A stretch of 64,000 nucleotides of DNA, taken from Candidatus Tayloriibacteriota bacterium. Its GTDB lineage: Bacteria; Patescibacteriota; Minisyncoccia; Phycocordibacterales; PALSA-1337. The position numbers and the translations under genes were made by a program. Where the stretch lies: assembly GCA_052034805.1 (NCBI GenBank), contig JBPOID010000007.1:26495-90494 (forward strand). The letters are read 5' to 3'. Positions 1 through 64,000 of this stretch are shown here, one piece after another. The notes below the pieces were generated by a model that made no database searches, was not told where the DNA came from, and saw nothing but the letters and a program-made list of their open reading frames with translations. How positions within the stretch are numbered: position 1 is the stretch's first letter; every line of letters starts with the position of its first letter.

Positions 1-145
1 AGTCGATTTGGAACTCTTTTTCTGAGAGTATTTCCATAGCCTCGACTCCGTCTTTTGCAGAGAGAACATCATGTCCAGATCTGGACAATAGTTGTTTAAC
101 TGCAAATGTCACCATATCCGTATCCTCGACGAGCAGGATCACCAT
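1..145 (-). CDS. Response regulator receiver domain protein (N-terminal part only, runs off window start)
   Basis: Reverse-strand translation MVILLVEDTDMVTFAVKQLLSRSGHDVLSAKDGVEAMEILSEKEFQID is a typical CheY-like receiver N-terminus. An AAGGAGG RBS lies 9 nt upstream of the ATG at 145. Confidence 0.55.
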   Translation of the reverse strand, partial: MVILLVEDTDMVTFAVKQLLSRSGHDVLSAKDGVEAMEILSEKEFQID

Positions 146-311
146 TTTTCTCACCTCCTTGTTTTTGGCAATCCTTATTCCATCTACAGTCCCAACCTTC
201 TGGCTTGTTGTGCCTGAGGTTTCTAGCAATGTTGTTAGCATCGTTTCCCTTTTTTTTACTGTGCTATTTCCGATTGTTGCGGAAATCTAGTAATATGATA
301 TCATCACATTT

Positions 312-1370
312 ATGAATAGTCAAGTAGCAAAGAAAAAGGTCTTTATCGGTATGTCGGGCGGAGTAGATAGCTCCGTTTCTGCCGCGATATTGAAAGATGC
401 CGGATACGATGTAACTGGTGTATTTATAAAGGTTTGGCAACCTGATTGGATACCGTGTACCGCAAAAGAAGACAGAATAGATGCTATGAGAGTAGCTTTG
501 GAGATTGGTATTCCATTTATCACTCTTGATCTAGAAAAGGAATACAAGAAAGAAGTTGTTGATTATATGATAGAAGAATATAAATCTGGTAGAACACCTA
601 ATCCAGATGTTATGTGTAATGCTTATGTTAAGTTCGGTGGCTTCTATAATTGGGCCATGTCACAAGGTGCAGACTTCGTTGCTACTGGACATTATGCAAG
701 AATAGAGAATGGAGAATTGAAAATGGGTGATGATAAGAATAAAGATCAAAGTTATTTCTTATGGACAATAAAGAAAGAGCAATTATCACATATAATTTTC
801 CCCGTAGGTAATATAGAGAAACCTGAAGTGAGAAAATTGGCAAAGAAATTCGGACTTTCTACAGCAGATAAGAAAGACAGTCAGGGTATATGCTTTATCG
901 GTAAAATTGATATAAAAGATTTTCTTTCACATTATATTCCTTTTGAAAGAGGAGATGTTCTAGATATGACAAATAAAGTTATTGGTTATCATAATGGTTC
1001 GTTCCTATACACTATAGGTGAAAGACATGGTTTTACTATTACAGAAAAGACTCCGAATGATCTTCCATATTATGTAATTTCAAAAGATATAAAGAAAAAC
1101 ACTATTACTGTTTCTAATAAAACAGAAAATAATGAACTTCCAAACGGTATTAAACAAATAAAATTAAGAAATATAAATTGGATAAATGAAAAGCCAAAAA
1201 TTGGTTATGTATTGGAAGCGCGTTCAAGATATAGACAAGAATTAAATAAAATAAAAATAATAGGAGAGGATACTATAGAGTTCGAAAAGCCACAATATAC
1301 TATTTCTTCGGGACAATCATTAGTTATCTACTATAACAATACATGCCTAGGAGGAGGAATTATAGTATAA
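312..1370 (+). CDS. mnmA: tRNA-specific 2-thiouridylase MnmA
   Basis: N-terminal PP-loop SGGVDSS and the overall MnmA architecture, 352 aa. Confidence 0.8.
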   Translation: MNSQVAKKKVFIGMSGGVDSSVSAAILKDAGYDVTGVFIKVWQPDWIPCTAKEDRIDAMRVALEIGIPFITLDLEKEYKKEVVDYMIEEYKSGRTPNPDVMCNAYVKFGGFYNWAMSQGADFVATGHYARIENGELKMGDDKNKDQSYFLWTIKKEQLSHIIFPVGNIEKPEVRKLAKKFGLSTADKKDSQGICFIGKIDIKDFLSHYIPFERGDVLDMTNKVIGYHNGSFLYTIGERHGFTITEKTPNDLPYYVISKDIKKNTITVSNKTENNELPNGIKQIKLRNINWINEKPKIGYVLEARSRYRQELNKIKIIGEDTIEFEKPQYTISSGQSLVIYYNNTCLGGGIIV

Positions 1371-1377
1371 TCTTTTC

Positions 1378-2223
1378 ATGGAGAGAAATATAACTATTAC
1401 AAAAGCTAATGGTCAGAAAGAATTTTTTGATAAACAAAAACTTCTTCATTCACTTAGTAATGCTGGCGGTAATAATCAAATTGTAAATGATATCGTTAAT
1501 CATATAAGTAGTGAAATAAAAGATGGCACCACTACTTCTGATATATATAGACATGCCTTTGATCTTCTGAGAAATCATTCTGTGCCTATAGCTGTAAAAT
1601 ATTCTTTACGTAGAGCTATAGGGGAATTAGGTCCTGGTGGTTTCCCATTCGAAAGATTTGTTGCAAAAATATTTAATACTTGGGGTTATGAAGCCATCAC
1701 AGACCAAATAGTCATGGGTTCTTGTGTAGATCATGAAATAGATGTCGTAGCTTGGAGAGGAAATGACCTAGCTATGGTTGAAGCGAAATTCCATAATGAA
1801 TTCGGTATGAAATCAGATTTGAAAGTAGTTCTTTATGTAAAAGCTCGTTATGATGATCTTTCTAAAAAAGTATTTAATTTTGGCAATAAAGAAAGAAAAT
1901 TAACTGAAAAATATATTTTTACAAATACAAAGTTTACAGATAAAGCAATACAATACAGCAAATGCCAAGGATTAAGCCTAATAGGTTGGAATTATCCATT
2001 AAGTGGAAATCTTCATGATATTATAACCCAGTACAGATTGCATCCTATAACTAGTTTATCATTGTTGAATAATCAAAATAAAAAAGATTTAATAGACAGA
2101 GGAATACTTATCTGTACAGATTTGATAAATGATCCAAAAATATTAGATTCTATAGGTATAAATAAAGAAAATATAAAAAATATAATTTCTGAAGCGAATA
2201 TTGTTATAAATAGTAATAAATAA
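1378..2223 (+). CDS. ATP-cone domain fused to an Mrr-like (PD-(D/E)xK) restriction-endonuclease-type domain
   Basis: The N-terminus (ITKANGQKEFFDKQKLLHSL) resembles an ATP-cone. The central region (FERFVAKIFNTWGYEA...DHEIDVVAW...VEAKF) resembles the Mrr catalytic core. Confidence 0.45.
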   Translation: MERNITITKANGQKEFFDKQKLLHSLSNAGGNNQIVNDIVNHISSEIKDGTTTSDIYRHAFDLLRNHSVPIAVKYSLRRAIGELGPGGFPFERFVAKIFNTWGYEAITDQIVMGSCVDHEIDVVAWRGNDLAMVEAKFHNEFGMKSDLKVVLYVKARYDDLSKKVFNFGNKERKLTEKYIFTNTKFTDKAIQYSKCQGLSLIGWNYPLSGNLHDIITQYRLHPITSLSLLNNQNKKDLIDRGILICTDLINDPKILDSIGINKENIKNIISEANIVINSNK

Positions 2224-2227
2224 TACT

Positions 2228-2821
2228 ATGTCAAAAATAGAAGAAATGAAAAAGATTCATGATGAAATCTTGGTTTTAAAGGCCTCGCCATTATATGAAT
2301 ATAGAGTTTCTAATAAATATTTTCCAGTTATAGGTGAAGGCAGTCATGATTCAGAAATAATGTTTATTGGTGAAGCTCCAGGTAGAAATGAAGCCAAAAC
2401 AGGAAAACCATTCTGTGGTGCTGCGGGCAAAGTATTGGATGAATTATTGAATCATGTAGGTATAGATAGAAAAAATATTTATATTACAAATATTGTGAAA
2501 GATAGACCACCAGAAAACAGAGATCCATCAGCCAAAGAAATAGAAATATACGGCCCATTCCTAGATAGACAAATAAATATAATAAAACCAAAAGCAATAG
2601 TAACATTGGGTCGTTATGCTATGGGATATATAATGGAGAAATTTGATTTAGGTTTGGAACTTGAACCTATAAGCAAAGCCCATGGCAAATCCTATTCCGG
2701 CAAGGCTTCGTATGGTAATGTAGATATTATTGCTTTATATCATCCATGTGTGGCAGTATATAATCCAAATAATATAAATAAATTAAAAGAAGATTTTATT
2801 ATACTGAAGAATTATATATAA
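2228..2821 (+). CDS. Uracil-DNA glycosylase, family 4
   Basis: Motifs GEAPGRNEAKTGKPFCGAAGKVLDELL and a C-terminal HP region are characteristic of family-4 UDG. Confidence 0.75.
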   Translation: MSKIEEMKKIHDEILVLKASPLYEYRVSNKYFPVIGEGSHDSEIMFIGEAPGRNEAKTGKPFCGAAGKVLDELLNHVGIDRKNIYITNIVKDRPPENRDPSAKEIEIYGPFLDRQINIIKPKAIVTLGRYAMGYIMEKFDLGLELEPISKAHGKSYSGKASYGNVDIIALYHPCVAVYNPNNINKLKEDFIILKNYI

Positions 2822-2842
2822 GATAAGGATTATAAATATCAT

Positions 2843-4630
2843 ATGAAAAAAACAAAAAGAATTAAGAATAAAATAAATACAGAATGGAATCTGAAGCTTT
2901 TATATAGTGGATATAATGATGCAAAGATAGAAAAAGATATAGAAAATACAGAAAAGATGATAAATGATTTCGCTTCCAAATATGATATTTCTGATAAGAA
3001 TTATTTAAAAGATGAAAATGCTTTATACGAAATATTATCTGATTATGAAAGATTAAGTGAAATTACAGAGAATAATGCTATTACTTATTTTTCTCTATCA
3101 CAAGATCTAAATGCAAATGATAGAATCGCTAGTTCAAAACTAGCTTTACTTTCTAATCGTATGGCAAAGCTTGGTAATAAATTAACATTCTTCGAAATCT
3201 CAATAGGGAAAATAGAAAAGGATTTACAAGATAAATTCCTCAAAAGTGATAAACTCAAACATTTTAGAGTATTTTTGAAAAGAATTTTTGATGATGCAAA
3301 ATATTCATTATCTATACCAGAAGAGAAAATAATGAGCTTGAAATCACAACCAGCTTATGAAATGTGGGTTTCTGGCAATGAAAAGATTTTGAATATGAAA
3401 ACTATTAAGTTTAAAGGTGAAGTTATGCCTATTTCGAAGGCTATGAGCACTATGCGTTATCTTTCTAAATCTGCTGATAGAGAGAAATTAAGTACAGAGA
3501 TAAATAAAGTCCTAAAAGAAGTAGCATCTTTTTCTGAGGCCGAAATAAATGCTGTTATTACAAATAAAAAGATAAATGATGAATTAAGAGGTTATAAGAC
3601 ACCTTATGAAAACAGAATAGTAAGTTGTGAAAATGATTCAAAAGTCGTAGATGATCTAGTAAATATAGTTACTCAAGGTTTCCGTATATCACATAAGTTT
3701 TACAAATTAAAAGCAAAATTATTAAATAAAAAGAGATTAAGTTATGAAGATAGATCTGTAAGTATCGGTAAAATAAAATCATCTTTTAGTTTCAATGATT
3801 CTATATCTTTATTCAAAAAGACTTTAGATAATGTAGATAATAAATTCACAGAGATTCTAAATAGTTATTTAGAAAATGGCCAAATAGATGTATATCCGAA
3901 AATAGGGAAGACTGGCGGTGCTTATTGCGCTGGTTCCTATAAAACACCAACTTTTGTATTATTGAATCATGTTGATGGATTGAATTCATTTTCGACTTTA
4001 GCACATGAGATGGGACACGCTTTCCACACTGAACTCTCCAAATCACAAGGAATCCTATACCATGGATATTCTACTTCACTAGCAGAAACAGCAAGTACAT
4101 TATTTGAAGCATTAGCTTTTGAGAGTGTTTTTGAAAAATTATCACCAAAAGAACAAATAATAGTATTACACGATAGAATAAGTGATGATATCTCCACAGT
4201 TTTCAGACAAATAGCTTGTTTTAATTTTGAATTAGAACTTCACAATACTATACGTGAAAAAGGATTTTTATCTAAAGAAGAAATAGCAAATATTCATAAT
4301 AAAAATATGAAAGCTTATCTAGGTCCCAATTTTGATCTAAAAGAAGATGATGGTTATTTCTTTGTTGTTTGGAGTCATATAAGAAATTTCTTTTATGTAT
4401 ATACCTATGCTTATGGTCAACTTGTAAGCAAGGCACTTTTTGCAAAATATAAAGAAGATAAAAACTTTTGGAAATCAATAGATAGATTCCTAAGTTCAGG
4501 TGGAAAGGCTAGTCCAGAAGAAATATTAAAGGAAATAGGTCTTGATGTTTATAATGGTGAGGTTTGGAAAAAAGGATTGGCTCAAATAGAGAGTGATATA
4601 GATAGATTGGAGAAATTGACTAAAATTTGA
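2843..4630 (+). CDS. pepF: Oligoendopeptidase F (M3 family metallopeptidase)
   Basis: HEMGHAFH zinc-binding HExxH motif, 595 aa, M3B-like layout. Confidence 0.75.
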   Translation: MKKTKRIKNKINTEWNLKLLYSGYNDAKIEKDIENTEKMINDFASKYDISDKNYLKDENALYEILSDYERLSEITENNAITYFSLSQDLNANDRIASSKLALLSNRMAKLGNKLTFFEISIGKIEKDLQDKFLKSDKLKHFRVFLKRIFDDAKYSLSIPEEKIMSLKSQPAYEMWVSGNEKILNMKTIKFKGEVMPISKAMSTMRYLSKSADREKLSTEINKVLKEVASFSEAEINAVITNKKINDELRGYKTPYENRIVSCENDSKVVDDLVNIVTQGFRISHKFYKLKAKLLNKKRLSYEDRSVSIGKIKSSFSFNDSISLFKKTLDNVDNKFTEILNSYLENGQIDVYPKIGKTGGAYCAGSYKTPTFVLLNHVDGLNSFSTLAHEMGHAFHTELSKSQGILYHGYSTSLAETASTLFEALAFESVFEKLSPKEQIIVLHDRISDDISTVFRQIACFNFELELHNTIREKGFLSKEEIANIHNKNMKAYLGPNFDLKEDDGYFFVVWSHIRNFFYVYTYAYGQLVSKALFAKYKEDKNFWKSIDRFLSSGGKASPEEILKEIGLDVYNGEVWKKGLAQIESDIDRLEKLTKI

Positions 4631-4642
4631 TATATTTGTTCT

Positions 4643-6433
4643 ATGAAATCAGAAGATATACGCTTAAGATTCTTAAAATTCTTTGAGAAAAGAGGCCATA
4701 AGATAATACCTTCGGCTTCTCTTATTACTCCCGATAATAAAGGTATTACTAATTCTACTTTATTCAATACTGCTGGTATGCAACCTCTCATACCTTATCT
4801 TCTAGGTAAGGCTCATGAATCTGGAAGTAATAGATTGGTAGATGTTCAGAAATGTATTAGAACTGTTGATATAGATAGTATAGGTGACAAGACTCATGCT
4901 ACATTTTTCGAAATGTTAGGTAACTGGTCTCTGGGTGATTATTTTAAAGAAGATGCAATAAAATGGAGTTATGAATTTCTTACTTCAAAAGAAGAAGGAT
5001 TAGGTCTTGATCCTAAAAGACTTTATGTAACTGTTTTCGAGGGTGATGAAATAGCAAAAAGGGATGAAGAAGCTGTTTCCATCTGGCAGAAAATCTTTCA
5101 AGAAAATAAAATAGAAGGAAATAGGATTTTCTATTTACCTAAAGAGAATAATTGGTGGGAAGCAGGAGACAATGGTCCATGTGGTCCTGATAGTGAAATG
5201 TATTATGATGTATTGAATAAATTCAATGGTAGAGGTTTAAGTCATGAGGAATTCTTGAAGGCTGATGAGGCAAGAGATATTGTAGAGATATGGAATGATG
5301 TCTTTATGCAATATGAGAAAAAAGATGGAAAGGTTATAGGCAAATTACCGAAACCTTCTGTAGATACTGGAGCAGGACTCGAGAGATTAGCTATGGTTAT
5401 ACAAAATGTAGATAATATCTATGATACTGATTTATTGAAACCGATAATGGATAAAATAGAAGAGAATTCTAATTCTGGATTTATAAGAGAGAAGAGAATA
5501 ATATCCGATCATATGAGATCTTCTATTTTTCTTATTGGAGATGGGGTAATACCTTCTAATACCGACAGAGGTTATATTCTAAGAAGACTTCTAAGAAGAG
5601 CTATTAGATATTCAAAGACTATTGATTTGAAAATAAAATTATCTGATTTATTAGACTCAGTTAATATAATCTATAAAGATAGATATAGTGAAATAAAAAG
5701 TAATAATATAAAAGAAGAAATAGATAAAGAAGTAGAAAGATTCGAAAAAACATTAGAAATAGGTTTGAAAGAATTCACTAAAGGCAAAGATGCTTTCACT
5801 CTATTTTCAAGTTATGGTTTTCCTATAGAACTTACTATAGAACTTGCAAAAGAAAAGGGTATAGAAATTGATATGAAGAAATTTGAAGAAGAATTCAAGA
5901 AACATCAGGATCTTTCTCGTTCTGGAGCAGAGCAGAAATTCAAAGGTGGACTTGCAAATCCAAATGATAATACTGTTGTGAGATATCATACCGCTACACA
6001 TCTTCTACATCAGGCTTTACATGATGTATTGGGTGATGGAATAATGCAAAAAGGTTCAAATATAACTACAGAAAGACTACGTTTTGATTTCTCTCATAAT
6101 GGAAAAATGACAGATGAAGAAAAAAAGAAAGTAGAAGATATAGTAAATACAAAAATAAAGGAATCTCTACCAGTAAATATGGTAATTATGCCAAAGCTAG
6201 AAGCAGAGAAAACCGGAGCAAGGCATTTCTTTGGTGAGAAATATGGAGATGAAGTATCTATATATTTTATAGGTAATACTTTGGAATCAGCATATTCAAA
6301 AGAATTCTGTGGTGGACCTCATGTAAAGAATACAAAAGAAATATCTGGAGAAAAAGGTGAATTAAAGTTTAAAATAGCCAAAGAAGAAGCCGTAGCACAA
6401 GGAATAAGAAGAATAAAAGCGGTTTTAGTATAA
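4643..6433 (+). CDS. alaS: Alanine--tRNA ligase, compact form lacking the C-terminal C-Ala domain
   Basis: AlaRS N-terminus (RFLKFFEKRGHKIIPSASLI...FNTAGMQP), WWEAGDNGPCGPDSEMYYD, editing-domain HxxxH (HTATHLLHQALH) and CxxxH (CGGPHV). The protein is only 596 aa. Confidence 0.8.
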   Translation: MKSEDIRLRFLKFFEKRGHKIIPSASLITPDNKGITNSTLFNTAGMQPLIPYLLGKAHESGSNRLVDVQKCIRTVDIDSIGDKTHATFFEMLGNWSLGDYFKEDAIKWSYEFLTSKEEGLGLDPKRLYVTVFEGDEIAKRDEEAVSIWQKIFQENKIEGNRIFYLPKENNWWEAGDNGPCGPDSEMYYDVLNKFNGRGLSHEEFLKADEARDIVEIWNDVFMQYEKKDGKVIGKLPKPSVDTGAGLERLAMVIQNVDNIYDTDLLKPIMDKIEENSNSGFIREKRIISDHMRSSIFLIGDGVIPSNTDRGYILRRLLRRAIRYSKTIDLKIKLSDLLDSVNIIYKDRYSEIKSNNIKEEIDKEVERFEKTLEIGLKEFTKGKDAFTLFSSYGFPIELTIELAKEKGIEIDMKKFEEEFKKHQDLSRSGAEQKFKGGLANPNDNTVVRYHTATHLLHQALHDVLGDGIMQKGSNITTERLRFDFSHNGKMTDEEKKKVEDIVNTKIKESLPVNMVIMPKLEAEKTGARHFFGEKYGDEVSIYFIGNTLESAYSKEFCGGPHVKNTKEISGEKGELKFKIAKEEAVAQGIRRIKAVLV

Positions 6434-6484
6434 ATAAACTATAGGAATATTCTAGTATAGATGTAGTCATGTTATAATATTTGT

Positions 6485-7627
6485 ATGTTTTCTTTGAATT
6501 CTAAAAAGAAAGAAGAATTATCTCTTGTATTGGATATACAAAGTGATCTCGTACGCGCTGCGGTAGTACAATTCTGTCCATTAGAAAAGCCCCATGTGAT
6601 ATATTCTCTATCACAGCATATTTCTTTTGATTCAAAATTGAATGCTTCTAGAATGACTGATCTTATGTTAAAGGCAGTTTCTGATATAGGTATGAAATTG
6701 GTTAAAGATGGAATAAAGGGTATAAAATCTGTACATTATGTATTTTCTTCACCATGGGTTATACCACAATCCAAGACCGTAAAGATAGAATATGAAAATG
6801 AAATAGAGATAAAGGATTCTGTTGTATTAAATATTATAAATAAAGAAAGAAAGGAATTAATAGCTAAATTCAAAGAAAATAATCTTAACAATGAATACGA
6901 ATTCGATATTTCTTTTATAGAAGAAAATGTCTTTGATGTTCGTTTGAATGGATATTCTGTAACTGATTATAAAGGCAAAAAAGCAAAATCATTGGAAATA
7001 TCTTTCGCTACAACACTTAGTTCATACAGAATATTAGATAGAATAGATAAAACAATAAAGAATACTTTAAAGATCAAAAAGGTACATTATCATTCTGCAT
7101 TATTATTGAGATATACAGCCCTTCGTTCACTTATCGATAACAAAGATGAGTATATATCAGTTCATATACATGGAGAGCTTACCGATATTGTAGTTGTAAA
7201 AAGGAATTTCAGTTCACATTTAGCTTCTTTTCCATTCGGCAGAACTACTATTTCTAGGAAATTATCTAATTCTACTAGAAGTACTATGCAGGCTATAGAT
7301 TCTTCTATATCTATGTATGAAGATGAAAGATTAGAAAGATCAGAACAACAGAAAATAATGAAACTCATTCAGCCTATAATAGAAGAATGGAAAAATCAGT
7401 TTATGAATTCAATAAAGAGTATGGGAGAAAATGAAGCAATACCGCATTCTGTATATTTATCTACTCATCGTCATTTTAAACTTTTTAAAAATATAATAGA
7501 GTCTGAGAAATTTGAGGTATTTACTATGGATGATAATTTCGTTGATAAGTCTGTAATATTCGATAGAGCCATAGATAGAAATTCAATAATAGGTATATAT
7601 GCATTTGCTCTAAATGATATGTTATAA
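6485..7627 (+). CDS. Hypothetical protein, divergent actin-like ATPase fold (PilM/FtsA-like)
   Basis: Phosphate-1-like LVLDIQSDLVRAAVV and phosphate-2/adenosine-like VHIHGELTDIVVV motifs resemble Hsp70/actin-fold ATPases. The canonical glycines are replaced. Confidence 0.3.
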   Translation: MFSLNSKKKEELSLVLDIQSDLVRAAVVQFCPLEKPHVIYSLSQHISFDSKLNASRMTDLMLKAVSDIGMKLVKDGIKGIKSVHYVFSSPWVIPQSKTVKIEYENEIEIKDSVVLNIINKERKELIAKFKENNLNNEYEFDISFIEENVFDVRLNGYSVTDYKGKKAKSLEISFATTLSSYRILDRIDKTIKNTLKIKKVHYHSALLLRYTALRSLIDNKDEYISVHIHGELTDIVVVKRNFSSHLASFPFGRTTISRKLSNSTRSTMQAIDSSISMYEDERLERSEQQKIMKLIQPIIEEWKNQFMNSIKSMGENEAIPHSVYLSTHRHFKLFKNIIESEKFEVFTMDDNFVDKSVIFDRAIDRNSIIGIYAFALNDML

Positions 7628-7639
7628 TTATTACAAATT

Positions 7640-9022
7640 ATGAATGAAAAAAGAGTTGTACAAGATATAGTTCCAGGAAAGAAGCGTACTATACGTAATC
7701 TTTCTGTAGATGATACACCTCCTCCTAGACCAAGATCAAAGAAATTAGAAAAAATAGATAATATAGAAAAGACAGATAAAACAGACAGAATATCCAGAGT
7801 AAGAGTAGTAGAGGATGATATAGAAGAAGTAGATAATAGGATAATAGAAGAGAGACTTCACAGAGGCAGTACTAGGAAGAAAAGAGTTTGGGGTACTTTG
7901 CTTACTTTCCTTATTATTTTTGTTGGGGTAGCCATAATAGCTACTGCAGCATCTTTGCTTTATCTAAAAGCTGTGATAACCGTAGTACCTAAAGTCGCTG
8001 ATATAGATGTTAGTGGAACATTTACCGCTATGAAAGATGCGAAATTCCCAGATCTTTCTTATGAAGTTATAATAGCTACGAGTTCAACTGAGCAATCCGT
8101 TCCTGCGACTTCTGGTCCAGCCATAAATACAAAGGCTAGTGGTACACTCTATCTATATAATGAACAAACTAATGCTCAGACATTACTCACAGGTACAAGA
8201 ATTGCTAGTATTCCAAGTATTGTATACAGAACTGTTTCAACCGCGGTAATACCGAAGGCAACTACAGTAAATGGCAAATTAATTCCAGGATCTATTTCTG
8301 TAAAGATAGTAGCTGATCAGGCGGGTAGTAATTATAATGCAAAAATCACAGATTCAATATTCAATATACTAGCTTTCAAAGGTACAGATAGATATGGCAA
8401 GGTATATGGAAAGATGAAAACAGATATAGTCGGAGGATTCAAGGGTAATAAAGAGATAATACCTAAAGATATAGAAAAGACAGCTATAGATAGTATGAAA
8501 GATAGTCTAAAAACAAAGCTATTAGATCAAGTAAAGAGAACTATAAAGTCTGATCATATATTTTTCCCTAATGCTTATAATATAGAATACAATGTTCTAG
8601 ATCCAGTAAAGAAAGATGATAATTATGCAAATCTAACTGTTGTAGCTACTATGTATGCTATGAATTTCAAGAATACTTCTTTTGTTAAATTTGTAGCCGA
8701 TAAAGATATGAACAAATTCCCATCTATAGAATACGATATACAAGGTTTAGATAAATTAAGTTTCTCAATTATTAATCAAAAAGATTTTTCATTAAAATCT
8801 GGTACACCTGTTAACTTTATATTGAAGGGTAGACTAGTATTAACTGGCAAATTCAATCAAGAAGATTTAAAAAATAAATTAAAAGGAATCAAATTAACAG
8901 AAAGTCCAACTGTATTTGGAGAATACAAAGCAATTGATAATGCTTATTCTAGAATATCTCCATTTTGGATGAGATCTTATCCTAATTCAATAAAAGATAT
9001 AACTATAGAGATAAAACATTGA
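7640..9022 (+). CDS. Hypothetical bitopic membrane protein (charged N-terminal region, one TM helix, large extracytoplasmic domain)
   Basis: Basic/acidic N-terminus, hydrophobic segment VWGTLLTFLIIFVGVAIIATAASLLYL, then a 350 aa Ser/Thr-rich domain. Tightly coupled to the upstream actin-like gene. Confidence 0.35.
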   Translation: MNEKRVVQDIVPGKKRTIRNLSVDDTPPPRPRSKKLEKIDNIEKTDKTDRISRVRVVEDDIEEVDNRIIEERLHRGSTRKKRVWGTLLTFLIIFVGVAIIATAASLLYLKAVITVVPKVADIDVSGTFTAMKDAKFPDLSYEVIIATSSTEQSVPATSGPAINTKASGTLYLYNEQTNAQTLLTGTRIASIPSIVYRTVSTAVIPKATTVNGKLIPGSISVKIVADQAGSNYNAKITDSIFNILAFKGTDRYGKVYGKMKTDIVGGFKGNKEIIPKDIEKTAIDSMKDSLKTKLLDQVKRTIKSDHIFFPNAYNIEYNVLDPVKKDDNYANLTVVATMYAMNFKNTSFVKFVADKDMNKFPSIEYDIQGLDKLSFSIINQKDFSLKSGTPVNFILKGRLVLTGKFNQEDLKNKLKGIKLTESPTVFGEYKAIDNAYSRISPFWMRSYPNSIKDITIEIKH

Positions 9023-9045
9023 CTTTTATATAATCCTTTGCTACG

Positions 9046-9315
9046 ATGGTGAGACGTGCTAAATTGATGCAACAAGATATCAATAATACCAATAATTTAA
9101 GGCAAAAAAATACAGCAAATTCATCTTATGGAGTTGTTGTAGAAGCATTGCCGAACACCTTATTTAGGGTCAAAATTGATGGTAAAGATGACATTGTAAT
9201 GGCATATTTGGCTGGTAAGATGAGAATGCACCGTATAAAGGTTCTTATAGGAGATAAGGTAGAACTTACTCTAGATCCATATGGTGGAAGGGCAAGGATT
9301 AGTAAAAGACTTTAA
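9046..9315 (+). CDS. infA: Translation initiation factor IF-1 (start may be internal)
   Basis: [57 protein letters not shown] matches the IF-1 S1-like fold. Confidence 0.85.
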
Positions 9316-9320
9316 ATATA

Positions 9321-9437
9321 ATGAAAGTAAAAGCTTCAGTAAAACCGATTTGTGCAAAATGTAGTGTGGTCCGAAGAAAAGGCTATGTATATGTGATTTG
9401 TTCTGCAAATCCTAGACATAAGCAAAGACAAGGTTAA
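9321..9437 (+). CDS. rpmJ: 50S ribosomal protein L36
   Basis: Not in the ORF track (under 60 aa). Translation [38 protein letters not shown] is a canonical L36 zinc ribbon. It sits between infA and rpsM as expected. Confidence 0.9.
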
Positions 9438-9446
9438 AATATTTAT

Positions 9447-9827
9447 ATGCGTATATTAGGTATTACAATTCCAGATACTAAGCGACTTCCGATTGCGTTA
9501 ACGGAGCTTTATGGTATTGGTAGAGCTCGTGCTCTATTTATATTAAAGAGAGCAAAAGTTGATACAAATCTAACTTCAAAAGATCTATCAGTAGAACAAG
9601 AGAATGAAATAAGAAAAATAATAGAATCATTCAGAATAGAAGGAGATCTAAAAAGAGAGGTAGCTTCAAATATAAAGAGATTGAAAGATATAAAGACATA
9701 TAGAGGAATGCGTCATGCAAGAAAACTTCCTTCTCGTGGACAGAGAACAAAGACAAATTCTAGAACTCTAAGAGGAAATGTGAGAAAGACAATGGGTTCA
9801 GGAAGAAAGAAGGAAGAAAAGAAATAA
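9447..9827 (+). CDS. rpsM: 30S ribosomal protein S13
   Basis: MRILGITIPDTKRLPIALTELYGIGRARA... with a basic C-tail. Confidence 0.9.
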   Translation: MRILGITIPDTKRLPIALTELYGIGRARALFILKRAKVDTNLTSKDLSVEQENEIRKIIESFRIEGDLKREVASNIKRLKDIKTYRGMRHARKLPSRGQRTKTNSRTLRGNVRKTMGSGRKKEEKK

Positions 9828-9847
9828 TATTTTTATAAAATAATAAA

Positions 9848-10297
9848 ATGGGTAAAAAAAGAATTGTAACAACTGAGGGTGAAAAGAAAGAAGCATCAAA
9901 GGATGCAGCAGGTAATCCTGTAGCACCTAAACAAGTATCTTCTTCGAAGAGATTAGATTCTGGTATACTCCATGTTCAATCTACTTATAATAATACAAAG
10001 GTTTTGCTTACCGATAGAGATGGTAAGGCTATAATGTGGTCTTCAAGTGGATCTTTAGGATTCCGTGGTGCAAAGAAGGGTACACCTTTCGCAGCTGCGA
10101 AAGTTGGAGAAACTTTGGCTGTTAAAGCTCAGACTTATGGCTTAAAAGAAATAGATGTAGTAGTAAAGGGCGTAGGTTCTGGTAGAGAAAGTGCTATAAG
10201 AGGCTTTATTTCAAAGGGTGTGAACATTATTTCAATAAAGGATACAACACCAGTTCCTTTCAATGGACCACAATCAAAGAAACCAAGAAGAGTATAA
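9848..10297 (+). CDS. rpsK: 30S ribosomal protein S11
   Basis: GILHVQSTYNNTKVLLTDRDGKAIMWSSSGSLGFRGAKKGTPFAA is the S11 signature region. Confidence 0.9.
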   Translation: MGKKRIVTTEGEKKEASKDAAGNPVAPKQVSSSKRLDSGILHVQSTYNNTKVLLTDRDGKAIMWSSSGSLGFRGAKKGTPFAAAKVGETLAVKAQTYGLKEIDVVVKGVGSGRESAIRGFISKGVNIISIKDTTPVPFNGPQSKKPRRV

Positions 10298-10309
10298 TTT
10301 TATAATAAA

Positions 10310-10915
10310 ATGATTATCGGACCAAAATACAAAATAGCAAGAAGATTAGGAGCAACAGTTTTTGAGAAAACTCAAAATCAAAAATATTCTATACGTGCTT
10401 TAAAGAAAGCAGAAAATGCTCCAAGAAGAGGAGTTAAGAGTGAATACGGACTAGGAATGCTTGAAAAGCAAAAGGCAAGATATAGTTACGGTATAACATC
10501 AAAGCAATTCAGTAAATATGTAAAACAGGCAATAGAGAAAAGAGGTAATTCTTCAGAACTTTTAATAAGAATATTGGAAGGACGTTTGGATAATGTAGCA
10601 TTGAAATCAGGATTTGCTCCAACTAGACAAGCTGCAAGACAACTAGTATCACATGGTCATCTAACTGTAAATGGAAAAATAGTTACTATACCTTCATACG
10701 AAGTAAGTGTTGGTGATATTGTCGGTATAAGAGAGGGAAGCAAGAAAAAAGCTCTTTTCGCAACATTGGATGAAAGATTGAAAACAGTTAAGATCCCTTC
10801 TTGGCTTAAGCTAAACTTTGATAAAAAAGAAATAACAGTAGATGGAATACCGAATGCTCCAGAAAGCGAACTTTTATTCAATGTTTCTGCTGTGCTTGAG
10901 TTCTATAGTCGTTAA
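10310..10915 (+). CDS. rpsD: 30S ribosomal protein S4
   Basis: N-terminal PKYKIARRLG and a C-terminal S4 RNA-binding domain. Confidence 0.85.
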   Translation: MIIGPKYKIARRLGATVFEKTQNQKYSIRALKKAENAPRRGVKSEYGLGMLEKQKARYSYGITSKQFSKYVKQAIEKRGNSSELLIRILEGRLDNVALKSGFAPTRQAARQLVSHGHLTVNGKIVTIPSYEVSVGDIVGIREGSKKKALFATLDERLKTVKIPSWLKLNFDKKEITVDGIPNAPESELLFNVSAVLEFYSR

Positions 10916-10946
10916 TTTTATAAATTAAATTTTTAATAAAAAATAT

Positions 10947-11915
10947 ATGTCTATGAATACTATAATAATCCCATCAAAGCCAAAGATAATCCGCGAGGAT
11001 AATTTTGTTGGTATTTATGAGATAGATGGATTTTATCCAGGATACGGACATACTCTAGGTAACTCTCTACGCCGTATAATACTTTCTTCTCTTCCAGGAT
11101 CTGCAGTAACAAAGGTTAAAATAAAAGGAGTAGAACATGAATTCTCTTCTATAGAAGGAGTAAAAGAAGATGTAATAACAATTCTACTTAATCTAAAGAA
11201 GCTTCGCACAAGACTTTCAACAGATGAAGCTCAAGTTTTGACTATAAAAGCAAAAGGATTAAAGAATATAAAAGCAGGAGATATAGAACATCCAGGCCAA
11301 GTAGAAATAATCAATCCAGAATTGGATATAGCAACTATCACAGATAAGGCTGGAGAATTAGACATGGAAATAACAGTTGAAAAGGGTCTAGGATTTATTC
11401 CAAAAGAAGTATTACATAAGGATAGAGTAGATATAGGTAATATATCTCTAGATGCAATATTCAGTCCTGTAAAGAAAGTTAATTATGAAGTAGAGAATAT
11501 GCGTGTTGGTGATAGAACTGATTTCAATAGACTACGTTTAACAATAGAAACAGATGGTACAATAACTCCAAATGAAGCTCTAGAGCAATCAATTTCAATA
11601 ATGATTTCTCAATTAAAAGCAATTATAGGATTCAAAGAAGAAGAAGTTATAGAGAAAGCTCCAGAAGAAAATGAGGATTCAATTTCAAATGGAGATTCAA
11701 AAGTTGAGCTTGATATGGAATTCTTAAAGACAAGAATAGATTCAATAGGTCTTTCTCCAAGAACAGTAAAGGCTTTGGCAAATGGTAATATAAGAACTGT
11801 AGGAGGATTAGCAAGAAAGAAGGAAGCAGATATATTGGATATAGATGGTCTAGGAAATAAGGGAATTCAGGAAATCAAGAAAGTTCTTGCTCAGTACGGA
11901 ATAACATTAAAATAA
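10947..11915 (+). CDS. rpoA: DNA-directed RNA polymerase subunit alpha
   Basis: N-terminal dimerisation domain plus C-terminal alpha-CTD (GLSPRTVKALANGNIRTVGGL); 322 aa. Position in the alpha operon. Confidence 0.9.
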   Translation: MSMNTIIIPSKPKIIREDNFVGIYEIDGFYPGYGHTLGNSLRRIILSSLPGSAVTKVKIKGVEHEFSSIEGVKEDVITILLNLKKLRTRLSTDEAQVLTIKAKGLKNIKAGDIEHPGQVEIINPELDIATITDKAGELDMEITVEKGLGFIPKEVLHKDRVDIGNISLDAIFSPVKKVNYEVENMRVGDRTDFNRLRLTIETDGTITPNEALEQSISIMISQLKAIIGFKEEEVIEKAPEENEDSISNGDSKVELDMEFLKTRIDSIGLSPRTVKALANGNIRTVGGLARKKEADILDIDGLGNKGIQEIKKVLAQYGITLK

Positions 11916-11924
11916 TATAGTAAT

Positions 11925-12275
11925 ATGAGACATCATTCTTCAAAAAGAAAATTCGGTAGAGAAATGAATCAGAGAGACGCTCTTATACGTTCTCTTTCTA
12001 GAAACCTAATAAATGAAGGCAAGATAACTACTACTCTTGCTAAGGCAAAATCTCTACGTCCTTATATAGAAAAGCTTATTACAAAAGCTAAAACAGATAC
12101 TCTTTCATCCAGAAAACTTCTTATATCTAGAATTATGGGTGAAAAAGAGGTTGATAATTTAATGAAAAATATTGCACCAAGATACAAAACTAGAAATGGC
12201 GGATACACCAGAATAGTTAAGCTTGGAGATAGAGGACTTGACTCTGCCCCTATGGCAATGATTGAATTTGTATAA
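11925..12275 (+). CDS. rplQ: 50S ribosomal protein L17
   Basis: MRHHSSKRKFGR...KAKSLRPYIEKLIT; follows rpoA. Confidence 0.9.
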   Translation: MRHHSSKRKFGREMNQRDALIRSLSRNLINEGKITTTLAKAKSLRPYIEKLITKAKTDTLSSRKLLISRIMGEKEVDNLMKNIAPRYKTRNGGYTRIVKLGDRGLDSAPMAMIEFV

Positions 12276-12283
12276 ATAAAATT

Positions 12284-12628
12284 ATGAATTACACAATAGA
12301 TGCAAAAGGTAAAAAGATGGGTAGAATTGCTTCAGAAGCGGCTAATTTCCTAATGGGTAAGAATACAGTGAAATTTGTTAGAAACAGAGCTCCAGAAGTA
12401 AAAGTTTCAATAATAAACTGTGGAAAGGCTAGTATAGATTCAAGAAAGAAATTAAATAAAGAATATGTTACTTTCACAGGATTCCGTGGTGGAATAAATA
12501 CAGAGACATTATCTCATCTTATAGAGAGAAAGGGTGTTACTGAAGCTTTCAGAAGAGCTGTTTATAGAATGTTACCTTCTAACAGTTTGAGAAAGACAAT
12601 GATGGCAAATCTTACAATTACAGAATAA
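12284..12628 (+). CDS. rplM: 50S ribosomal protein L13 (short form)
   Basis: KMGRIASEAANFLMGKNT...VSIINCGKASI matches the L13 N-terminal core. Confidence 0.8.
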   Translation: MNYTIDAKGKKMGRIASEAANFLMGKNTVKFVRNRAPEVKVSIINCGKASIDSRKKLNKEYVTFTGFRGGINTETLSHLIERKGVTEAFRRAVYRMLPSNSLRKTMMANLTITE

Positions 12629-12633
12629 ATAAT

Positions 12634-13065
12634 ATGGATACAATAATACCAAACAAATCAATCAATAAAGAAGAAAGATATATAGAATCTGTCGGTAGAA
12701 GAAAGACATCTATAGCTCGTGTTCGTATCACTCCATCTACAAAGATGTCATACGAAATAAATGGAAGATCTCTAGAAGATTATTTCCCTACAAAGGAATT
12801 ACGTATGGTTGCTGAAGAATCAATAAATAGTTCAAAACTAACAACAACAAAGTTCAAAATAACAGTAGTATCAAGTGGTGGAGGTATAAGCTCACAAGCT
12901 GGAGCAGTAAAGCTAGGTATAGCTCGTGCCCTTATAGAATATGACAAAGAGCTTCGTGGCAAACTAAAGAAAGCTGGACTTCTAAAGAGAGATCCTCGTG
13001 CAAAAGAAAGAAGAAAGTTCGGATTAAAGAAAGCTCGTAAGTCACCTCAGTGGAGTAAACGTTAA
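12634..13065 (+). CDS. rpsI: 30S ribosomal protein S9
   Basis: YIESVGRRKTSIARVRI... with a C-terminal basic tail ending ...RKSPQWSKR. Confidence 0.9.
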   Translation: MDTIIPNKSINKEERYIESVGRRKTSIARVRITPSTKMSYEINGRSLEDYFPTKELRMVAEESINSSKLTTTKFKITVVSSGGGISSQAGAVKLGIARALIEYDKELRGKLKKAGLLKRDPRAKERRKFGLKKARKSPQWSKR

Positions 13066-13079
13066 AATAAAAAGAAAAA

Positions 13080-13105
13080 CCGGCACTTGTCGGATTTTTC
13101 TTTTT
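13080..13105 (+). terminator. Intrinsic terminator after rpsI
   Basis: ccggcacttgtcgg hairpin followed by atttttcttttt. Confidence 0.55.
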
Positions 13106-13121
13106 AAGTATACTTTCTAAT

Positions 13122-13700
13122 ATGGATAAAGAAAATAAAAACATAAATGAAGATGTTGTTATTGAAGCAGATGAAAATCTCGACGACTCTGTTATTGCAG
13201 AAGAGAATGCAATAGATACAATAAAGAAATTAAAAGAGAAATTAAAAAAGGCTGTAGAAGAAAAACAGGAATATTTGAATTCTTGGCAAAAAGATAAAGC
13301 AGAATTTCTCAATGCTCGTAAACGTGATCAAGAATCACAGAAAGAGTTTATAAAATTCTCTAATGAAGGCCTTATAAATGATTTAATACCAGTACTTGAT
13401 AGTTTCAATATGGCTATGGGTAATAAAGAAGCATGGGAGAAGGCTGACAAGAATTGGCGTATAGGCGTAGAATACATAGCCAATCAATTAAAGAAAGTTT
13501 TATCTGATTTTGGATTAAAAGAAATAGATCCTATAGGCAAAGCTTTTGACCCTATGAGAGATGAAGCCATAGAACATGAAAATGTTAATGATGAAAGTAA
13601 AAACAATACAGTAACTAATGTTATACAGAAAGGTTATGAGCTTAATGGAAAGGTATTGAAAGCTCCAAAAGTAAAGGTTGGAGACTTCAATAAGAAATAA
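13122..13700 (+). CDS. grpE: Nucleotide exchange factor GrpE
   Basis: Coiled-coil N-terminus, KAEFLNARKRDQESQKE, a C-terminal beta domain, and adjacency to dnaK. Confidence 0.8.
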   Translation: MDKENKNINEDVVIEADENLDDSVIAEENAIDTIKKLKEKLKKAVEEKQEYLNSWQKDKAEFLNARKRDQESQKEFIKFSNEGLINDLIPVLDSFNMAMGNKEAWEKADKNWRIGVEYIANQLKKVLSDFGLKEIDPIGKAFDPMRDEAIEHENVNDESKNNTVTNVIQKGYELNGKVLKAPKVKVGDFNKK

Positions 13701-13730
13701 TTCCTCAAATTATAAAAATAAATAAAAGAA

Positions 13731-13795
13731 GAGACCAGCTTAATTTCTCCATGTTTCGTCGGTGGGGGATGGGGAGGATAAGCTGGTCTTTTTGA
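13731..13795 (+). terminator. Large hairpin (12-bp stem, about 32-nt G-rich loop) plus T-run downstream of grpE
   Basis: agaccagcttaat ... ataagctggtct followed by ttttt. The loop contains ggtgggggatggggagg. Confidence 0.45.
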
Positions 13796-13799
13796 GTTT

Positions 13800-13990
13800 A
13801 GGTGGGGGAAACTAAGTTGCTAATTACTCAAGGAAAAAGCAACTTTTGTATTTGACTGCGCCAATTTCAGGCTTCATCTTCATCAACAGGTAGAATAGAA
13901 ACCTGGGCTCTTTCTGGCGCAGAATTCGCGATGGTTCACTAGGTTTTTGTTCACCGTACTACCCTTGATGATATTATCATACAAAATCTT
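13800..13990. other. GC-enriched, hairpin-dense intergenic segment (candidate structured RNA or regulatory leader upstream of dnaK)
   Basis: About 50 % GC against a 30 % background. Paired arms ctgcgccaa/ctggcgcag and aagttgc/gcaactt, plus the palindrome atgatattatcat. No ORF on either strand. Confidence 0.3.
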
Positions 13991-14035
13991 TTTTAGCAAT
14001 ATTGAATAGTTTTATATTTTATATATAATATTCTC

Positions 14036-14359
14036 ATGTTAAAACTAGAGAATAAGCAAATAAATAGTATATTCGAAAGAATAGTAAAGGATAAAAACGG
14101 AATTCTAGTCCGTATTAGATTTACTATTATAGAAACAGAAGGAAAGTTTCAGGGACATATAATATCAGTCACTCCATTATCTGTTTCAAATGAAAATACA
14201 GAAAAAGATATAAAAGAAAATATAATATATCTTCCTAAAATAAAGATATCCCAAATATTCTCAATTGATACTTATACTTCATCAAATTCAATTATTTCTC
14301 CATATCTTTCTCTTGAATTTTTAATGAGTCAACCAACCAGAGCTCCATCAAATAGATAA
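14036..14359 (+). CDS. Hypothetical small protein
   Basis: 107-aa ORF between grpE and dnaK with no recognisable family. AT-rich, typical codon usage. Confidence 0.25.
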   Translation: MLKLENKQINSIFERIVKDKNGILVRIRFTIIETEGKFQGHIISVTPLSVSNENTEKDIKENIIYLPKIKISQIFSIDTYTSSNSIISPYLSLEFLMSQPTRAPSNR

Positions 14360-14403
14360 TTATTTTGTTTTATTATTAACATTATAATTTAATCTATTTA
14401 ATT

Positions 14404-16314
14404 ATGTCTAAAATAATAGGAATTGATCTGGGTACTACTAATTCTGCTGTTGCAGTAATGGAAGCTGGTACTCCAAAAATATTAGAAAATGCAGAAGGTG
14501 CGAGAACTACACCATCTATAATAGCTTTATCAAAAACCGGAGAAAGAATGGTGGGTTTGCTTGCGAAGCGTCAAGGTGTTACGAATCCAAAGAATACTAT
14601 TTATCAAATAAAAAGATTTATAGGTCATAATTTCGACGATCCTGCAGTACAGAAAGACCGTGCTTCTGTACCATTCGAAATGCAGAAATCAGCAACAGGT
14701 GGAATAGAAGTAAAAATGGGAGACAAATGGTATAGACCCGAGGAAATATCTGCAATGATTCTAGGAAAAATGAAAGCAGATGCCGAAGCTAGATTAGGAG
14801 AAACTGTCACAGAAGCTGTTATAACAGTGCCAGCATATTTCAATGATGCTCAGAGACAAGCAACAAAAGACGCTGGTAAAATAGCAGGTCTAGATGTTAA
14901 AAGAATAATAAATGAACCTACAGCAGCCGCTCTTGCATATGGATTCGATAAGAAAAAAGATGAGAAAATAGTTGTCTTTGATTTCGGTGGTGGAACATTT
15001 GATATTTCTGTACTAGAAGTCGGAGATGATGTTGTAGAAGTAAAATCAACAGATGGAGATGCTCATCTAGGAGGAAAAGATATTGATCAGAAAATCATAA
15101 ATTGGCTTGCTGATGAGTTCAAGAAACAAGAGGGTATAGATGTGAGAAAAGATGCTCTTGCTTTGCAGAGATTGGATGAAGCTGCAGAAAAGGCAAAGAT
15201 AGAACTTTCAACAGCTGTACAAACAGAAGTTAATATACCATTCCTTACTTCTGGTACAGATGGACCGAAACATCTTCTTATCACTATGACTCGTGCGAAA
15301 TTGGAAGAGCTTACTAGTGAATTCATAGATCGTGCAATAGCTATAACAAAGAGAGCTATGGATGCTTCACCATTCAAGATTGCCGATATAAATGAAGTTG
15401 TTCTCGTAGGAGGACAAACTCGTATGCCAGCCATGCAAAAGGCTGTGAAAGATTTCTTCGGAAAGGAATTACATTTAGGTGTAAATCCAGACGAAGTGGT
15501 TGCGGTGGGCGCTGCTATACAAGGAGGAATATTAGCTGGAGATGTAAAAGGAGTATTGCTATTGGATGTTACTCCATTATCTCTTTCTATAGAAACAATG
15601 GGAGGTGTTGCTACAAAGTTAATAGAAAAGAATACAACTATACCAACTCAGAAAAGTCAGGTATTCTCTACGGCCGCAGATAATCAAACATCAGTAGAAA
15701 TACATATAACTCAAGGAGAAAGACCTATGGCAGGAGATAATAAGTCTCTAGGACGCTTTATATTGGATGGTATAGCTCCGGCACCACGCGGTATGCCACA
15801 AGTAGAAGTTACATTTGATCTAGATGCAAATGGAATACTTTCTGTAACCGCAAAGGACAAAGCCACAGGAAAGGCTAATAGTATAAAGATAACTGCAAGC
15901 TCAGGTCTTTCAAAGGAAGAAGTAGAAAGAATGAAAAAGGAAGCAGAAATGCATAGTGCAGAAGATGCAAAGAAAAAAGAAATGGTAGAAGGCAAAAATG
16001 TTGCAGAACAACTTATCTATACTTCAGAAAAGTCTTTGAAAGATGCAGGAGATAAAGTCCCTGCAGATCTTAGAAAGTCTATAGAAGATAAAATAGCAGA
16101 TTTAAAAACTGCAAAAGAGGGAACAGATCCATCTCTTATGAAGAAAGCTACGGAAACGCTATCAAACGAATTATCAAAGATAGGAGAGATATTGTCGAAG
16201 GCACAAGCCGAAGCTTCCAAGGAGAATCCAGGAGCAAATACTGCAAATCAAGCAGGTAATGATAAAGGCTCTGAAGGTGATGTAAAGGATGCAGAGTTTA
16301 AGGAGAAAAAGTAA
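14404..16314 (+). CDS. dnaK: Chaperone DnaK (Hsp70)
   Basis: [22 protein letters not shown], the full Hsp70 domain order, and a C-terminal lid with an acidic tail. Confidence 0.95.
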
Positions 16315-16380
16315 GATAATTGACAAATAAATTCATTAGTAATATTATTGTATTACACATTGCCTTCGGGCTCCGAGATT

Positions 16381-16408
16381 CCCCGCCAATTTGGCGGGGT
16401 TTCGTTTT
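16381..16408 (+). terminator. Intrinsic terminator after dnaK
   Basis: ccccgccaatttggcgggg hairpin followed by tttcgtttt. Confidence 0.7.
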
Positions 16409-16456
16409 AAATGTTAATCAATAGTTTAATTTCATTGATAATATTAGATATATAAA

Positions 16457-16492
16457 AAGCAGACCCGCATATAAATGCGGGTTTGTTGTTTT
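16457..16492. terminator. Bidirectional intrinsic terminator
   Basis: acccgcatataaatgcgggt hairpin flanked by A-run and T-run. It serves the convergent minus-strand gene at 16506..16823. Confidence 0.6.
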
Positions 16493-16505
16493 ATCTAGAG
16501 TAGAG

Positions 16506-16823
16506 TTATTTCACCCCTTGCTCTTGATTGTATAGTTCATCGATTCTCTGTGAGAGTTCATCATCGGTAGGCATATTGTGAACGTTTTCCAGCTTGCCTT
16601 CGATATCAAAGTGAATGACCCAGAGAACACCATCCACCATCGTTGATAGAACTTCCACCGCATGAACATTATCATTAATCTTGAAAATAGTTTTATTCAG
16701 ATAATATCTTTCGTTGTTGGGATCATAGGATCGGAGTTTTGCCGAAATACTCTGAATGACTTCTCTTTTTTTCCTATCATCAGAAATTTTCATTTTCTCC
16801 CTCTTATTTTGTTGTTTTATCAA
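16506..16823 (-). CDS. Hypothetical small protein (lone minus-strand gene between dnaK and the J-protein gene)
   Basis: 105-aa ORF with its own terminator. No recognisable family. Confidence 0.35.
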   Translation of the reverse strand: MIKQQNKREKMKISDDRKKREVIQSISAKLRSYDPNNERYYLNKTIFKINDNVHAVEVLSTMVDGVLWVIHFDIEGKLENVHNMPTDDELSQRIDELYNQEQGVK

Positions 16824-16946
16824 GAACTGATTTCAGTTATTTGTATCACAATATTTATATATAGTCAATTCATCATTATTTCCTTATAGATATTATTTTT
16901 TATAATTTTCTAGCGCAAAAAGCATTTTTTTGTTATAATCCAAGCC

Positions 16947-17819
16947 ATGTCAAAAGATTACTATAAAATACTAGGCGTAGAAAAAAACGCTTCAAAAGAC
17001 GATATAAAAAAGGCTTTTAGAAAAATAGCCCATGAACATCATCCAGATAAAGGTGGTGGAAATCCTCAGATTTTCAAAGAAGCTAGTGAAGCTTATTCTG
17101 TATTGGGAGATGATGCGAAAAGACAACAATACGATACATTTGGTTCTACTTCTAGTGGTTTCAACCCTGGTCAGGGTGGCTTCGGTGGTGGCGGATTCTC
17201 TGGAGGCTTTGATTTTTCTAATTTCGCTCGTCAATACAGTTCACAGAATGGTCAAGCATTCGAATTCGATCTAGGTGACATATTCGGAGATTTCTTCGGG
17301 GGTGGTTCTAGACGTCCGCGTAAAGGTGCAAATATAAATATTGATGTTGAATTGAGTTTCAAAGAATCAGTATTCGGTTTAGAAAAAGAAATAACCATAA
17401 ATAAAGAAAAGTTAGTAATAACTATTCCTCCAGGTATTGAGAATGGTCAAGGATTAAGAGTTCAAGGAAAAGGAGAAGATGGAGAAGGTGGAAAAGGAGA
17501 TTTGATCGTGCGCATATGGGTAGAATCTCATCCAGTATTCCGTAAAGAAGGATATAATCTAATAATGGAATTACCATTAAAGCTCACTACAGCTCTTCTC
17601 GGTGAAAATATGGATATAGATACATTGGATGGAAAAATAGAATTAAAGATTCCAGCTGGTACAACTCATAATGAAATACTTAGAGTAAAGAATAAAGGAG
17701 TTCCAAATGGTCGTGGTAAAAGAGGTGATCTTCTAATAATCACAAAGGTTAATATGCCAAAGAAATTAAGCAAGAACGCCCAAAAACTAATAGATGAATT
17801 AAAAAAGGAAGGTATATAA
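16947..17819 (+). CDS. DnaJ-family co-chaperone, type II/CbpA-like (no zinc finger)
   Basis: J domain DYYKILGV...HPDKGGGN, Gly/Phe-rich linker and C-terminal substrate-binding domains. No CxxCxGxG repeats. Confidence 0.8.
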   Translation: MSKDYYKILGVEKNASKDDIKKAFRKIAHEHHPDKGGGNPQIFKEASEAYSVLGDDAKRQQYDTFGSTSSGFNPGQGGFGGGGFSGGFDFSNFARQYSSQNGQAFEFDLGDIFGDFFGGGSRRPRKGANINIDVELSFKESVFGLEKEITINKEKLVITIPPGIENGQGLRVQGKGEDGEGGKGDLIVRIWVESHPVFRKEGYNLIMELPLKLTTALLGENMDIDTLDGKIELKIPAGTTHNEILRVKNKGVPNGRGKRGDLLIITKVNMPKKLSKNAQKLIDELKKEGI

Positions 17820-17830
17820 TAAATAAAAAA

Positions 17831-19324
17831 ATGTCTATATCTAAATATTTAAAAAGTCATGCTGTATTGGTGAGTACTATCACTATTTTACTCATAATTA
17901 CTGGCATAATAGCTGGGCGTATCAGTAAGAAAAATAAAATAGTAGTTGATTCTTCATCAAATGTTAAACAAGTATCTATTGTCTCTGTAAATAATTTTAG
18001 AAATGACAATTCTACAATATCTGCAGATGGAGTTGTCGAATCAATATCTCAAGTAGATATAAAGAGTCAGGTTTCTTCTCCTGTAACAAAGATAAATATA
18101 TCTGTTGGTGATAATGTATACAAAGGCCAGATAATAATGGAGCTTCAAAATGCAGATATACAAGCCCAGCTAGAGCAGGCTCGTGCAAATCTAGAATTAG
18201 CAAAAGGACAGTATTCTTCAGATGGTGTTGTTATAGATAGTAATCGTAAAACAGTAATTGATAAAATCAAAGACGGATATACAAAGACAAATGATGTTAT
18301 TAATGCTCAAATAGGTCAATTCCTATATAGTGGAAATCCAAATATCATACAATTACAATCTTTGATAATTGATTCTGATATTGTTAATAAATTAAGTACG
18401 AACTGGACTGAGTCTTTATCAGCACTTAGAGATTGGAAGATATCAATAGATACTTTATCTGAAAAATCCACACAAGCAGAAGTCGATAAGGCCTTATCAA
18501 TAGCACAGAAAAGTATATTAAAAGTAAGTAATTTCATAGATATACTTTCTGATGCTTTGATAAATGTTGCTAATATATCTAATCAAACAACTATGAATCT
18601 AGTATCAGGCTGGAAAAGTACAGCAACTTTGGCACGCACAACAGTAAATGCCACTATTTCATCTATTACATCCAGTGGTTATTCTATAGTCTCAAATCAA
18701 GCTCAGATATTATCCGCAGAAGCAGGGTTAAAGAATTTACAAGCTCAATTAGCTAAAACAATAATAATTTCACCTATAGATGGGAAAATAGCCAGTCTGC
18801 CATTAAGAAATGGTGAATTTGCAAGTCCAGGTCAATTATTAACAACTATAATAGGTTCTGGTGGATTACAAGTAAAAGCTTATGCAAGTGGCGAAGACTT
18901 GGAACGTATAAAGAAAAATGCAGATGTAATTATTCAAGATAATATAAAGGGTAGTGTGATAAATGTTTCTCCTGGTGTAAATCAAATAAATAAAAAAGTT
19001 GAAATAAAAATAGCAATAAAAGATTCAGATAAATCAGGATTAATAGTAGGACAGAATGTAAAAGCTATGATAAAAGCTGATAATATTATCAGTTCTGATC
19101 TTGAAAAAGATTCATATATTATTCCAATTCAGAATGTAAAGATAGTACCAGGTTCAGCCTATGTATTTACTGTTGATGAAAATTCAAAGATAGTCAAAAA
19201 TGAAGTTACTTTGGGAGAAATAAAAGGTGATTTTGTAGAAATAAAATCAGGAATTACTGAAGATATGAAAATAGTCTCTCCTGTCTATGAATTAGAAGAA
19301 GGAGAAAAAGTCACAGTTGAATAA
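17831..19324 (+). CDS. Efflux RND transporter periplasmic adaptor (HlyD-type membrane fusion protein)
   Basis: N-terminal TM anchor, coiled-coil region (QAQLEQARANLELAKGQ) and C-terminal beta domains. Immediately upstream of the RND permease. Confidence 0.55.
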   Translation: MSISKYLKSHAVLVSTITILLIITGIIAGRISKKNKIVVDSSSNVKQVSIVSVNNFRNDNSTISADGVVESISQVDIKSQVSSPVTKINISVGDNVYKGQIIMELQNADIQAQLEQARANLELAKGQYSSDGVVIDSNRKTVIDKIKDGYTKTNDVINAQIGQFLYSGNPNIIQLQSLIIDSDIVNKLSTNWTESLSALRDWKISIDTLSEKSTQAEVDKALSIAQKSILKVSNFIDILSDALINVANISNQTTMNLVSGWKSTATLARTTVNATISSITSSGYSIVSNQAQILSAEAGLKNLQAQLAKTIIISPIDGKIASLPLRNGEFASPGQLLTTIIGSGGLQVKAYASGEDLERIKKNADVIIQDNIKGSVINVSPGVNQINKKVEIKIAIKDSDKSGLIVGQNVKAMIKADNIISSDLEKDSYIIPIQNVKIVPGSAYVFTVDENSKIVKNEVTLGEIKGDFVEIKSGITEDMKIVSPVYELEEGEKVTVE

Positions 19325-19355
19325 TTAAAATAATCTAATTATAAAAAGATAATAA

Positions 19356-22300
19356 ATGAAAGAAAAAAATAATCATGGGCATTCATCAGATGCTAAATAT
19401 CTAGAGAGATTGGAATTCAGGCCAGAGCTTCGCAATATGTGGCTTTATTTCTTCATAAAGAATTTTAGAGTAGTTATTTTACTTATTCTTATGATTTCTA
19501 CATGGGGAATATATTCTTTTCTGAAACTACCTCGTGAATCAAATCCAGAAATAAAGATTCCCATAGCTATTGTCACAACTCTTTATCCAGGTGCTTCACC
19601 TGCTGATGTAGAAGAATTTGTAACAAAAAAGATAGAAACTGAGATATCTGGTTTAAAAGGTTTAAAAAAAATAACATCTAATTCATTCAATTCTATCTCT
19701 TCTATTCAAGTAGAATTCGATGCCAAACAAGATGTAGAAGATTCTATACGTCGTCTCAGAGATAAGGTTTCTACAGCTAAAACAAAGATATCAACTCAGG
19801 CTGAAGATCCACAAGTCCTAGAAGTTTCATTAGACGATACACCTATATGGTCAATATCACTTACTGGTCCATATGATGGATTTACATTGCGTAAATATGC
19901 AGAAACTATAAAGGATGAATTAGAGAAAATATCTGGAGTTCGTGAGATGAGGATTTCTGGTGGAGATGAAAAAGAAATAGAAATAGCTTATATTCCTGAG
20001 AATCTATTGTTTTATGGAATCTCTACGGCAGATGCAAATCAAGCCATAATATCTACCAATATTGCCATACCTGCAGGAAATTATGAAAGTGGTAGCTATG
20101 TAGTTCCTATTCGTTCTGATGCGCGTACAAATACAATATCAGATATAAGTCGCATACCTGTAGGTCATAATGATGGCGGTGGTACTATACTTTTAAGTGA
20201 TATAGCTCGTATAACTGAAAAAAGTTTAAAGAAAACTTCATACTCAAGATTTTCTATAGAAGGAGAGCCTTCTAGAAATTCTGTAAGTCTATCACTTATA
20301 AAACGCCAAGGAGCATCGGTATTAGATACCGTAGATATGGCAAAATCAACTGTTGATAAAACAATATCAAATTTTCCTCCAGGTATTAAATATGATATTT
20401 CTTTAAATCTTGCAGAAAGGGTTAGAAATGATTTCGTTCAGTTATCTGATGATTTTCTTCTTACAGTATTTCTAGTTGCTATAATATTATTCTTAATTGT
20501 TGGCCTGAAAGAAGCTTTCGTAGCAGGACTTGCTATACCTTTAGTGTTCTTTGCGAGTTTCGGATTGTTGCTCATGTTTGGTATTACTTTGAATTTCTTA
20601 TCACTTTTCTCTTTAATTCTATCTTTAGGATTATTGGTAGATGATGCGATAGTGGTGGTCTCTGCTACGAAACAATATCTAAATACTGGTAAATTCACAC
20701 CAGAAGAAGCCGTACTTTTAGTATTGAATGATTTCAAATGGGTACTTACAACAACTACCTTGGCTACTGTATGGGCATTTCTACCATTACTTTTTGCTAC
20801 TGGTATTATAGGCCAATATCTAAAGTCTATTCCAATAACAGTCTCTATTACTCTGATCTCATCATTATTCATAGCTCTTATGGTAAATCATCCATTAGCT
20901 GCAGTATTGGAAAGAATAAGACTTAATCGTCGTTTCTTTTTCATTATAGAATCTGTACTGATGGTTTTTACAGTATCTATGTTCTATATAGGTGGTCTTT
21001 ATGAAATCATATTAGCTATTATTTCTCTTATTATTCAGGCATATCTTATATGGTGGTATGAAAGAGATGGCAAAGCTATTCTTTTAGAAAATGCGAAATT
21101 AATGGATAGGGAATGGAAAGATGATAATTTAATAAAAGAAAAACTTAGAAAACAAGGAAGTCGTGAGCATGAAAGTTTAAGTGCTAGACTAATACATGGA
21201 ATTATAAATTTCAATTATCTTTTGCCTTTATATGAAAAGTATTTTAAACATTATATCTTGAATAAGAAACGTCGTAGGAATGTTATCATAGGTGTTATTG
21301 CATTATTTATTTTCTCATTAGGTTTGGTCAAAAGTGGCATAGTTCGTTCAGAATTTTTCCCAGTATCCGATCAAGATTATGTATATGTAGATATCAAAAC
21401 TCCAGTAGGTACTAAACTTGGAGAAACAGATATTCGTACACGCGGTGTAGAAGAAAAATTATTATTATATAAGGATATAGCCAATTTCTCGACTATTATA
21501 GGTAGAGGAAGTATATCTTCAGGTAATAATAATGATGCTACAAATCTGGCTTCGATAACTGTCACTCTAAAAGATAAGAAAAATAGAAGTATGAAATCTT
21601 ATGAATTTGCAGATTTACTAAGACATGATCTCACAGCTTTATCTACTCCAGGAATAGTCATAAGTGTTTCAAATCCCGCTGGAGGTCCACCATCTGGATC
21701 AGCTTTCGAAGGACGTATAACAGGTGATAGTCTAGAAGTTTTGACCAAGATAGTATCAGATCTTCGTCCTAAGCTTCTATCAATACCTGGAGTTATAAAT
21801 GTGAATATCTCACAGAAAGATTCTGTACCGCAATATACATTTACTTTAGATCCAATAGCAATGGAACAAAATTATCTCAATGCTTCTTATGTCGGTTCAG
21901 TTCTTCGTACTGCTGTTTCTGGTACTGAATTGATAAAAATAATTCAAGAAGATAAAGAGATAAAAGTGATAGCAGTATTTAATTCTAATTCAATACCAAA
22001 TCTTTCTTCAATACAGAATCTACAAATATTAAATAATCGTAAACAACCAGTCTTTTTGAAAGATATTGCCAAAATAGAATTAAAGCCTGATGTAGATGTA
22101 ATAACTCGTATAGATCAGAAGAGAACAATACTTCTTTCTGCTGGTGTAGATAGTAGTACTAATGGACAGACAGTACTTGCGCAATTTGAAAAAAATATAG
22201 AAAATTACGTATTTCCATCAGGTTATTATATAAAATATGGAGGAGAAAATGAATCAAATGCAGAATCTGTGGCTTCTATTTTTAGAGCTATGATAATTGC

Positions 22301-22769
22301 TCTTATACTTATAGTTGCAACATTGGTAATACAGTTTAATTCATTCCGCAAGGCATTTATCGTTCTCGTACCTATACCACTTGCTCTTATTGGGGTATTC
22401 TTCGGAATGGCAGTATTTGATGTACCGCTCAGTTTACCAGCGCTTATAGGAGTGTTAGCATTGTTTGGTATTGTTGTTAAGAATGCGATTATTTTGGTTG
22501 ATAAAATAAATATAAATATAGAAAGCGGAATAGAATTCGAATCAGCAATAGCAGATGCTGGTAAATCGAGATTAGAAGCTATTTTCATTACTTCTATATG
22601 TACTATTATAGGTATTTTGCCAGTAACATTATCAAATGAATTCTGGAGAGCCCTCGGTAGTTCGGTTATATTTGGCCTTACACTTTCTTCATTCCTTACA
22701 TTGTTTATTATCCCAGCACTTTATCTAGTATGGGTAAAAGATGAAAAATCTGATATTATTAATTCATGA
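19356..22769 (+). CDS. RND superfamily efflux transporter permease (AcrB-like)
   Basis: 1137 aa, a 12-TM layout with two large periplasmic loops, and conserved TM4-like ...SLGLLVDDAIVVV. Confidence 0.7.
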   Translation: MKEKNNHGHSSDAKYLERLEFRPELRNMWLYFFIKNFRVVILLILMISTWGIYSFLKLPRESNPEIKIPIAIVTTLYPGASPADVEEFVTKKIETEISGLKGLKKITSNSFNSISSIQVEFDAKQDVEDSIRRLRDKVSTAKTKISTQAEDPQVLEVSLDDTPIWSISLTGPYDGFTLRKYAETIKDELEKISGVREMRISGGDEKEIEIAYIPENLLFYGISTADANQAIISTNIAIPAGNYESGSYVVPIRSDARTNTISDISRIPVGHNDGGGTILLSDIARITEKSLKKTSYSRFSIEGEPSRNSVSLSLIKRQGASVLDTVDMAKSTVDKTISNFPPGIKYDISLNLAERVRNDFVQLSDDFLLTVFLVAIILFLIVGLKEAFVAGLAIPLVFFASFGLLLMFGITLNFLSLFSLILSLGLLVDDAIVVVSATKQYLNTGKFTPEEAVLLVLNDFKWVLTTTTLATVWAFLPLLFATGIIGQYLKSIPITVSITLISSLFIALMVNHPLAAVLERIRLNRRFFFIIESVLMVFTVSMFYIGGLYEIILAIISLIIQAYLIWWYERDGKAILLENAKLMDREWKDDNLIKEKLRKQGSREHESLSARLIHGIINFNYLLPLYEKYFKHYILNKKRRRNVIIGVIALFIFSLGLVKSGIVRSEFFPVSDQDYVYVDIKTPVGTKLGETDIRTRGVEEKLLLYKDIANFSTIIGRGSISSGNNNDATNLASITVTLKDKKNRSMKSYEFADLLRHDLTALSTPGIVISVSNPAGGPPSGSAFEGRITGDSLEVLTKIVSDLRPKLLSIPGVINVNISQKDSVPQYTFTLDPIAMEQNYLNASYVGSVLRTAVSGTELIKIIQEDKEIKVIAVFNSNSIPNLSSIQNLQILNNRKQPVFLKDIAKIELKPDVDVITRIDQKRTILLSAGVDSSTNGQTVLAQFEKNIENYVFPSGYYIKYGGENESNAESVASIFRAMIIALILIVATLVIQFNSFRKAFIVLVPIPLALIGVFFGMAVFDVPLSLPALIGVLALFGIVVKNAIILVDKININIESGIEFESAIADAGKSRLEAIFITSICTIIGILPVTLSNEFWRALGSSVIFGLTLSSFLTLFIIPALYLVWVKDEKSDIINS

Positions 22770-23731
22770 AATCAACAAATAATAAAATCTTATTATCAGG
22801 AGTAAAACCTACAGGTAGGCCACATATAGGGAATTATTTCGGTGCCATGAAGCAATACACTGAACTTCTTTTGAATGGCAATTATGATTGTTATTTCATG
22901 ATAGCTGATTATCATGCTTTGAATCTTATTCAAGACAGGGAAGAAATGAAGAATAATATAATAGATTTAGCTATAGACTATATAGCCATAGGTCTTGATC
23001 CAGAGAAATCAACAATATTCAAACAATCAGACGTTTCTTCTCATACTGAACTCGCATGGATATTCGATACTATAACCACAATGCCATATCTAATGCGTGC
23101 ACATGCCTATAAAGACGCAGAAGCAAAGAATAAAGAAATAAATGTCGGCACATTCAATTATCCAATGCTTATGGCTTCAGATATTTTGCTTTATGATACA
23201 GATATAGTCCCTGTAGGTCAGGATCAGAAACAACATGTAGAATATACCCGTGATACAGCTCAGAAATTCAATAATATTTATGGAGAAATATTCAAATTAC
23301 CAGAACCATATATTATAAAAAATGTAGCCATAGTCCCAGGAATAGATGGAGAAAAGATGTCAAAAAGTTACGGTAATACAATATCTTTATTTGCTAGTAG
23401 AGATGAAATAATAAAATCAGTTATGAGTATAGTTACAGATTCTAGCGGTGAATTACCTATAAATGTCTATAATATACATAAACTAATAAAGAAAGAAGAA
23501 GAATTAAAGAAATTATACGAAGAAAATAAAGGCAAATATAAAATTCTAAAAGAAGCTTTAATAGAAGATTTAGATTCTTTTATAAAACCTCTAAGAGATA
23601 AAAGAGAAGAATTAGCAAAAGATAGAAATAAAATCATACAGATATTAGAGGAGGGTGGAGATAAAGCAAGGAAAGTAGCTCAAAATAAATTAGATAAAGT
23701 AAAAGAAGCTATAGGAGTATCAATAAAGTAG
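22766..23731 (+). CDS. trpS: Tryptophan--tRNA ligase
   Basis: Class I signature PTGRPHIGNYFGA (HIGH variant), KMSKS (EKMSKSYGN), 321 aa. Overlaps the RND gene by 4 nt. Confidence 0.85.
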   Translation: MKSTNNKILLSGVKPTGRPHIGNYFGAMKQYTELLLNGNYDCYFMIADYHALNLIQDREEMKNNIIDLAIDYIAIGLDPEKSTIFKQSDVSSHTELAWIFDTITTMPYLMRAHAYKDAEAKNKEINVGTFNYPMLMASDILLYDTDIVPVGQDQKQHVEYTRDTAQKFNNIYGEIFKLPEPYIIKNVAIVPGIDGEKMSKSYGNTISLFASRDEIIKSVMSIVTDSSGELPINVYNIHKLIKKEEELKKLYEENKGKYKILKEALIEDLDSFIKPLRDKREELAKDRNKIIQILEEGGDKARKVAQNKLDKVKEAIGVSIK

Positions 23732-23885
23732 TCGTATTTTAACAAATATCTTGACCTTAAAGGTTTTTATATTGTAAAACTAGGGTTTTTATCATTTCTT
23801 TATTATTTTTTTATAATTTCTTTATTTTCATAATATATACTTTTTTATTATAAATAATTTCTACGAGAGTAGATAAATAAAAAGC

Positions 23886-24440
23886 ATGTATAATAAAAAA
23901 CATAAAGATAATCCAAATACAATAGGGAATACAATAAGAAAAAATATAATAAAGAAAGGCAAAAGAGAAAGCAAAATATTTAATAAAAATAAAAAAGGAT
24001 TCACTCTAATAGAAATACTCATAGTTATAGGAATAATAGCTATTCTCGCTGCTGTAGTACTGGTTGCGGTGAATCCTTCTAGACAATTCAAGCTTGCTAG
24101 AGATTCTCAAAGAGTTAGTAATGTAAATGCATTATTGAATTCTATAAGCCAAAATATATCAGAGAATCACGGAGTCTTTTATTGTGCTGGTAGCCCTCTT
24201 TCTTTGCCATCCATTCCTACAATAGTGAAAAGTGATATATCATCGAATGGCTTCGATCTCGCGCACTGTGTCGTTCCTACCTATATTTCATCTCTACCCT
24301 ATGATCCTAGTGCTGTAGGAGCTTATTATAATAATGATACTGATTATGATACAAAATATGTTATATATCAGGATATAAATGGCAGAGTAACAGCTAGTTC
24401 AACAGGAGAAATAACAACATCTATATCAGTTACAAGATAA
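23886..24440 (+). CDS. Type IV pilin-like protein (prepilin N-terminal methylation domain) with an unusually long leader
   Basis: GFTLIEILIVIGIIAILAAVVL consensus helix preceded by about 38 basic residues. No internal Met offers a shorter start. Confidence 0.65.
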   Translation: MYNKKHKDNPNTIGNTIRKNIIKKGKRESKIFNKNKKGFTLIEILIVIGIIAILAAVVLVAVNPSRQFKLARDSQRVSNVNALLNSISQNISENHGVFYCAGSPLSLPSIPTIVKSDISSNGFDLAHCVVPTYISSLPYDPSAVGAYYNNDTDYDTKYVIYQDINGRVTASSTGEITTSISVTR

Positions 24441-24464
24441 TATATTTATATTATACTGATTAGT

Positions 24465-25529
24465 ATGATTCCTAAAGACTTTTTTTCACCATTATCTAAT
24501 AATAAAATCAAAAAGATATTATTTTCTTGTATCACTATAATAATTTTAGCTCTTTTATTAAAGAATACAGGTAATAATAAAAATCATACAAATAATATCG
24601 ATATAAAGAAAAGATCAAATAATTCTGAAAAAGTAATAGATAGAATAGAATCAATAGAAAGTATTGATAATACAGAATCTATAGATAATCCGAAATCCAT
24701 AGATAATACTACGAAAAACAATACCACAAAGGTATCAGATAAAAATACATCCAATAAAGAAATAATAGACAATACAAAGCCAAAGCCAGAAATAACAGCA
24801 GAAGAATATCTAGTAGGGAATATAGAAACTGGAAGTATTTATTTATCCAAAAATCCAAATAAAGTATTTCCTATAGCGTCTATTAGCAAATTAATAACTG
24901 CAGTTATGGCAAAGAATATACTCAATTCTACTAGTACAGTTATTATTACCGATAAAATGTTAGAACCATATGGAGATGCGGGGAAATTGGTAATAGGTGA
25001 GAAATACACAATAGATGAATTATTATATCCATTATTATTAGAATCAAGTAATGATGCAGCGGAGGCCATAGCAGAATCTTATGGTTATGAAGATTTTATG
25101 GAAAAAATGAATTCTATAGCCAATGAATTAGGTATGGTATCTACTTCCTTTAAAGATCCAATAGGATTAAGTTATGAAAATATATCTAATGCAAATGATT
25201 TATTTACCTTAGTAAAATACGCTTATTATAATCAAAGACCAATATTCGATATTACAAAGAAAATAGATATGACTCTTTCTAGTACAACAGATCATATTGA
25301 ACATAATTATAAAAATATAAATCCATTAGCATCAGATCCTAACTTTATAGGAGGCAAGACTGGCAGAACAACAGAAGCCAGAGAAAGTATGATATCTATT
25401 TTCGAATATAAGATAGATAATAAAGCCTATCCAATAGCTGTTATTGTGCTTAGATCAGATTTTGGTGAAAGAGAGAATGATACAAGAGTGCTTATGCGTA
25501 AATTAGCTAGTAAAATAGACATGAATTAG
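24465..25529 (+). CDS. D-alanyl-D-alanine carboxypeptidase (peptidase S11, PBP5-like)
   Basis: SxxK (IASISKLIT), SxN (LESSNDAAEA) and KTG (GGKTGRTTEA) motifs. N-terminal TM plus a low-complexity repeat linker. Confidence 0.75.
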   Translation: MIPKDFFSPLSNNKIKKILFSCITIIILALLLKNTGNNKNHTNNIDIKKRSNNSEKVIDRIESIESIDNTESIDNPKSIDNTTKNNTTKVSDKNTSNKEIIDNTKPKPEITAEEYLVGNIETGSIYLSKNPNKVFPIASISKLITAVMAKNILNSTSTVIITDKMLEPYGDAGKLVIGEKYTIDELLYPLLLESSNDAAEAIAESYGYEDFMEKMNSIANELGMVSTSFKDPIGLSYENISNANDLFTLVKYAYYNQRPIFDITKKIDMTLSSTTDHIEHNYKNINPLASDPNFIGGKTGRTTEARESMISIFEYKIDNKAYPIAVIVLRSDFGERENDTRVLMRKLASKIDMN

Positions 25530-25620
25530 GTCTTGTGTATAAATATATTTGTACCACTTTTCCTATTAAAGTATAATTATATAGTCGACAATTTATTATA
25601 AATATAATTAATATAATTTT

Positions 25621-25848
25621 ATGAAAGCACTTCATATGATTTCATGGATACTTCTAATAGTTGGAGGCCTAAACTGGCTTCTACAAGGAGCTTTCCTATG
25701 GGATGTTGGCGCCCTATTTGGTGGCCAAACAGCAGTAGTATCTAGAATAATATATGTTCTAGTTGGTCTATCTGCTCTAGTTGAGCTATTCTCTCACAAG
25801 GGAAATTGCAAGGCTTGCAAGAGTGGAGATATGTCTCAAACTATGTAA
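25621..25848 (+). CDS. DUF378-family small membrane protein
   Basis: ISWILLIVGGLNWLLQGAFLWDVGALFGG resembles the DUF378 two-helix pattern. Confidence 0.5.
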   Translation: MKALHMISWILLIVGGLNWLLQGAFLWDVGALFGGQTAVVSRIIYVLVGLSALVELFSHKGNCKACKSGDMSQTM

Positions 25849-25877
25849 TAGTTTCATTTTTTTAATTATGTACATGC

Positions 25878-25903
25878 AAAAAGACCCCAAAGGGGTCTTT
25901 TTG
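25878..25903. terminator. Intrinsic terminator (bidirectional)
   Basis: aaaagacccc aaa ggggtcttttt. It serves the convergent genes on both sides. Confidence 0.7.
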
Positions 25904-25916
25904 TTATAAAAAAGTT

Positions 25917-25949
25917 CACCATCAATCTCTTTATCAGGGATTGATGGTG
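25917..25949 (-). terminator. Hairpin terminator for the minus-strand gene 25957..26472
   Basis: 11-bp stem caccatcaatc/gattgatggtg followed on the minus strand by a T-run. Confidence 0.5.
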
Positions 25950-25956
25950 TGTGAAT

Positions 25957-26472
25957 TCATTGAGGAGGCTTTTTGAACCTCTCTGTGCTGTCTTTCATAT
26001 CCATATCGGGGAAAAGTCCTAAGGGGAATATGAGGGGTGGGTTATCTTTATAAGAATATTTTGAATCATGTATTCTCGAACCCCAAAGTTTTCTTACCAA
26101 TTCATCGTATACATGATCCAATACAGGATCGGAGAAGAATTGTTCCTTATCTGTCAGTTCTACCCATTTTGCATGTAATATTGACATAGGACCCAAATCT
26201 ATTTTCACAAGTACTATATGATCACAGCTCCGACAATGAGAGAAAGTTCTTTTCTCTATTCTCCTTATCCAAAATCGAAGTTTTCCTGCTGGACTTCGTG
26301 TGGATATCATCTCATCTGAAGCCATTATTATCTTGTGCCTACGATGATTTTTGTGTTTTCTCCATTCACCACATTTAGGACATCTTCTGCCTATATTTTT
26401 ATAGAATCTGTATAGCTTATGCCATATCAGAAATACGGCAACAGACAATACAATCCTTAAAATCATATGCAT
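25957..26472 (-). CDS. Hypothetical protein with N-terminal TM helix and Cys-rich zinc-ribbon-like motifs
   Basis: RRCPKCGEW ... CRSCDH. Moderately elevated GC compared with flanks. Confidence 0.35.
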   Translation of the reverse strand: MHMILRIVLSVAVFLIWHKLYRFYKNIGRRCPKCGEWRKHKNHRRHKIIMASDEMISTRSPAGKLRFWIRRIEKRTFSHCRSCDHIVLVKIDLGPMSILHAKWVELTDKEQFFSDPVLDHVYDELVRKLWGSRIHDSKYSYKDNPPLIFPLGLFPDMDMKDSTERFKKPPQ

Positions 26473-26636
26473 TTTTAGCCTTATTTTATAGTTGTGCTCA
26501 TTTTCTATAATAATTATAATATATAATCAAATACTTGCTAAATATATATAAGTGTGATATTGTTTTGAATGGATAAGACGCATATGGTATGCGTCTTTTA
26601 AGTGCCTAACAACAATAAAGGCATTTGAAAAGTTAG

Positions 26637-27530
26637 TTGAAAAGAAGGAAAAAACCTATGAAAAACCTCAGTCTCAGTCTCGGTATTCACAGGAAGTGGG
26701 TTCGTTTCGTGTTTATGGCCTTCATGGCCATCTTCGTTCTCGGTGCGCAGGTTGTCTCGGTGAAAGCTTCGATCAGCCCTCCGCCACCACCTAATACTGA
26801 TTACTGGTATGTAGGTACGCCGAAATTCACCGGTACGTATCTTTCTGGTCCCACTCTAACAATGTGGGGTACTCCTGTGGGTAGTGGCTTTACTTACTCC
26901 CCACCTACTGATGCCCTCGGGGTAGATCCTTTAGGATCTACTGCAATGTGGCTAATGATTCGTACCTCATCAGCGTCTTACTCTAAAGCTAGTACGATGG
27001 TAAATGGATTCTACAAAACCGACGGGTCACCAGTGGCAAGGTATATTTCATTCTGGTATCAAACCTCGGATGTGTCACTAGGTTCTCCATTGCAGGTAAA
27101 ATTGGGGAATACGGTGATAGCAAGTATTACGGCGAATAAGTCCAGTTGGACCAGATTTGAGACCGTAGCTAACACAACATCCACAGGACAATACGAACTC
27201 TCTTTTCTCCTGAATAGGGGATCAGCTCCAGGAACGGTATTTCCTCAAGCGAAAATCGATGCAGTTCATTGCATACCAGATTTTTCGGTTCCACTTTCAA
27301 CTCCACCAAGTACTTCTTTCAAGATTTCTGGTGGAAAAGTAAAGTGGAAATATAGTGACTACGGGGACTTTTTCTTTTTGGTAGAGAAATCAAGTCTTGC
27401 TCCTGGTGCTTGGACCATGAAGACATCAGGTATAACTCTTGGTGCGGACGGGTGGTGGACATACACCATTCCTACTGGTGCAAATCACTTCTACGAATTA
27501 TACTCGCCATTGAATGCAAGCGGTCTCTGA
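26637..27530 (+). CDS. Hypothetical secreted protein (signal peptide, poly-Pro stretch)
   Basis: Signal-like N-terminus followed by SISPPPPPNTDYWY. About 48-50 % GC, far above background. Clean terminator downstream. Confidence 0.5.
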   Translation: MKRRKKPMKNLSLSLGIHRKWVRFVFMAFMAIFVLGAQVVSVKASISPPPPPNTDYWYVGTPKFTGTYLSGPTLTMWGTPVGSGFTYSPPTDALGVDPLGSTAMWLMIRTSSASYSKASTMVNGFYKTDGSPVARYISFWYQTSDVSLGSPLQVKLGNTVIASITANKSSWTRFETVANTTSTGQYELSFLLNRGSAPGTVFPQAKIDAVHCIPDFSVPLSTPPSTSFKISGGKVKWKYSDYGDFFFLVEKSSLAPGAWTMKTSGITLGADGWWTYTIPTGANHFYELYSPLNASGL

Positions 27531-27544
27531 GTAAGTTCTTTCAC

Positions 27545-27577
27545 CCCCAACGTTTCAAAGCGTTGGGGTTTTCTTTT
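27545..27577 (+). terminator. Intrinsic terminator
   Basis: ccccaacgtttcaaagcgttgggg followed by ttttctttt. Confidence 0.7.
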
Positions 27578-27599
27578 ATTTAAATTTATAAGTATACCT

Positions 27600-28169
27600 T
27601 TATGGTTTTCTACCTTTACCCAAGGTTATTATTGCAGTCATCATAGAATTAGTGATTATCATAGCTATAGAATGCAATGTAGTTGCTATATTGTATGATT
27701 GCAATGAGAATAATGCTAATATATGGCGTAATACATTTGCGCTATATAGTATTGGAGTTTCTGATTTTGGATTTTGCCAAGTTTTCCTAAGTGTAGGTAT
27801 AAATGCTATGAGATCTATAGACACGGCTATTATTACTGATACTGTAGGGTCCTTTGTTATTATCCAAGGGATAATTCCGAGTAATGCTATAACAAAGAAA
27901 ATTGTATCGGATATTAGTATTTTCTTGAATCCGTATTGAAGAGAGAATATGAAAATTAATAGAGTAAAGATTTCTGAAGCAGCTGTAGGCAATGCTCCTA
28001 TGCCTGCTCCTTTTGCTAATTGACCAAAGAATGTTATAGCAGAAACTGTAGTCCATACCATCCATGTATATGGATGAGGTTGTACTCTTCTTTTAACTAT
28101 ATCTATGAGATAAGGTATATTACCGACTACTGCTAGAATTGCTGCTATTATTGCTAATGTTTCTTTCAT
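27600..28169 (-). CDS. Hypothetical polytopic membrane protein, paralog A (partner at 36076..36630)
   Basis: About 6 TM segments. Shares the motif IAFIPTLRKTWQNPKSE with IGFIPTLQSVWTKPQNE of the second copy. Confidence 0.5.
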   Translation of the reverse strand: MKETLAIIAAILAVVGNIPYLIDIVKRRVQPHPYTWMVWTTVSAITFFGQLAKGAGIGALPTAASEIFTLLIFIFSLQYGFKKILISDTIFFVIALLGIIPWIITKDPTVSVIIAVSIDLIAFIPTLRKTWQNPKSETPILYSANVLRHILALFSLQSYNIATTLHSIAMIITNSMMTAIITLGKGRKP

Positions 28170-28241
28170 TTATTTAACAATAATTTTAACATATTTCTAT
28201 TTATATAGAAATTATATATAGAATGGTCTTTTGATAGAGAA

Positions 28242-29510
28242 TTATATATTAACTGAATTCGTACCAGCTATATATCCTGTAGTCCAACATATTTGCAAAC
28301 TATATCCTCCAGATGGTCTATCTATATTTAGAATATCTCCAATAAGAAAAAGATTAGGGAATAGTCGTGATTTCATGGTTTTGAAATCTACTTCATCTAG
28401 TGATACGCCACCACTTGATATAATAGCTTTATCTATTCCTAATAATCTATCTACATTTATAGGTATATCTTTTAATAATTTTACTAATTCTAGTCTTTCT
28501 TCACGACTTATACTATTGCATTTCTTATCTCCATCTATTTTAGACAATTCTATTATTATAGATACCATGGTAGAAGGTATGAGTTCGTTTAGAGAATTTT
28601 TGATTTTTCTTTTATCATTTTCTTTGAATATTTCTTGTAATTTATTATTCAATTCTCCATAATCTAGATCTGGTAATAGATCTAGAGATATAATGACTTC
28701 ACCATATTTCAATAATTCTCCTATGTCTTTACTCATATTGAGTATTGTTGGTCCAGAAAGCCCATTATGAGTGAATAAGATTTTTGTATCCCTATCTCTT
28801 ATTTCTTGTTTAACTTTATTTTGAAAAGTAGTTATTTTTATATTTTTTAGACTTGTACCTGCAAGCTTTTTTATCCATTTATCTTTTACTGATATTGGAA
28901 CTAGGGAAGGTTCTGCATTTATAATCTTATGTCCTAGATTAGATAACCATTTATATGCATCTCCGTTCGAGCCCGTCTCGGGTCTCGATACGCCACCAGT
29001 AGCCACGATCACTGATTTCGCTTTTATTATTTTATTATTCTTTAATCTAACCCCGATTATCTTTTTATTTATACCATTACCTTCTGTAGCAATATCTATT
29101 ACCGGAGTATTGGACAATATAGTGACTTTATTTTCTTTCATGTATTCTACCAATACATTCCATACGGATTCTGCTTTATCTGTAATAGGGAATACACGTT
29201 TTTCATTTTCTATCTTCGTATACATTTTCTTGCTATGAAAGAAATCAATAGCATCTTTTACACTATATTGTGAAAAAGCTGAGAAAAGGAATTTTCCATC
29301 ATCTTTGAATTTTTCTAATAGTTTTCTATTATCAAATTCTGCATTAGTTACATTGCATCTACCACCACCGGTTATGAGTAATTTCTTTCCTAATTTATCA
29401 TTCTTTTCTATTAGCAATACTTTTGCACCGAGACTAGAAGATCTACCAGCAGACATCATACCCGCTGGTCCTCCTCCTATAACTATTGTATCCCATACTA
29501 TATTTTCCAT
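28242..29510 (-). CDS. HI0933-family FAD-dependent oxidoreductase (BaiN/YhiN-like flavoprotein)
   Basis: VIGGGPAGMMSAGRSS...LLIEKNDKLGKKLLITGGGRCNVTN is the family signature. Confidence 0.7.
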   Translation of the reverse strand: MENIVWDTIVIGGGPAGMMSAGRSSSLGAKVLLIEKNDKLGKKLLITGGGRCNVTNAEFDNRKLLEKFKDDGKFLFSAFSQYSVKDAIDFFHSKKMYTKIENEKRVFPITDKAESVWNVLVEYMKENKVTILSNTPVIDIATEGNGINKKIIGVRLKNNKIIKAKSVIVATGGVSRPETGSNGDAYKWLSNLGHKIINAEPSLVPISVKDKWIKKLAGTSLKNIKITTFQNKVKQEIRDRDTKILFTHNGLSGPTILNMSKDIGELLKYGEVIISLDLLPDLDYGELNNKLQEIFKENDKRKIKNSLNELIPSTMVSIIIELSKIDGDKKCNSISREERLELVKLLKDIPINVDRLLGIDKAIISSGGVSLDEVDFKTMKSRLFPNLFLIGDILNIDRPSGGYSLQICWTTGYIAGTNSVNI

Positions 29511-29531
29511 AGTATTATGATAATTAATTAT

Positions 29532-30740
29532 TTAGTCTATAAAGGTTAAAGCTTTTCCACCTTTACCAGCACGACCTGTACGGCCTATGCGATGTATATA
29601 GTCTTCGTATGTAGCAGGAAGTTCATAGTTTATAACATGACTTACATCAGGTATATCAAGCCCTCTTGCCGCGACATCTGTAGCAACTAGAACATTTGAT
29701 ATATTATCTCTGAATGATTTTAGAGCTTTTTGTCTTTGACTATGATTTTTATTTCCATGTATTGATTCTGCTTTTAATCCTTTATCGCATAGAAGCTTAG
29801 ATAATTTCTCAACACCATGTTTTGTTCTACCGAATATTATTACTTTATTGAATTCATTATTCGATAACATATCATGTAATAGATCGAATTTTGGTTTATT
29901 TCTTACATATACTACGTCCTGATCTACACTACGCGCGGTGTCGCCGGTCTTCACAGAAATACTTATAGGATTATTCAAGAATTCTTTTATAAGATTCTTT
30001 ATATCACTAGACAATGTAGCTGAGAAGAATAGAGTTTGTCTTTGTTTTGGCATTTCTCCTATCAAGAAACGCATATCATTTATGAATCCCATATCGAGCA
30101 TTCTATCGCTTTCATCTAATACAACAGTTTGGCATTTCTTTAGATTTATACAATTTCTCTTTACCAAATCTTTTATTCTACCAGGAGTTCCTATTACGAA
30201 ATTATGAGGACGACGCAAATCATTTATCTGACGGAATATAGGCATACCTCCAACTGTTGATACTGAATATATATTTAGACCATTAGCAAATTTGACCAAT
30301 TCTTGATTGATCTGTATTGCAAGCTCTCTTGTTGGAGTCATTATTAATATATTCTGTGTTCTATCTTTTATTACTTTATTTATTAAAGGAATAATAAAAG
30401 CAGCTGTTTTTCCTGTACCTGTATTCGCAATACCTACTATATCGCGTCCTTCTAATGTATGTGGTATAGATTGATCTTGTATTGGGGTAGGGTTTATATA
30501 TCCTGCATTTATTACATTTTTCTTTAACATTTCATCTATAGCAAAACTAGCAAATGAATTCACCGGTACATAAGGTTTAACATCTGCTACAGGCATAGCT
30601 TTATTTATAAATTTTGGAATATCACGAAATTCTCCATGATTTGATCTGGAATGTTTTCTCGCGAATCTATTCGCAGGTCTTTTCGATGGTTTAGCAAACC
30701 TTTTAATAGATGGTTTGCCATCAATTCTTTTTTTAAACAT
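29532..30740 (-). CDS. DEAD-box ATP-dependent RNA helicase
   Basis: Q-motif GYINPTPIQ, Walker A ANTGTGKT, DESD box (VLDESDRMLDMGF), SAT, HRIGRTGRAG. Basic N-terminal extension. Confidence 0.8.
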   Translation of the reverse strand: MFKKRIDGKPSIKRFAKPSKRPANRFARKHSRSNHGEFRDIPKFINKAMPVADVKPYVPVNSFASFAIDEMLKKNVINAGYINPTPIQDQSIPHTLEGRDIVGIANTGTGKTAAFIIPLINKVIKDRTQNILIMTPTRELAIQINQELVKFANGLNIYSVSTVGGMPIFRQINDLRRPHNFVIGTPGRIKDLVKRNCINLKKCQTVVLDESDRMLDMGFINDMRFLIGEMPKQRQTLFFSATLSSDIKNLIKEFLNNPISISVKTGDTARSVDQDVVYVRNKPKFDLLHDMLSNNEFNKVIIFGRTKHGVEKLSKLLCDKGLKAESIHGNKNHSQRQKALKSFRDNISNVLVATDVAARGLDIPDVSHVINYELPATYEDYIHRIGRTGRAGKGGKALTFID

Positions 30741-30969
30741 ATATTTCTTCTAGTCTTTAGGTATAAGGTATAAGCCGACTAGTATCTCTTTATTTCCAGA
30801 AGAATATATATGGATATAGAGATATAACTTAACTCTGTGAGTATATTACATACTGGCTATTTTGTCAATATTAACGTCTAATTATATATATTATTCTATA
30901 AAGAGCTTATATTAGACATTATATTAACACTTGCATTATATCTATATATATGGTATAGTTATATACAGT

Positions 30970-31236
30970 ATGGTTCTCAACAAAATCGAAGAGGGGAAAT
31001 TGGCGGAAGTCAAAGCGATTTGGAGAAGAATTTACCTTCATCCGGATCAGGATTTCCTTAATCAGGCAACCAATATGGTAGCATCTTTTTTGAAGGATCT
31101 GAGAGAAAAAGATCCAACATACAAGGATGTGTATCTTTGGCACATGCTTTCTGGTAGTACCGGTGGTACTATCTTTGACTTCGGGGGTGAATTGATTTAC
31201 ACCTTTATGAAGGAAATGGAAAAGAGGATTCCATAA
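30970..31236 (+). CDS. Hypothetical small protein (GC-enriched)
   Basis: Start chosen at the internal Met (MVLNKIEEGK) of ORF 30931..31236. About 42 % GC. Terminator hairpin immediately downstream. Confidence 0.3.
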   Translation: MVLNKIEEGKLAEVKAIWRRIYLHPDQDFLNQATNMVASFLKDLREKDPTYKDVYLWHMLSGSTGGTIFDFGGELIYTFMKEMEKRIP

Positions 31237-31254
31237 AAGAAATTCCTCAATCAA

Positions 31255-31287
31255 AGAACCGGCCCTAAAGGTCGGTTTTTCTTTTTA
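31255..31287 (+). terminator. Intrinsic terminator
   Basis: aaccggccctaaaggtcggtt followed by tttctttttaat. Confidence 0.5.
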
Positions 31288-31319
31288 ATATAATAGAAAG
31301 TATAAAATAAAAGATAATA

Positions 31320-31350
31320 GAAAAAGCGCGGGGCAGGCCGCGCTTTCTAA
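31320..31350. terminator. GC-rich bidirectional terminator hairpin
   Basis: agcgcgg-ggcagg-ccgcgct flanked by A-run and T-run. It serves the minus-strand gene 31381..31641. Confidence 0.55.
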
Positions 31351-31380
31351 TTTTGTCGTCCCTTGGGAGACGATGTATTG

Positions 31381-31641
31381 TTACGCCGCGATGGCGTGAT
31401 GTTCTTGAATCCTTGGCAAAGCCATAAGGAAACCGAGAAACGTATTCTCTGTAACAATGACTCCATCTGCTTTTTGGACATTATGAGTCATCTCTGTATT
31501 CGTGGGTATAGGATCAACTTCCATACGGAAGCTGTATCTTGTAAGTCTCGTAGCTTTTTCTGGTGTAAGCTCCGAAGCTTGTCTCGTGAATTCCTCGAGA
31601 CTTTCAGTGTCTCTCAAATCTAGCAATACCATAAGTTTCAT
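31381..31641 (-). CDS. Hypothetical small protein (GC-enriched)
   Basis: 86-aa ORF, about 47 % GC, with its own terminator. No family recognised. Confidence 0.35.
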   Translation of the reverse strand: MKLMVLLDLRDTESLEEFTRQASELTPEKATRLTRYSFRMEVDPIPTNTEMTHNVQKADGVIVTENTFLGFLMALPRIQEHHAIAA

Positions 31642-31778
31642 TGACTATCTTTTGACTTTGACCAGCCATGGTTTTGATCAAAAGACATTTACTAATCTGC
31701 CATCACTATATGATAGTTTGGTATAAAAATCAAGTGTATTTGTTGATAATTAGATTATCAGTATTTATCGGTTTTTTA

Positions 31779-31943
31779 ATAATTACTTATTTTAAATCCA
31801 ATATAAATACCCAATATTCCACCTATAGCGGTAAATATTATAGATGAAAAGGAAAGCATTCCTTCTCCCCATATACTAGGTATAAAACCGCCAATAGTTG
31901 AACCTATAAACATTCCTATCCAAATTAAAGTTTTTGAACTCAT
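31779..31943 (-). CDS. Small hydrophobic protein (about 54 aa, two predicted TM helices)
   Basis: Not in the ORF track. Translation MSSKTLIWIGMFIGSTIGGFIPSIWGEGMLSFSSIIFTAIGGILGIYIGFKISNY is cleanly hydrophobic. Located just downstream of the MFS gene on the same strand. Confidence 0.35.
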
Positions 31944-31950
31944 ATAGAGA

Positions 31951-33147
31951 TTATACCATCGATTCCATTGTTATATCTTCTGGTAAATTCATTTTCTCTA
32001 ATTCTTTTCTCTTTTTGTATAAGATTATAAAAGAAATAAATAAACATATTGAACTAAATAAAAATGGTATTATCACATCTAAACCATACATCAATCCTGA
32101 CAAGAATGGTCCGATCATCATACCTAATGATGTAATAGACGATAGTATACCGAGAGATTCACCACGTTCATTCTTTTTTGCTTGTCCTACTATTTGGCTT
32201 GTCATTATTACTCTTAATATTGATTGACTAAAGGTGATTATAAGCAATCCTATACAGAATACATAAAACAATTTTATACTTAGTAATATAAAGCCGAATG
32301 CAAATATAATTAATGCATTTAATTCTAATTTAGGTTCTTCGAAATATTTTAGCCAAATATGTTTCATCGCTAATCCCTGATTGATCGCTATAACTATACC
32401 TATTATTCCGAATATAATACCTCCTACTAATTCATTAAAAGAAAATACATCTCTTAAATATAAAGAGAATACAGCTTGGTATACAGATAATGATAAACCA
32501 AATAAAAACCAAGAAAGATAATTATTTCTAAGTGAATGATTCTTAACAGCTCTTATAATAGGTAAAAAAGGATTTATGCTTATTGGTTTTGTATTTAGAT
32601 TTTTATTAGTTTCTTCTAGAATAAATGTTGCCAATATTCCATTAAATAAAGCCAAGCCACCAACGAAGAAAAATGGCACACTATGTCCTATATGTCCCAA
32701 TACACCACCCAAGAATGGTCCAAGTATAAAAGCAATACCGAATATAGCACCTATAAGTCCTAGATTTGTTGTTCTTTCTTTATCATCTTTGGATATATCT
32801 GATAAATAACTTTGAGCTATGGGGAAATTACCAGCCATTATTCCATCTATTATTCTACCTATGAATAAGAAGAATATATTCGTAGCACTAGCAAAGACAA
32901 ACCATCCTATTGCAGTACTGAATATGCTTAGTATAAGCATTGGTCTACGTCCGAATCTATCTGATAATGCTCCTATAATAGGTGCACTAAAGAATGAAAA
33001 TAATGCATAAATAGAAAATAGGGAAGTTATGATAAAAGCAGAATTACTGAAACTAGCAACATAGAAAGGTAAAGTCGGTATAACTATACCTAGACCTATA
33101 ACGTCTATAAATACGGTTAATAATATTACTAATTTTATTTTCGGCAT
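31951..33147 (-). CDS. MFS transporter (drug:H+ antiporter-like)
   Basis: 12-TM layout and MFS motif A (GALSDRFGRRPMLILS). Confidence 0.75.
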   Translation of the reverse strand: MPKIKLVILLTVFIDVIGLGIVIPTLPFYVASFSNSAFIITSLFSIYALFSFFSAPIIGALSDRFGRRPMLILSIFSTAIGWFVFASATNIFFLFIGRIIDGIMAGNFPIAQSYLSDISKDDKERTTNLGLIGAIFGIAFILGPFLGGVLGHIGHSVPFFFVGGLALFNGILATFILEETNKNLNTKPISINPFLPIIRAVKNHSLRNNYLSWFLFGLSLSVYQAVFSLYLRDVFSFNELVGGIIFGIIGIVIAINQGLAMKHIWLKYFEEPKLELNALIIFAFGFILLSIKLFYVFCIGLLIITFSQSILRVIMTSQIVGQAKKNERGESLGILSSITSLGMMIGPFLSGLMYGLDVIIPFLFSSICLFISFIILYKKRKELEKMNLPEDITMESMV

Positions 33148-33272
33148 TTCATCTATGTATAATTAAAGCTATAGAAGTATAACATATGTATAACTGTTGA
33201 TTGTGTATATATGGATAGCATACTATAATATACAGGATATTTTTACATTGTAATATATTTTTTTAAATTAAT

Positions 33273-33974
33273 ATGATAAAAAAAGATAAAGGTTTTACTC
33301 TTATTGAACTTCTAGTTGTGATTTCAATAATAGGATTATTATCTACTGTTGTTCTAGCTTCCGTATCTGATACTAGATATAGAGCGATAAATGCCACTGT
33401 ATCTCAAGAAGTACGCAATCGAGAAACTGCAATGAATTTGCTTTTGGAAACTACTGATAGAGCATTCCCTGATCCTGGTAATACTTCTATGCCTGGTAAT
33501 ATAGTTGGTATAGGATCTTATTATTGTTTTGCAAAGAATGAGACAGATTGTTATTTTGCTGACACTTTGCTTAGTAGTGCTCCTATAGGTAATGGACTAT
33601 ATTCATTATTCAAAGCAAAAGAAGAAGATCCTCTCATGTTATCTCAATTAGCTACAGTTGGTGGAGGTCCACAAGCCGAATCATATTATTTGAATAATTA
33701 TATTGCTCCAGCAACTTATAAATATGGAACAGTAAAGGTTGGTCCACATAATAAAAGTTATAGTGTCGGTATTTTCTATAGATGTGCTACATCTGTTGTG
33801 AAAGATGGACTAACATACTGTTCTGGTGCAAATATATATTGGGTTCAAGTTAATTCTAGTATATGTAGGAATGGTCAGGTATTACTTTCTGGTGGCGGAA
33901 ATAATAATGTTCTATGTTATCAGGGTGCAGATGGAAATCCACCTTATGGTACCGAAGATACTAGTATTCTATAG
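33273..33974 (+). CDS. Type IV pilin-like protein (prepilin N-terminal domain)
   Basis: Short leader MIKKDKG followed by FTLIELLVVISIIGLLSTVVL. Confidence 0.7.
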   Translation: MIKKDKGFTLIELLVVISIIGLLSTVVLASVSDTRYRAINATVSQEVRNRETAMNLLLETTDRAFPDPGNTSMPGNIVGIGSYYCFAKNETDCYFADTLLSSAPIGNGLYSLFKAKEEDPLMLSQLATVGGGPQAESYYLNNYIAPATYKYGTVKVGPHNKSYSVGIFYRCATSVVKDGLTYCSGANIYWVQVNSSICRNGQVLLSGGGNNNVLCYQGADGNPPYGTEDTSIL

Positions 33975-33995
33975 ATATTGAATAATTATATAAAA

Positions 33996-34508
33996 TCAGA
34001 TTTTTCTACTATCATAGGCCCAATGCAATAATGCTTGTCTTTGTACTGGTCTACAGCTCATATCCATAGCTCTACAATTGTATTTTATTTGATAGATATG
34101 TCTCTTTATCGCTAGCCATCTCTTTATTTGTCTATCATCATCTATACATCTGCGTCCCATATAATATCTACAATACCATTGGAACCATCCGCGAGGATCT
34201 TCCTCGTATATCCAGCCTTTCTTTTGCCATATAGAAAGCGATTGACTAGCATTAACTTTGAAAAAATTAAGCTCAGGGTCTGGTTTATATGAATCTGGAC
34301 TTTGGAATTTGGCTTTAGAAAACCAATCTTTAGGAAATTCCTCGATACAATCTCGCATATATACACCACCGAATACTCCAAGTCCGAGCATTTCTTTTGG
34401 TGTTAGATCTGGTTTGAATCTTTTATCAAAGTTTTTACCTATAGGTTCTTTTAATTCATAGGTATAATTTTTCTGCATTCTATCATTAACTTTGATAATT
34501 TTATTCAT
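33996..34508 (-). CDS. Hypothetical protein (Trp/Tyr/Cys-rich C-terminal half)
   Basis: 170 aa with GWFQWYCRYYMGRRCIDDDRQIKRW. No family assigned. Confidence 0.35.
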   Translation of the reverse strand: MNKIIKVNDRMQKNYTYELKEPIGKNFDKRFKPDLTPKEMLGLGVFGGVYMRDCIEEFPKDWFSKAKFQSPDSYKPDPELNFFKVNASQSLSIWQKKGWIYEEDPRGWFQWYCRYYMGRRCIDDDRQIKRWLAIKRHIYQIKYNCRAMDMSCRPVQRQALLHWAYDSRKI

Positions 34509-34513
34509 TATAT

Positions 34514-35236
34514 TTAATTCAAACGGAATGATACCTTCACTGTTACCATAATATCTTTTTCTATACTAGAAGTATCATAATTTCCATAATCAGATATATC
34601 AACTGAATTAGATTGTAGAACTTGAACTACTCCACTTGAAGCTGATTGTACACTACCTACACTTTGACCAGTACCCTGGGCTATTTTCTCAGCTCTGGCT
34701 TTAGCATCCTGTACTGCTTGTGTTAGAAGAGAGACTCTTAGATCTGGTAATTTCGAATAATAATATTCTAGAGATTGAACTGATATTATAGCTCCTTGTG
34801 CTGCTAATTCTGGTATTTTCTTTGATATTTCTGTGATTTTATTAACATCATCTGATTGAATTGTTATTGTCTGTGCCAATTGATAACGCACTTGATTATT
34901 AGAATTTTGATCATACATTTGATTCATAGAAATAGGACTTGATATGAGATTGTCATTATCTATTCCGAATTTTTTCAATAATTCTTTTGCTAAATTGAAA
35001 TCATGAGAGATATCCTTGTAACCCTGAGAAAGTTCATCAGTCGTTGCGATGCGATTGATAGAAATAATCAATTTTGCTTTGTCAGAAGTAACTTGCTTTT
35101 TCACTGAACCTACAACTGAAAGTATATTTTTATTATTTATTGATTGTGATGAATAATAGAATATACCAAATACCAATGAACTGATAATTAATGCTATACC
35201 AATAATCATTGATGGAGAGAATTTTGATTCATTCAT
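34514..35236 (-). CDS. SIMPL-domain (DUF541) protein
   Basis: N-terminal TM anchor, central ...AQGAIISVQSL..., and a C-terminal VTVKVSFRLN typical of SIMPL/26-kDa periplasmic immunogenic protein family members. Confidence 0.6.
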   Translation of the reverse strand: MNESKFSPSMIIGIALIISSLVFGIFYYSSQSINNKNILSVVGSVKKQVTSDKAKLIISINRIATTDELSQGYKDISHDFNLAKELLKKFGIDNDNLISSPISMNQMYDQNSNNQVRYQLAQTITIQSDDVNKITEISKKIPELAAQGAIISVQSLEYYYSKLPDLRVSLLTQAVQDAKARAEKIAQGTGQSVGSVQSASSGVVQVLQSNSVDISDYGNYDTSSIEKDIMVTVKVSFRLN

Positions 35237-35331
35237 TGAATTTTATTTTAAATTTTAATTATCTATATTTTATAATAATCGTCTATAATAGGCAAAATTG
35301 TTTAATGTTTTAGTATTTGTATAGAAATGAA

Positions 35332-35634
35332 TTATTTTCTGGGTGGTCCCCATTGCCATCTAGGTTTCTCTCCTTTTCTATAACAGATAAATATCAGAAG
35401 GGCAGTCGATATAATAATAGGCAATGCAAATGTAAGGAAATTACTTCCTGAATCAGGATTTCCTGGTATAGATTCTTCTCTTGTGAGCACAAGGGTTAAT
35501 ATAAATGAAATATATAGAATAATGACAAGCCATCCTTGCCATTTCACAGGTGTCCAACCCCAGCCATAGAGTTTAGCTTTGAACCAATAGCCTTTTGGAT
35601 TGTCTTTGAAGTAATTTATATAGTCTTTGATCAT
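35332..35634 (-). CDS. Hypothetical small membrane protein
   Basis: 100 aa, Trp-rich N-terminus (YGWGWTPVKWQGW), two hydrophobic helices. Confidence 0.35.
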   Translation of the reverse strand: MIKDYINYFKDNPKGYWFKAKLYGWGWTPVKWQGWLVIILYISFILTLVLTREESIPGNPDSGSNFLTFALPIIISTALLIFICYRKGEKPRWQWGPPRK

Positions 35635-35701
35635 GTGTGTATTTTAACAGAGATTAAATGGAAATAGTAATGATTGGTTGTAATATTATTTTATATAAAA
35701 G

Positions 35702-35726
35702 AAAACGCATCTTTCTGAGATGCGTT
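35702..35726. terminator. Perfect 10-bp hairpin terminator (bidirectional)
   Basis: aaacgcatct ttctg agatgcgttt flanked by T-runs on both strands. Confidence 0.6.
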
Positions 35727-35742
35727 TTTGATTCTCTTAAAA

Positions 35743-36045
35743 TCAATCTAAGATCCCACATTGACCCTGATTGGGGATCCAAAGCACCGCTTCAGGCCAC
35801 TTTAGAGTTGATCTTTGAAGATTTTGAGGAAAATGAATGACTCGTCCGTCAGGGAAATGGGTGATTTTCGAAATCTTTCCTAGAATCGTCCCCCATTCAC
35901 CATAATAACGGTGTGAGATAAGAATCTCTGTTCCGTTCGAAAGTGCTTGTTCAAAAGCTTCTTTCGATGGGATATTGTCACGCTTAATCCCTATAAAGAT
36001 ACTTCTGGGATTTGAAGGGTAGCCATTTCGGTCTAGACGTGCCAT
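35743..36045 (-). CDS. Hypothetical protein (GC-enriched island)
   Basis: 100-aa ORF, about 47 % GC, followed by a terminator. No family recognised. Confidence 0.3.
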   Translation of the reverse strand: MARLDRNGYPSNPRSIFIGIKRDNIPSKEAFEQALSNGTEILISHRYYGEWGTILGKISKITHFPDGRVIHFPQNLQRSTLKWPEAVLWIPNQGQCGILD

Positions 36046-36075
36046 ACCTGTCCTTTCTTTTTTGAGTTGATGGGT

Positions 36076-36630
36076 TTAGCGAAGTGCGAGCAGTACCACA
36101 ACGAGGTGAAGCCATAAGCAGTTCACAGGATAAACCAAATCTTGCTTTTGTCCTTTCCACCGGAGAATTACAACGATGGTTTGAAAAGCAAACGAGATGG
36201 TCCATAGAAACCAGCATAGGGCGATTTCATTTTGAGGTTTTGTCCAGACACTTTGCAATGTCGGGATGAAACCAATGGTTATACCGAGCTGGAGCATCAT
36301 ATTGGTAACAGTGGGAGACTTGAGTTTCCACCACAAGAGACTTGCTGTGATACCAATCACGAGAACAATACTATCATTTGTACTCAATCCTTTGAGTTGT
36401 CCTTGGAAAAGGGTAAGTAAAAAGGTAAGTATGCATTGAATACTGCTAATGGTTGGAAGAAGACTCTTCCAACCATCCTTGCTCATCGCTTTATAGGAAG
36501 TGAAATTAAGGAGCGTCATAAAGCCCCATACTGCCCATGAAGTGATATTGGGATTGGCATGTCCTTGTAAAGTCTGCCAATTATAGATACCGAAAGCGAG
36601 AACATTTATAAGTCCCGCCATAACACCCAA
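36076..36630 (-). CDS. Hypothetical polytopic membrane protein, paralog B (partner at 27600..28169)
   Basis: Shared motif GFIPTLQSVWTKPQNE and the same length and topology as paralog A, but in a GC-rich context. Confidence 0.5.
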   Translation of the reverse strand: MGVMAGLINVLAFGIYNWQTLQGHANPNITSWAVWGFMTLLNFTSYKAMSKDGWKSLLPTISSIQCILTFLLTLFQGQLKGLSTNDSIVLVIGITASLLWWKLKSPTVTNMMLQLGITIGFIPTLQSVWTKPQNEIALCWFLWTISFAFQTIVVILRWKGQKQDLVYPVNCLWLHLVVVLLALR

Positions 36631-36788
36631 AAGAATGTCTAGTTTCAGAAAATTTCCTCTGTATAGCCTGACGGGATTGTCAGTCTTTTATCATATTACA
36701 ATATAAATAGTATAAAGTCAAATATACTTTGGGTTAATCTAATCTCTAATTACAATACTTAATATTTCTATTATTTATTTTATATAAT

Positions 36789-37034
36789 CTAAGATTTCTT
36801 CCATCTAGGGGCGAATCTAATCATCCAAGCAAAAAATTTAGCTTTGATTGGACTAGTACCATTTTTTCTCATTTGTTCATAACAGACTTTCTGAAATCCT
36901 TTAAGATCTCCCTCATAACAAAGCTTTCCTCCTTTAAAACAATAACTACAATAACGTGGATTCTCACGATTATCTCCCATCGGGTCCATATTAAATGGCA
37001 TTAGACAACTCTCACAACTTTTTGTTTTATTCAT
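36789..37034 (-). CDS. Zinc-ribbon domain protein (Zn_ribbon_2-like)
   Basis: CESCLMPF...ENPRYCSYCFKGG pattern resembles the family CxxCGMPL...YCSYC. Confidence 0.5.
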   Translation of the reverse strand: MNKTKSCESCLMPFNMDPMGDNRENPRYCSYCFKGGKLCYEGDLKGFQKVCYEQMRKNGTSPIKAKFFAWMIRFAPRWKKS

Positions 37035-37065
37035 GGTATTTATTATATCACTTTTTATATAAAAA

Positions 37066-38532
37066 CTACTCTAAATCAAATCTAACTACACACTTATCAG
37101 CCCGTACTCTCGGAAGATTAAGTCTACTCCATTCGGTATCGCCACCTTTGAGACTTATAGCTTTTATTCCAACTTGCTCGGCTTTGTAAGCGGCCAATCG
37201 GCTTGTATTGCCACGTCTGCAGACAAATATGACAGCTGTATTTTTGATCAGGTTTTTCTTGTTCTTTTTGAGATAGTCATCAAGACTATGAACTGGGACA
37301 TGGATTGATCCAGGAATATGATGGTCCTCGTACTCGCTATCATTTCTTACGTCAATAACAAGATAGCCATCTTTGTGAGCAATTTCTTCTTTATGCTTAA
37401 CTTTCTCCCAAATTTGTTCAGGTGTTTCGGTAAAGAGTAGTGAAAATGTCTCCTGTGAGTCGAGTTCTTTGATAGTTGGAATAGGTGTGGCAGGAATATG
37501 AGCGCCTTTTTCTTTGAGTAATTGCTCGTTTTCAATTTTTGGAAAATGTGACGGGTCGAGGTATTCAAAATACTCATCAATATATGGAAATGGACTATCA
37601 GGACAGACAAATACTGCAATCTTTTCCTCGCCAGACAATCTTTGCTTTGAAAGATGATTGAGAAGACCGACAAGCGCAAAGCCAGAACTTGGTCCGACAA
37701 AAAGTCCTGCACGACAGAGGTCCATAGACATTTTGAATGATTCGGTTGTGCCGATTTCTACCTGATGATCAAGTACAGACTTCCAGTCAAAGGCAATCTC
37801 TCGTAAGAGATTGTTTGTTCGCACCCCGGGTACTGGGTTGTTGGCAATACGAGATACTCCAACTATTTCAATGTCTGACTTTTTCTCTTTGAGATATGAA
37901 CCGATACCAACAACTGATCCAGTCGTACCAAGACCAACTGATAACATCGATATCTTGCCCTTAGTTTGTTCCCATATCTGCGGACCAGTCCATTTGTAGT
38001 GAGCGGCAGGATTGGCCTCATTGTCATATTGACCAGGATTAAACCATCCTTTTTCCTTGGACCACACTTTTGCTTTGTAGATTCCGCTTGTAGGATCGCT
38101 TGGATCAGGACAGATCGGCTCTTTATTGACGATAACTTCGTTACCGAGGAATCGTAGGATATTCAATTTGCCTCGGCTTACCTCATGAGACACAACTGCC
38201 TTGGTGTGGGGTATGCCCATAAGTCGTGCTATAACAGCCAGTGAGAAAACAGTATTGCCTGAAGAATTTTCGATAATAGTATCAGGCAATAATCCTTTTT
38301 CTTTACGGTCCAAAAGCATATTGTATGCAGGCAATGACTTTACATTCGCAAGTGGCAATGCATTCATAAGCTTGGCAAAAATACGCACGCCGTCTTTGCG
38401 ATACGGATTCAGGTGGTCGGGTATCTCTACAAGTGGCGTGTATGGCGCATTGTCGGGGTTGAGAAAATCAAGAACAGCGTCGCTGCCTTCAAAAGTATTG
38501 AGTATTTTTTGTTCGTTAGTTTTTGGAATCAT
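37066..38532 (-). CDS. Fusion of a PLP-dependent cysteine-synthase-like (fold type II) enzyme with a rhodanese domain
   Basis: N-terminal TPLVEIP...NVKSLPAYNML...GTTGSVVGIGSYL matches the CysK/CBS-family layout. C-terminal YLVIDVRNDSEYEDHHIPGSIHVP...FVCRRGNTS is a rhodanese with catalytic Cys. Confidence 0.6.
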   Translation of the reverse strand: MIPKTNEQKILNTFEGSDAVLDFLNPDNAPYTPLVEIPDHLNPYRKDGVRIFAKLMNALPLANVKSLPAYNMLLDRKEKGLLPDTIIENSSGNTVFSLAVIARLMGIPHTKAVVSHEVSRGKLNILRFLGNEVIVNKEPICPDPSDPTSGIYKAKVWSKEKGWFNPGQYDNEANPAAHYKWTGPQIWEQTKGKISMLSVGLGTTGSVVGIGSYLKEKKSDIEIVGVSRIANNPVPGVRTNNLLREIAFDWKSVLDHQVEIGTTESFKMSMDLCRAGLFVGPSSGFALVGLLNHLSKQRLSGEEKIAVFVCPDSPFPYIDEYFEYLDPSHFPKIENEQLLKEKGAHIPATPIPTIKELDSQETFSLLFTETPEQIWEKVKHKEEIAHKDGYLVIDVRNDSEYEDHHIPGSIHVPVHSLDDYLKKNKKNLIKNTAVIFVCRRGNTSRLAAYKAEQVGIKAISLKGGDTEWSRLNLPRVRADKCVVRFDLE

Positions 38533-39484
38533 GGCTAAAAGTAAATTCAGGGTCTATTTGGTTTGTAAGATCACCGAATCGTTCTTTTACAAAACCCTGT
38601 GCGACGTATTTTTTATGTAATTCCCAGATTTTTTTGAGTCTCGCATCTCGATTGTCTGGTTCGGCATTTAATGTACTAAAAACTTTCTCAAGTAATTCTT
38701 GATTATTGATATTAAGTTTCGATACAGACAATGCGGCACCATCTTGGTCGATAGTGCGAATATGTTCGTCATCAGTGAAGAATCCGATGATCTTTTTCTC
38801 GGTAATATGCGATTTTATAAATTCCATATCATTATCATTTCTGATTTTGTTACCAATTACTCGCACGCTATCTGCGACATCGGCTTCAGTCGCCAATTCC
38901 ATGTATTTGGTATAAACCTCAATACTTCGCATGGTTGGTTCAACGATGAGGCAGGTCAGATCGAACTGAGCATGAAGTGTCCCTGCAAATGAATCTACCC
39001 CTGCGACCATATCAGCAATTACATAGCCGTTCTTGTCGTCGGTGTGATTCAAAATGCTTTCGAGGATGGCAAGATTGTTGTGATAGCAACTAGCGCCGAT
39101 GTCTTCTTCTTGGTAGGTACCAACCGCAAAGACAGAAAGATTGCCTCGATGAAGTCCGTACGAGCCGATAGGTGTCTCCTTGATTGATTCAATTTTTATA
39201 ATGTTCGACTTGCGTGTCGGCGGTGTTGATTTGCGGAATGCACCAAGGTTTGTAATGTCGTTGTTACCAATAAGCCACTTTTTTATTTCCTCTGACACTT
39301 TCGGGTGCGATAGATGTTTATCGAAGGGAATACCATCAAAACCAAGTAGCTCTGGTGCATGGATGTTGAGATCAGCATCAAAAACAGCTACCTCTTCGGT
39401 AGTCTTTTTTGAAACATATGTGGCGAATGAGGCGGAAAGCGTACTCTTGCCCGATCCGCCTTTTCCAACAAAGGCGATTCTCAT
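38516..39484 (-). CDS. MinD/ParA-superfamily P-loop ATPase (CooC-like)
   Basis: Deviant Walker A IAFVGKGGSGKST and downstream VFDAD. Overlaps the PLP/rhodanese gene by 17 nt. Confidence 0.6.
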   Translation of the reverse strand: MRIAFVGKGGSGKSTLSASFATYVSKKTTEEVAVFDADLNIHAPELLGFDGIPFDKHLSHPKVSEEIKKWLIGNNDITNLGAFRKSTPPTRKSNIIKIESIKETPIGSYGLHRGNLSVFAVGTYQEEDIGASCYHNNLAILESILNHTDDKNGYVIADMVAGVDSFAGTLHAQFDLTCLIVEPTMRSIEVYTKYMELATEADVADSVRVIGNKIRNDNDMEFIKSHITEKKIIGFFTDDEHIRTIDQDGAALSVSKLNINNQELLEKVFSTLNAEPDNRDARLKKIWELHKKYVAQGFVKERFGDLTNQIDPEFTFSHDSKN

Positions 39485-39487
39485 ATA

Positions 39488-39835
39488 TTAATCGGTGCAC
39501 TTATTACAAGACCCTCGAACAGTAATATCTTCAACCTTATGACCCTTGATCGCTTTGTGGGGAATATGTATTTCTTCAACCTTTCCGCAATCATTGCAGA
39601 TGAAATGATCATGGCTTTCGTGAGCTGATTCATACGCCACAGACTTGTTATCAATCATCACTCTCTTTATCTTCTTGTCAGAGAGTAGTTGCTCGACATT
39701 GCGAAAGACTGTCGAATAATCGGCATCGGGAATAACTTTATGGATTTCAGCAATGGTCAAAAGATGCTTTTTCTTGAGCAATGTAAGTATATGTTCTTTG
39801 TATATGTTTGTTCTCATAATGCAAGTAATTTGCAT
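39488..39835 (-). CDS. Fur-family metalloregulator
   Basis: N-terminal winged helix, HESHDHFICNDCGKVEEI and a C-terminal CNKC. 4 nt upstream of the ATPase gene. Confidence 0.7.
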   Translation of the reverse strand: MQITCIMRTNIYKEHILTLLKKKHLLTIAEIHKVIPDADYSTVFRNVEQLLSDKKIKRVMIDNKSVAYESAHESHDHFICNDCGKVEEIHIPHKAIKGHKVEDITVRGSCNKCTD

Positions 39836-39900
39836 AATAAACTAAGACAAGAGAAAAGTAAAGTTCCAGATAATGCAGGAAAATGATAAAATGACACAAC

Positions 39901-41067
39901 ATGACACGATTACACAAAATTACGCTTGGTATGCTTTTTGCACTCTGCCTCGTATCTCCAGTATTGGTGCAGGCTCAAGAACTCATTCAGGATAAGGTAG
40001 ATATTATTCGAGCAAAGGTGCTTGAAATTGTAAAAGAAGAAGTTAAAAATGTTCCCGGAACAGATATTCGATCACAAAATCAGACAATCAAGGTTGAAAT
40101 TCTCGAAGGAAATGAAAAAGGAAAACAGCTCACCGTCGATAACGATTACTTAAATCTAGATGTTGGAGAAGTCTTTTATTTGAGACATCAATATGGTGGT
40201 ATGGATGGGACTAACTATTATTCAGTCGATGAACCGTATCGTCTACCTCATGTACTCATTCTCGTAGCTCTTTTTATAATTGCTATTTTTGTATTTGGTG
40301 GCATTCAAGGTGTGCGTGGACTGGTGAGTCTTGTCGGTAGTTTTCTTTTGATTATGTACGTGCTCTTGCCTGGAATACTGCATGGATATTCGCCACTCTT
40401 AGTAACGATAGGTGTGTCTTCGCTCATTATCATCGTCGGATCATATATCACGCATGGTTTTAACAAGACGACAAGCTCGGCGGTTCTAGGAATGGTTATC
40501 ACCGTTATCATCACCGGACTTCTTGCTGTCTGGGCGGTCCATTTCACTCGACTCAGTGGCTTCGGTTCAGAAGAAGTTACTTATCTCAATCTAAATACGA
40601 GAGGTACACTCGATGTGATCGGACTTCTCCTTGGTGGAATCATGATTGGTCTCCTCGGGGTGCTCTATGACGTAGCTATTGGTCAGGCGATTTCAGTTGA
40701 GGAGTTGATTCGCATTGCGCCTCATGTACCAAAGAAAACTATATATCAACGAGCGATCCGTATCGGCCGAGAGCATATCGGGGCACTCGTGAACACTCTT
40801 GCCATAGCCTATGTCGGTGCATCCTTGCCACTTCTGCTTTTGTTCGTCCAAACATCGACTTCGAGTCTTGCTAATATTGCTAACAGAGAAATATTTGCCA
40901 CAGAGATCGTCCGTACCATGATCGGTAGTATTGGCCTTATCTTGGCCGTACCTATTACAACCTTTGTGGCCGTTTGGTTGCTTATGAGTACGAAGAAGAA
41001 CAATGTATCGCAGGAAAAACTACAGCAAGAACAAGAGGCGCTGGAACATGCCGGGCATCATCATTAA
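39901..41067 (+). CDS. Polytopic membrane protein, possibly YibE/F-like
   Basis: Signal peptide, about 100-aa extracytoplasmic domain, then 7-8 TM helices. His-rich C-terminus (HAGHHH). Confidence 0.35.
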   Translation: MTRLHKITLGMLFALCLVSPVLVQAQELIQDKVDIIRAKVLEIVKEEVKNVPGTDIRSQNQTIKVEILEGNEKGKQLTVDNDYLNLDVGEVFYLRHQYGGMDGTNYYSVDEPYRLPHVLILVALFIIAIFVFGGIQGVRGLVSLVGSFLLIMYVLLPGILHGYSPLLVTIGVSSLIIIVGSYITHGFNKTTSSAVLGMVITVIITGLLAVWAVHFTRLSGFGSEEVTYLNLNTRGTLDVIGLLLGGIMIGLLGVLYDVAIGQAISVEELIRIAPHVPKKTIYQRAIRIGREHIGALVNTLAIAYVGASLPLLLLFVQTSTSSLANIANREIFATEIVRTMIGSIGLILAVPITTFVAVWLLMSTKKNNVSQEKLQQEQEALEHAGHHH

Positions 41068-41257
41068 TTTAGTATAGATATTGCACTAGATATAGGAACC
41101 TTTTGGAAGAGAAATTATGCCAACATTTGGCTATAAAATGAGAAGCAGGGTTTTTTTGGAATTGTGAGGATGAGCGAGTAAGATTATTTAATGGAATATA
41201 AACAGAAAACCCACCATCTCACGACAGGGGTTCCTGTGCTGAGTTGGTGGGCTATGA

Positions 41258-41665
41258 TTAGAAACGAAGGTCAATCCGTGGAGCTGTAAAAATGAAGCCG
41301 TCTGCAGTCTGAAAGCAAACACATCCATTCACAGCAATACTCAAAGGTGTTTCGATAATCGTAACTTTTTGACCTTTTACGTATTCTTTCCACTCGTTGC
41401 CAACATATCGAACAACATTGCCAATCATCTTGTCTTCAAACCGAGTTGCAAATTGAATTGCTGTAGGTTTGTAGTCACGGATTTTTGCAATCTCTTCTTT
41501 GAGCTCTGGATACAGGCGCTCCATTTCAAGGAGACCGTTGTCGCAGAGATGGTGTCTGACTGAGTTCCAAAGGAACTTTGTTTCCTCGCTTAGCATATCA
41601 ATGTCTTTTCTGGTTGGTTGTTTAATTATGAAAATTGCTACTAAATGTAGTAATATCACATACAA
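41258..41665 (-). CDS. Hypothetical protein (true start probably the internal Met, MLSEETK)
   Basis: 135-aa ORF at the edge of the GC-enriched block. Confidence 0.3.
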   Translation of the reverse strand: MYVILLHLVAIFIIKQPTRKDIDMLSEETKFLWNSVRHHLCDNGLLEMERLYPELKEEIAKIRDYKPTAIQFATRFEDKMIGNVVRYVGNEWKEYVKGQKVTIIETPLSIAVNGCVCFQTADGFIFTAPRIDLRF

Positions 41666-41684
41666 ATAAATATGTCAAGTATTG

Positions 41685-41703
41685 GCTCCGCGACCAGGGC
41701 TCG
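41685..41703. repeat. 19-nt exact direct repeat of the tRNA-Asn 3' end (att-like site)
   Basis: gctccgcgaccagggctcg is identical to 43197..43215, which covers the discriminator, 3' acceptor strand and T-stem of the tRNA at 43198..43270. Confidence 0.8.
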
Positions 41704-41736
41704 GTCATTATGAATTGTAGGAAAGTAAAAATGGAA

Positions 41737-42168
41737 CTAAGACTCAGGAATTTGTTTCTTGTGTATAAATGATACAAAAGAAAAGATAACAGAAGATATA
41801 ACGCTAAGTGGCATCAAGGTTCTCCATATTGAATCCATTATAAGACCGTACTGAGGCATTGTTCCTCCGAATTGATAAGGAGTGAATATCATGATTACAT
41901 AAGAAACTAGCATACCGATAACAAGAATAAAGAAAGAAATCTTGCTCATTAGGGTGATTTTATTTTTGAATGCACAATAAATATAAAATATACCAAGATA
42001 AAGAGCTGTGATTGGAGCAAATAGTCGAGCGAAATATTGAGGATTGGTTATATGGGCAACTGAATATGAAAAATCATCATAAAACCAACTAAACATAATT
42101 ACACCAAAAATTATTAATGCTAAACCAAATAAATAGTGAAAAAATTTAATCATGGATTTATTATACAT
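41737..42168 (-). CDS. Hypothetical membrane protein (4 TM)
   Basis: 143 aa, hydrophobic, AT-rich. Confidence 0.4.
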   Translation of the reverse strand: MYNKSMIKFFHYLFGLALIIFGVIMFSWFYDDFSYSVAHITNPQYFARLFAPITALYLGIFYIYCAFKNKITLMSKISFFILVIGMLVSYVIMIFTPYQFGGTMPQYGLIMDSIWRTLMPLSVISSVIFSFVSFIHKKQIPES

Positions 42169-42329
42169 CCTTATGAATTGATCATCAATTATAAACTGTG
42201 CTCACAACGCTCCGTCTTTCTCGCCCTGATTCGTAGTAAAAATAGAAAACCCACCTATTTTATGATAGGAGGATTTTCTATTGAAATAGTTAAAAACTGA
42301 TGTTTTTTTAGGAAATCAATAATTCAAAA

Positions 42330-42854
42330 CTAATTTCTATAATCCGTCCAGTATTCTCCAGTATCTATAGATTTAATACAATATTTTTTGTATTCTCCAG
42401 TATTATCACAAATATTTTTATCTTTTTTTAAGAATGCTATTTTTGCAAAACATTCTCTATAGTGTCTTTCTCCAGAAGGGAGGTTGTAACATATATTTTC
42501 ATCTTTCAAATCATATGCTACAGATTGATAACATAATTCACTTGATTGAGTGTTCTGTGTTACTACAGTTTGTTTGCAAGCTTTAATATCTTTAAATTTA
42601 ATACCATAATCTGAGAAGCAATCATTTTTTACTTCAGGTATTAGATTACAAACATTCATATCTTTTAAGCTTATTGCTTCTCCAGAAAGACATTCTCCTT
42701 TATATTTTTCATTACTACATTTTTTAATTATTCTTTCACTTACATTATCTCCAGTCTCTTGTCGAATACCTAATGGTATGTTTTTTGATTTATATAAATA
42801 AAGACCACCCACAATAATTAATAAAATTATTGGAACTAAAATTATTTTTTTCAT
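42330..42854 (-). CDS. Secreted/anchored cysteine-rich repeat protein
   Basis: N-terminal signal/TM MKKIILVPIILLIIVGGLYLY followed by repeated C-x(n)-C units (14 Cys in 150 aa). Confidence 0.45.
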   Translation of the reverse strand: MKKIILVPIILLIIVGGLYLYKSKNIPLGIRQETGDNVSERIIKKCSNEKYKGECLSGEAISLKDMNVCNLIPEVKNDCFSDYGIKFKDIKACKQTVVTQNTQSSELCYQSVAYDLKDENICYNLPSGERHYRECFAKIAFLKKDKNICDNTGEYKKYCIKSIDTGEYWTDYRN

Positions 42855-42949
42855 TTATTTTTTACTAATAGAATTATAATACGACTCTTTAATTATAATT
42901 TATTTTAGATTATAAGTAAAAAGAGATAATTATTTTTTTAAATTTATCC

Positions 42950-43192
42950 TTAAATAGTAGCAAGATATATCTGAACAGTACCAATACCAATTGAAACAAT
43001 GATCGCAACTATTGCTAAATATAGAGATGATTTTGCAAAACGTTCGGAAGATTCTTCATTTTTCAATGCTAACCTTCTAAGTAGTTCATATTGAGAGAGT
43101 ACACCGAAACTAGGGTCTGAATTATTAATTATTTGAAATAATTCCTCTTCATTAAGTTTTCTCACATCTTTACCAAAATTTGTATTATTCAT
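42950..43192 (-). CDS. Small tail-anchored hypothetical protein (shortened from ORF 42950..43366)
   Basis: The long ORF reads through the tRNA gene. The start is moved to MNNTNFGK immediately downstream of the tRNA. C-terminal TM helix. Confidence 0.35.
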   Translation of the reverse strand: MNNTNFGKDVRKLNEEELFQIINNSDPSFGVLSQYELLRRLALKNEESSERFAKSSLYLAIVAIIVSIGIGTVQIYLATI

Positions 43193-43197
43193 TTCTG

Positions 43198-43270
43198 CTC
43201 CGCGACCAGGGCTCGAACCTGGGACATCCTCGTTAACAGCGAGGCGCTCTACCAACTGAGCTATCGCGGA
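43198..43270 (-). tRNA. tRNA-Asn (anticodon GTT)
   Basis: Reverse complement folds as a cloverleaf. Acceptor TCCGCGA/TCGCGGA, D-arm GCTCAGTTGGTAGAGC, anticodon stem CCTCG/CGAGG with loop CTGTTAA, T-arm CCAGGTTCGAGCCCTGG. No CCA encoded. Confidence 0.85.
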
Positions 43271-43307
43271 ATATCCTCTTTTAAAGAGTATTGCTATAAT
43301 AGCAAAT

Positions 43308-43520
43308 ATGTATATAAAAGTGAAGGTTATAACAGAATCAAGGAAAGAAGAAATAAAAAAAGTCAAAGATGATCATTATGATATATCCATAAGAGAAAAA
43401 GCAGAAAATAATAAAGCAAATAATAGAATATTAGAAATCTTTAGAGATTTATATCCAAATGTTTCTATAAAGATAATAAGCGGTCATCATTCTCCAAGTA
43501 AAATATTAAGCATTGATTAG
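43308..43520 (+). CDS. DUF167 (YggU-like) family protein
   Basis: IKVKVITESRKEEI...ANNRILEIF...ISGHHSPSKILSI matches the UPF0235 pattern ending G..S..K. Confidence 0.5.
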   Translation: MYIKVKVITESRKEEIKKVKDDHYDISIREKAENNKANNRILEIFRDLYPNVSIKIISGHHSPSKILSID

Positions 43521-43588
43521 CACCAAATCAGTAGCTATTATCGTATACTCTAGTATAATTATTTATATAAAAGATAATAAACAAAACT

Positions 43589-43969
43589 ATGAATATAAAC
43601 ATAAAGAATACAAATATGGTTTTGACAGCAGAATTGAGTTCATATTTAGACAAAAGGGTAAAGGTTATTGAGAAATTTTTCAGTCATGATCCTAGTGCAA
43701 AATGCGATATAGAACTTGCAAAGACTACAGAACATCATAAAAATGGTGATATATATCGTGCAGAAATACATATAACAGCAAAGAATAAAAATCATTATGC
43801 TAGTGCCGAAGAAGTAGATATACATAATGCTATAGATATAGTAAAGGATGAAATATTAAGAGAAATAAAATCTCAAAAAGAAAAGAAAATATCTATTGTA
43901 AGAAAAGGTGGCGCAAAGGTAAAAAATATAATAAAAGGATTATTACCAAGCAATAAGAAAAATAAATAA
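43589..43969 (+). CDS. hpf: Ribosome hibernation promoting factor / RaiA family
   Basis: MNINIKNTNMVLTAELSSYLDKRVKVIEKF...YRAEIHI...VDIHNAIDIVKDEILREI follows the beta-alpha-beta-beta-beta-alpha HPF layout. Confidence 0.65.
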   Translation: MNINIKNTNMVLTAELSSYLDKRVKVIEKFFSHDPSAKCDIELAKTTEHHKNGDIYRAEIHITAKNKNHYASAEEVDIHNAIDIVKDEILREIKSQKEKKISIVRKGGAKVKNIIKGLLPSNKKNK

Positions 43970-44144
43970 TTAAATGCCAGCCTTTTTTACTCAAAAAGTA
44001 AATCAATATTTATGTATAGCTCTTATATCTCTTATGACTTTTTGGGTTGTATTGTATTACTTTACTGTAAAGGCTGAAATTATAGGTGAAAATATAATAG
44101 CTTCAAATATTATTCATAATGAAGCCAAATAATATTTTGTAGTT

Positions 44145-45533
44145 TTATCTTAGGAAATCTTTATAAAGCATTTCCTTTTTACCTTCTGGTATTACTTTTT
44201 CTATGAAAAGCATTCCATCTTTATATGATGCTTTTGTTATTTTTACTCTTATATTTTTGTGAAAGAAAAAGGCAGATGGCCATGTATCATATGCTTGTAT
44301 TTTGAGATAATTTTTATATGGATCATCATTTAAATCTATTTTTCCATCTTCTTTTTCTATTTTATCTGTATATGTAGCTTTTGTATGATCTTGTTCTATT
44401 GCTTTTATTTTTCCATTTATCCAATCAGGTAATATTTCTACTAGGAGATCACTACCAGTTTCTACTAGAGCTTTACCTAATACATCTTTCTTTGGTGGCC
44501 ATGGTTCTACTGAGATTTCTTTTGAAGCTACTATAGGTCCATGATCCATTTCACTATCTATACTCATTATAGTTACTCCAGTCTTCCTATCATCAGAAAG
44601 TATTGCACTTTCTATAGGGCAAGAACCACGATATTTGGGTAATAGGGAAGCATGAATATTCAGAGTTTTTGCTTTTGGTATATTTATTATATTATCGGGT
44701 ATTATTTTCCCATAGGCGATAACGACGAATACATCACAATTGTATTTCTTTAATTCCTTTTCTAATTCTTTATTATCTCTTAATTTTACTGGTTGTATTA
44801 CTGGTATATTATGTTCATTTGCCCAAACTTTTGCTTCGGATGCTGTTATATTTAGATTTCTACCTTTTGGTTTATCTGGTGAAGTTACTACGAAAGAAAT
44901 ATGGAATCCTGCTTTATATAATTTCTCCAAGGTTATTGTGGAATAATACGGTGTACCGAAGAATCCTATTTTTATTTTATTATTAGGTCCTTTTCTTGTT
45001 TCTATTTTTTCAAGAATTATTTCTTCACCTTCTGGTGGGGAATCTTTCACATGATAGGCATTATCTATAAATAATATTCCATTCAAATGATCTATTTCAT
45101 GTTGGAATACTTGAGCCAATATTCCACTAGCACCTCTTTCTATCTTTTCTCCTTTTTCATTGTATGCTTTTATTATTACCTTTTTTGCCCTTTTCATCAT
45201 TCCGTATTTCCATCTTACGGAAAGACAACCTTCTTCTACTTCTTGTTTTTCTTTTGAGATTTTCAATATTTCTGGATTTATGAAAATAAGATCAGATCCA
45301 TCGCCTTTGTATTTCTTATCTGCAGATTTTAATACTTCTCCAGATACTACGAATATTCTAAGACTTTCTCCTATCTGAGGTGCGGCTATGGCTATACCGT
45401 CATCTTGACTCTTTAGGGCTATTTTCATATCCTCGATAATTTCTTTTATTTTTGTAGAATTCATCTCGGCAACAGTTAAAGCCTTTGCTTTTTTTCTCAA
45501 GACTTCATTACCATTTTGAACTATATTTCTCAT
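44145..45533 (-). CDS. Fusion protein: peptide deformylase (N-terminal) + methionyl-tRNA formyltransferase (C-terminal)
   Basis: Def motifs GIAIAAPQIG, EGCLSV, HEIDHLNG in residues 1-165. Fmt N-domain FGTPYYS...NIHASLLPKYRGSCPIESAIL and C-domain follow in the same frame with no stop. Confidence 0.8.
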   Translation of the reverse strand: MRNIVQNGNEVLRKKAKALTVAEMNSTKIKEIIEDMKIALKSQDDGIAIAAPQIGESLRIFVVSGEVLKSADKKYKGDGSDLIFINPEILKISKEKQEVEEGCLSVRWKYGMMKRAKKVIIKAYNEKGEKIERGASGILAQVFQHEIDHLNGILFIDNAYHVKDSPPEGEEIILEKIETRKGPNNKIKIGFFGTPYYSTITLEKLYKAGFHISFVVTSPDKPKGRNLNITASEAKVWANEHNIPVIQPVKLRDNKELEKELKKYNCDVFVVIAYGKIIPDNIINIPKAKTLNIHASLLPKYRGSCPIESAILSDDRKTGVTIMSIDSEMDHGPIVASKEISVEPWPPKKDVLGKALVETGSDLLVEILPDWINGKIKAIEQDHTKATYTDKIEKEDGKIDLNDDPYKNYLKIQAYDTWPSAFFFHKNIRVKITKASYKDGMLFIEKVIPEGKKEMLYKDFLR

Positions 45534-45569
45534 ACTAATACTATACTTATTACTAGGCTTTATGGCAAA

Positions 45570-47501
45570 TTATAATAAATTCTCTGGATCAACTTTTATT
45601 GATACAGCGGGGGATAGGGAAATGAGCTTTTCTAATAGAACTCTATCAATCCATTTATCATTTTTCATTCTTATTAGTCCGTGTAATACATATTTTCCCC
45701 TAACTGTATGTGTGAATGCTGGGAAAACCTCGACTTCATAAGGATCTAATATATTTTGGGCTATTTCCATTTCTTTTACTATTTCATCTTTATTTCCTTC
45801 TAATGTAAGTTTTATTAGAGTTGAATATGGTGGATAATTGAATTTTTCTCTTTCAGAGATTGTGTCTTTATAGAAATCATTTGTATTACCTTTCATTCCA
45901 TATTCGAATATTTTCTCATCACTTTTTCTTGTTTGTACTATAAAGTCTCTAGTAGTTAATGATCTCATCTTTATTAGTATTTGTAGTATTTTTTCTTGTA
46001 TGCGGAAATCAGGTATTGAGAATAGAGAATCTAGGGATATTATTACAGAGTTTTCTATTTTATCATGCATATATTGAAGCATCATTTCTGTACCGAGTAA
46101 TATACTTCCTGGTTTATTGCGATATTTCTGCAATACCATTTTTGCTATTTTTTCATTTGGTGTATTCTGTGAATCTATACGGAAAACTTCTATATCTTTG
46201 AATTTATCTTTTATTTTCTCTTCTACCATATCTATACCTATTCCCAATACTGCTAGTTTCCAACTACCGCATACTTTGCAATATTCTTCTGTTGATCTTC
46301 TTTCTCCACATCTATGACACATGAAATAGCTTTTTTCTTCTCCTGTCCCTGATTTTATTTTATGAACTATAACTGGCAAACTACATTTATTACATGTGAC
46401 TATATTCTGACAATCTCCACATACTGTAGTTGGTGCTATACCACGACGTAATGCGAATATCATCATTCTTTCACTTTGATCTTTTGTTCTCTGTATTAGT
46501 TCTTCTACTTCTTTTGAAATTATTTTGAAACTAGAAATTTCTTCTTTATTTTCTGTACTTTTCTTTACTCCATATCCTTTCATATCTATCAATGTATCTT
46601 TCGATGTGGAAAGTGATCTAAATTTGAAAGGTGATCCTTCTACTATTTCTCCTTTATTTTTCCTATACAATGTTTCTATTCTAAGGAAATTATCTGAGAA
46701 AAATATTTTCACATTTCTTTTTTCTGCTACTATTTCGGCATAATGTCTCATATCTATATATGGTCTATGTAATGTTTTGTATGCACGACTACTTTCTTTC
46801 TCTACTATTATTGTATCTATATCGTTTCTAGGTATTACTAGGAAAGCTCCAGTCGAAATCACTACTATAGGATGTTCTTCTTTCATCACTGTATTCCATG
46901 TTTCTATCATTTTCTTTTCACCCAGAGAGCTATGAAGTATAAAGGCATAACCTTCTATGCCTTTCTCGAGCATTGAAAAGGCATAATCTGCTTCTTCTAT
47001 AGTAGGGAATAGGAAAAATAAACTTTTCTTTTTTGCGAATTCTTGGCGTATTAGACTTTTCCAATTCCCATAGCGTTCTTCATCATCTCCTTGTATGGCG
47101 TATTTATCTTTCTTGGTTTTATTTGTATTTGTCGAAATCTTTTTGTCTTTTGTTTTTAATTTATTTATATTTTTTAGAATATATTCTGGGATTATTGTAT
47201 TTATTATGCTACCCATATTGCTACAATAATAATCCGCCATATCCTTTACTATATCCATAAAATAATCAGGGAAGAATTCATCGCTTTTTACCTCCCCTAA
47301 TTTCTTCAAAGCAAAAGGACTTTTCTTTATTTCACTTTTCATTTCTAATGCTTCTTTTTTGGAAATAACTATTCCTTTTATAATCTTTTTTCTGAGTGGA
47401 ATATTCACTATAGAGCCAATATTTATATTCTGATCGGTGAAATATGATAATGTTTTCACTCCAACTGTCTTTGCTATTGGAATTACTTCTATAATAAACA
47501 T
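45570..47501 (-). CDS. Primosomal protein N' (PriA)-like with degenerate helicase motifs
   Basis: PriA-like N-terminal 3'BD (MFIIEVIPIAKTVGVKTLSYF...GIVIS) and Cys4-Cys4 zinc region (CGDCQNIVTCNKC...CHRCGERRS...CKVCG). No GxxxxGK[ST] Walker A. The DEEH position reads VEKE. Confidence 0.55.
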   Translation of the reverse strand: MFIIEVIPIAKTVGVKTLSYFTDQNINIGSIVNIPLRKKIIKGIVISKKEALEMKSEIKKSPFALKKLGEVKSDEFFPDYFMDIVKDMADYYCSNMGSIINTIIPEYILKNINKLKTKDKKISTNTNKTKKDKYAIQGDDEERYGNWKSLIRQEFAKKKSLFFLFPTIEEADYAFSMLEKGIEGYAFILHSSLGEKKMIETWNTVMKEEHPIVVISTGAFLVIPRNDIDTIIVEKESSRAYKTLHRPYIDMRHYAEIVAEKRNVKIFFSDNFLRIETLYRKNKGEIVEGSPFKFRSLSTSKDTLIDMKGYGVKKSTENKEEISSFKIISKEVEELIQRTKDQSERMMIFALRRGIAPTTVCGDCQNIVTCNKCSLPVIVHKIKSGTGEEKSYFMCHRCGERRSTEEYCKVCGSWKLAVLGIGIDMVEEKIKDKFKDIEVFRIDSQNTPNEKIAKMVLQKYRNKPGSILLGTEMMLQYMHDKIENSVIISLDSLFSIPDFRIQEKILQILIKMRSLTTRDFIVQTRKSDEKIFEYGMKGNTNDFYKDTISEREKFNYPPYSTLIKLTLEGNKDEIVKEMEIAQNILDPYEVEVFPAFTHTVRGKYVLHGLIRMKNDKWIDRVLLEKLISLSPAVSIKVDPENLL

Positions 47502-47517
47502 GGTATTGTATTATGAT

Positions 47518-48864
47518 TTATTTTTCGCTAAAGGTCTCTATTTTCGCACCTAATTTATTTAATCTTTCTGCCAAATCTTCATAACCTCTATTTATATTAT
47601 ATACACCGCGAAGTATCGATACACCTGGGCAGGCAAGCATAGCTATCATTATAATAACTGAAGGTCTAAGTGCTGGTGGACATACTATATCATTCGCGCG
47701 AAACTTGGTCGGACCCGTGATATAGAATCTGAACGGATCGGCTAGTATTGTATCTGCTCCTAATTTATCTAATTCTTTATAATAAATTGCTCTTTCTTCA
47801 TAAACCCAATCATGGATAAATGTCTGTCCTTCTGCTACTGCACCTATAACTGCAAAGAAGGGTAGATTATCCATATTTATTCCTGGATATGGTTGAGCAT
47901 GTATTTTCTCTTCTAATGCTTTTAGATTTCCTGAATGAGTCTTTATATCTACTAGATTTGTTTCTCCGTTCAATGCTTTATATCTTTTAAGTATTTCATA
48001 TTGAAATCCCATTTTCTCTAATTTTAGAAGTTCAAGTTCTAGGAAATCTATAGGGCAACGTTTAACTGTTATAGATGAATTAGTAACTATAGCTACAGTT
48101 AGAAGCGACATGGCTTCTATAGGATCTTCACTTAATTCGTATTCTATATCTTTATTTATTTCTTTTTTGCCATAAATAGTTAGAGTTGATGTACCTATTC
48201 CTTCTATTTCTACACCTAATGATTGTAGATAAAAGCATACATCTTGTACTTGATAATTAGCAGAAGCAAATTTTATAACAGTTTTTCCTTCTATTCCTGC
48301 CGAAGCCATAATAGTTGTTTCTGTTACAGTATCTCCTGCTTCATAAAGTATTATTTGAGAAGCATTCAATCCTTTATTTGTTATTTTATAATAATCACTT
48401 TTTGTTTCTATTTTTATTCCTAATTTTTCTAATGAATAGAAATAGGGCTTTACTGTTCTTGAACCTAGTTTGCAACCACCGGCTTGGGGTATTTGGAAAT
48501 TATTGAATTTATGTATAAGAGAACCTATTATCATTATTGCACTTCTGGTACGAGATGCATTTTCTTTATCTATTTTTTCTATTTCTATTTTCTTTGGAGG
48601 AATAATAATCAAATCACTATTCTTTCCATTCTTTTTCCATTCTATTTTTACACCTATACTTTCTAATACTTCGGCTATTCTATACACCTCTTCTATTTTT
48701 GGTGCATTTTTTATAATTGTTTTGCCTTTATTGAGTAGAGAAGCACACATTACACCCACTGCACCATTCTTTGAGGTTCTAACTGTTATTTCGCCAGAAA
48801 GCTTCTTTCCACCTTCTATACGGAAATTCAGTGTATTCTTGTCATTTTTCATTTCTTTTTTCAT
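47518..48864 (-). CDS. murA: UDP-N-acetylglucosamine 1-carboxyvinyltransferase
   Basis: EPSP-synthase-fold N-terminus IEGGKKLSGEITVRTSKNGAVGVM and active-site loop AGGCKLGSRTV. Confidence 0.85.
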   Translation of the reverse strand: MKKEMKNDKNTLNFRIEGGKKLSGEITVRTSKNGAVGVMCASLLNKGKTIIKNAPKIEEVYRIAEVLESIGVKIEWKKNGKNSDLIIIPPKKIEIEKIDKENASRTRSAIMIIGSLIHKFNNFQIPQAGGCKLGSRTVKPYFYSLEKLGIKIETKSDYYKITNKGLNASQIILYEAGDTVTETTIMASAGIEGKTVIKFASANYQVQDVCFYLQSLGVEIEGIGTSTLTIYGKKEINKDIEYELSEDPIEAMSLLTVAIVTNSSITVKRCPIDFLELELLKLEKMGFQYEILKRYKALNGETNLVDIKTHSGNLKALEEKIHAQPYPGINMDNLPFFAVIGAVAEGQTFIHDWVYEERAIYYKELDKLGADTILADPFRFYITGPTKFRANDIVCPPALRPSVIIMIAMLACPGVSILRGVYNINRGYEDLAERLNKLGAKIETFSEK

Positions 48865-48965
48865 TTTTAGGGATTTTGGGATTTTATTTATGATTTTCTA
48901 TAAGTTATTTATATCACAAAAAGCTTCCGAAATATAGGAAATTGCAAAATACATAAAATAAGAAT

Positions 48966-49994
48966 ATGATTCAATTATATATGTCATTATTCAGTCAAAA
49001 AATAGGTATAGATCTCGGTACTGCAAATACTTTAGTCTTTGTACCTAATAAAGGTATTGTATTGAATGAACCTTCTGTTGTTGCTGTTTCACTACAAGAC
49101 AAAAGAATTCTCGCAGTAGGAAATGAGGCAAAAGAAATGATAGGACGTACTCCTGATAGTATCATTGCATATAGACCTATGAGAGATGGGGTTATCGCTG
49201 ATTATAGAGTTACTGAAGCGATGCTTAGATATTTCATAGATAAAGCTTTGCCAAAATGGAATATTTTCAAACCTGAAGTTATGGTATCTGTACCTGCAGG
49301 TATTACTTCTACTGAACGTCGTGCTGTTATAGAAGCAACGATAAAGGCCGGTGCAAAGAATGCTTATGTTGTGAAAGAACCGATACTTGCTGCTATTGGT
49401 GCTGGTATCCCTATACATGAGGCGCGTGGACATATGGTGGTAGATATAGGCGGAGGCACAACAGATGTTGCTGTGATTTCTCTCGGGGGAATAGTTGCTT
49501 GTAATTCTGTAAAATGTGCAGGCAATAGAATAGATTCTGCAATAGCAGAATATATAAAGAAAACTTTTAATCTAGCTATAGGTGACAAAACTGCAGAAGA
49601 TATAAAGATAAATATAGGTTCGGCTATACCACTTGAACAAGAATTATCAATGATGGTTAAGGGACGTGATTTCATAACTGGATTACCTCGTTCTACAGAG
49701 TTAAAGACAAATGAAGTTGTCAAAGCTATAAATAAAGATTTACATAATATGATAAAAGCTATAAAGGATGTATTACAGGAAACACCACCAGAATTAGCTT
49801 CTGATATTATAGATTATGGAATAATAATGACAGGCGGTAGTTCAATGTTGAGAAATTTCCCAGAATTAGTATTCCGTAGAACAGGTGTAAAGGCTAAACT
49901 TGCAGATGAAGCATTATTCTGTGTTGTGAAGGGAACGGGTATAGCATTGGATCATCTAGATACATATAAGAAAAGTATTTTAGCTAAAAGATAA
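48966..49994 (+). CDS. Rod-shape protein MreB-like actin homolog (copy 1)
   Basis: IGIDLGTANTLVFV, DIGGGTTDVAVIS, and 340 aa. Confidence 0.8.
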   Translation: MIQLYMSLFSQKIGIDLGTANTLVFVPNKGIVLNEPSVVAVSLQDKRILAVGNEAKEMIGRTPDSIIAYRPMRDGVIADYRVTEAMLRYFIDKALPKWNIFKPEVMVSVPAGITSTERRAVIEATIKAGAKNAYVVKEPILAAIGAGIPIHEARGHMVVDIGGGTTDVAVISLGGIVACNSVKCAGNRIDSAIAEYIKKTFNLAIGDKTAEDIKINIGSAIPLEQELSMMVKGRDFITGLPRSTELKTNEVVKAINKDLHNMIKAIKDVLQETPPELASDIIDYGIIMTGGSSMLRNFPELVFRRTGVKAKLADEALFCVVKGTGIALDHLDTYKKSILAKR

Positions 49995-50662
49995 TGTTTA
50001 AAGAGTTAAAATCTCTAAATCATCATGCGTATTTTATACATAGTTTCAAAGACTCTTCTTTGCATTTAAAGAGTTTTCTAAAAGATAAATTTAATATTAA
50101 AGAAAATAAAAACCCAGACTTTTTCCATGAAGTCTTCGAAATCATGGGTATAGATAATAGTAGAAAGATAAAAGAGAATCATTTATCCAAAAGTTTTATT
50201 AAAGATGGTAAGAAAATATTTATTATAGAATGTTCTGGTATAACACATGAAGCCCAGAATTCACTTTTGAAAATATTCGAAGAACCAAATGAGAATAGTC
50301 ATTTTTTCCTCATTATGCCTTCTCCAAATGTATTATTGCCAACACTTTTGTCTAGAATATTTATTCTAAAGAAAGATAAAGAAGATAATAAAGAGTCTAT
50401 GATACAAGCTTTGAAATTTCTCGAATTATCAAAGACAAAGAAAATAGATTTCGTAGATGAAATGGCAAAAGATATAAGTGATGAGAAAATTACAAAGAAA
50501 GATATACAGGAATTTCTTAATTCTCTAGAATCGATTCTATACGAAAATGGAATAGAAGAGAATAAAAGTATTTTAAAATCTATTATCAAAGCTAGAGACT
50601 ATATGAACGATAGATCACCTTCTATAAAACAATTATTAGAATATATAGCCTTGAATATTTAA
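49994..50662 (+). CDS. DNA polymerase III delta'/delta-like clamp-loader subunit lacking a P-loop
   Basis: SLLKIFEEPNENSHFFLIMPSPNVLLPTLLSRIFIL matches the sensor region (ALLKtLEEPp...TI.SRC) of HolB-like proteins. The N-terminus has HHAYFI but no GxxGxGK. Confidence 0.45.
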   Translation: MFKELKSLNHHAYFIHSFKDSSLHLKSFLKDKFNIKENKNPDFFHEVFEIMGIDNSRKIKENHLSKSFIKDGKKIFIIECSGITHEAQNSLLKIFEEPNENSHFFLIMPSPNVLLPTLLSRIFILKKDKEDNKESMIQALKFLELSKTKKIDFVDEMAKDISDEKITKKDIQEFLNSLESILYENGIEENKSILKSIIKARDYMNDRSPSIKQLLEYIALNI

Positions 50663-50719
50663 TATTTTTATAATTGTGGATAAATATTTGCTATACACTT
50701 GCATTTTAAAATAATAGGA

Positions 50720-51230
50720 GTATTATCTTACATTGGAACTTGTGCAGATGTTAGTTTGTTTGGTGTTTGGGTTAAGTTCAAAAGCTGACTTCGTGCATGA
50801 GTGAGTGAAAAGGTAGAACTCCGCAACAAGAAAGGGCCCCGTCCCTATGAATGCGTTTAGTTATTCATCTAACCGCCCGATGCGCCTCGATGGGAGATCC
50901 AACGATCTCTCTCCGCCTTAGTTGCCGCAGTGTGGTGTCGGTGTTGGGTTACGTTCTACTGGTTAGGAGAAACATTCTTTTAATATAGCACCTTCATGGT
51001 GTAAGAGGGAATGTAATTTTCTTCCATATCCTCTTCAATAGTCTTTAAAACCTGCTCTGGTTGTGTAAGCGTTGGCAGATCGTCATATAACCTATATAGG
51101 TAGCGTCCACATACGCCTGAAAAGGATGATATGAGTGGCGCAAAGACTAGATGTGTGGAGAAAACTCCTATTAGCACCCGTTAGACCTCCGTGTTTCTAC
51201 ATCGGATAAGTCTCGGGTGCTTTTTCTTTA
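50720..51230. ncRNA. Unassigned GC-rich structured-RNA candidate (about 500 nt, 47 % GC, no ORF)
   Basis: Sharp GC rise. Local hairpins include gagatc-caac-gatctc, atgaat/attcat, and a terminal agcacccg...cgggtgct + ttttcttt. Short, weak resemblances to RNase P conserved regions (CUAGAUG; GAAAG..CC..UCC) are insufficient to assign a family. Confidence 0.3.
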
Positions 51231-51255
51231 CATTTTTTTATTTAGACTTTTATTA

Positions 51256-51264
51256 TGTTATAAT
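51256..51264 (+). promoter_or_regulatory. Extended -10 element (TGtTATAAT) immediately upstream of the frr start codon
   Basis: tgttataat at 51256..51264, with ATG at 51271. This implies a very short or absent 5' leader if used. Confidence 0.3.
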
Positions 51265-51270
51265 CTGTAT

Positions 51271-51822
51271 ATGTCATACGATTTCAATAAATTCAAAAAA
51301 TCATTATTAGGCGTGGAAGAATGGATTAAGAAAGAATTCTCAGGTATTAGAACATCTCAGGCTAGTCCAGCGATATTAGATGGTGTAAAGATAGAATCCT
51401 ATGGTGTACTTTCTCCTTTATCCCAATTAGCTTCGGTGATAACTGAGGGTCCTAGAACGCTTCGTATTACTCCTTGGGATAATGCCCAGTCAAAAGAAAT
51501 AGAAAAAGCTATAACAGTAGCCAATCTAGGTGTTTCTGTATCTGTAGATGATAAGGGTCTTAGAGTCAATTTCCCAGAATTAACAGCAGAAAGAAGAGTA
51601 CAGATAGTGAAAATTGCAAAAGATAAATTAGAAGAAGGTAAAAAACAAATACGCACACATCGTGATGAAATAATGAAAGATTTGCAGAATAAAGAAAAAT
51701 CAGGAGATCTAGGTAAGGATGAAGTATTCCGTCACAAAAATGAAGCCCAAAAGATAGTAGATGATGCAAATAAGAAATTAGAAGAACTTTATTCAAAGAA
51801 AGAAAAGGAAATAATGTCATGA
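51271..51822 (+). CDS. frr: Ribosome recycling factor
   Basis: From the internal Met (MSYDFNKFKK) the protein is 183 aa and matches the RRF pattern (GIRTSQASPAILDGVKIESYG...TPWD...AERR). The longer ORF from 51217 adds a hydrophobic extension, which is rejected. Confidence 0.85.
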   Translation: MSYDFNKFKKSLLGVEEWIKKEFSGIRTSQASPAILDGVKIESYGVLSPLSQLASVITEGPRTLRITPWDNAQSKEIEKAITVANLGVSVSVDDKGLRVNFPELTAERRVQIVKIAKDKLEEGKKQIRTHRDEIMKDLQNKEKSGDLGKDEVFRHKNEAQKIVDDANKKLEELYSKKEKEIMS

Positions 51823-52895
51823 CAGTTATTGTTTTTATAATCGTTCTTGCTGTACTTATTTTCGTGCATGAATTGGGGCATTTTCTCTTTGCTAGATGGA
51901 ATGGAATAAGAGTTGATGAATTTGCATTAGGTTTTGGCCCGAAACTTTTCTCAAAGAAAATAGGTGAAACTTCTTATGCTTTGAATCTAATACCTTTCGG
52001 TGGTTATGTGAAAATATTCGGAGAAAATCCAGACGATGATTCTATATCTGGTCCTGATAGTAATAGAAGTTTTGTAAATAAAGCAAAATGGAGACAGATT
52101 TCTGTGCTTTTTGCTGGAGTACTTTTCAACTTTATTTTTGCTTGGATAATAATATCAATTTCTTTTTTATTTGGAGTATTAGCTTCTGTCGATAGTTATC
52201 CAGAATACAAAAATAATATGAGTGATTCTCATATAATAGTGAATTTCATAAGTCCTGGATCACCAGCAGAAGATGCTGGTATAAAGGCAGGAGATGAACT
52301 CATCGCTTCATCCATAGAAGAGATTCAGAAAAATATAAATGAAAGTCAGGATAAGGGTTTTCTTATAAAATACAAAAGAGATGGAGTTGTAAAGGAACAA
52401 ACTATAATAGCAGAAAAGGGTATAGTCGAAGGAAAATATGCAATAGGTATAGCTATGGATAATGCTGGTATTTTGAAATTACCATTACATTTGGCTTTAT
52501 ATGAAGGTGGTAGACTCACCATTCATCTAATGAAAAAAACTGCATTAGGATTTTATGAACTGTTGTCAGGAATATTCCATGGATCATCAAAGATATTATC
52601 TTCTGTTGCTGGTCCTGTAGGTATAGCGGGACTTGTAGGAAATGCTACAAAATTAGGATTTACCTATCTATTAATGTTCACCGCTATGATATCTATTAAC
52701 CTAGGTATATTGAATCTAATACCTTTTCCAGCTTTAGATGGAGGTAGAATATTCTTTGTTATTATAGAAGCTATAATCAGAAGACCTATAAAACCTGTTA
52801 TAGCAAATACAATAAATACTATTGGTTTTGGATTATTACTTTTACTTATGGTTATAGTAACCTATAAAGACATAGTTAAATTATTTGTTAAATGA
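51819..52895 (+). CDS. rseP: RIP metalloprotease RseP (site-2 protease, M50)
   Basis: HELGHFLFA, a PDZ domain, and NLIPFPALDGG. Confidence 0.85.
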   Translation: MTVIVFIIVLAVLIFVHELGHFLFARWNGIRVDEFALGFGPKLFSKKIGETSYALNLIPFGGYVKIFGENPDDDSISGPDSNRSFVNKAKWRQISVLFAGVLFNFIFAWIIISISFLFGVLASVDSYPEYKNNMSDSHIIVNFISPGSPAEDAGIKAGDELIASSIEEIQKNINESQDKGFLIKYKRDGVVKEQTIIAEKGIVEGKYAIGIAMDNAGILKLPLHLALYEGGRLTIHLMKKTALGFYELLSGIFHGSSKILSSVAGPVGIAGLVGNATKLGFTYLLMFTAMISINLGILNLIPFPALDGGRIFFVIIEAIIRRPIKPVIANTINTIGFGLLLLLMVIVTYKDIVKLFVK

Positions 52896-52901
52896 TAATC
52901 T

Positions 52902-54167
52902 TTGGGCTATTATAATGATATGAAACAATCATTACTTTTTACAAAGACAAGGAAAGATTCTCCTAAAGACGAAGTTTCAAAGAATGCAGATCTACTCATA
53001 CGTGCTGGATTTATACATAAAGAAATGGCCGGAGTATATTCCTATTTGCCATTAGGATTGCGAGTTTTGAATAAAATAATTTCTATAATAAGAGAAGAAA
53101 TGAATGCTATAGGAGGTGTAGAATTATTCTTATCTTCTCTACAAGATAAAAAGACATGGGAAACAAGTGCTAGATGGGATGATAAAGCTGTAGATATTTG
53201 GTTTAAAACAAAATTAAAAAATGATACAGAATTAGGTCTAGCTTTTACCCATGAAGAGCCATTAACCAAGATTATGAAGGATCATATAAGATCTTTTCGT
53301 GATTTGCCTGTATATGTATATCAATTCCAAACAAAGTTTAGAAATGAAATACGCGCGAAAAGTGGCATAATGCGTGGTAGGGAATTCCTTATGAAAGATT
53401 TGTATTCTTTCTCCAAAGATGAAAGATCTCATGAAGCTTTCTATGAAAAAGCAAAACAAGCATATATAAATATATTTAATAAAATAGGTATAGGAGATAA
53501 AACTTTTCTAACATTTGCATCGGGTGGTTCCTTTTCAAAATATTCACATGAATTCCAGACTCTTACAGATGCTGGTGAAGACTCAATATTTGTAGATGAG
53601 AAAAAGAAAATAGCTATAAATAAAGAAGTATTGAATGATGAAGTATTGAATGATCTAGGATTAAATAAAAATGATTTGATAGAGAAAAAAGCCGTAGAAG
53701 TTGGAAATATATTTTCTTTAGGTATTAGATTTTCAGAAGCATTCGAATTGAATTATAAAGATGAAAATGGCACAGAAATACCTGTTGTTATGGGTAGTTA
53801 TGGTATAGGTCCAGGTAGAGTTATGGGAACTGTTGTCGAAGTTCTATCTGATGAAAAAGGTTTGATATGGCCTTCTTCTATTGCACCATTTCATATACAT
53901 TTAATATCAATAGAAGATAAATCAGGAAAGGTTAAATCTGAAGCAGATAAACTCTATGATAGATTATTGGAAAAAGGTATAGAAGTTCTATACGATGATA
54001 GAGATATGAGAGCGGGTGAGAAGTTTGCTCAAAGTGAGCTTATCGGAATACCAAAGAGAGTTGTAATAAGTGAAAAGACTTTAGAATCTGATTCTATAGA
54101 AATAAAAGAAAGAAATAGTGAGAAAACAGAAATCATTAGTATAAATAATTTTCTAGAAAATTTATAA
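52902..54167 (+). CDS. proS: Proline--tRNA ligase (short form without INS editing domain)
   Basis: Class II motif 2 FRNEIRAKSGIMRGREFLMKDLYSF plus a C-terminal anticodon-binding domain. 421 aa. Confidence 0.7.
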   Translation: MGYYNDMKQSLLFTKTRKDSPKDEVSKNADLLIRAGFIHKEMAGVYSYLPLGLRVLNKIISIIREEMNAIGGVELFLSSLQDKKTWETSARWDDKAVDIWFKTKLKNDTELGLAFTHEEPLTKIMKDHIRSFRDLPVYVYQFQTKFRNEIRAKSGIMRGREFLMKDLYSFSKDERSHEAFYEKAKQAYINIFNKIGIGDKTFLTFASGGSFSKYSHEFQTLTDAGEDSIFVDEKKKIAINKEVLNDEVLNDLGLNKNDLIEKKAVEVGNIFSLGIRFSEAFELNYKDENGTEIPVVMGSYGIGPGRVMGTVVEVLSDEKGLIWPSSIAPFHIHLISIEDKSGKVKSEADKLYDRLLEKGIEVLYDDRDMRAGEKFAQSELIGIPKRVVISEKTLESDSIEIKERNSEKTEIISINNFLENL

Positions 54168-54207
54168 AATAATAAATTACTTTTGCAAATAGTATTTTTA
54201 TAGCAAT

Positions 54208-55305
54208 ATGGTAATGTATGGCTATAATATGCCAAATACTAATTCCTTTAAAAAATTCAAAGAAAAGATATATGGAATGCTTTCCAATGATATCGGTATA
54301 GATCTAGGTACTGCAAATACTCTAGTTTATTTGCGTGGCAAGGGAATAGTTGTGAATGAACCTTCAGTTGTCGCACTTAATCAGAAAACGGGTAGAGTAG
54401 TCGCCGTAGGGGTAGAAGCAAAGAATATGTTAGGTCGTACACCAGCACATATAACTGCTGTAAGACCTCTTGTTGATGGGGTTATTTCTGACTTTGAGGT
54501 TACAGAAGAAATGATAGCTTATTTTATAAAGAAAGCTGAAGAATATTCCAAGAAAGTTCTAGGTCCAAGAGTTGTTGTCGGAGTTCCATCTGGAGTTACA
54601 AGTGTAGAAATAAGAGCTGTAAGAGATGCTACGAAAAACGCCGGAGCAAGAGAAGTCTATATAGTAGAAGAACCAATGGCTGGAGCTATAGGTATACGTC
54701 TCCCTATAGAAGAACCAATAGGTAATATGGTAATAGATATAGGTGGTGGAACTACAGATATAGCTATTATATCTATGTCTGGAATAGTTAGATCAAAGAA
54801 TTTGAAAATAGCAGGAGATAAACTCAATAATGACATAATGTCATATATAAGAAATGAATTCAAAATATTAGTTGGAGAAAAAACTGCTGAATATATAAAG
54901 ATAGCTGCGGGAGCTGTTATACCAGGTGAATCATTGGAAACAACTATACGTGGTAGAGATCTCATAACAGGTCTTCCTAGAGAAGTAGTGATTACAGATT
55001 CCGATGTGAGAGAAGCCATGGCAAGTTCAATAGAGAATCTAGTAGAATCTTCAAAAGAAGTTCTAGAAACTACACCACCAGAAATACTTTCAGATGTTAT
55101 GAGAAGAGGAATACATCTAGTGGGCGGAGGAGCTCTAATAAAAGGTTTGGATGAATTATTAAAAAAGACATTACAAATACCTGTTTATATTGCTGATGAT
55201 CCTATGTCTGCCATAGCGCGTGGCACAGGTATAATCCTAGAAGATTTGGAAAGATATAAAGATGTTCTAATAAAGAATGAAGATGAATTATATTCTCAAA
55301 AATAA
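54208..55305 (+). CDS. mreB: Rod-shape protein MreB (copy 2; start may be at 54277)
   Basis: FKKFKEKIYGMLSNDIGIDLGTANTLVYL parallels the E. coli MreB N-terminus. DIGGGTTDIAIIS. Followed by mreC/mreD-like/PBP2. Confidence 0.85.
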   Translation: MVMYGYNMPNTNSFKKFKEKIYGMLSNDIGIDLGTANTLVYLRGKGIVVNEPSVVALNQKTGRVVAVGVEAKNMLGRTPAHITAVRPLVDGVISDFEVTEEMIAYFIKKAEEYSKKVLGPRVVVGVPSGVTSVEIRAVRDATKNAGAREVYIVEEPMAGAIGIRLPIEEPIGNMVIDIGGGTTDIAIISMSGIVRSKNLKIAGDKLNNDIMSYIRNEFKILVGEKTAEYIKIAAGAVIPGESLETTIRGRDLITGLPREVVITDSDVREAMASSIENLVESSKEVLETTPPEILSDVMRRGIHLVGGGALIKGLDELLKKTLQIPVYIADDPMSAIARGTGIILEDLERYKDVLIKNEDELYSQK

Positions 55306-56080
55306 TGATCATAAAAAAAGAATTCTATCAAAACCAATAAAGGTAATTTTTTCTGTATTTATTATTGTATTAATAATTCATTTTTCATTGCCGAATAGTT
55401 TGTCATCATTTTTCACTATTATTGTTAGTCCATTCTGGAATATTGAGAAAAATGTAAAATATGGTGATTCATTTATATCTATACAAAATCTCATAAAAGA
55501 AAATGATAGTTTGAAAAAGAAAATAGAAGAAAATGAAAATAGATATACTTTTATAGAATCAATAAGAAAAGAAAATGAGGATTTGAAATATATTATGGGT
55601 AGAGATAGATCTAATAATTCTATTCTTGCTAGAATAATAAAGAAACCACCTTTTTCATCTTATGATGTATTTGTATTAGATATTGGTAATAAAAATAATA
55701 TAAAAGTAGGCGATAGAATATATGCTTTGGGTGATATATTGATAGGTGAAATAATAGAAACTAATCCCATAACTTCAAAAGCAAAACTATATTCTTCTTA
55801 TGGTGAGAAATTTAATATTTTTGTAGGCGATAATCATATAGAAACTGTGGCTCGAGGTATAGGTGGTGGAATATTCGAAGCGGAATTACCTAGAGATACG
55901 AAAATCACTATTGGAGATTCTGTATCTATACCTGATCTTACTAATTCTTTTTCTGGTAAGGTTTATGAAATAAATAGGGAAGCATCAGAACCTTTTTCTA
56001 AAATTTATATAAAACAAACTATAAATCTATATGAATTATCTTGGGTTTTAATAAAACCAATGAATAATACTAAAATATAA
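55277..56080 (+). CDS. mreC: Rod-shape protein MreC
   Basis: N-terminal TM, coiled coil (NLIKENDSLKKKIEENENRY), and C-terminal beta domains. Position after mreB. Confidence 0.6.
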   Translation: MKMNYILKNNDHKKRILSKPIKVIFSVFIIVLIIHFSLPNSLSSFFTIIVSPFWNIEKNVKYGDSFISIQNLIKENDSLKKKIEENENRYTFIESIRKENEDLKYIMGRDRSNNSILARIIKKPPFSSYDVFVLDIGNKNNIKVGDRIYALGDILIGEIIETNPITSKAKLYSSYGEKFNIFVGDNHIETVARGIGGGIFEAELPRDTKITIGDSVSIPDLTNSFSGKVYEINREASEPFSKIYIKQTINLYELSWVLIKPMNNTKI

Positions 56081-56364
56081 TGTTTAATTTTGATAATAAA
56101 AATATAAGAATATTGGCTAATGTTCTGGTATTTTTCTCTATAGTATGGGGATATTGGTGGATGACTTGGATTATATCTCTATCTTTTATTTTTATATTTC
56201 CGAAATATTATGAAATAATGTTTTGGTCTATTATGTATGACTCTATATATGGAGCATCGATTCAGATGTTCTATAATATTCCTTTTGTATTTACAATATT
56301 AAGTATTATACTTCTTATCGTATCTATAATTTTTCGTAAAAATCTATTAGCTTATGAGACGTAA
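56080..56364 (+). CDS. Small membrane protein in the MreD position (MreD-like)
   Basis: 94 aa, three hydrophobic segments, between mreC and PBP2. Confidence 0.3.
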   Translation: MFNFDNKNIRILANVLVFFSIVWGYWWMTWIISLSFIFIFPKYYEIMFWSIMYDSIYGASIQMFYNIPFVFTILSIILLIVSIIFRKNLLAYET

Positions 56365-58027
56365 ATTCAGATTAAATAAAGAAATAGATCCAGATGAAAT
56401 ATTCATCGATTCTAGGAATTTGCCGAAATACGATACAAATCAATTCGAAGGACGTTTAGACAAACCAATTTCTAGAATAAGTTTGTTCTTGGTATTAGCT
56501 TTTTTCTTTATAATAATGATTTCTTTTGGTGTAAAAGTATGGACATTACAGATAAAAGATGGAGAAAAATACACAACAAAGAGTGAGAATAATAGACTCA
56601 GAAGCACACCGATATTTGCCCCGCGAGGTGTCGTATACGATAGAAATGGTGTGGAATTAGTATGGAATGAACCTGGTATAGAAGACGAAGGTTTCCCTTT
56701 GAGGAAATACAAAGATTTACCCGGACTTTCTCATGTTATAGGTTATGTTCAATATCCTTCCAAAGATAGTTCAGGATTTTATTATAAAGAAGATTTCGAA
56801 GGTATAGATGGAGTGGAGGATTATTTTGACGATATTCTAAGAGGACAAAATGGTTCAAAGATAATAGAGGTAGATGCGCGTGGTAAAGTTCAAAGTGAGA
56901 ATATAACCAAACCTCCGAAACAGGGTGAGAACATAACCTTGTCTATAGATTCTAGGGTGCAGTCAGAGATGTACACAGCGATACAGAATGTTGCGAATAA
57001 TGTAGGTTTCGCGGGTGGAGCTGGTATTATTATGGATATTACAAATGGAGAAATAATATCTCTAACTAGTTATCCTGAATATGATTCAGAGATTATGTCA
57101 TTAAAAAAGGATGTAGCGAAAGTAAAATCTTTTTTAAATGATAAAAATAAACCTTTTCTAGATAGAGCTATAGGTGGTCTATATGCTCCAGGGTCTATTA
57201 TAAAACCTTATATAGCTTTAGGTGCTTTGAATGAGAATATTATTGATCCAAATAAAGAAATATTGAGTACAGGTTCAATATCTATACAGAATGATTATGA
57301 TTCTAGTTTACAAACTATATTCAAAGACTGGAAAGCGCTGGGTTATGTAGATATGCGTCATGCTATCGCTATGTCTTCTGATGTTTATTTTTATGAAATA
57401 GGTGGAGGATATAAAGATCAGAAAGGTCTCGGAATAGATAGAATAAATAAATATATGAATATATTCGGTTTCGGAAAGGGAATAGAAAATTCTTTCTTTT
57501 CTGGACCAAATGGAACTGTACCGAATCCAGAATGGAAAAAAGCAACATTCAATGGTGAGACTTGGAGACTAGGTAATACTTATCATACTTCTATAGGACA
57601 ATATGGTTTCCAAGTTTCTCCAATACAAATAGTGAGAGGTATGGGTGCAATAGCTACAGAAGGTATATTACGCAATCCTTCTATAATAAAAGGAGTAGAA
57701 GGTAAAATAATAAATAAAATAGATATAAAGAAAAGTTATTTCGATATTATTCATGAAGGAATGAGACTTGGAGCAACAATAGGTACAGGTAAAGCTCTAA
57801 ATGTTCCATATGTAGAAATAGCTTCAAAATCTGGTACTGCAGAATTAGGTGTTGAAAAGAGTAATGTAAATTCTTGGATTACTGGCTTTTTTCCTTATAA
57901 AAATCCAAAATATGCCTTCACTATAGTTATGGAAAAAGGCTCAGTTCATAACTTAATAGGGGGTGTGGCTGTCATGAAAGATGTATTGGATTGGATGAAT
58001 ACAAATACCCCTGAATACTTCAAGTAA
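56354..58027 (+). CDS. mrdA: Penicillin-binding protein 2 (peptidoglycan D,D-transpeptidase)
   Basis: N-terminal TM anchor. SxxK (GSIIKPY), SxN (MSSDVYF), KSG (ASKSGTAE). Confidence 0.75.
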   Translation: MRRKFRLNKEIDPDEIFIDSRNLPKYDTNQFEGRLDKPISRISLFLVLAFFFIIMISFGVKVWTLQIKDGEKYTTKSENNRLRSTPIFAPRGVVYDRNGVELVWNEPGIEDEGFPLRKYKDLPGLSHVIGYVQYPSKDSSGFYYKEDFEGIDGVEDYFDDILRGQNGSKIIEVDARGKVQSENITKPPKQGENITLSIDSRVQSEMYTAIQNVANNVGFAGGAGIIMDITNGEIISLTSYPEYDSEIMSLKKDVAKVKSFLNDKNKPFLDRAIGGLYAPGSIIKPYIALGALNENIIDPNKEILSTGSISIQNDYDSSLQTIFKDWKALGYVDMRHAIAMSSDVYFYEIGGGYKDQKGLGIDRINKYMNIFGFGKGIENSFFSGPNGTVPNPEWKKATFNGETWRLGNTYHTSIGQYGFQVSPIQIVRGMGAIATEGILRNPSIIKGVEGKIINKIDIKKSYFDIIHEGMRLGATIGTGKALNVPYVEIASKSGTAELGVEKSNVNSWITGFFPYKNPKYAFTIVMEKGSVHNLIGGVAVMKDVLDWMNTNTPEYFK

Positions 58028-58098
58028 TCTTTGTTTTTTCTTGGATTTATGCTATACTATCCTGAATATTTATTAAGAGTACTAAATTTAAATAAAAA

Positions 58099-58566
58099 AT
58101 GAAAGAGACACCACAGTATCTTACGAAGGATAAATTACAAGAATTTGAGAAGGAACTCAATTATCTTAAGAGTGAAAGAAGAAAACAGGTAGCAGAAAGT
58201 CTAGAATATGCAAAAAAATTAGGTGATTTGTCTGAAAATGCAGAATACAATGAAGCACGTCAGGAACAAGCTGAAGTTGAAGATCGTATCGTTCATTTAG
58301 AAAATTTGATAAAGAAAGCTGTTATAGTAGATGAAACTAGTGGAGATAATGCAAATATAGGTTCAGTAGTGAAAGTACAAAAGGTAGGTGAAAAAGATAT
58401 AAGAACATACAAAATAGTAGGTTCAGAAGAAGCAGATATGGCTAGTGGCAAGATATCCAACCTTTCTCCAATAGGTTCTTCATTATTAGGAAAGAAAGAA
58501 GGTGATGTATTCACTTTCAATACTCCCAAAGGTGAGGTAACATATAAACTAATTAGTATAGAATAA
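58099..58566 (+). CDS. greA: Transcription elongation factor GreA
   Basis: N-terminal coiled-coil with the acidic tip (DLSENAEYNEARQEQ) and a C-terminal FKBP-like domain. Confidence 0.85.
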   Translation: MKETPQYLTKDKLQEFEKELNYLKSERRKQVAESLEYAKKLGDLSENAEYNEARQEQAEVEDRIVHLENLIKKAVIVDETSGDNANIGSVVKVQKVGEKDIRTYKIVGSEEADMASGKISNLSPIGSSLLGKKEGDVFTFNTPKGEVTYKLISIE

Positions 58567-58578
58567 ATTTTTTAAAAT

Positions 58579-60036
58579 ATGTCATCTTTAGAAGAGATAA
58601 GAAAGGTCCGCTTAAGTAAACTAGAATTACTAAAAGCGGCAGGTATGAATCCTTTTCCATCAAAGGTTCCTCGTACTTTTTGTTTGCATGATGCAAAAGA
58701 AAATTTCAAAGAATATTCAGAAAGTAAAAAAGAAGTTTCTCTAACAGGTAGAATAATGGTGATAAGAGGCCAAGGAGCTATTCTTTTTGCTGTACTTTAT
58801 GATGGTAAGGGTAAAATGCAAGCAGTATTTAAAAAAGATGAAATAAAAGCAGATAAATTCAAATTATTCACTGATGCAATAGATATAGGAGATTTCATAT
58901 CTGTTACAGGAACTTTCTTTACAACAGAGCGTGGTGAAAATAGTATTTTGGTAAAAGATTGGACAATAGCTACAAAGACTTTGCTTCCACTTCCAGAAAA
59001 ATGGCATGGTATACAAGATACAGATGAAAGATATAGAAAGCGTTATCTTGATATATTAATGAATCCAGAATTATACGATTTATTTAAAAAGAAAACTCAA
59101 TTTTGGGATGTTACTAGGAATTTCTTGAGAGATAATGGTTTTATCGAAGTCGAAACCCCAACACTCGAAGTCACCACAGGTGGGGCAGAAGCTACTCCTT
59201 TCAAAACACATCATAATGATTATGATTTGGATGTATATCTACGTATTTCGGTTGGGGAATTATGGCAGAAAAGACTGATGTCTGCTGGTTTTCCTAAAAC
59301 TTTTGAAATAGGAAGAGTATATAGAAATGAAGGTTCAAGTCCTGAACATTTGCAAGAATTTACTAATATGGAATTCTATTGGTCCTTTGCTGATTATGAA
59401 GATGGAATGAAATTAGTAAGAGAAATGTATATAAAGATTGCAAAAGAAGTCTTCGGTAAAACAGAGTTTACAACTCGTGGTCATACTTTTGATTTGGCAA
59501 ATGAATGGCAGAGAATAGATTATACCGATGAAATAAAGAAACAAACAGGAATAGATATAATCAAAGCCAGTGACAAAGATATAGAAGATAAAATAAAAGA
59601 ATTAAAGATAAAATACGATGGTAAAAATCGTGAAAGACTAGTAGATACATTATGGAAATATTGCAGAAAGAATATCTCTGGTCCAGCATTTCTCGTGAAT
59701 CATCCTGTATTAGTTGCACCACTTGCAAAGAGAATAGAAGGCAAAGATACAGTACAAATGTTCCAACCTATAATAGCCGGTAGTGAAATGGGTAGAGGAT
59801 ATTCAGAATTAAATGATCCTATAGATCAGAGAAATAGATTCGAAGAGCAAAAGAAATTATTAAAATCAGGTGATACAGAAGCTATGATGGAAGATTTGGA
59901 ATTCGTAGAGATGTTGGAGCATGGTATGCCACCTACATGTGGATTCGGATTTGGAGAAAGATTGTTTGCCTTCCTTGCAGACAAGCCAGCTCGCGAATTG
60001 CAAATGTTTCCTCTCATGAGGCCTAAATCAGAATAA
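58579..60036 (+). CDS. lysS: Lysine--tRNA ligase (class II)
   Basis: N-terminal OB fold, FIEVETPTLEVTTGGAEATPF, motif 2/3 regions, 485 aa. Confidence 0.85.
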   Translation: MSSLEEIRKVRLSKLELLKAAGMNPFPSKVPRTFCLHDAKENFKEYSESKKEVSLTGRIMVIRGQGAILFAVLYDGKGKMQAVFKKDEIKADKFKLFTDAIDIGDFISVTGTFFTTERGENSILVKDWTIATKTLLPLPEKWHGIQDTDERYRKRYLDILMNPELYDLFKKKTQFWDVTRNFLRDNGFIEVETPTLEVTTGGAEATPFKTHHNDYDLDVYLRISVGELWQKRLMSAGFPKTFEIGRVYRNEGSSPEHLQEFTNMEFYWSFADYEDGMKLVREMYIKIAKEVFGKTEFTTRGHTFDLANEWQRIDYTDEIKKQTGIDIIKASDKDIEDKIKELKIKYDGKNRERLVDTLWKYCRKNISGPAFLVNHPVLVAPLAKRIEGKDTVQMFQPIIAGSEMGRGYSELNDPIDQRNRFEEQKKLLKSGDTEAMMEDLEFVEMLEHGMPPTCGFGFGERLFAFLADKPARELQMFPLMRPKSE

Positions 60037-60078
60037 ATTTTTTTAAAAGATAATTTTTAAGAGATAATTCATAAAAAT

Positions 60079-60112
60079 AAAAACCATGGAATTCACCATG
60101 GTTTTTGTGTTT
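60079..60112 (+). terminator. Intrinsic terminator after lysS
   Basis: aaaaccatgg aattca ccatggtttt followed by tgtgtttttg. Confidence 0.65.
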
Positions 60113-60128
60113 TTGCATCGTCAATTCG

Positions 60129-60524
60129 TCAATGAACGACGGTCGGCTTTTTCCTGAAATGTTTCTTATTATCAGAATTATTACTGGAATTTGTGTCGTG
60201 ATTTCTGTCGAGAATACTCCCAGGAAGAAATCCGCCGATTGTCATCCATTCAACATCGTATCCTAGTATCTCATTCAAAGCCAATGCGATATTCTTTGCT
60301 TTATCTCCTTTCGTATCCCTGACTATCATATAGGGTGAAGCGCATCTCTCACTTCTCTTTAAATGACATGTTTTGGTGTCTGCAGGGATCACGGTGACGA
60401 TCGCATCAGATGAGTGACCTATGCTATTCAAGACATTGATCACATTGTCTAAGAGGTACTCCAAGATTGGTTTTTTAAAACCCACCAGAATTACGTTTGG
60501 CATATTTCCTTTTTGTTTTTTCAA
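60129..60524 (-). CDS. Hypothetical protein (probable start at MPNVILVGF, 60503)
   Basis: About 125 aa with a Ser/Asn-rich disordered C-terminus. GC somewhat above background. No family recognised. Confidence 0.3.
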   Translation of the reverse strand: MKKQKGNMPNVILVGFKKPILEYLLDNVINVLNSIGHSSDAIVTVIPADTKTCHLKRSERCASPYMIVRDTKGDKAKNIALALNEILGYDVEWMTIGGFLPGSILDRNHDTNSSNNSDNKKHFRKKPTVVH

Positions 60525-60741
60525 CTCCTAAAATACTATAGATTATTTATAAAATTATGTCAATGTTTTTAAATAAATATAAAATCGAATTATTTTCCTT
60601 ATTTATCCACAGTTTTAGCAATACAAAAACATTAAAGTGGTATATAATATCCATTAAGTGGGAAGAGGTGGTAAGAAAGTAATTTTCAAATAATTTAGAA
60701 TTTTTTGAAAAGCTTTATATCAAATCTTACACAATAACTAT

Positions 60742-61182
60742 ATGCTCATCGGAGAATACAGACATGTAATAGATGATAAGAATCGCTTGTCTCTTCCGGC
60801 AAAGTTCCGCAAGGAGACAGGTAGAAAAGTAGTTATAACTTCCGGGCTAGACTCTTGTCTATTTATTTTCACAATAAAGTCCTGGGAGAATATTACAGAA
60901 CGTCTATCTTCTTCTGATTCTTCGATGCTTTCAGCGGACAACAGAAGTTTCAATCGCTATCTCCTAGGAGGTGCGGTTGAAATAGATGTTGATGCATTAG
61001 GTCGAATGCTTATACCAGATTATCTACTAAAAAGAGCACAATTAGGTAGAAATGTTGTGATAGTAGGAGTTAGAGGTAGAGCAGAGATCTGGGCAGAGAG
61101 TCGCTGGGATGCTTATAGAGCCGAGATAGAAGGCAAGGCGGATAAGCTTGCTGAGAAGCTCGGAGAAGCAGGAATGATATAG
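60742..61182 (+). CDS. mraZ: Transcriptional regulator MraZ
   Basis: MLIGEYRHVIDDKNRLSLPAKFR and a second repeat (DALGRMLIP). First gene of the dcw cluster. Confidence 0.85.
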   Translation: MLIGEYRHVIDDKNRLSLPAKFRKETGRKVVITSGLDSCLFIFTIKSWENITERLSSSDSSMLSADNRSFNRYLLGGAVEIDVDALGRMLIPDYLLKRAQLGRNVVIVGVRGRAEIWAESRWDAYRAEIEGKADKLAEKLGEAGMI

Positions 61183-61186
61183 CTTT

Positions 61187-62086
61187 ATGCATATCACAGT
61201 TCTTTTAAAAGAATCAATAGATAATCTCAATATTCATCCTAAAGATGTATATCTTGATGGAACCTTGGGTAGTGGAGGACATACTAGATACGCTATAGAG
61301 AAAGCCAATGGAGATATTACCGTTATAGGTTTAGATGAGGATAAAGATGCATTAGAAAGATCAAGAAAGAATATTTCGAATATTCCAAATCTAGACGAAA
61401 AAAGAATTTTCTTTGTACAGTCTAACTATAGAGATATAGATAAAGTCCTAAATGATATTCATATAGAAAAGGTAGATAAAATAATGCTTGATCTAGGAAT
61501 TTCTTCTAATCAATTAGAAGAATCAAATAGAGGATTTACTTTCAAGAATGATGAACCATTACTCATGACATTTTCTAAAAATCCTAAAGAAGATGATCTG
61601 ACAGCAGAATATATAGTGAATAATTGGGCCGAGGAAAGTATCGCAGATATTATTTATGGTTATGGTGAAGAGAGATATGCTAGGAGAATAGCTCATGCAA
61701 TAGTCGAATATAGAAAAAAGAAAGCCATAAAAACAACATTTGAACTTGTAGATATAGTGAAAAGCGCAGTACCGAAATTCTATCAGAATGGCAAGATTCA
61801 TCCAGCTACTAGAACATTCCAAGCATTGAGAATATCTGTAAATGATGAATTAAATGGCCTTAAAGAAGTTTTAAAGAAAGGATTCGATAGATTATCAGAG
61901 AATGGAAGAATGGCAATAATTTCATTTCATAGTTTAGAAGACAGAATAGTAAAAAATTTTTATAAAGAAAAGATGAAAGAAATGGGTGCAAAGATAATAA
62001 CAAAGAAACCCATAATAGCGAGTGAAGAAGAATTACGATCTAATCCTAGATCAAGAAGTGCAAAATTAAGAATAATAGAAAAATAA
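61187..62086 (+). CDS. rsmH: 16S rRNA (cytosine1402-N4)-methyltransferase RsmH
   Basis: HITVLLKESIDNL...VYLDGTLGSGGHT. Confidence 0.85.
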   Translation: MHITVLLKESIDNLNIHPKDVYLDGTLGSGGHTRYAIEKANGDITVIGLDEDKDALERSRKNISNIPNLDEKRIFFVQSNYRDIDKVLNDIHIEKVDKIMLDLGISSNQLEESNRGFTFKNDEPLLMTFSKNPKEDDLTAEYIVNNWAEESIADIIYGYGEERYARRIAHAIVEYRKKKAIKTTFELVDIVKSAVPKFYQNGKIHPATRTFQALRISVNDELNGLKEVLKKGFDRLSENGRMAIISFHSLEDRIVKNFYKEKMKEMGAKIITKKPIIASEEELRSNPRSRSAKLRIIEK

Positions 62087-62088
62087 TA

Positions 62089-62418
62089 ATGGTAAAGTTC
62101 ATAACAATTTCATATAAAGTTTTACATAAAGAAAGAGAAAGACTATTTTATATTTTGATAGCTTGTGTAGTGTTTACTATATCTCTATACGGTTTTCTTA
62201 TTCAGAAGGCTATTATGAATGTTGTAGCAAGAGAAGATATAGCAAAAGAAATAGCGTTAAACGGAGCAAAAGTTGGGGATTTGGAGGGAAAATATTTATC
62301 ATTGAAGAATAGTATAACCATTGATCTTGCCTATGAAAAAGGATTAAAAGATGCTGTAGCGCCTTACTATATATCAAAGAAATCTATTACTGCCATGGCT
62401 TCGAAAAATGAATTCTAA
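62089..62418 (+). CDS. Small bitopic membrane protein in the FtsL position
   Basis: 109 aa, single TM (LFYILIACVVFTISLYGFLI), between rsmH and ftsI. Confidence 0.4.
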   Translation: MVKFITISYKVLHKERERLFYILIACVVFTISLYGFLIQKAIMNVVAREDIAKEIALNGAKVGDLEGKYLSLKNSITIDLAYEKGLKDAVAPYYISKKSITAMASKNEF

Positions 62419-64000
62419 TTCAATATCAATATCTAGAATACGCATAGTATTAATCCTTATATGCTTTTTTGCTTTGATAATTTTATCAAAGCTTTATTGG
62501 GTTCAAATAATAAAGGGTGATGAATATGCAAAACAAGGAGACGCCCAATACACCAAACCTTCTTCGAAAGTCTTCGACAGAGGTTCTATTTTATTTGAAA
62601 CAAAATCAAAATCAAGAGTTGGTGTTGCTACTATAAAAGATGGATATACATTAGCTATAAATCCAAAGAATATAAAGGATCCAGAAACTATATACAAAAT
62701 ACTTTCACAATATGTAAAAGATATAGATCATGATACCTTTATAAAAAAAGCTAGTAAGACAAATGATCAATACGAAGAAATAATGAAGAGAATAGATACT
62801 GATACAGGTATATCTATAATAGAATTGAAATTATCAGGAGTAGAAGTTGTAGAAGATAATTGGAGAACATATTCAGGAAATGAAATGTCAGCACATACTA
62901 TAGGTCTTGTTGGCTTTAATGGAAAAGATGAATTAAAGGGACAATATGGTCTAGAAAAATATTATGAGAATATACTATCTAGAAATAATTCTGCATCTAA
63001 TGTGAACTTTTTCGCTGAACTTTTCTCAGATATAAAATATAATATCTTTGAAAATGAAAAAGAAGAAGGAGATATAGTATCATCTATAGATCCCACAGTA
63101 GAAAATGAATTAGAGAAAACTCTGGAGAAAATACAAGATACATGGAAATCAGAAAGTGTAGGAGGAATAATAATGGATCCAAATACAGGTGAAATATATG
63201 CCATGGCTCTTAGGCCTACATTTAATCCTAATAATTTAAAAGATATAAAGAATCCAGCAGTATTTTCTAATAGTCTTGTTGAAAGTGTATATGAAATGGG
63301 TTCCATTATAAAACCATTAACTGTAGTGGTGGGTATAGACTCCGGAGCAATTGATAAAGATTTTACATATGATGATACAGGATTCCTAATGCTAGATAAT
63401 AAAAAAATATCGAATTTCGATGGAAAAGCTAGAGGTATAATACCAGTACAAGAAGTATTGAGTCAGTCTCTAAATGTTGGTGCTGCTACTATAGCTCTCA
63501 AAGTAGGTAATGAAGAATTTACAAAATACTTTTTGAGTTTTGGTTTAGGAGATAAAACTGGTATAGATCAGCCGAATGAGCAAGAAGGAATAGTGAAAAA
63601 TCTACAATCAAATAGAGATATAGAACATGCCACGGCATCTTATGGTCAGGGGATAGCCATATCACCAATAGAAACGATAAGAGCTTTGTCTATACTTGCA
63701 AATGGCGGGAAATTAGTAAGACCACATATAATAAAAGAAATAGATTATTCTAATGGTAATAATAAAATTATTCCCATAGAAAGTACACAAGTTATAAAGA
63801 AAGAAACAGCCACAGATGTAACAAAAATGCTTGTAAATGTTGTAGATAAAGCATTACGTAAAGGTGCCGTTAAAATGGATAGATATAGCATAGCCGCAAA
63901 GACAGGTACGGCACAGATTGCAGATAATAAGAATGGCGGGTATTATACCGATAGGTATTTGCATTCCTTTTTTGGCTATTTCCCAGCATATAATCCAAAA
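62408..64000 (+). CDS. ftsI: Penicillin-binding protein FtsI-like transpeptidase (5' portion; open to the end of the window)
   Basis: Not in the ORF track (no stop). N-terminal TM, SxxK (MGSIIKP), SxN (SQSLNVG), KTG (AAKTGTAQ). Overlaps the previous gene by 11 nt. Confidence 0.75.
   Translation, partial: MNSNSISISRIRIVLILICFFALIILSKLYWVQIIKGDEYAKQGDAQYTKPSSKVFDRGSILFETKSKSRVGVATIKDGYTLAINPKNIKDPETIYKILSQYVKDIDHDTFIKKASKTNDQYEEIMKRIDTDTGISIIELKLSGVEVVEDNWRTYSGNEMSAHTIGLVGFNGKDELKGQYGLEKYYENILSRNNSASNVNFFAELFSDIKYNIFENEKEEGDIVSSIDPTVENELEKTLEKIQDTWKSESVGGIIMDPNTGEIYAMALRPTFNPNNLKDIKNPAVFSNSLVESVYEMGSIIKPLTVVVGIDSGAIDKDFTYDDTGFLMLDNKKISNFDGKARGIIPVQEVLSQSLNVGAATIALKVGNEEFTKYFLSFGLGDKTGIDQPNEQEGIVKNLQSNRDIEHATASYGQGIAISPIETIRALSILANGGKLVRPHIIKEIDYSNGNNKIIPIESTQVIKKETATDVTKMLVNVVDKALRKGAVKMDRYSIAAKTGTAQIADNKNGGYYTDRYLHSFFGYFPAYNPK

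What the first reader, a model, noticed from the sequence alone, without database searches (positions are those of the whole stretch)
45570..47501. PriA-like protein without recognisable Walker A or DExH motifs
The N-terminal 3'-DNA-binding domain and the Cys4/Cys4 zinc-binding insertion typical of PriA are present. No GxxxxGK[ST] motif exists anywhere in the 643 residues. The position equivalent to the DEEH box reads VEKE. This suggests a helicase-dead PriA retained for DNA or protein binding, or extreme divergence.
Basis: seen in the sequence. Interest (0 to 1): 0.55.

Follow-up and report, generated by a model that had tools for sequence, protein, structure and literature searches.

The report
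PriA without an ATP site
This gene is the replication-restart protein PriA of a tiny uncultivated (Patescibacteria) bacterium. It keeps the PriA fold and DNA-recognition parts but has lost every ATP-binding motif, as do all 270 relatives examined, so it most likely restarts stalled replication as a passive scaffold rather than as a motor.

Summary
ORF 45570-47501 (-) encodes a 643-aa PriA homologue with a 3'-DNA-binding domain, four CxxC pairs and a PriA-like C-terminus. It has no Walker A motif, not even a bare GK[ST], in any reading frame. Profile and structure comparisons show the P-loop replaced by an acidic stretch plus an Arg. The Q motif and the motif VI arginines are deleted, SAT is lost, and the winged-helix domain is absent.

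The AlphaFold model (pLDDT 85.5) still matches PriA structures over its full length (TM 0.74-0.77). DNA-contacting elements are conserved.

This is a family trait, not decay. All 120 close homologues and all 150 50%-identity cluster representatives (down to 34% identity) lack the motif. The replaced segments are more conserved than the protein average. The gene sits in a priA-def-fmt arrangement in 71 of 74 related loci.

Best reading: an orthologous PriA pseudohelicase that recognises forks and recruits the replicative helicase without ATP. Deinococcus PriA and E. coli priA300 are precedents.

Not tested: whether a second PriA exists elsewhere in the genome, and all biochemistry.

Moderately interesting: a new variant of a known kind.

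The parts
45570..47501 (-). priA-family gene, 643 codons plus stop
   Evidence: ORF list. NCBIfam TIGR00595 priA scores 227.9 bits, with a cutoff of 230.35. PDB PriA chains match at E 1e-26. Foldseek to PriA 8fak_H gives E 1.3e-37 and TM 0.74.
47187..47501 (-). 3'-DNA-binding domain (residues 1-105)
   Evidence: Pfam PF17764, E 5.3e-10. Pocket equivalents: Y20 (E. coli Y18) is 99% Y; S19 (E. coli D17) is S/T in 93%; K66 (E. coli K61) is K/R in 97%.
47112..47186 (-). Short, poorly conserved linker (residues 106-130) where E. coli PriA has its winged-helix domain
   Evidence: There is a gap of about 70 residues against E. coli residues ~110-185 in MAFFT and hhalign. pLDDT is below 50 at residues 121-127. 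Mean conservation is 0.20. The best size-normalised structural match is the E. coli PriA winged-helix deletion protein 6dcr_A, TM 0.77/0.77.
46602..47111 (-). RecA-like lobe 1 (residues 131-300), fold kept
   Evidence: DSSP of the model shows alternating strands and helices. It aligns to PriA helicase domain 1.
47034..47105 (-). Former motif I segment (residues 133-156, KYAIQGDDEERYGNWKSLIRQEFA): no P-loop, replaced by a family-specific acidic stretch plus Arg
   Evidence: Strand 133-137 is followed directly by helix 140-156. Q137 is 90% conserved, position 142 is E/D in 92%, R143 is 99%, position 147 is Y/W in 97%, R152 is 99%. Net charge of residues 138-142 averages -2.3. Conservation is 0.57 against 0.48 overall.
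46791..46811 (-). Former motif II (residues 231-237, IIVEKES) in place of VIDEEH
   Evidence: E. coli D320 corresponds to E (76%) or D (24%). E321 corresponds to R/K (67%). E322 corresponds to E (94%). H323 corresponds to S237 in this protein and in the family consensus ERES.
46746..46781 (-). Equivalent of the PriA aromatic-rich, basic loop (residues 241-252, YKTLHRPYIDMR)
   Evidence: Y241 is 85%, K242 74%, R246 81%, P247 98%, D250 97% and R252 93% conserved. In E. coli this loop wedges into the fork junction (PMC10175261).
45837..46511 (-). RecA-like lobe 2 (residues 331-555) carrying the Cys-rich insertion
   Evidence: Conserved elements: GTE (E. coli GTQ, T 98%) and PDFRxxE[RK] (P 99%, E 97%).
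46431..46448 (-). Motif IV (residues 352-357, RRGIAP), the ssDNA-binding arginines
   Evidence: R352 is 97% R, position 353 is R/K in 97%, G354 is 100%. E. coli R427/R428 bind ssDNA in the PriA pore (PMC13594977).
46257..46430 (-). Cys-rich region (residues 358-415), two predicted Zn sites
   Evidence: Four CxxC pairs, 95-100% conserved and aligned to E. coli C436-C479. D363 (E. coli D438) is 97% conserved; H380 (E. coli H455) is H/Y in 97%.
45942..45980 (-). Former motif VI (residues 508-520): five-residue deletion removes the GRAGR arginine pair
   Evidence: E. coli A582-G586 fall in a gap in 100% of family members.
45573..45836 (-). PriA C-terminal domain (residues 556-643)
   Evidence: Pfam PF18074 is weak, 14.8 bits against a cutoff of 26.9. 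TIGR00595 and NF004066 align to within 3-4 positions of their C-terminal ends, and the fold match covers this region.
44145..45533 (-). def-fmt (here fused into one 462-aa ORF), 36 nt downstream on the same strand
   Evidence: Pfam Pep_deformylase, Formyl_trans_N and Formyl_trans_C. def and fmt lie directly downstream of the priA homologue in 71 of 74 related loci.
47518..48864 (-). murA, 16 nt upstream on the same strand
   Evidence: Pfam EPSP_synthase, E 3.3e-42. A co-directional murA lies upstream in 17 related loci.

Best explanation
This is the orthologous priA gene of a Paceibacteria/Parcubacteria-type Patescibacterium (candidate phyla radiation), and its product is a natural pseudohelicase. 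It keeps the PriA architecture minus the winged-helix domain: 3'-DNA-binding domain, two RecA-like lobes, a zinc-binding Cys-rich region and the C-terminal domain. It also keeps the DNA-contacting elements. These are the 3'-end pocket Tyr, the junction-wedging basic/aromatic loop, the motif IV arginines that line the ssDNA pore, GT[QE], and PDFRxxE. Every element that binds or hydrolyses ATP is gone. The Q motif and P-loop are replaced by an acidic stretch plus an invariant Arg. DEEH has become E-[KR]-E-S. SAT is lost and the motif VI arginines are deleted. The proposed mechanism is inferred by analogy with ATPase-dead E. coli PriA and with Deinococcus PriA. The protein binds an abandoned fork or D-loop through the 3'BD and lobe 1, and threads or clamps lagging-strand ssDNA between lobe 2, the Cys-rich region and the C-terminal domain. 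It thereby presents a surface that recruits the replicative helicase, directly or through an unidentified partner. It cannot translocate or unwind a duplex lagging arm, so restart would be limited to forks that already expose lagging-strand ssDNA, or another helicase would do the remodelling. Shown here: homology, fold, loss of motifs, conservation, synteny. Inferred: no ATPase activity, fork binding, a restart role.
For: Homology to PriA: TIGR00595 227.9 bits. PDB PriA chains at E 1e-26. hhalign probability 99.9 over 521 columns. AF2 model pLDDT 85.5 and pTM 0.84. Foldseek finds PriA chains as the top nine hits, E 1e-26 to 1e-37, TM 0.68-0.77; the next family (Mfd) is at 4e-7.

Motif loss: there is no GK[ST] anywhere in the protein. 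The motif table over 143 diverse members plus E. coli PriA shows the losses listed above. The beta1-alpha1 loop is 2 residues long. The TIGR00595 match starts at model position 17, after the Walker A region.

Selection, not decay: all 120 homologues at 53-75% identity are close to full length, except one partial of 555 aa, and lack Walker A. All 150 representatives of 50%-identity clusters, down to 34% identity, lack it at the relevant position. The former motif I and II segments are more conserved (0.57, 0.61) than the protein mean (0.48). R143 and R152 are 99% conserved.

DNA-binding and switch elements are retained.

Orthology: def and fmt lie directly downstream in 71 of 74 loci. From my own knowledge, priA-def-fmt is the arrangement of bona fide priA in Bacillus and many other bacteria.

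Precedents: E. coli K230R/K230A PriA supports restart in vivo and DnaB loading in vitro (PMC5778457; PMC10175261). D. radiodurans PriA lacks ATPase and helicase activity but binds forks and DnaB (PMC4504706).
Against: No biochemistry exists for this family. Whether the genome holds a second, canonical PriA or a substitute helicase (Rep, PcrA, RecG) could not be checked beyond the 64-kb window and +/-6 kb around 80 homologues. A second, weaker nucleotide site has been proposed for E. coli PriA but never located (PMC5778457), and it cannot be excluded here. The winged-helix domain, which contacts parental duplex in E. coli, is missing, so fork recognition may differ. D17 of the 3'-end pocket is Ser/Thr here. 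No partner protein (PriB, DnaT, DnaD) was identified.
Confidence: 0.75

Rival explanations
1. Cryptic ATPase. The protein still binds and hydrolyses a nucleotide, using non-canonical residues such as R143, K148, R152, E234, E236 and R513, or a second site, and still works as a motor.
For: In the MAFFT alignment an invariant Arg (R143, 99%) sits in the first turn of helix alpha1, where the Walker A Lys would be. An acidic residue is kept at the Walker B Asp position (E/D 100%), and E236 is 94% conserved. A second nucleotide site has been proposed for E. coli PriA (PMC5778457).
Against: There is no glycine-rich loop. Only two residues join beta1 to alpha1. The segment carries a mean net charge of -2.3, which would repel phosphate. 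The catalytic Glu position is Lys/Arg in 67% of members. The Q motif and both motif VI arginines are deleted. K230R alone abolishes ATPase in E. coli PriA, and Deinococcus PriA, which carries Arg in its GKT sequence and has poor matches to the motif I and II consensus, is inactive (PMC4504706). hhalign deletes the whole Walker A segment.
Confidence: 0.05
2. Neofunctionalised paralogue. A canonical PriA elsewhere in the genome does restart, and this protein has another DNA-structure-binding job.
For: The whole genome could not be inspected. The score falls just under the TIGR00595 equivalog cutoff (227.9 against 230.35). Sources name it inconsistently, as 'hypothetical protein' or 'primosomal protein N''.
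Against: It occupies a conserved priA-def-fmt position in 71 of 74 loci, which is the arrangement I recall for bona fide priA in Bacillus and others. No second PriA-like hit was found in the window or in any flank. These genomes are small and reduced; contigs of 0.5-0.9 Mb carry the gene. All PriA-specific domains are retained and conserved.
Confidence: 0.07
3. A decaying relic or pseudogene on its way to loss in a reduced genome, or an assembly or frameshift artefact hiding the motifs.
For: Patescibacteria have lost many genes. The ATPase motifs are absent.
Against: Intact ORFs of similar length (mostly about 620-660 aa) occur in at least 270 sequence clusters. Dozens of residues are invariant, and the replaced segments are the best conserved. 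An identical protein occurs on independent assemblies. No Walker A is encoded in any frame. The fold prediction is confident.
Confidence: 0.02

Closest known systems
Canonical PriA (primosomal protein N', E. coli / K. pneumoniae; PDB 4NL4, 6DGD, 8FAK)
   Same: The domain order matches: 3'BD, RecA lobe 1, RecA lobe 2 with a Cys4+Cys4 insertion, then the C-terminal domain. The full-length fold match has TM 0.74-0.77. Conserved features include the 3'-pocket Tyr, the junction loop, the motif IV arginines, GT[QE], PDFRxxE and all eight cysteines.
   Different: There is no winged-helix domain, and no Q motif, P-loop, DEEH, SAT or motif VI arginines. Identity is about 20%. The E. coli gene does not sit next to def-fmt.
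Deinococcus radiodurans PriA pseudohelicase (Lopper et al. 2015, PMC4504706)
   Same: It is a natural PriA with degenerate motifs I and II, predicted there, and shown for that protein, to lack ATPase and helicase activity while keeping fork binding. In the MAFFT alignment this family also has Arg at the Walker A Lys position.
   Different: As that paper describes them, the Deinococcus-Thermus proteins have poor matches to the motif I and II consensus, with Arg in place of Lys in the GKT sequence. Here the loop itself is gone and replaced by an acidic stretch, motifs Q and VI are deleted, and the WH domain is missing. The lineage is different (Patescibacteria). Whether the two losses are independent was not tested.
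E. coli PriA K230R/K230A (priA300), an engineered ATPase-dead PriA
   Same: This is the functional analogue. It has no ATPase, helicase or translocase activity, yet it is near wild type in vivo and competent for PriA-PriB-DnaT-dependent DnaB loading in vitro.
   Different: It is a single-residue laboratory mutant in an otherwise canonical protein. It depends on PriB and DnaT, for which no homologues were identified here. It fails in the PriA-PriC pathway.
E. coli PriA winged-helix deletion protein (PDB 6DCR)
   Same: This is the best length-normalised structural match (TMq 0.77, TMt 0.77, 639 residues against 643 here). The natural protein has the architecture of this engineered deletion.
   Different: 6DCR keeps all ATPase motifs.

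Membership tests
PriA (primosomal protein N' / replication restart helicase) | N-terminal 3'-DNA-binding domain (PF17764) | tested here: met
   39.5 bits against a cutoff of 22.7, residues 16-105.
PriA (primosomal protein N' / replication restart helicase) | Two RecA-like SF2 lobes in the PriA arrangement | tested here: met
   The AF2 model (pLDDT 85.5) matches nine PriA chains at E 1e-26 to 1e-37 and TM 0.68-0.77.
PriA (primosomal protein N' / replication restart helicase) | Cys-rich region CxxC x4 (two Zn sites) inserted in lobe 2 | tested here: met
   C361/364/370/373/395/398/408/411 align to E. coli C436-C479 and are 95-100% conserved.
PriA (primosomal protein N' / replication restart helicase) | PriA C-terminal domain | tested here: met
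   Pfam PF18074 is below its cutoff (14.8 against 26.9). TIGR00595 aligns to position 505 of 509 and NF004066 to 785 of 788, and the fold match spans the region.
PriA (primosomal protein N' / replication restart helicase) | Score above the curated equivalog cutoff (TIGR00595) | tested here: not met
   227.9 bits against a cutoff of 230.35. The match starts at model position 17, so the Walker A part of the model is unmatched.
PriA (primosomal protein N' / replication restart helicase) | Motif I / Walker A GxGKT | tested here: not met
   No GK[ST] in the protein or in any frame. Absent in 270 relatives. The beta1-alpha1 loop is 2 residues long.
PriA (primosomal protein N' / replication restart helicase) | Motif II / Walker B DEEH | tested here: not met
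   EKES in this protein; family consensus E-[RK]-E-S.
PriA (primosomal protein N' / replication restart helicase) | Motif VI arginines (GRAGR) | tested here: not met
   A five-residue deletion in 100% of members.
PriA (primosomal protein N' / replication restart helicase) | Winged-helix DNA-binding domain after the 3'BD | tested here: not met
   A gap of about 70 residues; a 25-residue low-confidence linker takes its place.
PriA (primosomal protein N' / replication restart helicase) | DNA-dependent ATPase and 3'-5' helicase activity; primosome assembly | not testable with these tools
   Needs purified protein.
PriA pseudohelicase (Deinococcus-Thermus type) | Derived from PriA, with catalytic residues of motifs I and II lost | tested here: met
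PriA pseudohelicase (Deinococcus-Thermus type) | Motif I still present as a GKT-type sequence, with Lys replaced by Arg | tested here: inconclusive
   MAFFT puts the 99%-conserved R143 under K230, but there is no P-loop around it, and hhalign deletes the segment.
PriA pseudohelicase (Deinococcus-Thermus type) | Shared ancestry with Deinococcus-Thermus PriA | not tested
The lineages differ (Patescibacteria MAGs).
PriA pseudohelicase (Deinococcus-Thermus type) | No ATPase or unwinding activity; binds fork DNA and DnaB | not testable with these tools
   These are biochemical properties (PMC4504706).

The most novel reading that the evidence does not exclude
A whole class-level radiation of candidate-phyla bacteria restarts replication with a PriA that has not merely lost ATPase activity. 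It has rebuilt the former nucleotide pocket into a new, strongly conserved acidic-plus-arginine element: Q137-x2-[DE]2-3-R143-x3-Y-[KR]-x3-R152-E-x-F-A, together with E-[KR]-E-S. That element could act as a built-in nucleotide mimic that locks the two lobes in the fork-binding state. Alternatively it could be a new docking site for the replicative helicase or its loader. Either way, PriA would act alone as an ATP-independent loader adaptor. The loss would be independent of the one in Deinococcus, making ATP-free PriA a recurrent evolutionary solution.
Probability: 0.2. Interest if true: 0.6.

Novelty: new variant of a known kind. Interest (0 to 1): 0.45.

Why it matters
[quoted passage not shown] Here a second and much larger lineage has a PriA with the ATP site removed outright and the winged-helix domain missing. 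At least 150 clusters at 50% identity, all from Patescibacteria-type metagenome genomes, share this state under clear purifying selection. This is a natural experiment showing that fork recognition and scaffolding, not motor activity, is the indispensable part of PriA. It also yields a minimal PriA of about 630 aa for structural work on how PriA recruits the replicative helicase in bacteria that lack PriB, DnaT or DnaD, which the review lists as an open question. On the practical side, curated models only just miss these proteins (TIGR00595 falls 2.4 bits short), so they are annotated inconsistently as hypothetical proteins or as helicases.

Tried and rejected
1. Hidden motifs: regex searches of the protein and of all six frames found none.
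2. Three independent alignments were run to look for displaced motifs. MAFFT and hhalign disagree on the register of residues 133-147. hhalign aligns YAVQGD with E. coli YAVSGE (190-196) and deletes the Walker A block. MAFFT puts R143 under K230. I prefer MAFFT because the model has strand 133-137 followed by helix 140-156, but the R143 = K230 equivalence stays tentative.
3. A Foldseek search of the AlphaFold database (afdb50), meant to give taxonomic spread, was not available.
4. Cluster look-ups of the ten most divergent representatives gave no organism names. The breadth beyond Taylorbacteria, Paceibacterota, Parcubacteria and Minisyncoccia titles is therefore unknown. The many 'Candidatus Saccharibacteria' titles come from bulk-named MAG sets, and I do not rely on them.
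5. Five literature searches found no description of this family's motif loss. The library is incomplete, so this is not proof of novelty.
6. The search for a second PriA or another restart helicase was limited to the window and the flanks of related loci. Only a DEAD-box RNA-type helicase and a short holB-like gene turned up.
7. Model coordinates are not exposed, so no pocket geometry or salt-bridge distances could be measured.
8. A covariation check between position 235 and the acidic positions 141/142 showed no informative pattern beyond overall conservation.
Full report
**1. The observation**

The region 45570..47501 holds one ORF of 643 codons on the minus strand.
- Pfam finds the PriA 3'-DNA-binding domain at residues 16-105 (E 5.3e-10, above the curated cutoff) and a weak PriA C-terminal domain.
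- NCBIfam's PriA equivalog TIGR00595 scores 227.9 bits, just under its 230.35 cutoff. The match begins at model position 17, so the first stretch of the model, which holds the Walker A, has no counterpart.
- The solved PriA structures of Klebsiella and E. coli are the only significant PDB sequence matches (E 1e-26, residues 152-572).
- The protein has four CxxC pairs and no GK[ST] tripeptide at all. No Walker A is encoded in any of the six frames.
The one amendment is that DEEH aligns with EKES (residues 234-237), not VEKE.
- As a control, a DEAD-box helicase in the same window keeps ANTGTGKT, SAT and HRIGRTGR.

**2. What is missing and what is kept**

I aligned the protein with E. coli PriA (taken from NC_000913) and with family members: 12 and 143 divergent ones.

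Missing, relative to E. coli PriA:
- the winged-helix domain (a gap of about 70 residues);
- the Q motif;
- the P-loop (LLAGVTGSGKTEVY against AIQ-GDDEERYGNW);
- DEEH (now E-[RK]-E-S);
- SAT (family consensus DTL; DNF in this protein);
- the KGH of motif V;
- the GRAGR arginines of motif VI, where a five-residue deletion occurs in 100% of members.

A profile-profile comparison (hhalign, probability 99.9 over 521 columns) also finds no P-loop. It deletes the whole Walker A block.

Kept and conserved:
- the pocket Tyr of the 3'BD (Y20, 99%);
- a basic/aromatic loop at the position of the PriA aromatic-rich loop (R246 81%, P247 98%, D250 97%, R252 93%);
- motif IV R-[RK]-G (97%, 97%, 100%);
- GTE;
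- PDFRxxE;
- all eight cysteines (95-100%);
- D363 and H380, which correspond to E. coli D438 and H455 of the Cys-rich region.

In SF2 helicases the lost motifs are the nucleotide-binding ones (established knowledge). For PriA in particular, the retained loop and the motif IV arginines are shown to contact fork DNA and pore ssDNA (PMC10175261; PMC13594977).

**3. Structure**

An AlphaFold2 model built on 50 homologues is confident (mean pLDDT 85.5, pTM 0.84). The low-confidence segments are 121-127, in the linker that replaces the winged helix, and 315-323.

Strand 133-137 runs almost directly into helix 140-156. That leaves two residues where a P-loop needs about eight.

Foldseek against the PDB returns PriA chains as the nine best hits (E 1e-26 to 1.3e-37, TM 0.68-0.77). 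The best length-normalised match is the engineered E. coli PriA winged-helix deletion protein 6DCR (0.77/0.77). The next family, Mfd, is at E 4e-7.

**4. A family trait under selection**

- The protein database returns 873 hits. The best 120 are 53-75% identical over 99-100% of the query, apart from one partial entry (89%). The organism names that sources supply are Patescibacteria, Paceibacterota or Parcubacteria MAGs. None has [AG]xxxxGK[ST].
- An exhaustive HMMER search of 1.84 billion cluster representatives gives 1786 hits at E <= 1e-30. The 150 listed (34-61% identity, mostly about 620-660 aa, plus a few shorter fragments) also lack a Walker A. The only three regex matches are at unrelated positions.
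- The former motif I and II segments are more conserved (0.57 and 0.61) than the protein average (0.48).
- They define a family signature: Q137 (90%), an acidic run with mean net charge -2.3, R143 (99%), Y/W147, K/R148, R152 (99%), F155 and A156.
- An identical protein is found on independent assemblies.

This rules out a pseudogene or an assembly artefact.

**5. Orthology and context**

In the window the gene lies 16 nt downstream of murA and 36 nt upstream of a def-fmt ORF, all on the minus strand.

A scan of one genome per GTDB species gave 80 loci, titled Candidatus Taylorbacteria, Paceibacterota, Parcubacteria, Minisyncoccia or Patescibacteria group. In 71 of the 74 loci with enough downstream sequence, def and fmt follow directly on the same strand. 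From my own knowledge, priA-def-fmt is the arrangement of bona fide priA in Bacillus and many other bacteria. I could not verify that with the tools here, and E. coli differs.

No second PriA-like sequence occurs in the window or in any flank. The rest of the window holds housekeeping genes and no other restart factor. Whole genomes could not be scanned.

**6. Mechanism**

Established facts from the literature:
- E. coli PriA K230R/K230A lacks ATPase, helicase and translocase activity, yet it behaves nearly like wild type in vivo and loads DnaB through PriB and DnaT in vitro. Helicase activity is needed only in the PriA-PriC pathway and in some special cases (PMC5778457; PMC10175261).
- Fork binding itself pivots the Cys-rich region, forms an ssDNA pore with lobe 2 and the C-terminal domain, and exposes the partner docking site. 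The motif IV arginines are required for that state.
- D. radiodurans PriA is an experimentally shown pseudohelicase that still binds forks and DnaB (PMC4504706).

The elements needed for the ATP-independent part of this cycle are exactly the ones retained here. I therefore infer, with about 0.75 confidence, that this protein is a structure-specific fork-binding adaptor that recruits the replicative helicase without unwinding. It would act on forks that already expose lagging-strand ssDNA, or with help from another helicase. The conserved acidic-plus-Arg element may simply stabilise the empty pocket, or it may have acquired a new role. That part is speculation.

**7. Rivals**

- A cryptic ATPase is unlikely (0.05). 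There is no loop, the segment is acidic, and the arginine fingers are deleted.
- A neofunctionalised paralogue alongside a canonical PriA is not excluded (0.07). It is disfavoured by synteny and by the small size of these genomes.
- Gene decay is effectively refuted (0.02).

**8. Comparison with what is known, and novelty**

The thing is a PriA by fold, domain order and context. It fails four sequence features of canonical PriA: motifs I, II and VI, and the winged helix. It also falls just below the curated equivalog cutoff.

It works like the Deinococcus pseudohelicase and like priA300. It differs from the Deinococcus-Thermus proteins, which that paper describes as poor matches to the motif I and II consensus with Arg replacing Lys in the GKT sequence. 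Here the P-loop and motifs Q and VI are physically removed, the winged helix is absent, and the lineage is different.

Five literature searches found no description of this. The 2017 review names Deinococcus as the only exception. I rate it a new variant of a known kind, of moderate interest (0.45). It would interest a replication-restart specialist and is useful as a minimal natural PriA scaffold. The principle that PriA can work without its motor is already established.

Noticed in passing
window 44145-45533 (-): Peptide deformylase and methionyl-tRNA formyltransferase are fused into one 462-aa ORF. In 69 of 71 related loci they are separate adjacent genes. Only the two closest relatives (L003, L004) share the fusion.
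   Followed up: partly
window 47518-48864 (-); loci L003-L082 upstream of priA: The gene upstream of priA is an EPSP-synthase-fold (murA-type) gene in 59 of 67 loci, but it comes in two very different forms. In 17 loci it is co-directional and 66-80% identical to the window's MurA. In 42 loci it is on the opposite strand and only 25-31% identical. This looks like replacement by a distant homologue at the same position.
   Followed up: partly
window 49994-50662 (+): A short (222 aa) holB-like gene matches only part of the DNA polymerase III delta' domain (PF13177 positions 64-156 of 161). Its start overlaps the stop of the upstream mreB-like gene.
   Followed up: no
window 48966-49994 (+) and 54208-55305 (+): Two MreB/actin-family paralogues lie within 6 kb of each other. 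The second is followed by mreC and a PBP2-type transpeptidase.
   Followed up: no
window about 36000-42000: G+C rises to 0.39-0.41 here, against about 0.31 elsewhere. The stretch carries FUR, CbiA-family, PALP+rhodanese and YibE/F genes and may be horizontally acquired.
   Followed up: no
window 4643-6433 (+): The alanyl-tRNA synthetase is only 596 aa. It ends right after the second additional domain and has no C-terminal domain.
   Followed up: no
window 1378-2223 (+): A 281-aa protein combines an ATP-cone, an Mrr-type restriction endonuclease catalytic domain and an AF1548-like C-terminal domain, next to a uracil-DNA glycosylase gene.
   Followed up: no
window 6485-7627 (+) and 7640-9022 (+): Two adjacent ORFs of 380 and 460 aa have no Pfam match at E <= 0.001.
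   Followed up: no
window 43198-43270 (-): A single tRNA gene (Rfam, 69.7 bits) lies inside the mechanically listed ORF 42950-43366 (TTG start, no Pfam hit). That ORF is therefore probably not a gene.
   Followed up: no

What the first reader, a model, noticed from the sequence alone, without database searches (positions are those of the whole stretch)
50720..51230. About 500-nt GC-rich non-coding segment between the holB-like gene and frr: probable structured RNA, family unassigned
GC rises to about 47 % with no ORF on either strand. There are multiple perfect local hairpins, and the segment ends in a stem plus T-run on the plus strand. In AT-rich genomes such islands are usually structural RNAs (RNase P RNA, tmRNA, 6S, SRP RNA). 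I see only short, weak matches to RNase P conserved regions. I see no tmRNA T-arm (GGUUCGAUUCC) and no SRP domain-IV motif (GGAAGCAGCC). It could be a highly divergent RNase P RNA or something new.
Basis: seen in the sequence. Interest (0 to 1): 0.6.

Follow-up and report, generated by a model that had tools for sequence, protein, structure and literature searches.

The report
Unclassified structured RNA gene, CPR bacterium
The GC-rich gap between the holB-like gene and frr is most likely a separate gene for a folded non-coding RNA of about 500 nt that matches no known RNA family, occurs only in a few closely related Patescibacteria, and has no known function.

Summary
Window 50663-51270 is a 608-nt gap with no ORF longer than 65 aa. 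Its GC is 0.44 in 300-nt windows, against 0.33 for the whole window.

It looks like a separate transcription unit on the + strand, about 50730-51229. It has a sigma-70-like promoter (TTGCAT-16-TATTAT) and ends in a long compound hairpin plus U-tract. frr then starts from its own conserved promoter as a leaderless mRNA.

Rfam 15 and ARAGORN find nothing, so RNase P, tmRNA, SRP and 6S RNA are not supported. Protein-coding, pseudogene, phage, plasmid and repeat origins also find no support.

Homologues exist only in a sister species (L043/L044/L063) and, for the 3' part, in L005. Separate minimum-energy folds of these sequences give the same helices. The 207-nt core (50964-51170) has z = -4.4. 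The strictly alignable 3' part has 25 pairs, 99% paired, and 6 pairs changed on both sides.

The GC-rich part (50812-50960) is an expansion at a helix tip. It is present or absent among near-identical strain variants of the sister species.

Verdict: a real, fast-evolving orphan structured RNA restricted to one lineage. Function is unknown. No transcript data are available, and the comparison rests on only about three independent sequences.

The parts
50675..50683 (-). Perfect DnaA-box consensus (TTATCCACA; reads TGTGGATAA on the + strand), 15 nt upstream of the -35 hexamer
   Evidence: The same perfect box lies within 25 nt of the holB stop codon in L043, L046, L049 and L052. That is 5 of only 10 perfect boxes in 169 kb of related loci. 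Its role is inferred, not shown.
50699..50726 (+). Promoter-like site of the RNA: -35 TTGCAT (50699-50704), 16-nt spacer, -10 TATTAT (50721-50726). The predicted start is about 50730-50733.
   Evidence: Read from the sequence. L043 has ACTTGCTT...TAATAT at the same place. ACTTGC is invariant in L003, L049, L052 and L054. The scan tool reported an overlapping site, TTGCTA-16-AATAAT, at 50688-50715. The start site is not mapped.
50730..51229 (+). Predicted RNA, about 500 nt, from ACAUUGGAA... to the U-tract
   Evidence: The helices contain G-U pairs that would be A-C mismatches on the other strand. The terminator works only on the + strand.
50738..50802 (+). P1: a long 5' hairpin whose base is CUUGUGCA/UGCAUGAG
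   Evidence: The base of the hairpin is kept in L043 (CUUGUGCAAU/GUUGUACAAG) and L005 (CUUGUUC/GAACGAG), with a G-C to U-A change. The hairpin is 65 nt here and 24 nt in L043.
50812..50960 (+). GC-rich, multi-branched expansion domain closed by GGUAGAAC/GUUCUACU. This is the source of the GC island.
   Evidence: The domain is absent from L043 and L044. A different GC-rich insert of about 185 nt sits at the tip of the corresponding helix in L063-L065, which otherwise match L043.
50825..50855 (+). Conserved entry motif of the expansion: AACAAGAAAGGGCCCCGUCCCUAUGAAUGCG. It is an A-rich stretch, a 4-bp hairpin AGGG/CCCU, then UAUGAAUGC.
   Evidence: Shared with L063 (AACAAAGAAAGGGUCCCAUCCUUAUGAAUGCG) and partly with L005 (GGCA-ACU-UGCC then UAUGAAUGCC). 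The hairpin covaries. The ORF that starts here (24 aa) is not conserved, and its frame is no more open than frame +2.
50964..51170 (+). Conserved 3' core domain closed by H0 (UAGGAG 50964-50969 with CUCCUA 51165-51170)
   Evidence: Minimum-energy fold equals the centroid, -65.8 kcal/mol, z = -4.37, 0 of 200 shuffles. Separate folds of L043, L044 and L063 give the same set of helices.
50972..51014 (+). Hx arm: ACAUUC/GAAUGU with an apical hairpin CACC(50989-50992)/GGUG(50998-51001)
   Evidence: L043 has ACAAUC/GAUUGU and CAUC/GAUG. There is one change on both sides in each helix.
51017..51030 (+). 5' strands of the long-range helices: H1a (UUUUCUUC) and H1b (CAUAUC)
   Evidence: They pair with 51157-51164 (GGAGAAAA) and 51150-51155 (GAUGUG). 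L043 has CACUC/GAGUG and L005 has CAUC/GAUG in H1b.
51039..51046 (+). H2 5' strand, UAGUCUUU, pairing with AAAGACUA at 51142-51149
   Evidence: L043 and L044 have AUAGU.UCUU / AAGA.ACUAU.
51050..51101 (+). J arm of the three-way junction (ACCUG/UAGGU, GGUUGUGU/AUAUAACC, GCG/CGU)
   Evidence: L043 and L044 have helices at the same positions in the fold, with quite different sequences (CCUA/UAGG, AUGAUC/GAUCAU, UACC/GGUA or GCUA/UAGC). Differences between L043 and L044 cluster in this arm.
51103..51141 (+). P arm: Pa (GCGUC/GGCGC), Pb (CAUA/UAUG), Pc (CCU-GAAA-AGG), around the conserved ACGCCUGAAAAGGAUGAU
   Evidence: Pa is GUGUA/UACAC in L043 and L044. Pb is GGCA/UGCU in L005. Three of the 4 Pb pairs change on both sides in the model-fitted alignment.
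51142..51170 (+). 3' strands of H2, H1b, H1a and H0 (AAAGACUA-GAUGUG-U-GGAGAAAA-CUCCUA)
51173..51229 (+). Intrinsic-terminator-like compound hairpin followed by UUUUUCUUU. Helices: T1 AGCACCCG/CGGGUGCU, T2 AGAC/GUCU, T3 UCC/GGA, T4 UGU/ACA.
   Evidence: The 18 pairs are 100 % paired in 5 sequences. Changes on both sides: G-C to A-U in T1, A-U to U-A in T2, and U-A to C-G in T4.
51227..51273 (+). frr's own promoter and start codon, not part of the RNA: -35-like TTTACA, extended -10 TGTTATAAT (51256-51264), ATG at 51271, only 6 nt after the -10
   Evidence: The motif TGnTAnAnT sits 6-7 nt upstream of the frr ATG in many of the relatives shown, whether the gap is 19 nt or 1016 nt. frr is therefore probably a leaderless mRNA, and the RNA is not its leader.

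Best explanation
The segment is a separate gene for a structured non-coding RNA of about 500 nt on the + strand (about 50730-51229).

Shown by the sequence and by comparison:
- A near-consensus sigma-70-type promoter lies just after the holB-like stop codon.
- The unit ends in a compound terminator hairpin with a U-tract.
- The conserved core is a 5' hairpin (P1) plus a 207-nt 3' domain. Two stacked long-range helices (H0, H1) and H2 lead to a three-way junction with two arms.
- The GC-rich middle (50812-50960) is a helix-tip expansion that can be gained or lost among near-identical strain variants.

Inferred:
- The RNA acts in trans through its folded core, most probably as a protein-binding or scaffold RNA. 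A conserved junction core with freely varying peripheral expansions is the pattern seen in RNase P, SRP and tmRNA.
- The conserved DnaA box just upstream may tie its transcription to DnaA.

My probabilities: a real transcribed structured RNA, about 0.75. Given that, acting through a folded core or ribonucleoprotein rather than mainly by antisense pairing, about 0.5.
For: - **Own transcription unit.** Promoter-like site and terminator are read from the sequence. frr keeps its own leaderless promoter after the terminator in many of the relatives shown. Gene callers placed no gene in the gap on ten independent contigs.
- **Strand and stability.** The + strand gives -159.4 kcal/mol (z = -3.2) and the - strand -126.3 (z = -2.0). 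The core gives z = -4.4, L043 gives z = -5.8, and L063 gives z = -5.6.
- **Homology.** nhmmer finds L043/L044 (E 1e-17 and 1e-11) and L005 (E 6e-10). Covariance model R1 scores 128-145 bits on members only.
- **Structure conservation.** Separate minimum-energy folds of WIN (the window's RNA), L043, L044, L063 and, for part, L005 give the same helices. RNAalifold finds 10 pairs changed on both sides among 52. The hand-made table has 93 pairs, 30 changed on both sides, and 3 of 327 cells non-canonical. The strictly alignable 25 pairs are 99.2 % paired, with 6 changed on both sides; 0 of 500 shuffles reach this, and slid controls pair at 34-47 %.
- **Expansion at a helix tip.** The same UGACA/UGUCA helix closes a small hairpin in L043 and a 185-nt domain in L063.
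- **No known family, no protein.**
Against: - No transcript data were available, so the start site, the 3' end and expression itself are predictions.
- Only about three independent lineages carry a recognisable homologue. Formal covariation statistics such as R-scape are not possible.
- The structure was derived from the same sequences on which the pairs were counted.
- In the J and Pa arms, 'covariation' means a different helix at the same place in the fold, not column-by-column substitution.
- Some relatives have almost no holB-frr gap (19-60 nt), so the RNA is dispensable at the level of the wider group.
- Fast turnover and within-species gain or loss are also what neutral or selfish DNA would show.
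- No target, partner protein or phenotype is known.
Confidence: 0.6

Rival explanations
1. It is a long base-pairing regulatory RNA. It may also arise as a 3' extension of the mreB-holB mRNA. Its conserved single-stranded stretches (5' ACAUUGGAA, CUUCAA, the CCUGAAAA loop, UUAGC) would pair with target mRNAs, and the helices would serve only for stability.
For: It has a promoter plus an intrinsic terminator, like classical sRNAs. It evolves fast and has a narrow distribution, as many sRNAs do. No strong terminator separates holB from it; there is only an AT-rich inverted repeat at 50629-50677.
Against: At 370-520 nt with a conserved multi-helix junction, it is much larger and more elaborately folded than typical pairing sRNAs. 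No conserved complementarity to a neighbouring gene was found; a look at the frr 5' end gave only a weak match that is not conserved (my own reading, no statistic). Whether this organism has Hfq or ProQ is unknown.
Confidence: 0.15
2. It is an mRNA, or a dual-function RNA, for a small peptide. The peptide would start at the conserved UAUGAAUGC (ATG at 50847; MNAFSYSSNRPMRLDGRSNDLSPP). Peptides beginning MNA... or MKTK... occur at the matching spot in relatives.
For: An A-rich stretch followed by AUGAA is shared by WIN (the window's RNA), L063, L005, L003, L054, L049, L052 and L046. ORFs of 12-53 codons follow the ATG in all eight. A gene caller called the 53-aa ORF in L052.
Against: The peptides share nothing beyond 2-4 residues, and their lengths vary from 12 to 53 aa. 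Frame +2 is open for as long or longer in 6 of 8 sequences, so the open frames are what GC-rich sequence gives by chance. The GGG that could act as a ribosome-binding site is locked in a hairpin that covaries (AGGG/CCCU, AGGG/CCUU, GGCA/UGCC), and L005 has no such site. L043 and L044 lack the whole module. There is no Pfam hit.
Confidence: 0.08
3. It is non-functional DNA: the decayed remnant of an inserted mobile element or gene, in an intergenic hot spot, whose hairpins are incidental.
For: The holB-frr gap ranges from 19 to 1016 nt among relatives, with largely unrelated content. A 185-nt block is present or absent among near-identical strain variants. GC is higher than in the host genome, as foreign DNA might be.
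Against: There is no second copy in the 64-kb window, and there are no terminal repeats or tandem repeats. Phages and plasmids give no match, and neighbouring proteins and Pfam give none. Helices are kept through changes on both sides between species whose holB proteins are only 64-80 % identical. The promoter, terminator and 5' end are conserved. Strains from several samples are 99.3-100 % identical, and their few differences lie in the promoter spacer, in P1 and after the terminator.
Confidence: 0.07
4. It is an extremely divergent member of a universal RNA family (RNase P RNA, tmRNA, SRP RNA or 6S RNA) that covariance models fail to recognise in this fast-evolving lineage.
For: The size fits RNase P or tmRNA. 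Reduced, fast-evolving genomes often escape RNA family models (PMC4779614, abstract seen). One string, GAGAAAACUCC, is 2 mismatches from RNase P CR-I.
Against: Rfam gives no hit for any of these families even at E <= 10 with permissive filters. ARAGORN finds no tmRNA. The best matches to CR-V, the T-loop and the SRP domain-IV motifs have 3-8 mismatches. The CR-I-like string lies at the 3' end and pairs with UUUUCUUC. The RNA is missing from several relatives that keep the same gene order, which a universal essential RNA at this locus would not be. A 185-nt module comes and goes within a species.
Confidence: 0.03
5. It is a cis-regulatory leader of frr (a riboswitch, or a protein-binding attenuator) whose terminator controls read-through into frr.
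For: It lies directly upstream of frr on the same strand and ends in a terminator.
Against: A promoter with an extended -10 lies between the terminator and frr, 6-7 nt from the ATG. It is conserved in many relatives, including those with gaps of 19-60 nt and no RNA. No alternative anti-terminator pairing is conserved. At 500 nt it is far longer than known leaders.
Confidence: 0.02

Closest known systems
Orphan large structured bacterial ncRNAs found as long GC-rich intergenic regions in AT-rich genomes (for example raiA/ModT, OLE, ROOL, GOLLD; search strategy of PMC6429828, PMC8632094, PMC11109978)
   Same: It is a long, GC-rich, ORF-free intergenic region in an AT-rich genome. It has its own promoter and terminator, several junction-linked helices kept by compensatory changes, and no known function.
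   Different: No sequence or structure match to any of these families (Rfam 15). Its distribution is far narrower: three lineages found among about 30 related loci. The periphery is far more plastic, with a 150-185-nt module gained or lost among near-identical strain variants.
Bacterial RNase P RNA (Rfam RNaseP_bact_a and RNaseP_bact_b)
   Same: Similar size (about 350-500 nt). A conserved core with variable helix-tip expansions. GC-rich relative to the genome.
   Different: No CR-I to CR-V, no P4 pseudoknot signature, and no covariance-model hit at E <= 10. It ends in a transcription terminator. It is absent from some relatives with the same gene order.
tmRNA (SsrA)
   Same: Similar length and independent transcription. 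It contains a short open frame.
   Different: No tRNA-like domain, no T-arm and no pairing of the 5' and 3' ends. ARAGORN and Rfam are negative. The short frame is not conserved.
6S RNA and Ms1-type RNA-polymerase-binding RNAs
   Same: A separate, probably abundant, non-coding transcript from a housekeeping locus. A protein-binding mode is plausible.
   Different: The predicted fold is multi-branched (H0 encloses two arms and a three-way junction), not a rod with a central bubble. The ends do not pair with each other. There is no Rfam 6S hit.
Classical trans-acting sRNA genes with a sigma-70 promoter and an intrinsic terminator
   Same: Same gene anatomy: promoter, no translated frame, terminator hairpin with U-tract. 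Restricted to one lineage and fast-evolving.
   Different: Three to five times longer. Conservation lies in the helices and junctions rather than in a single-stranded seed.

Membership tests
Bacterial RNase P RNA | Match to the Rfam covariance models (RNaseP_bact_a, RNaseP_bact_b, archaeal) | tested here: not met
   No hit at gathering score in the window, nor at E <= 10 with permissive filters on 50600-51350. None in 25 related loci.
Bacterial RNase P RNA | Universally conserved regions CR-I (GAGGAAAGUCC) and CR-V (ACAGAAnnCGGCUUA), which form P4 | tested here: not met
   Best CR-I-like string is GAGAAACUCC-type (GAGAAAACUCC), 2 mismatches, at the 3' end; it pairs with UUUUCUUC instead. Best CR-V match has 6 of 15 mismatches.
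tmRNA | tRNA-like domain (acceptor stem from the 5' and 3' ends, T-arm GGUUCGAnUCC) plus a tag reading frame | tested here: not met
   ARAGORN finds only tRNA-Asn at 43197-43270. No Rfam hit. Best T-loop match has 4 of 11 mismatches. The 3' end is a terminator.
SRP RNA (4.5S / small cytoplasmic RNA) | Domain IV motif (GGAA tetraloop, AGCA/GGAAGCAGCC internal loops) and an Rfam model match | tested here: not met
   No Rfam hit. Best match to GGAAGCAGCC has 3 of 10 mismatches.
6S RNA | Rod-like fold with a closing stem from the two ends and a large central bubble; Rfam 6S models | tested here: not met
   No Rfam hit. The predicted and compared fold is multi-branched, and the ends are not paired to each other. 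The fold is predicted only, so this test is weaker than the others.
Known large orphan ncRNAs (OLE, GOLLD, ROOL, HEARO, raiA, and others in Rfam 15) | Match to the family's covariance model | tested here: not met
   No family reaches E <= 1. The only matches below E = 10 are eukaryotic or viral families at 10-21 bits.
Separate bacterial ncRNA gene (generic kind) | Own promoter and own intrinsic terminator, separate from the flanking genes | tested here: met
   TTGCAT-16-TATTAT at 50699-50726. Compound hairpin plus U-tract at 51173-51229. frr has a separate promoter downstream. This rests on sequence only.
Separate bacterial ncRNA gene (generic kind) | Secondary structure conserved through compensatory substitutions | tested here: met
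   Caveat: about three independent lineages, and the structure was derived from the same sequences.
Separate bacterial ncRNA gene (generic kind) | A discrete transcript in vivo | not testable with these tools
   No RNA-seq data can be reached from here.
cis-regulatory leader or riboswitch of frr | The regulated gene is co-transcribed, with no promoter between the element and the gene | tested here: not met
   A conserved extended -10 lies 6-7 nt upstream of the frr ATG, after the terminator. It is present in many relatives whatever the gap length.
Protein-coding gene or pseudogene | A conserved reading frame, or similarity to a protein family | tested here: not met
   ORFs are 65 aa or shorter. 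No Pfam hit. tblastn with neighbouring proteins from relatives gives E >= 0.13. The short ATG frame is no more open than frame +2.
Mobile element, MITE or repeat array (including CRISPR/TIGR-like arrays) | Multiple copies, terminal inverted repeats, or tandem units | tested here: not met
   Single copy in the window. No tandem repeats and no significant terminal repeats. No match in phages, plasmids or viral contigs.

The most novel reading that the evidence does not exclude
This could be the first described member of a new class of large structured RNAs specific to a Paceibacteria-like lineage of the Candidate Phyla Radiation. It would have a conserved junction core that works as a ribonucleoprotein or catalytic scaffold. 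It would carry a swappable, hypervariable GC-rich module at one helix tip and be transcribed under DnaA control. The unrelated-looking RNAs at the same holB-frr site in other genera (L003, L054, L049, L052, L046) would then be its fast-diverged relatives. That would make this locus a conserved home for an RNA that is essential but evolves rapidly.
Probability: 0.2. Interest if true: 0.75.

Novelty: new member of a known kind. Interest (0 to 1): 0.5.

Why it matters
CPR/Patescibacteria have tiny, densely coded genomes, and my literature searches found no paper describing non-coding RNAs of this group. A 500-nt non-coding unit kept inside a core housekeeping cluster (mreB, holB-like, frr, rseP, proS) is expensive for such a genome, so it probably does something.

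If the RNA is real and abundant, it is a new handle on the biology of these uncultured episymbionts. Its conserved core combined with a module that is gained and lost among near-identical strain variants would be an unusually clear case of modular RNA evolution. The conserved DnaA box next to its promoter suggests a testable link to the replication cycle.

If instead it proves to be neutral DNA, it marks the holB-frr spacer as an insertion hot spot. That is useful for annotation but of little wider interest.

Tried and rejected
- **Known RNA families.** Rfam 15 at gathering score on the whole window, at E <= 10 on the region, and on 25 related loci, plus ARAGORN, gave only tRNA-Asn far away.
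- **Signature motifs** of RNase P, tmRNA and SRP: no convincing match.
- **Pseudogene.** In L002 a 229-aa ORF seemed to fill the gap, but it is the holB-like gene itself. tblastn of all neighbouring proteins against the gap found nothing. The three ORFs have no Pfam hit.
- **Small peptide.** The MNA.../MKTK... frames are no more open than frame +2, and the peptides are not conserved.
- **frr leader.** Rejected because frr has its own conserved leaderless promoter.
- **Replication origin.** The perfect DnaA box and a nearby switch in gene orientation suggested oriC. However, there are 25 boxes with <= 1 mismatch in 64 kb against 22 expected, there is no cluster, the segment is GC-rich, and GC skew simply follows gene strand.
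- **Mobile element or repeat array (including TIGR/CRISPR-like).** No repeats, a single copy, and no phage, plasmid or viral match.
- **Local hairpin GGAG-AAAA-CUCC.** I first read this as a hairpin. Comparison shows instead that GGAGAAAA pairs with the upstream UUUUCUUC (H1a) and CUCCUA pairs with UAGGAG (H0).
- **Wider homology.** nhmmer and model R1 do not significantly link the RNAs of L003, L054, L049, L052, L046 and L001 to this one (best E 0.3 and 0.94, though at the matching position). MAFFT alignments misalign the covarying stems, so the helix table was made by hand.
- **More relatives.** Extra look-ups for closer relatives through frr (P0125, P0130, P0132) returned loci without the RNA.
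Full report
**Setting.** The window is AT-rich (GC 0.326) and densely coding. Around the finding the genes are priA, murA (- strand), then mreB, a 222-aa holB-like protein (Pfam DNA_pol3_delta2), frr, an M50 peptidase and proS. frr is 74-81 % identical to proteins of uncultured Patescibacteria labelled Taylorbacteria, Paceibacteria or 'Patescibacteria group'. The organism is therefore a CPR bacterium. The order holB-like then frr is kept in every relative retrieved.

**The observation.** The gap 50663-51270 is 608 nt. GC is 0.44 in 300-nt windows and up to 0.49 in 200-nt windows, against 0.25 in the adjoining spacer. The longest ORFs are 45 aa (+) and 65 aa (-), with no Pfam match. Gene callers called nothing here on ten independent contigs of the same species. 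The + strand folds to -159.4 kcal/mol (z = -3.2, 0 of 100 shuffles). The - strand folds to -126.3 (z = -2.0). The stem plus T-run is real (AGCACCCG...CGGGTGCTTTTTCTTT, 51173-51229). The simple scan missed it because the stem encloses an inner hairpin.

**Anatomy of the unit.**
- A perfect DnaA-box consensus lies at 50675-50683.
- TTGCAT (50699-50704), a 16-nt spacer and TATTAT (50721-50726) form a promoter-like site. They predict a start near 50730 (ACAUUGGAA...).
- After the terminator comes TTTACA...TGTTATAAT (51227-51264), and the frr ATG follows 6 nt later.
- The motif TGnTAnAnT sits 6-7 nt before the frr ATG in many of the relatives shown, with gaps from 19 to 1016 nt. frr therefore appears to be a leaderless mRNA with its own promoter, and the GC-rich segment is not its leader.

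**Known families.** Rfam 15 at gathering score finds only tRNA-Asn at 43198-43270 in the window. With permissive filters on 50600-51350, nothing better than eukaryotic or viral families at 10-21 bits appears. ARAGORN finds no tmRNA. Twenty-five related loci also give nothing. Signature motifs of RNase P, tmRNA and SRP are absent. The one CR-I-like string (GAGAAAACUCC) lies at the 3' end and is part of other helices.

**Relatives.**
- Strains of the same species from several samples are 99.3-100 % identical in the gap. Their few differences fall in the promoter spacer, in P1 and after the terminator.
- A sister species (holB 80 %, frr 88-89 % identical; L043, L044, L063-L065) has a clear homologue. 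Its promoter, 5' end and 3' half are conserved.
- L005/L016 (holB 64 %) shares the 3' 130 nt and some upstream motifs.
- Among about 30 distinct related loci, no other significant homologue was found by nhmmer or by covariance model R1. R1 scores members at 128-145 bits. The next best hits are L054 at E 0.3 and L049 at E 0.94, both at the matching place.
- Some relatives have a gap of only 19-60 nt.
- There is no second copy in the window and no match in phages, plasmids or viral contigs.

**Structure.** Below, WIN means the window's RNA. Minimum-energy folds computed separately for WIN, L043, L044 and L063 give the same 3' architecture:
- H0 (UAGGAG/CUCCUA) encloses an Hx hairpin arm.
- Next come the long-range helices H1a (UUUUCUUC/GGAGAAAA), H1b and H2 (UAGUCUUU/AAAGACUA).
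- H2 opens into a three-way junction with a J arm and a P arm.
- The P arm is capped by CCU-GAAA-AGG within the conserved ACGCCUGAAAAGGAUGAU.

Between species, many pairs change on both sides and stay paired:

| Helix | WIN | Relative |
|---|---|---|
| H1b | CAUAUC/GAUGUG | CACUC/GAGUG |
| Hx | ACAUUC/GAAUGU | ACAAUC/GAUUGU |
| Hx tip | CACC/GGUG | CAUC/GAUG |
| Pb | CAUA/UAUG | GGCA/UGCU |
| Pa | GCGUC/GGCGC | GUGUA/UACAC |
| T2 | AGAC/GUCU | UGAC/GUCA |
| T1 | ...G/C... | ...A/U... |

The hand-made table has 93 pairs. Thirty change on both sides, and 3 of 327 cells are non-canonical. In the J and Pa arms this means a different helix at the same place in the fold, not column-wise substitution.

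For the 25 pairs that can be aligned strictly (model-fitted alignment A7), 99.2 % of cells pair and 6 pairs change on both sides. No shuffle out of 500 reaches this, and slid controls pair at 34-47 %. RNAalifold on three sequences finds 10 such pairs among 52. The G-U pairs in these helices would be A-C mismatches on the other strand, which fixes the RNA on the + strand. The core 50964-51170 has z = -4.37, and its minimum-energy fold equals the centroid.

The caveats are the small number of independent lineages (about three) and the fact that the structure was derived from the sequences on which it was counted.

**The GC island itself.** The most GC-rich part (50812-50960) is a multi-branched domain closed by GGUAGAAC/GUUCUACU. 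L043 and L044 lack it. L063-L065, whose flanks match L043 almost base for base, carry a different GC-rich insert of about 185 nt. There the helix UGACA/UGUCA closes the insert; in L043 it closes a small hairpin. WIN and L063 share only the first 33 nt of the module (AACAAGAAAGGGnCCCnUCCyUAUGAAUGCG). After that they are unrelated. So the island is a helix-tip expansion that is gained, lost or replaced among near-identical strain variants, around a more stable core. L043 and L044 also differ almost only in the J/Pa region.

**Is a peptide encoded?** The conserved UAUGAA is followed by open frames of 12-53 codons in eight sequences. They start MNA... in WIN, L063 and L005, and MKTK... (MKTT in L054) in L003, L054, L049, L052 and L046. 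However:
- The peptides are otherwise unrelated.
- Frame +2 is open for as long or longer in six of eight sequences.
- The purine-rich stretch before the ATG is paired in a hairpin that covaries. In L005 it is GGCA/UGCC, which is not a ribosome-binding site.

Coding is therefore not supported, though it cannot be excluded.

**The wider locus.** Other genera carry unrelated-looking units at the same site, each with promoter-like and terminator-like sequences read by eye. Several share features with the window's RNA:
- ACTTGC at the -35 position.
- The DnaA box just after the holB stop. Five of the ten perfect boxes in 169 kb of loci are here.
- The A-rich stretch followed by UAUGAA.
- A GGAGAAAAAG element just before the terminator. 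In L003 this element can pair with an upstream UUCUUCUU.

These may be fast-diverged relatives, but the statistics do not show it.

**Mechanism.** Shown: the anatomy of a separate unit, conservation of promoter, ends and helices, and tolerance of large peripheral changes. Inferred: the RNA is transcribed from its own promoter and stops at its own terminator, with transcription possibly modulated by DnaA. It then acts in trans through its folded junction core.

I consider a protein-binding or scaffold role the most likely. A conserved core with variable helix tips is the pattern of ribonucleoprotein RNAs. At 370-520 nt with a conserved three-way junction, it is unlike antisense sRNAs. This last step has no direct evidence. 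My probabilities are about 0.75 for a real structured RNA and about 0.5, given that, for a folded-core or ribonucleoprotein mode.

**Comparison and novelty.** The closest known kind is the group of orphan large structured ncRNAs found as long GC-rich intergenic regions in AT-rich genomes (PMC6429828, PMC8632094, PMC11109978). It is not a member of any family in Rfam 15. I file it as a new member of that general kind. It has an unusually narrow distribution and unusually plastic periphery.

Interest is moderate (0.5). It is a plausible new RNA in a group whose non-coding RNAs my literature searches did not find described. It still lacks transcript evidence, breadth of distribution and a function.

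Noticed in passing
window 50675-50683; also L043 907-915, L046 3174-3182, L049 3205-3213, L052 2671-2679: A perfect DnaA-box consensus (TGTGGATAA on the + strand) lies within 25 nt after the holB-like stop codon in five lineages. These are 5 of only 10 perfect boxes in 169 kb of related loci. L003 has TTATCCACT in the opposite orientation just before its -35. There is no cluster of boxes, so this is not an origin. It may be a DnaA-regulated promoter.
   Followed up: partly
window 51254-51273, and the 50 nt upstream of frr in the related loci: frr appears to be a leaderless mRNA. An extended -10 (TGnTAnAnT) ends 6-7 nt before the ATG in many of the relatives shown, and no ribosome-binding site is present.
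   Followed up: partly
L054 about 3330-3440; L006 about 3905-3965; L056 about 2690-2830; L052 about 3140-3240; L001 about 3610-3680 and 3900-3990; L020 about 1770-1890: In several relatives the spacer just upstream of the frr promoter holds short units (60-100 nt). Each contains a strong Shine-Dalgarno-like sequence (AAAGGAGGnGAUC, often followed by UCUAUCU) with no obvious start codon, and each ends in a terminator hairpin. The window has none. Their function is unknown.
   Followed up: no
L003 1257-1464 and L054 3059-3265: Two genera share a 210-nt stretch at 89.5 % identity inside their holB-frr gaps. That is more conserved than the short MKT... frame just upstream of it. It is probably the core of another, or a distantly related, non-coding RNA.
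   Followed up: partly
L004 and L014 2667-3190: In these relatives holB and frr are adjacent. An ORF-free, GC-rich (about 0.50) stretch of 520 nt lies between mreB and holB instead. It has a promoter-like site and several GNRA-capped hairpins (GGUG-GAAA-CACC, GGCUC-GAAA-GGGCC). There is no Rfam hit at gathering score or at E <= 1. L058 and L062 also have large insertions between mreB and holB.
   Followed up: partly
L043 1130-1230 compared with L044 1334-1430: Two variants of the sister species are identical over the whole gap except for a stretch of about 90 nt (J arm and Pa/Pb). There, substitutions and indels cluster, yet the helices are re-formed. This suggests recombination or diversifying change within the RNA.
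   Followed up: partly
window 36000-42000: This block has GC 0.39-0.41, against 0.28-0.35 elsewhere. It lies inside a 23-kb stretch (about 26-49 kb) where most genes are on the - strand, while genes on both sides are on the + strand. It may be an inverted or acquired block.
   Followed up: no
window 9060-9440 and 31330-31950: Two other apparent gaps between ORFs of 100 aa or more are not empty. The first holds small genes that read as infA and rpmJ. The second holds short - strand ORFs. The holB-frr spacer is thus one of the few long non-coding stretches seen; several other gaps were not inspected.
   Followed up: partly
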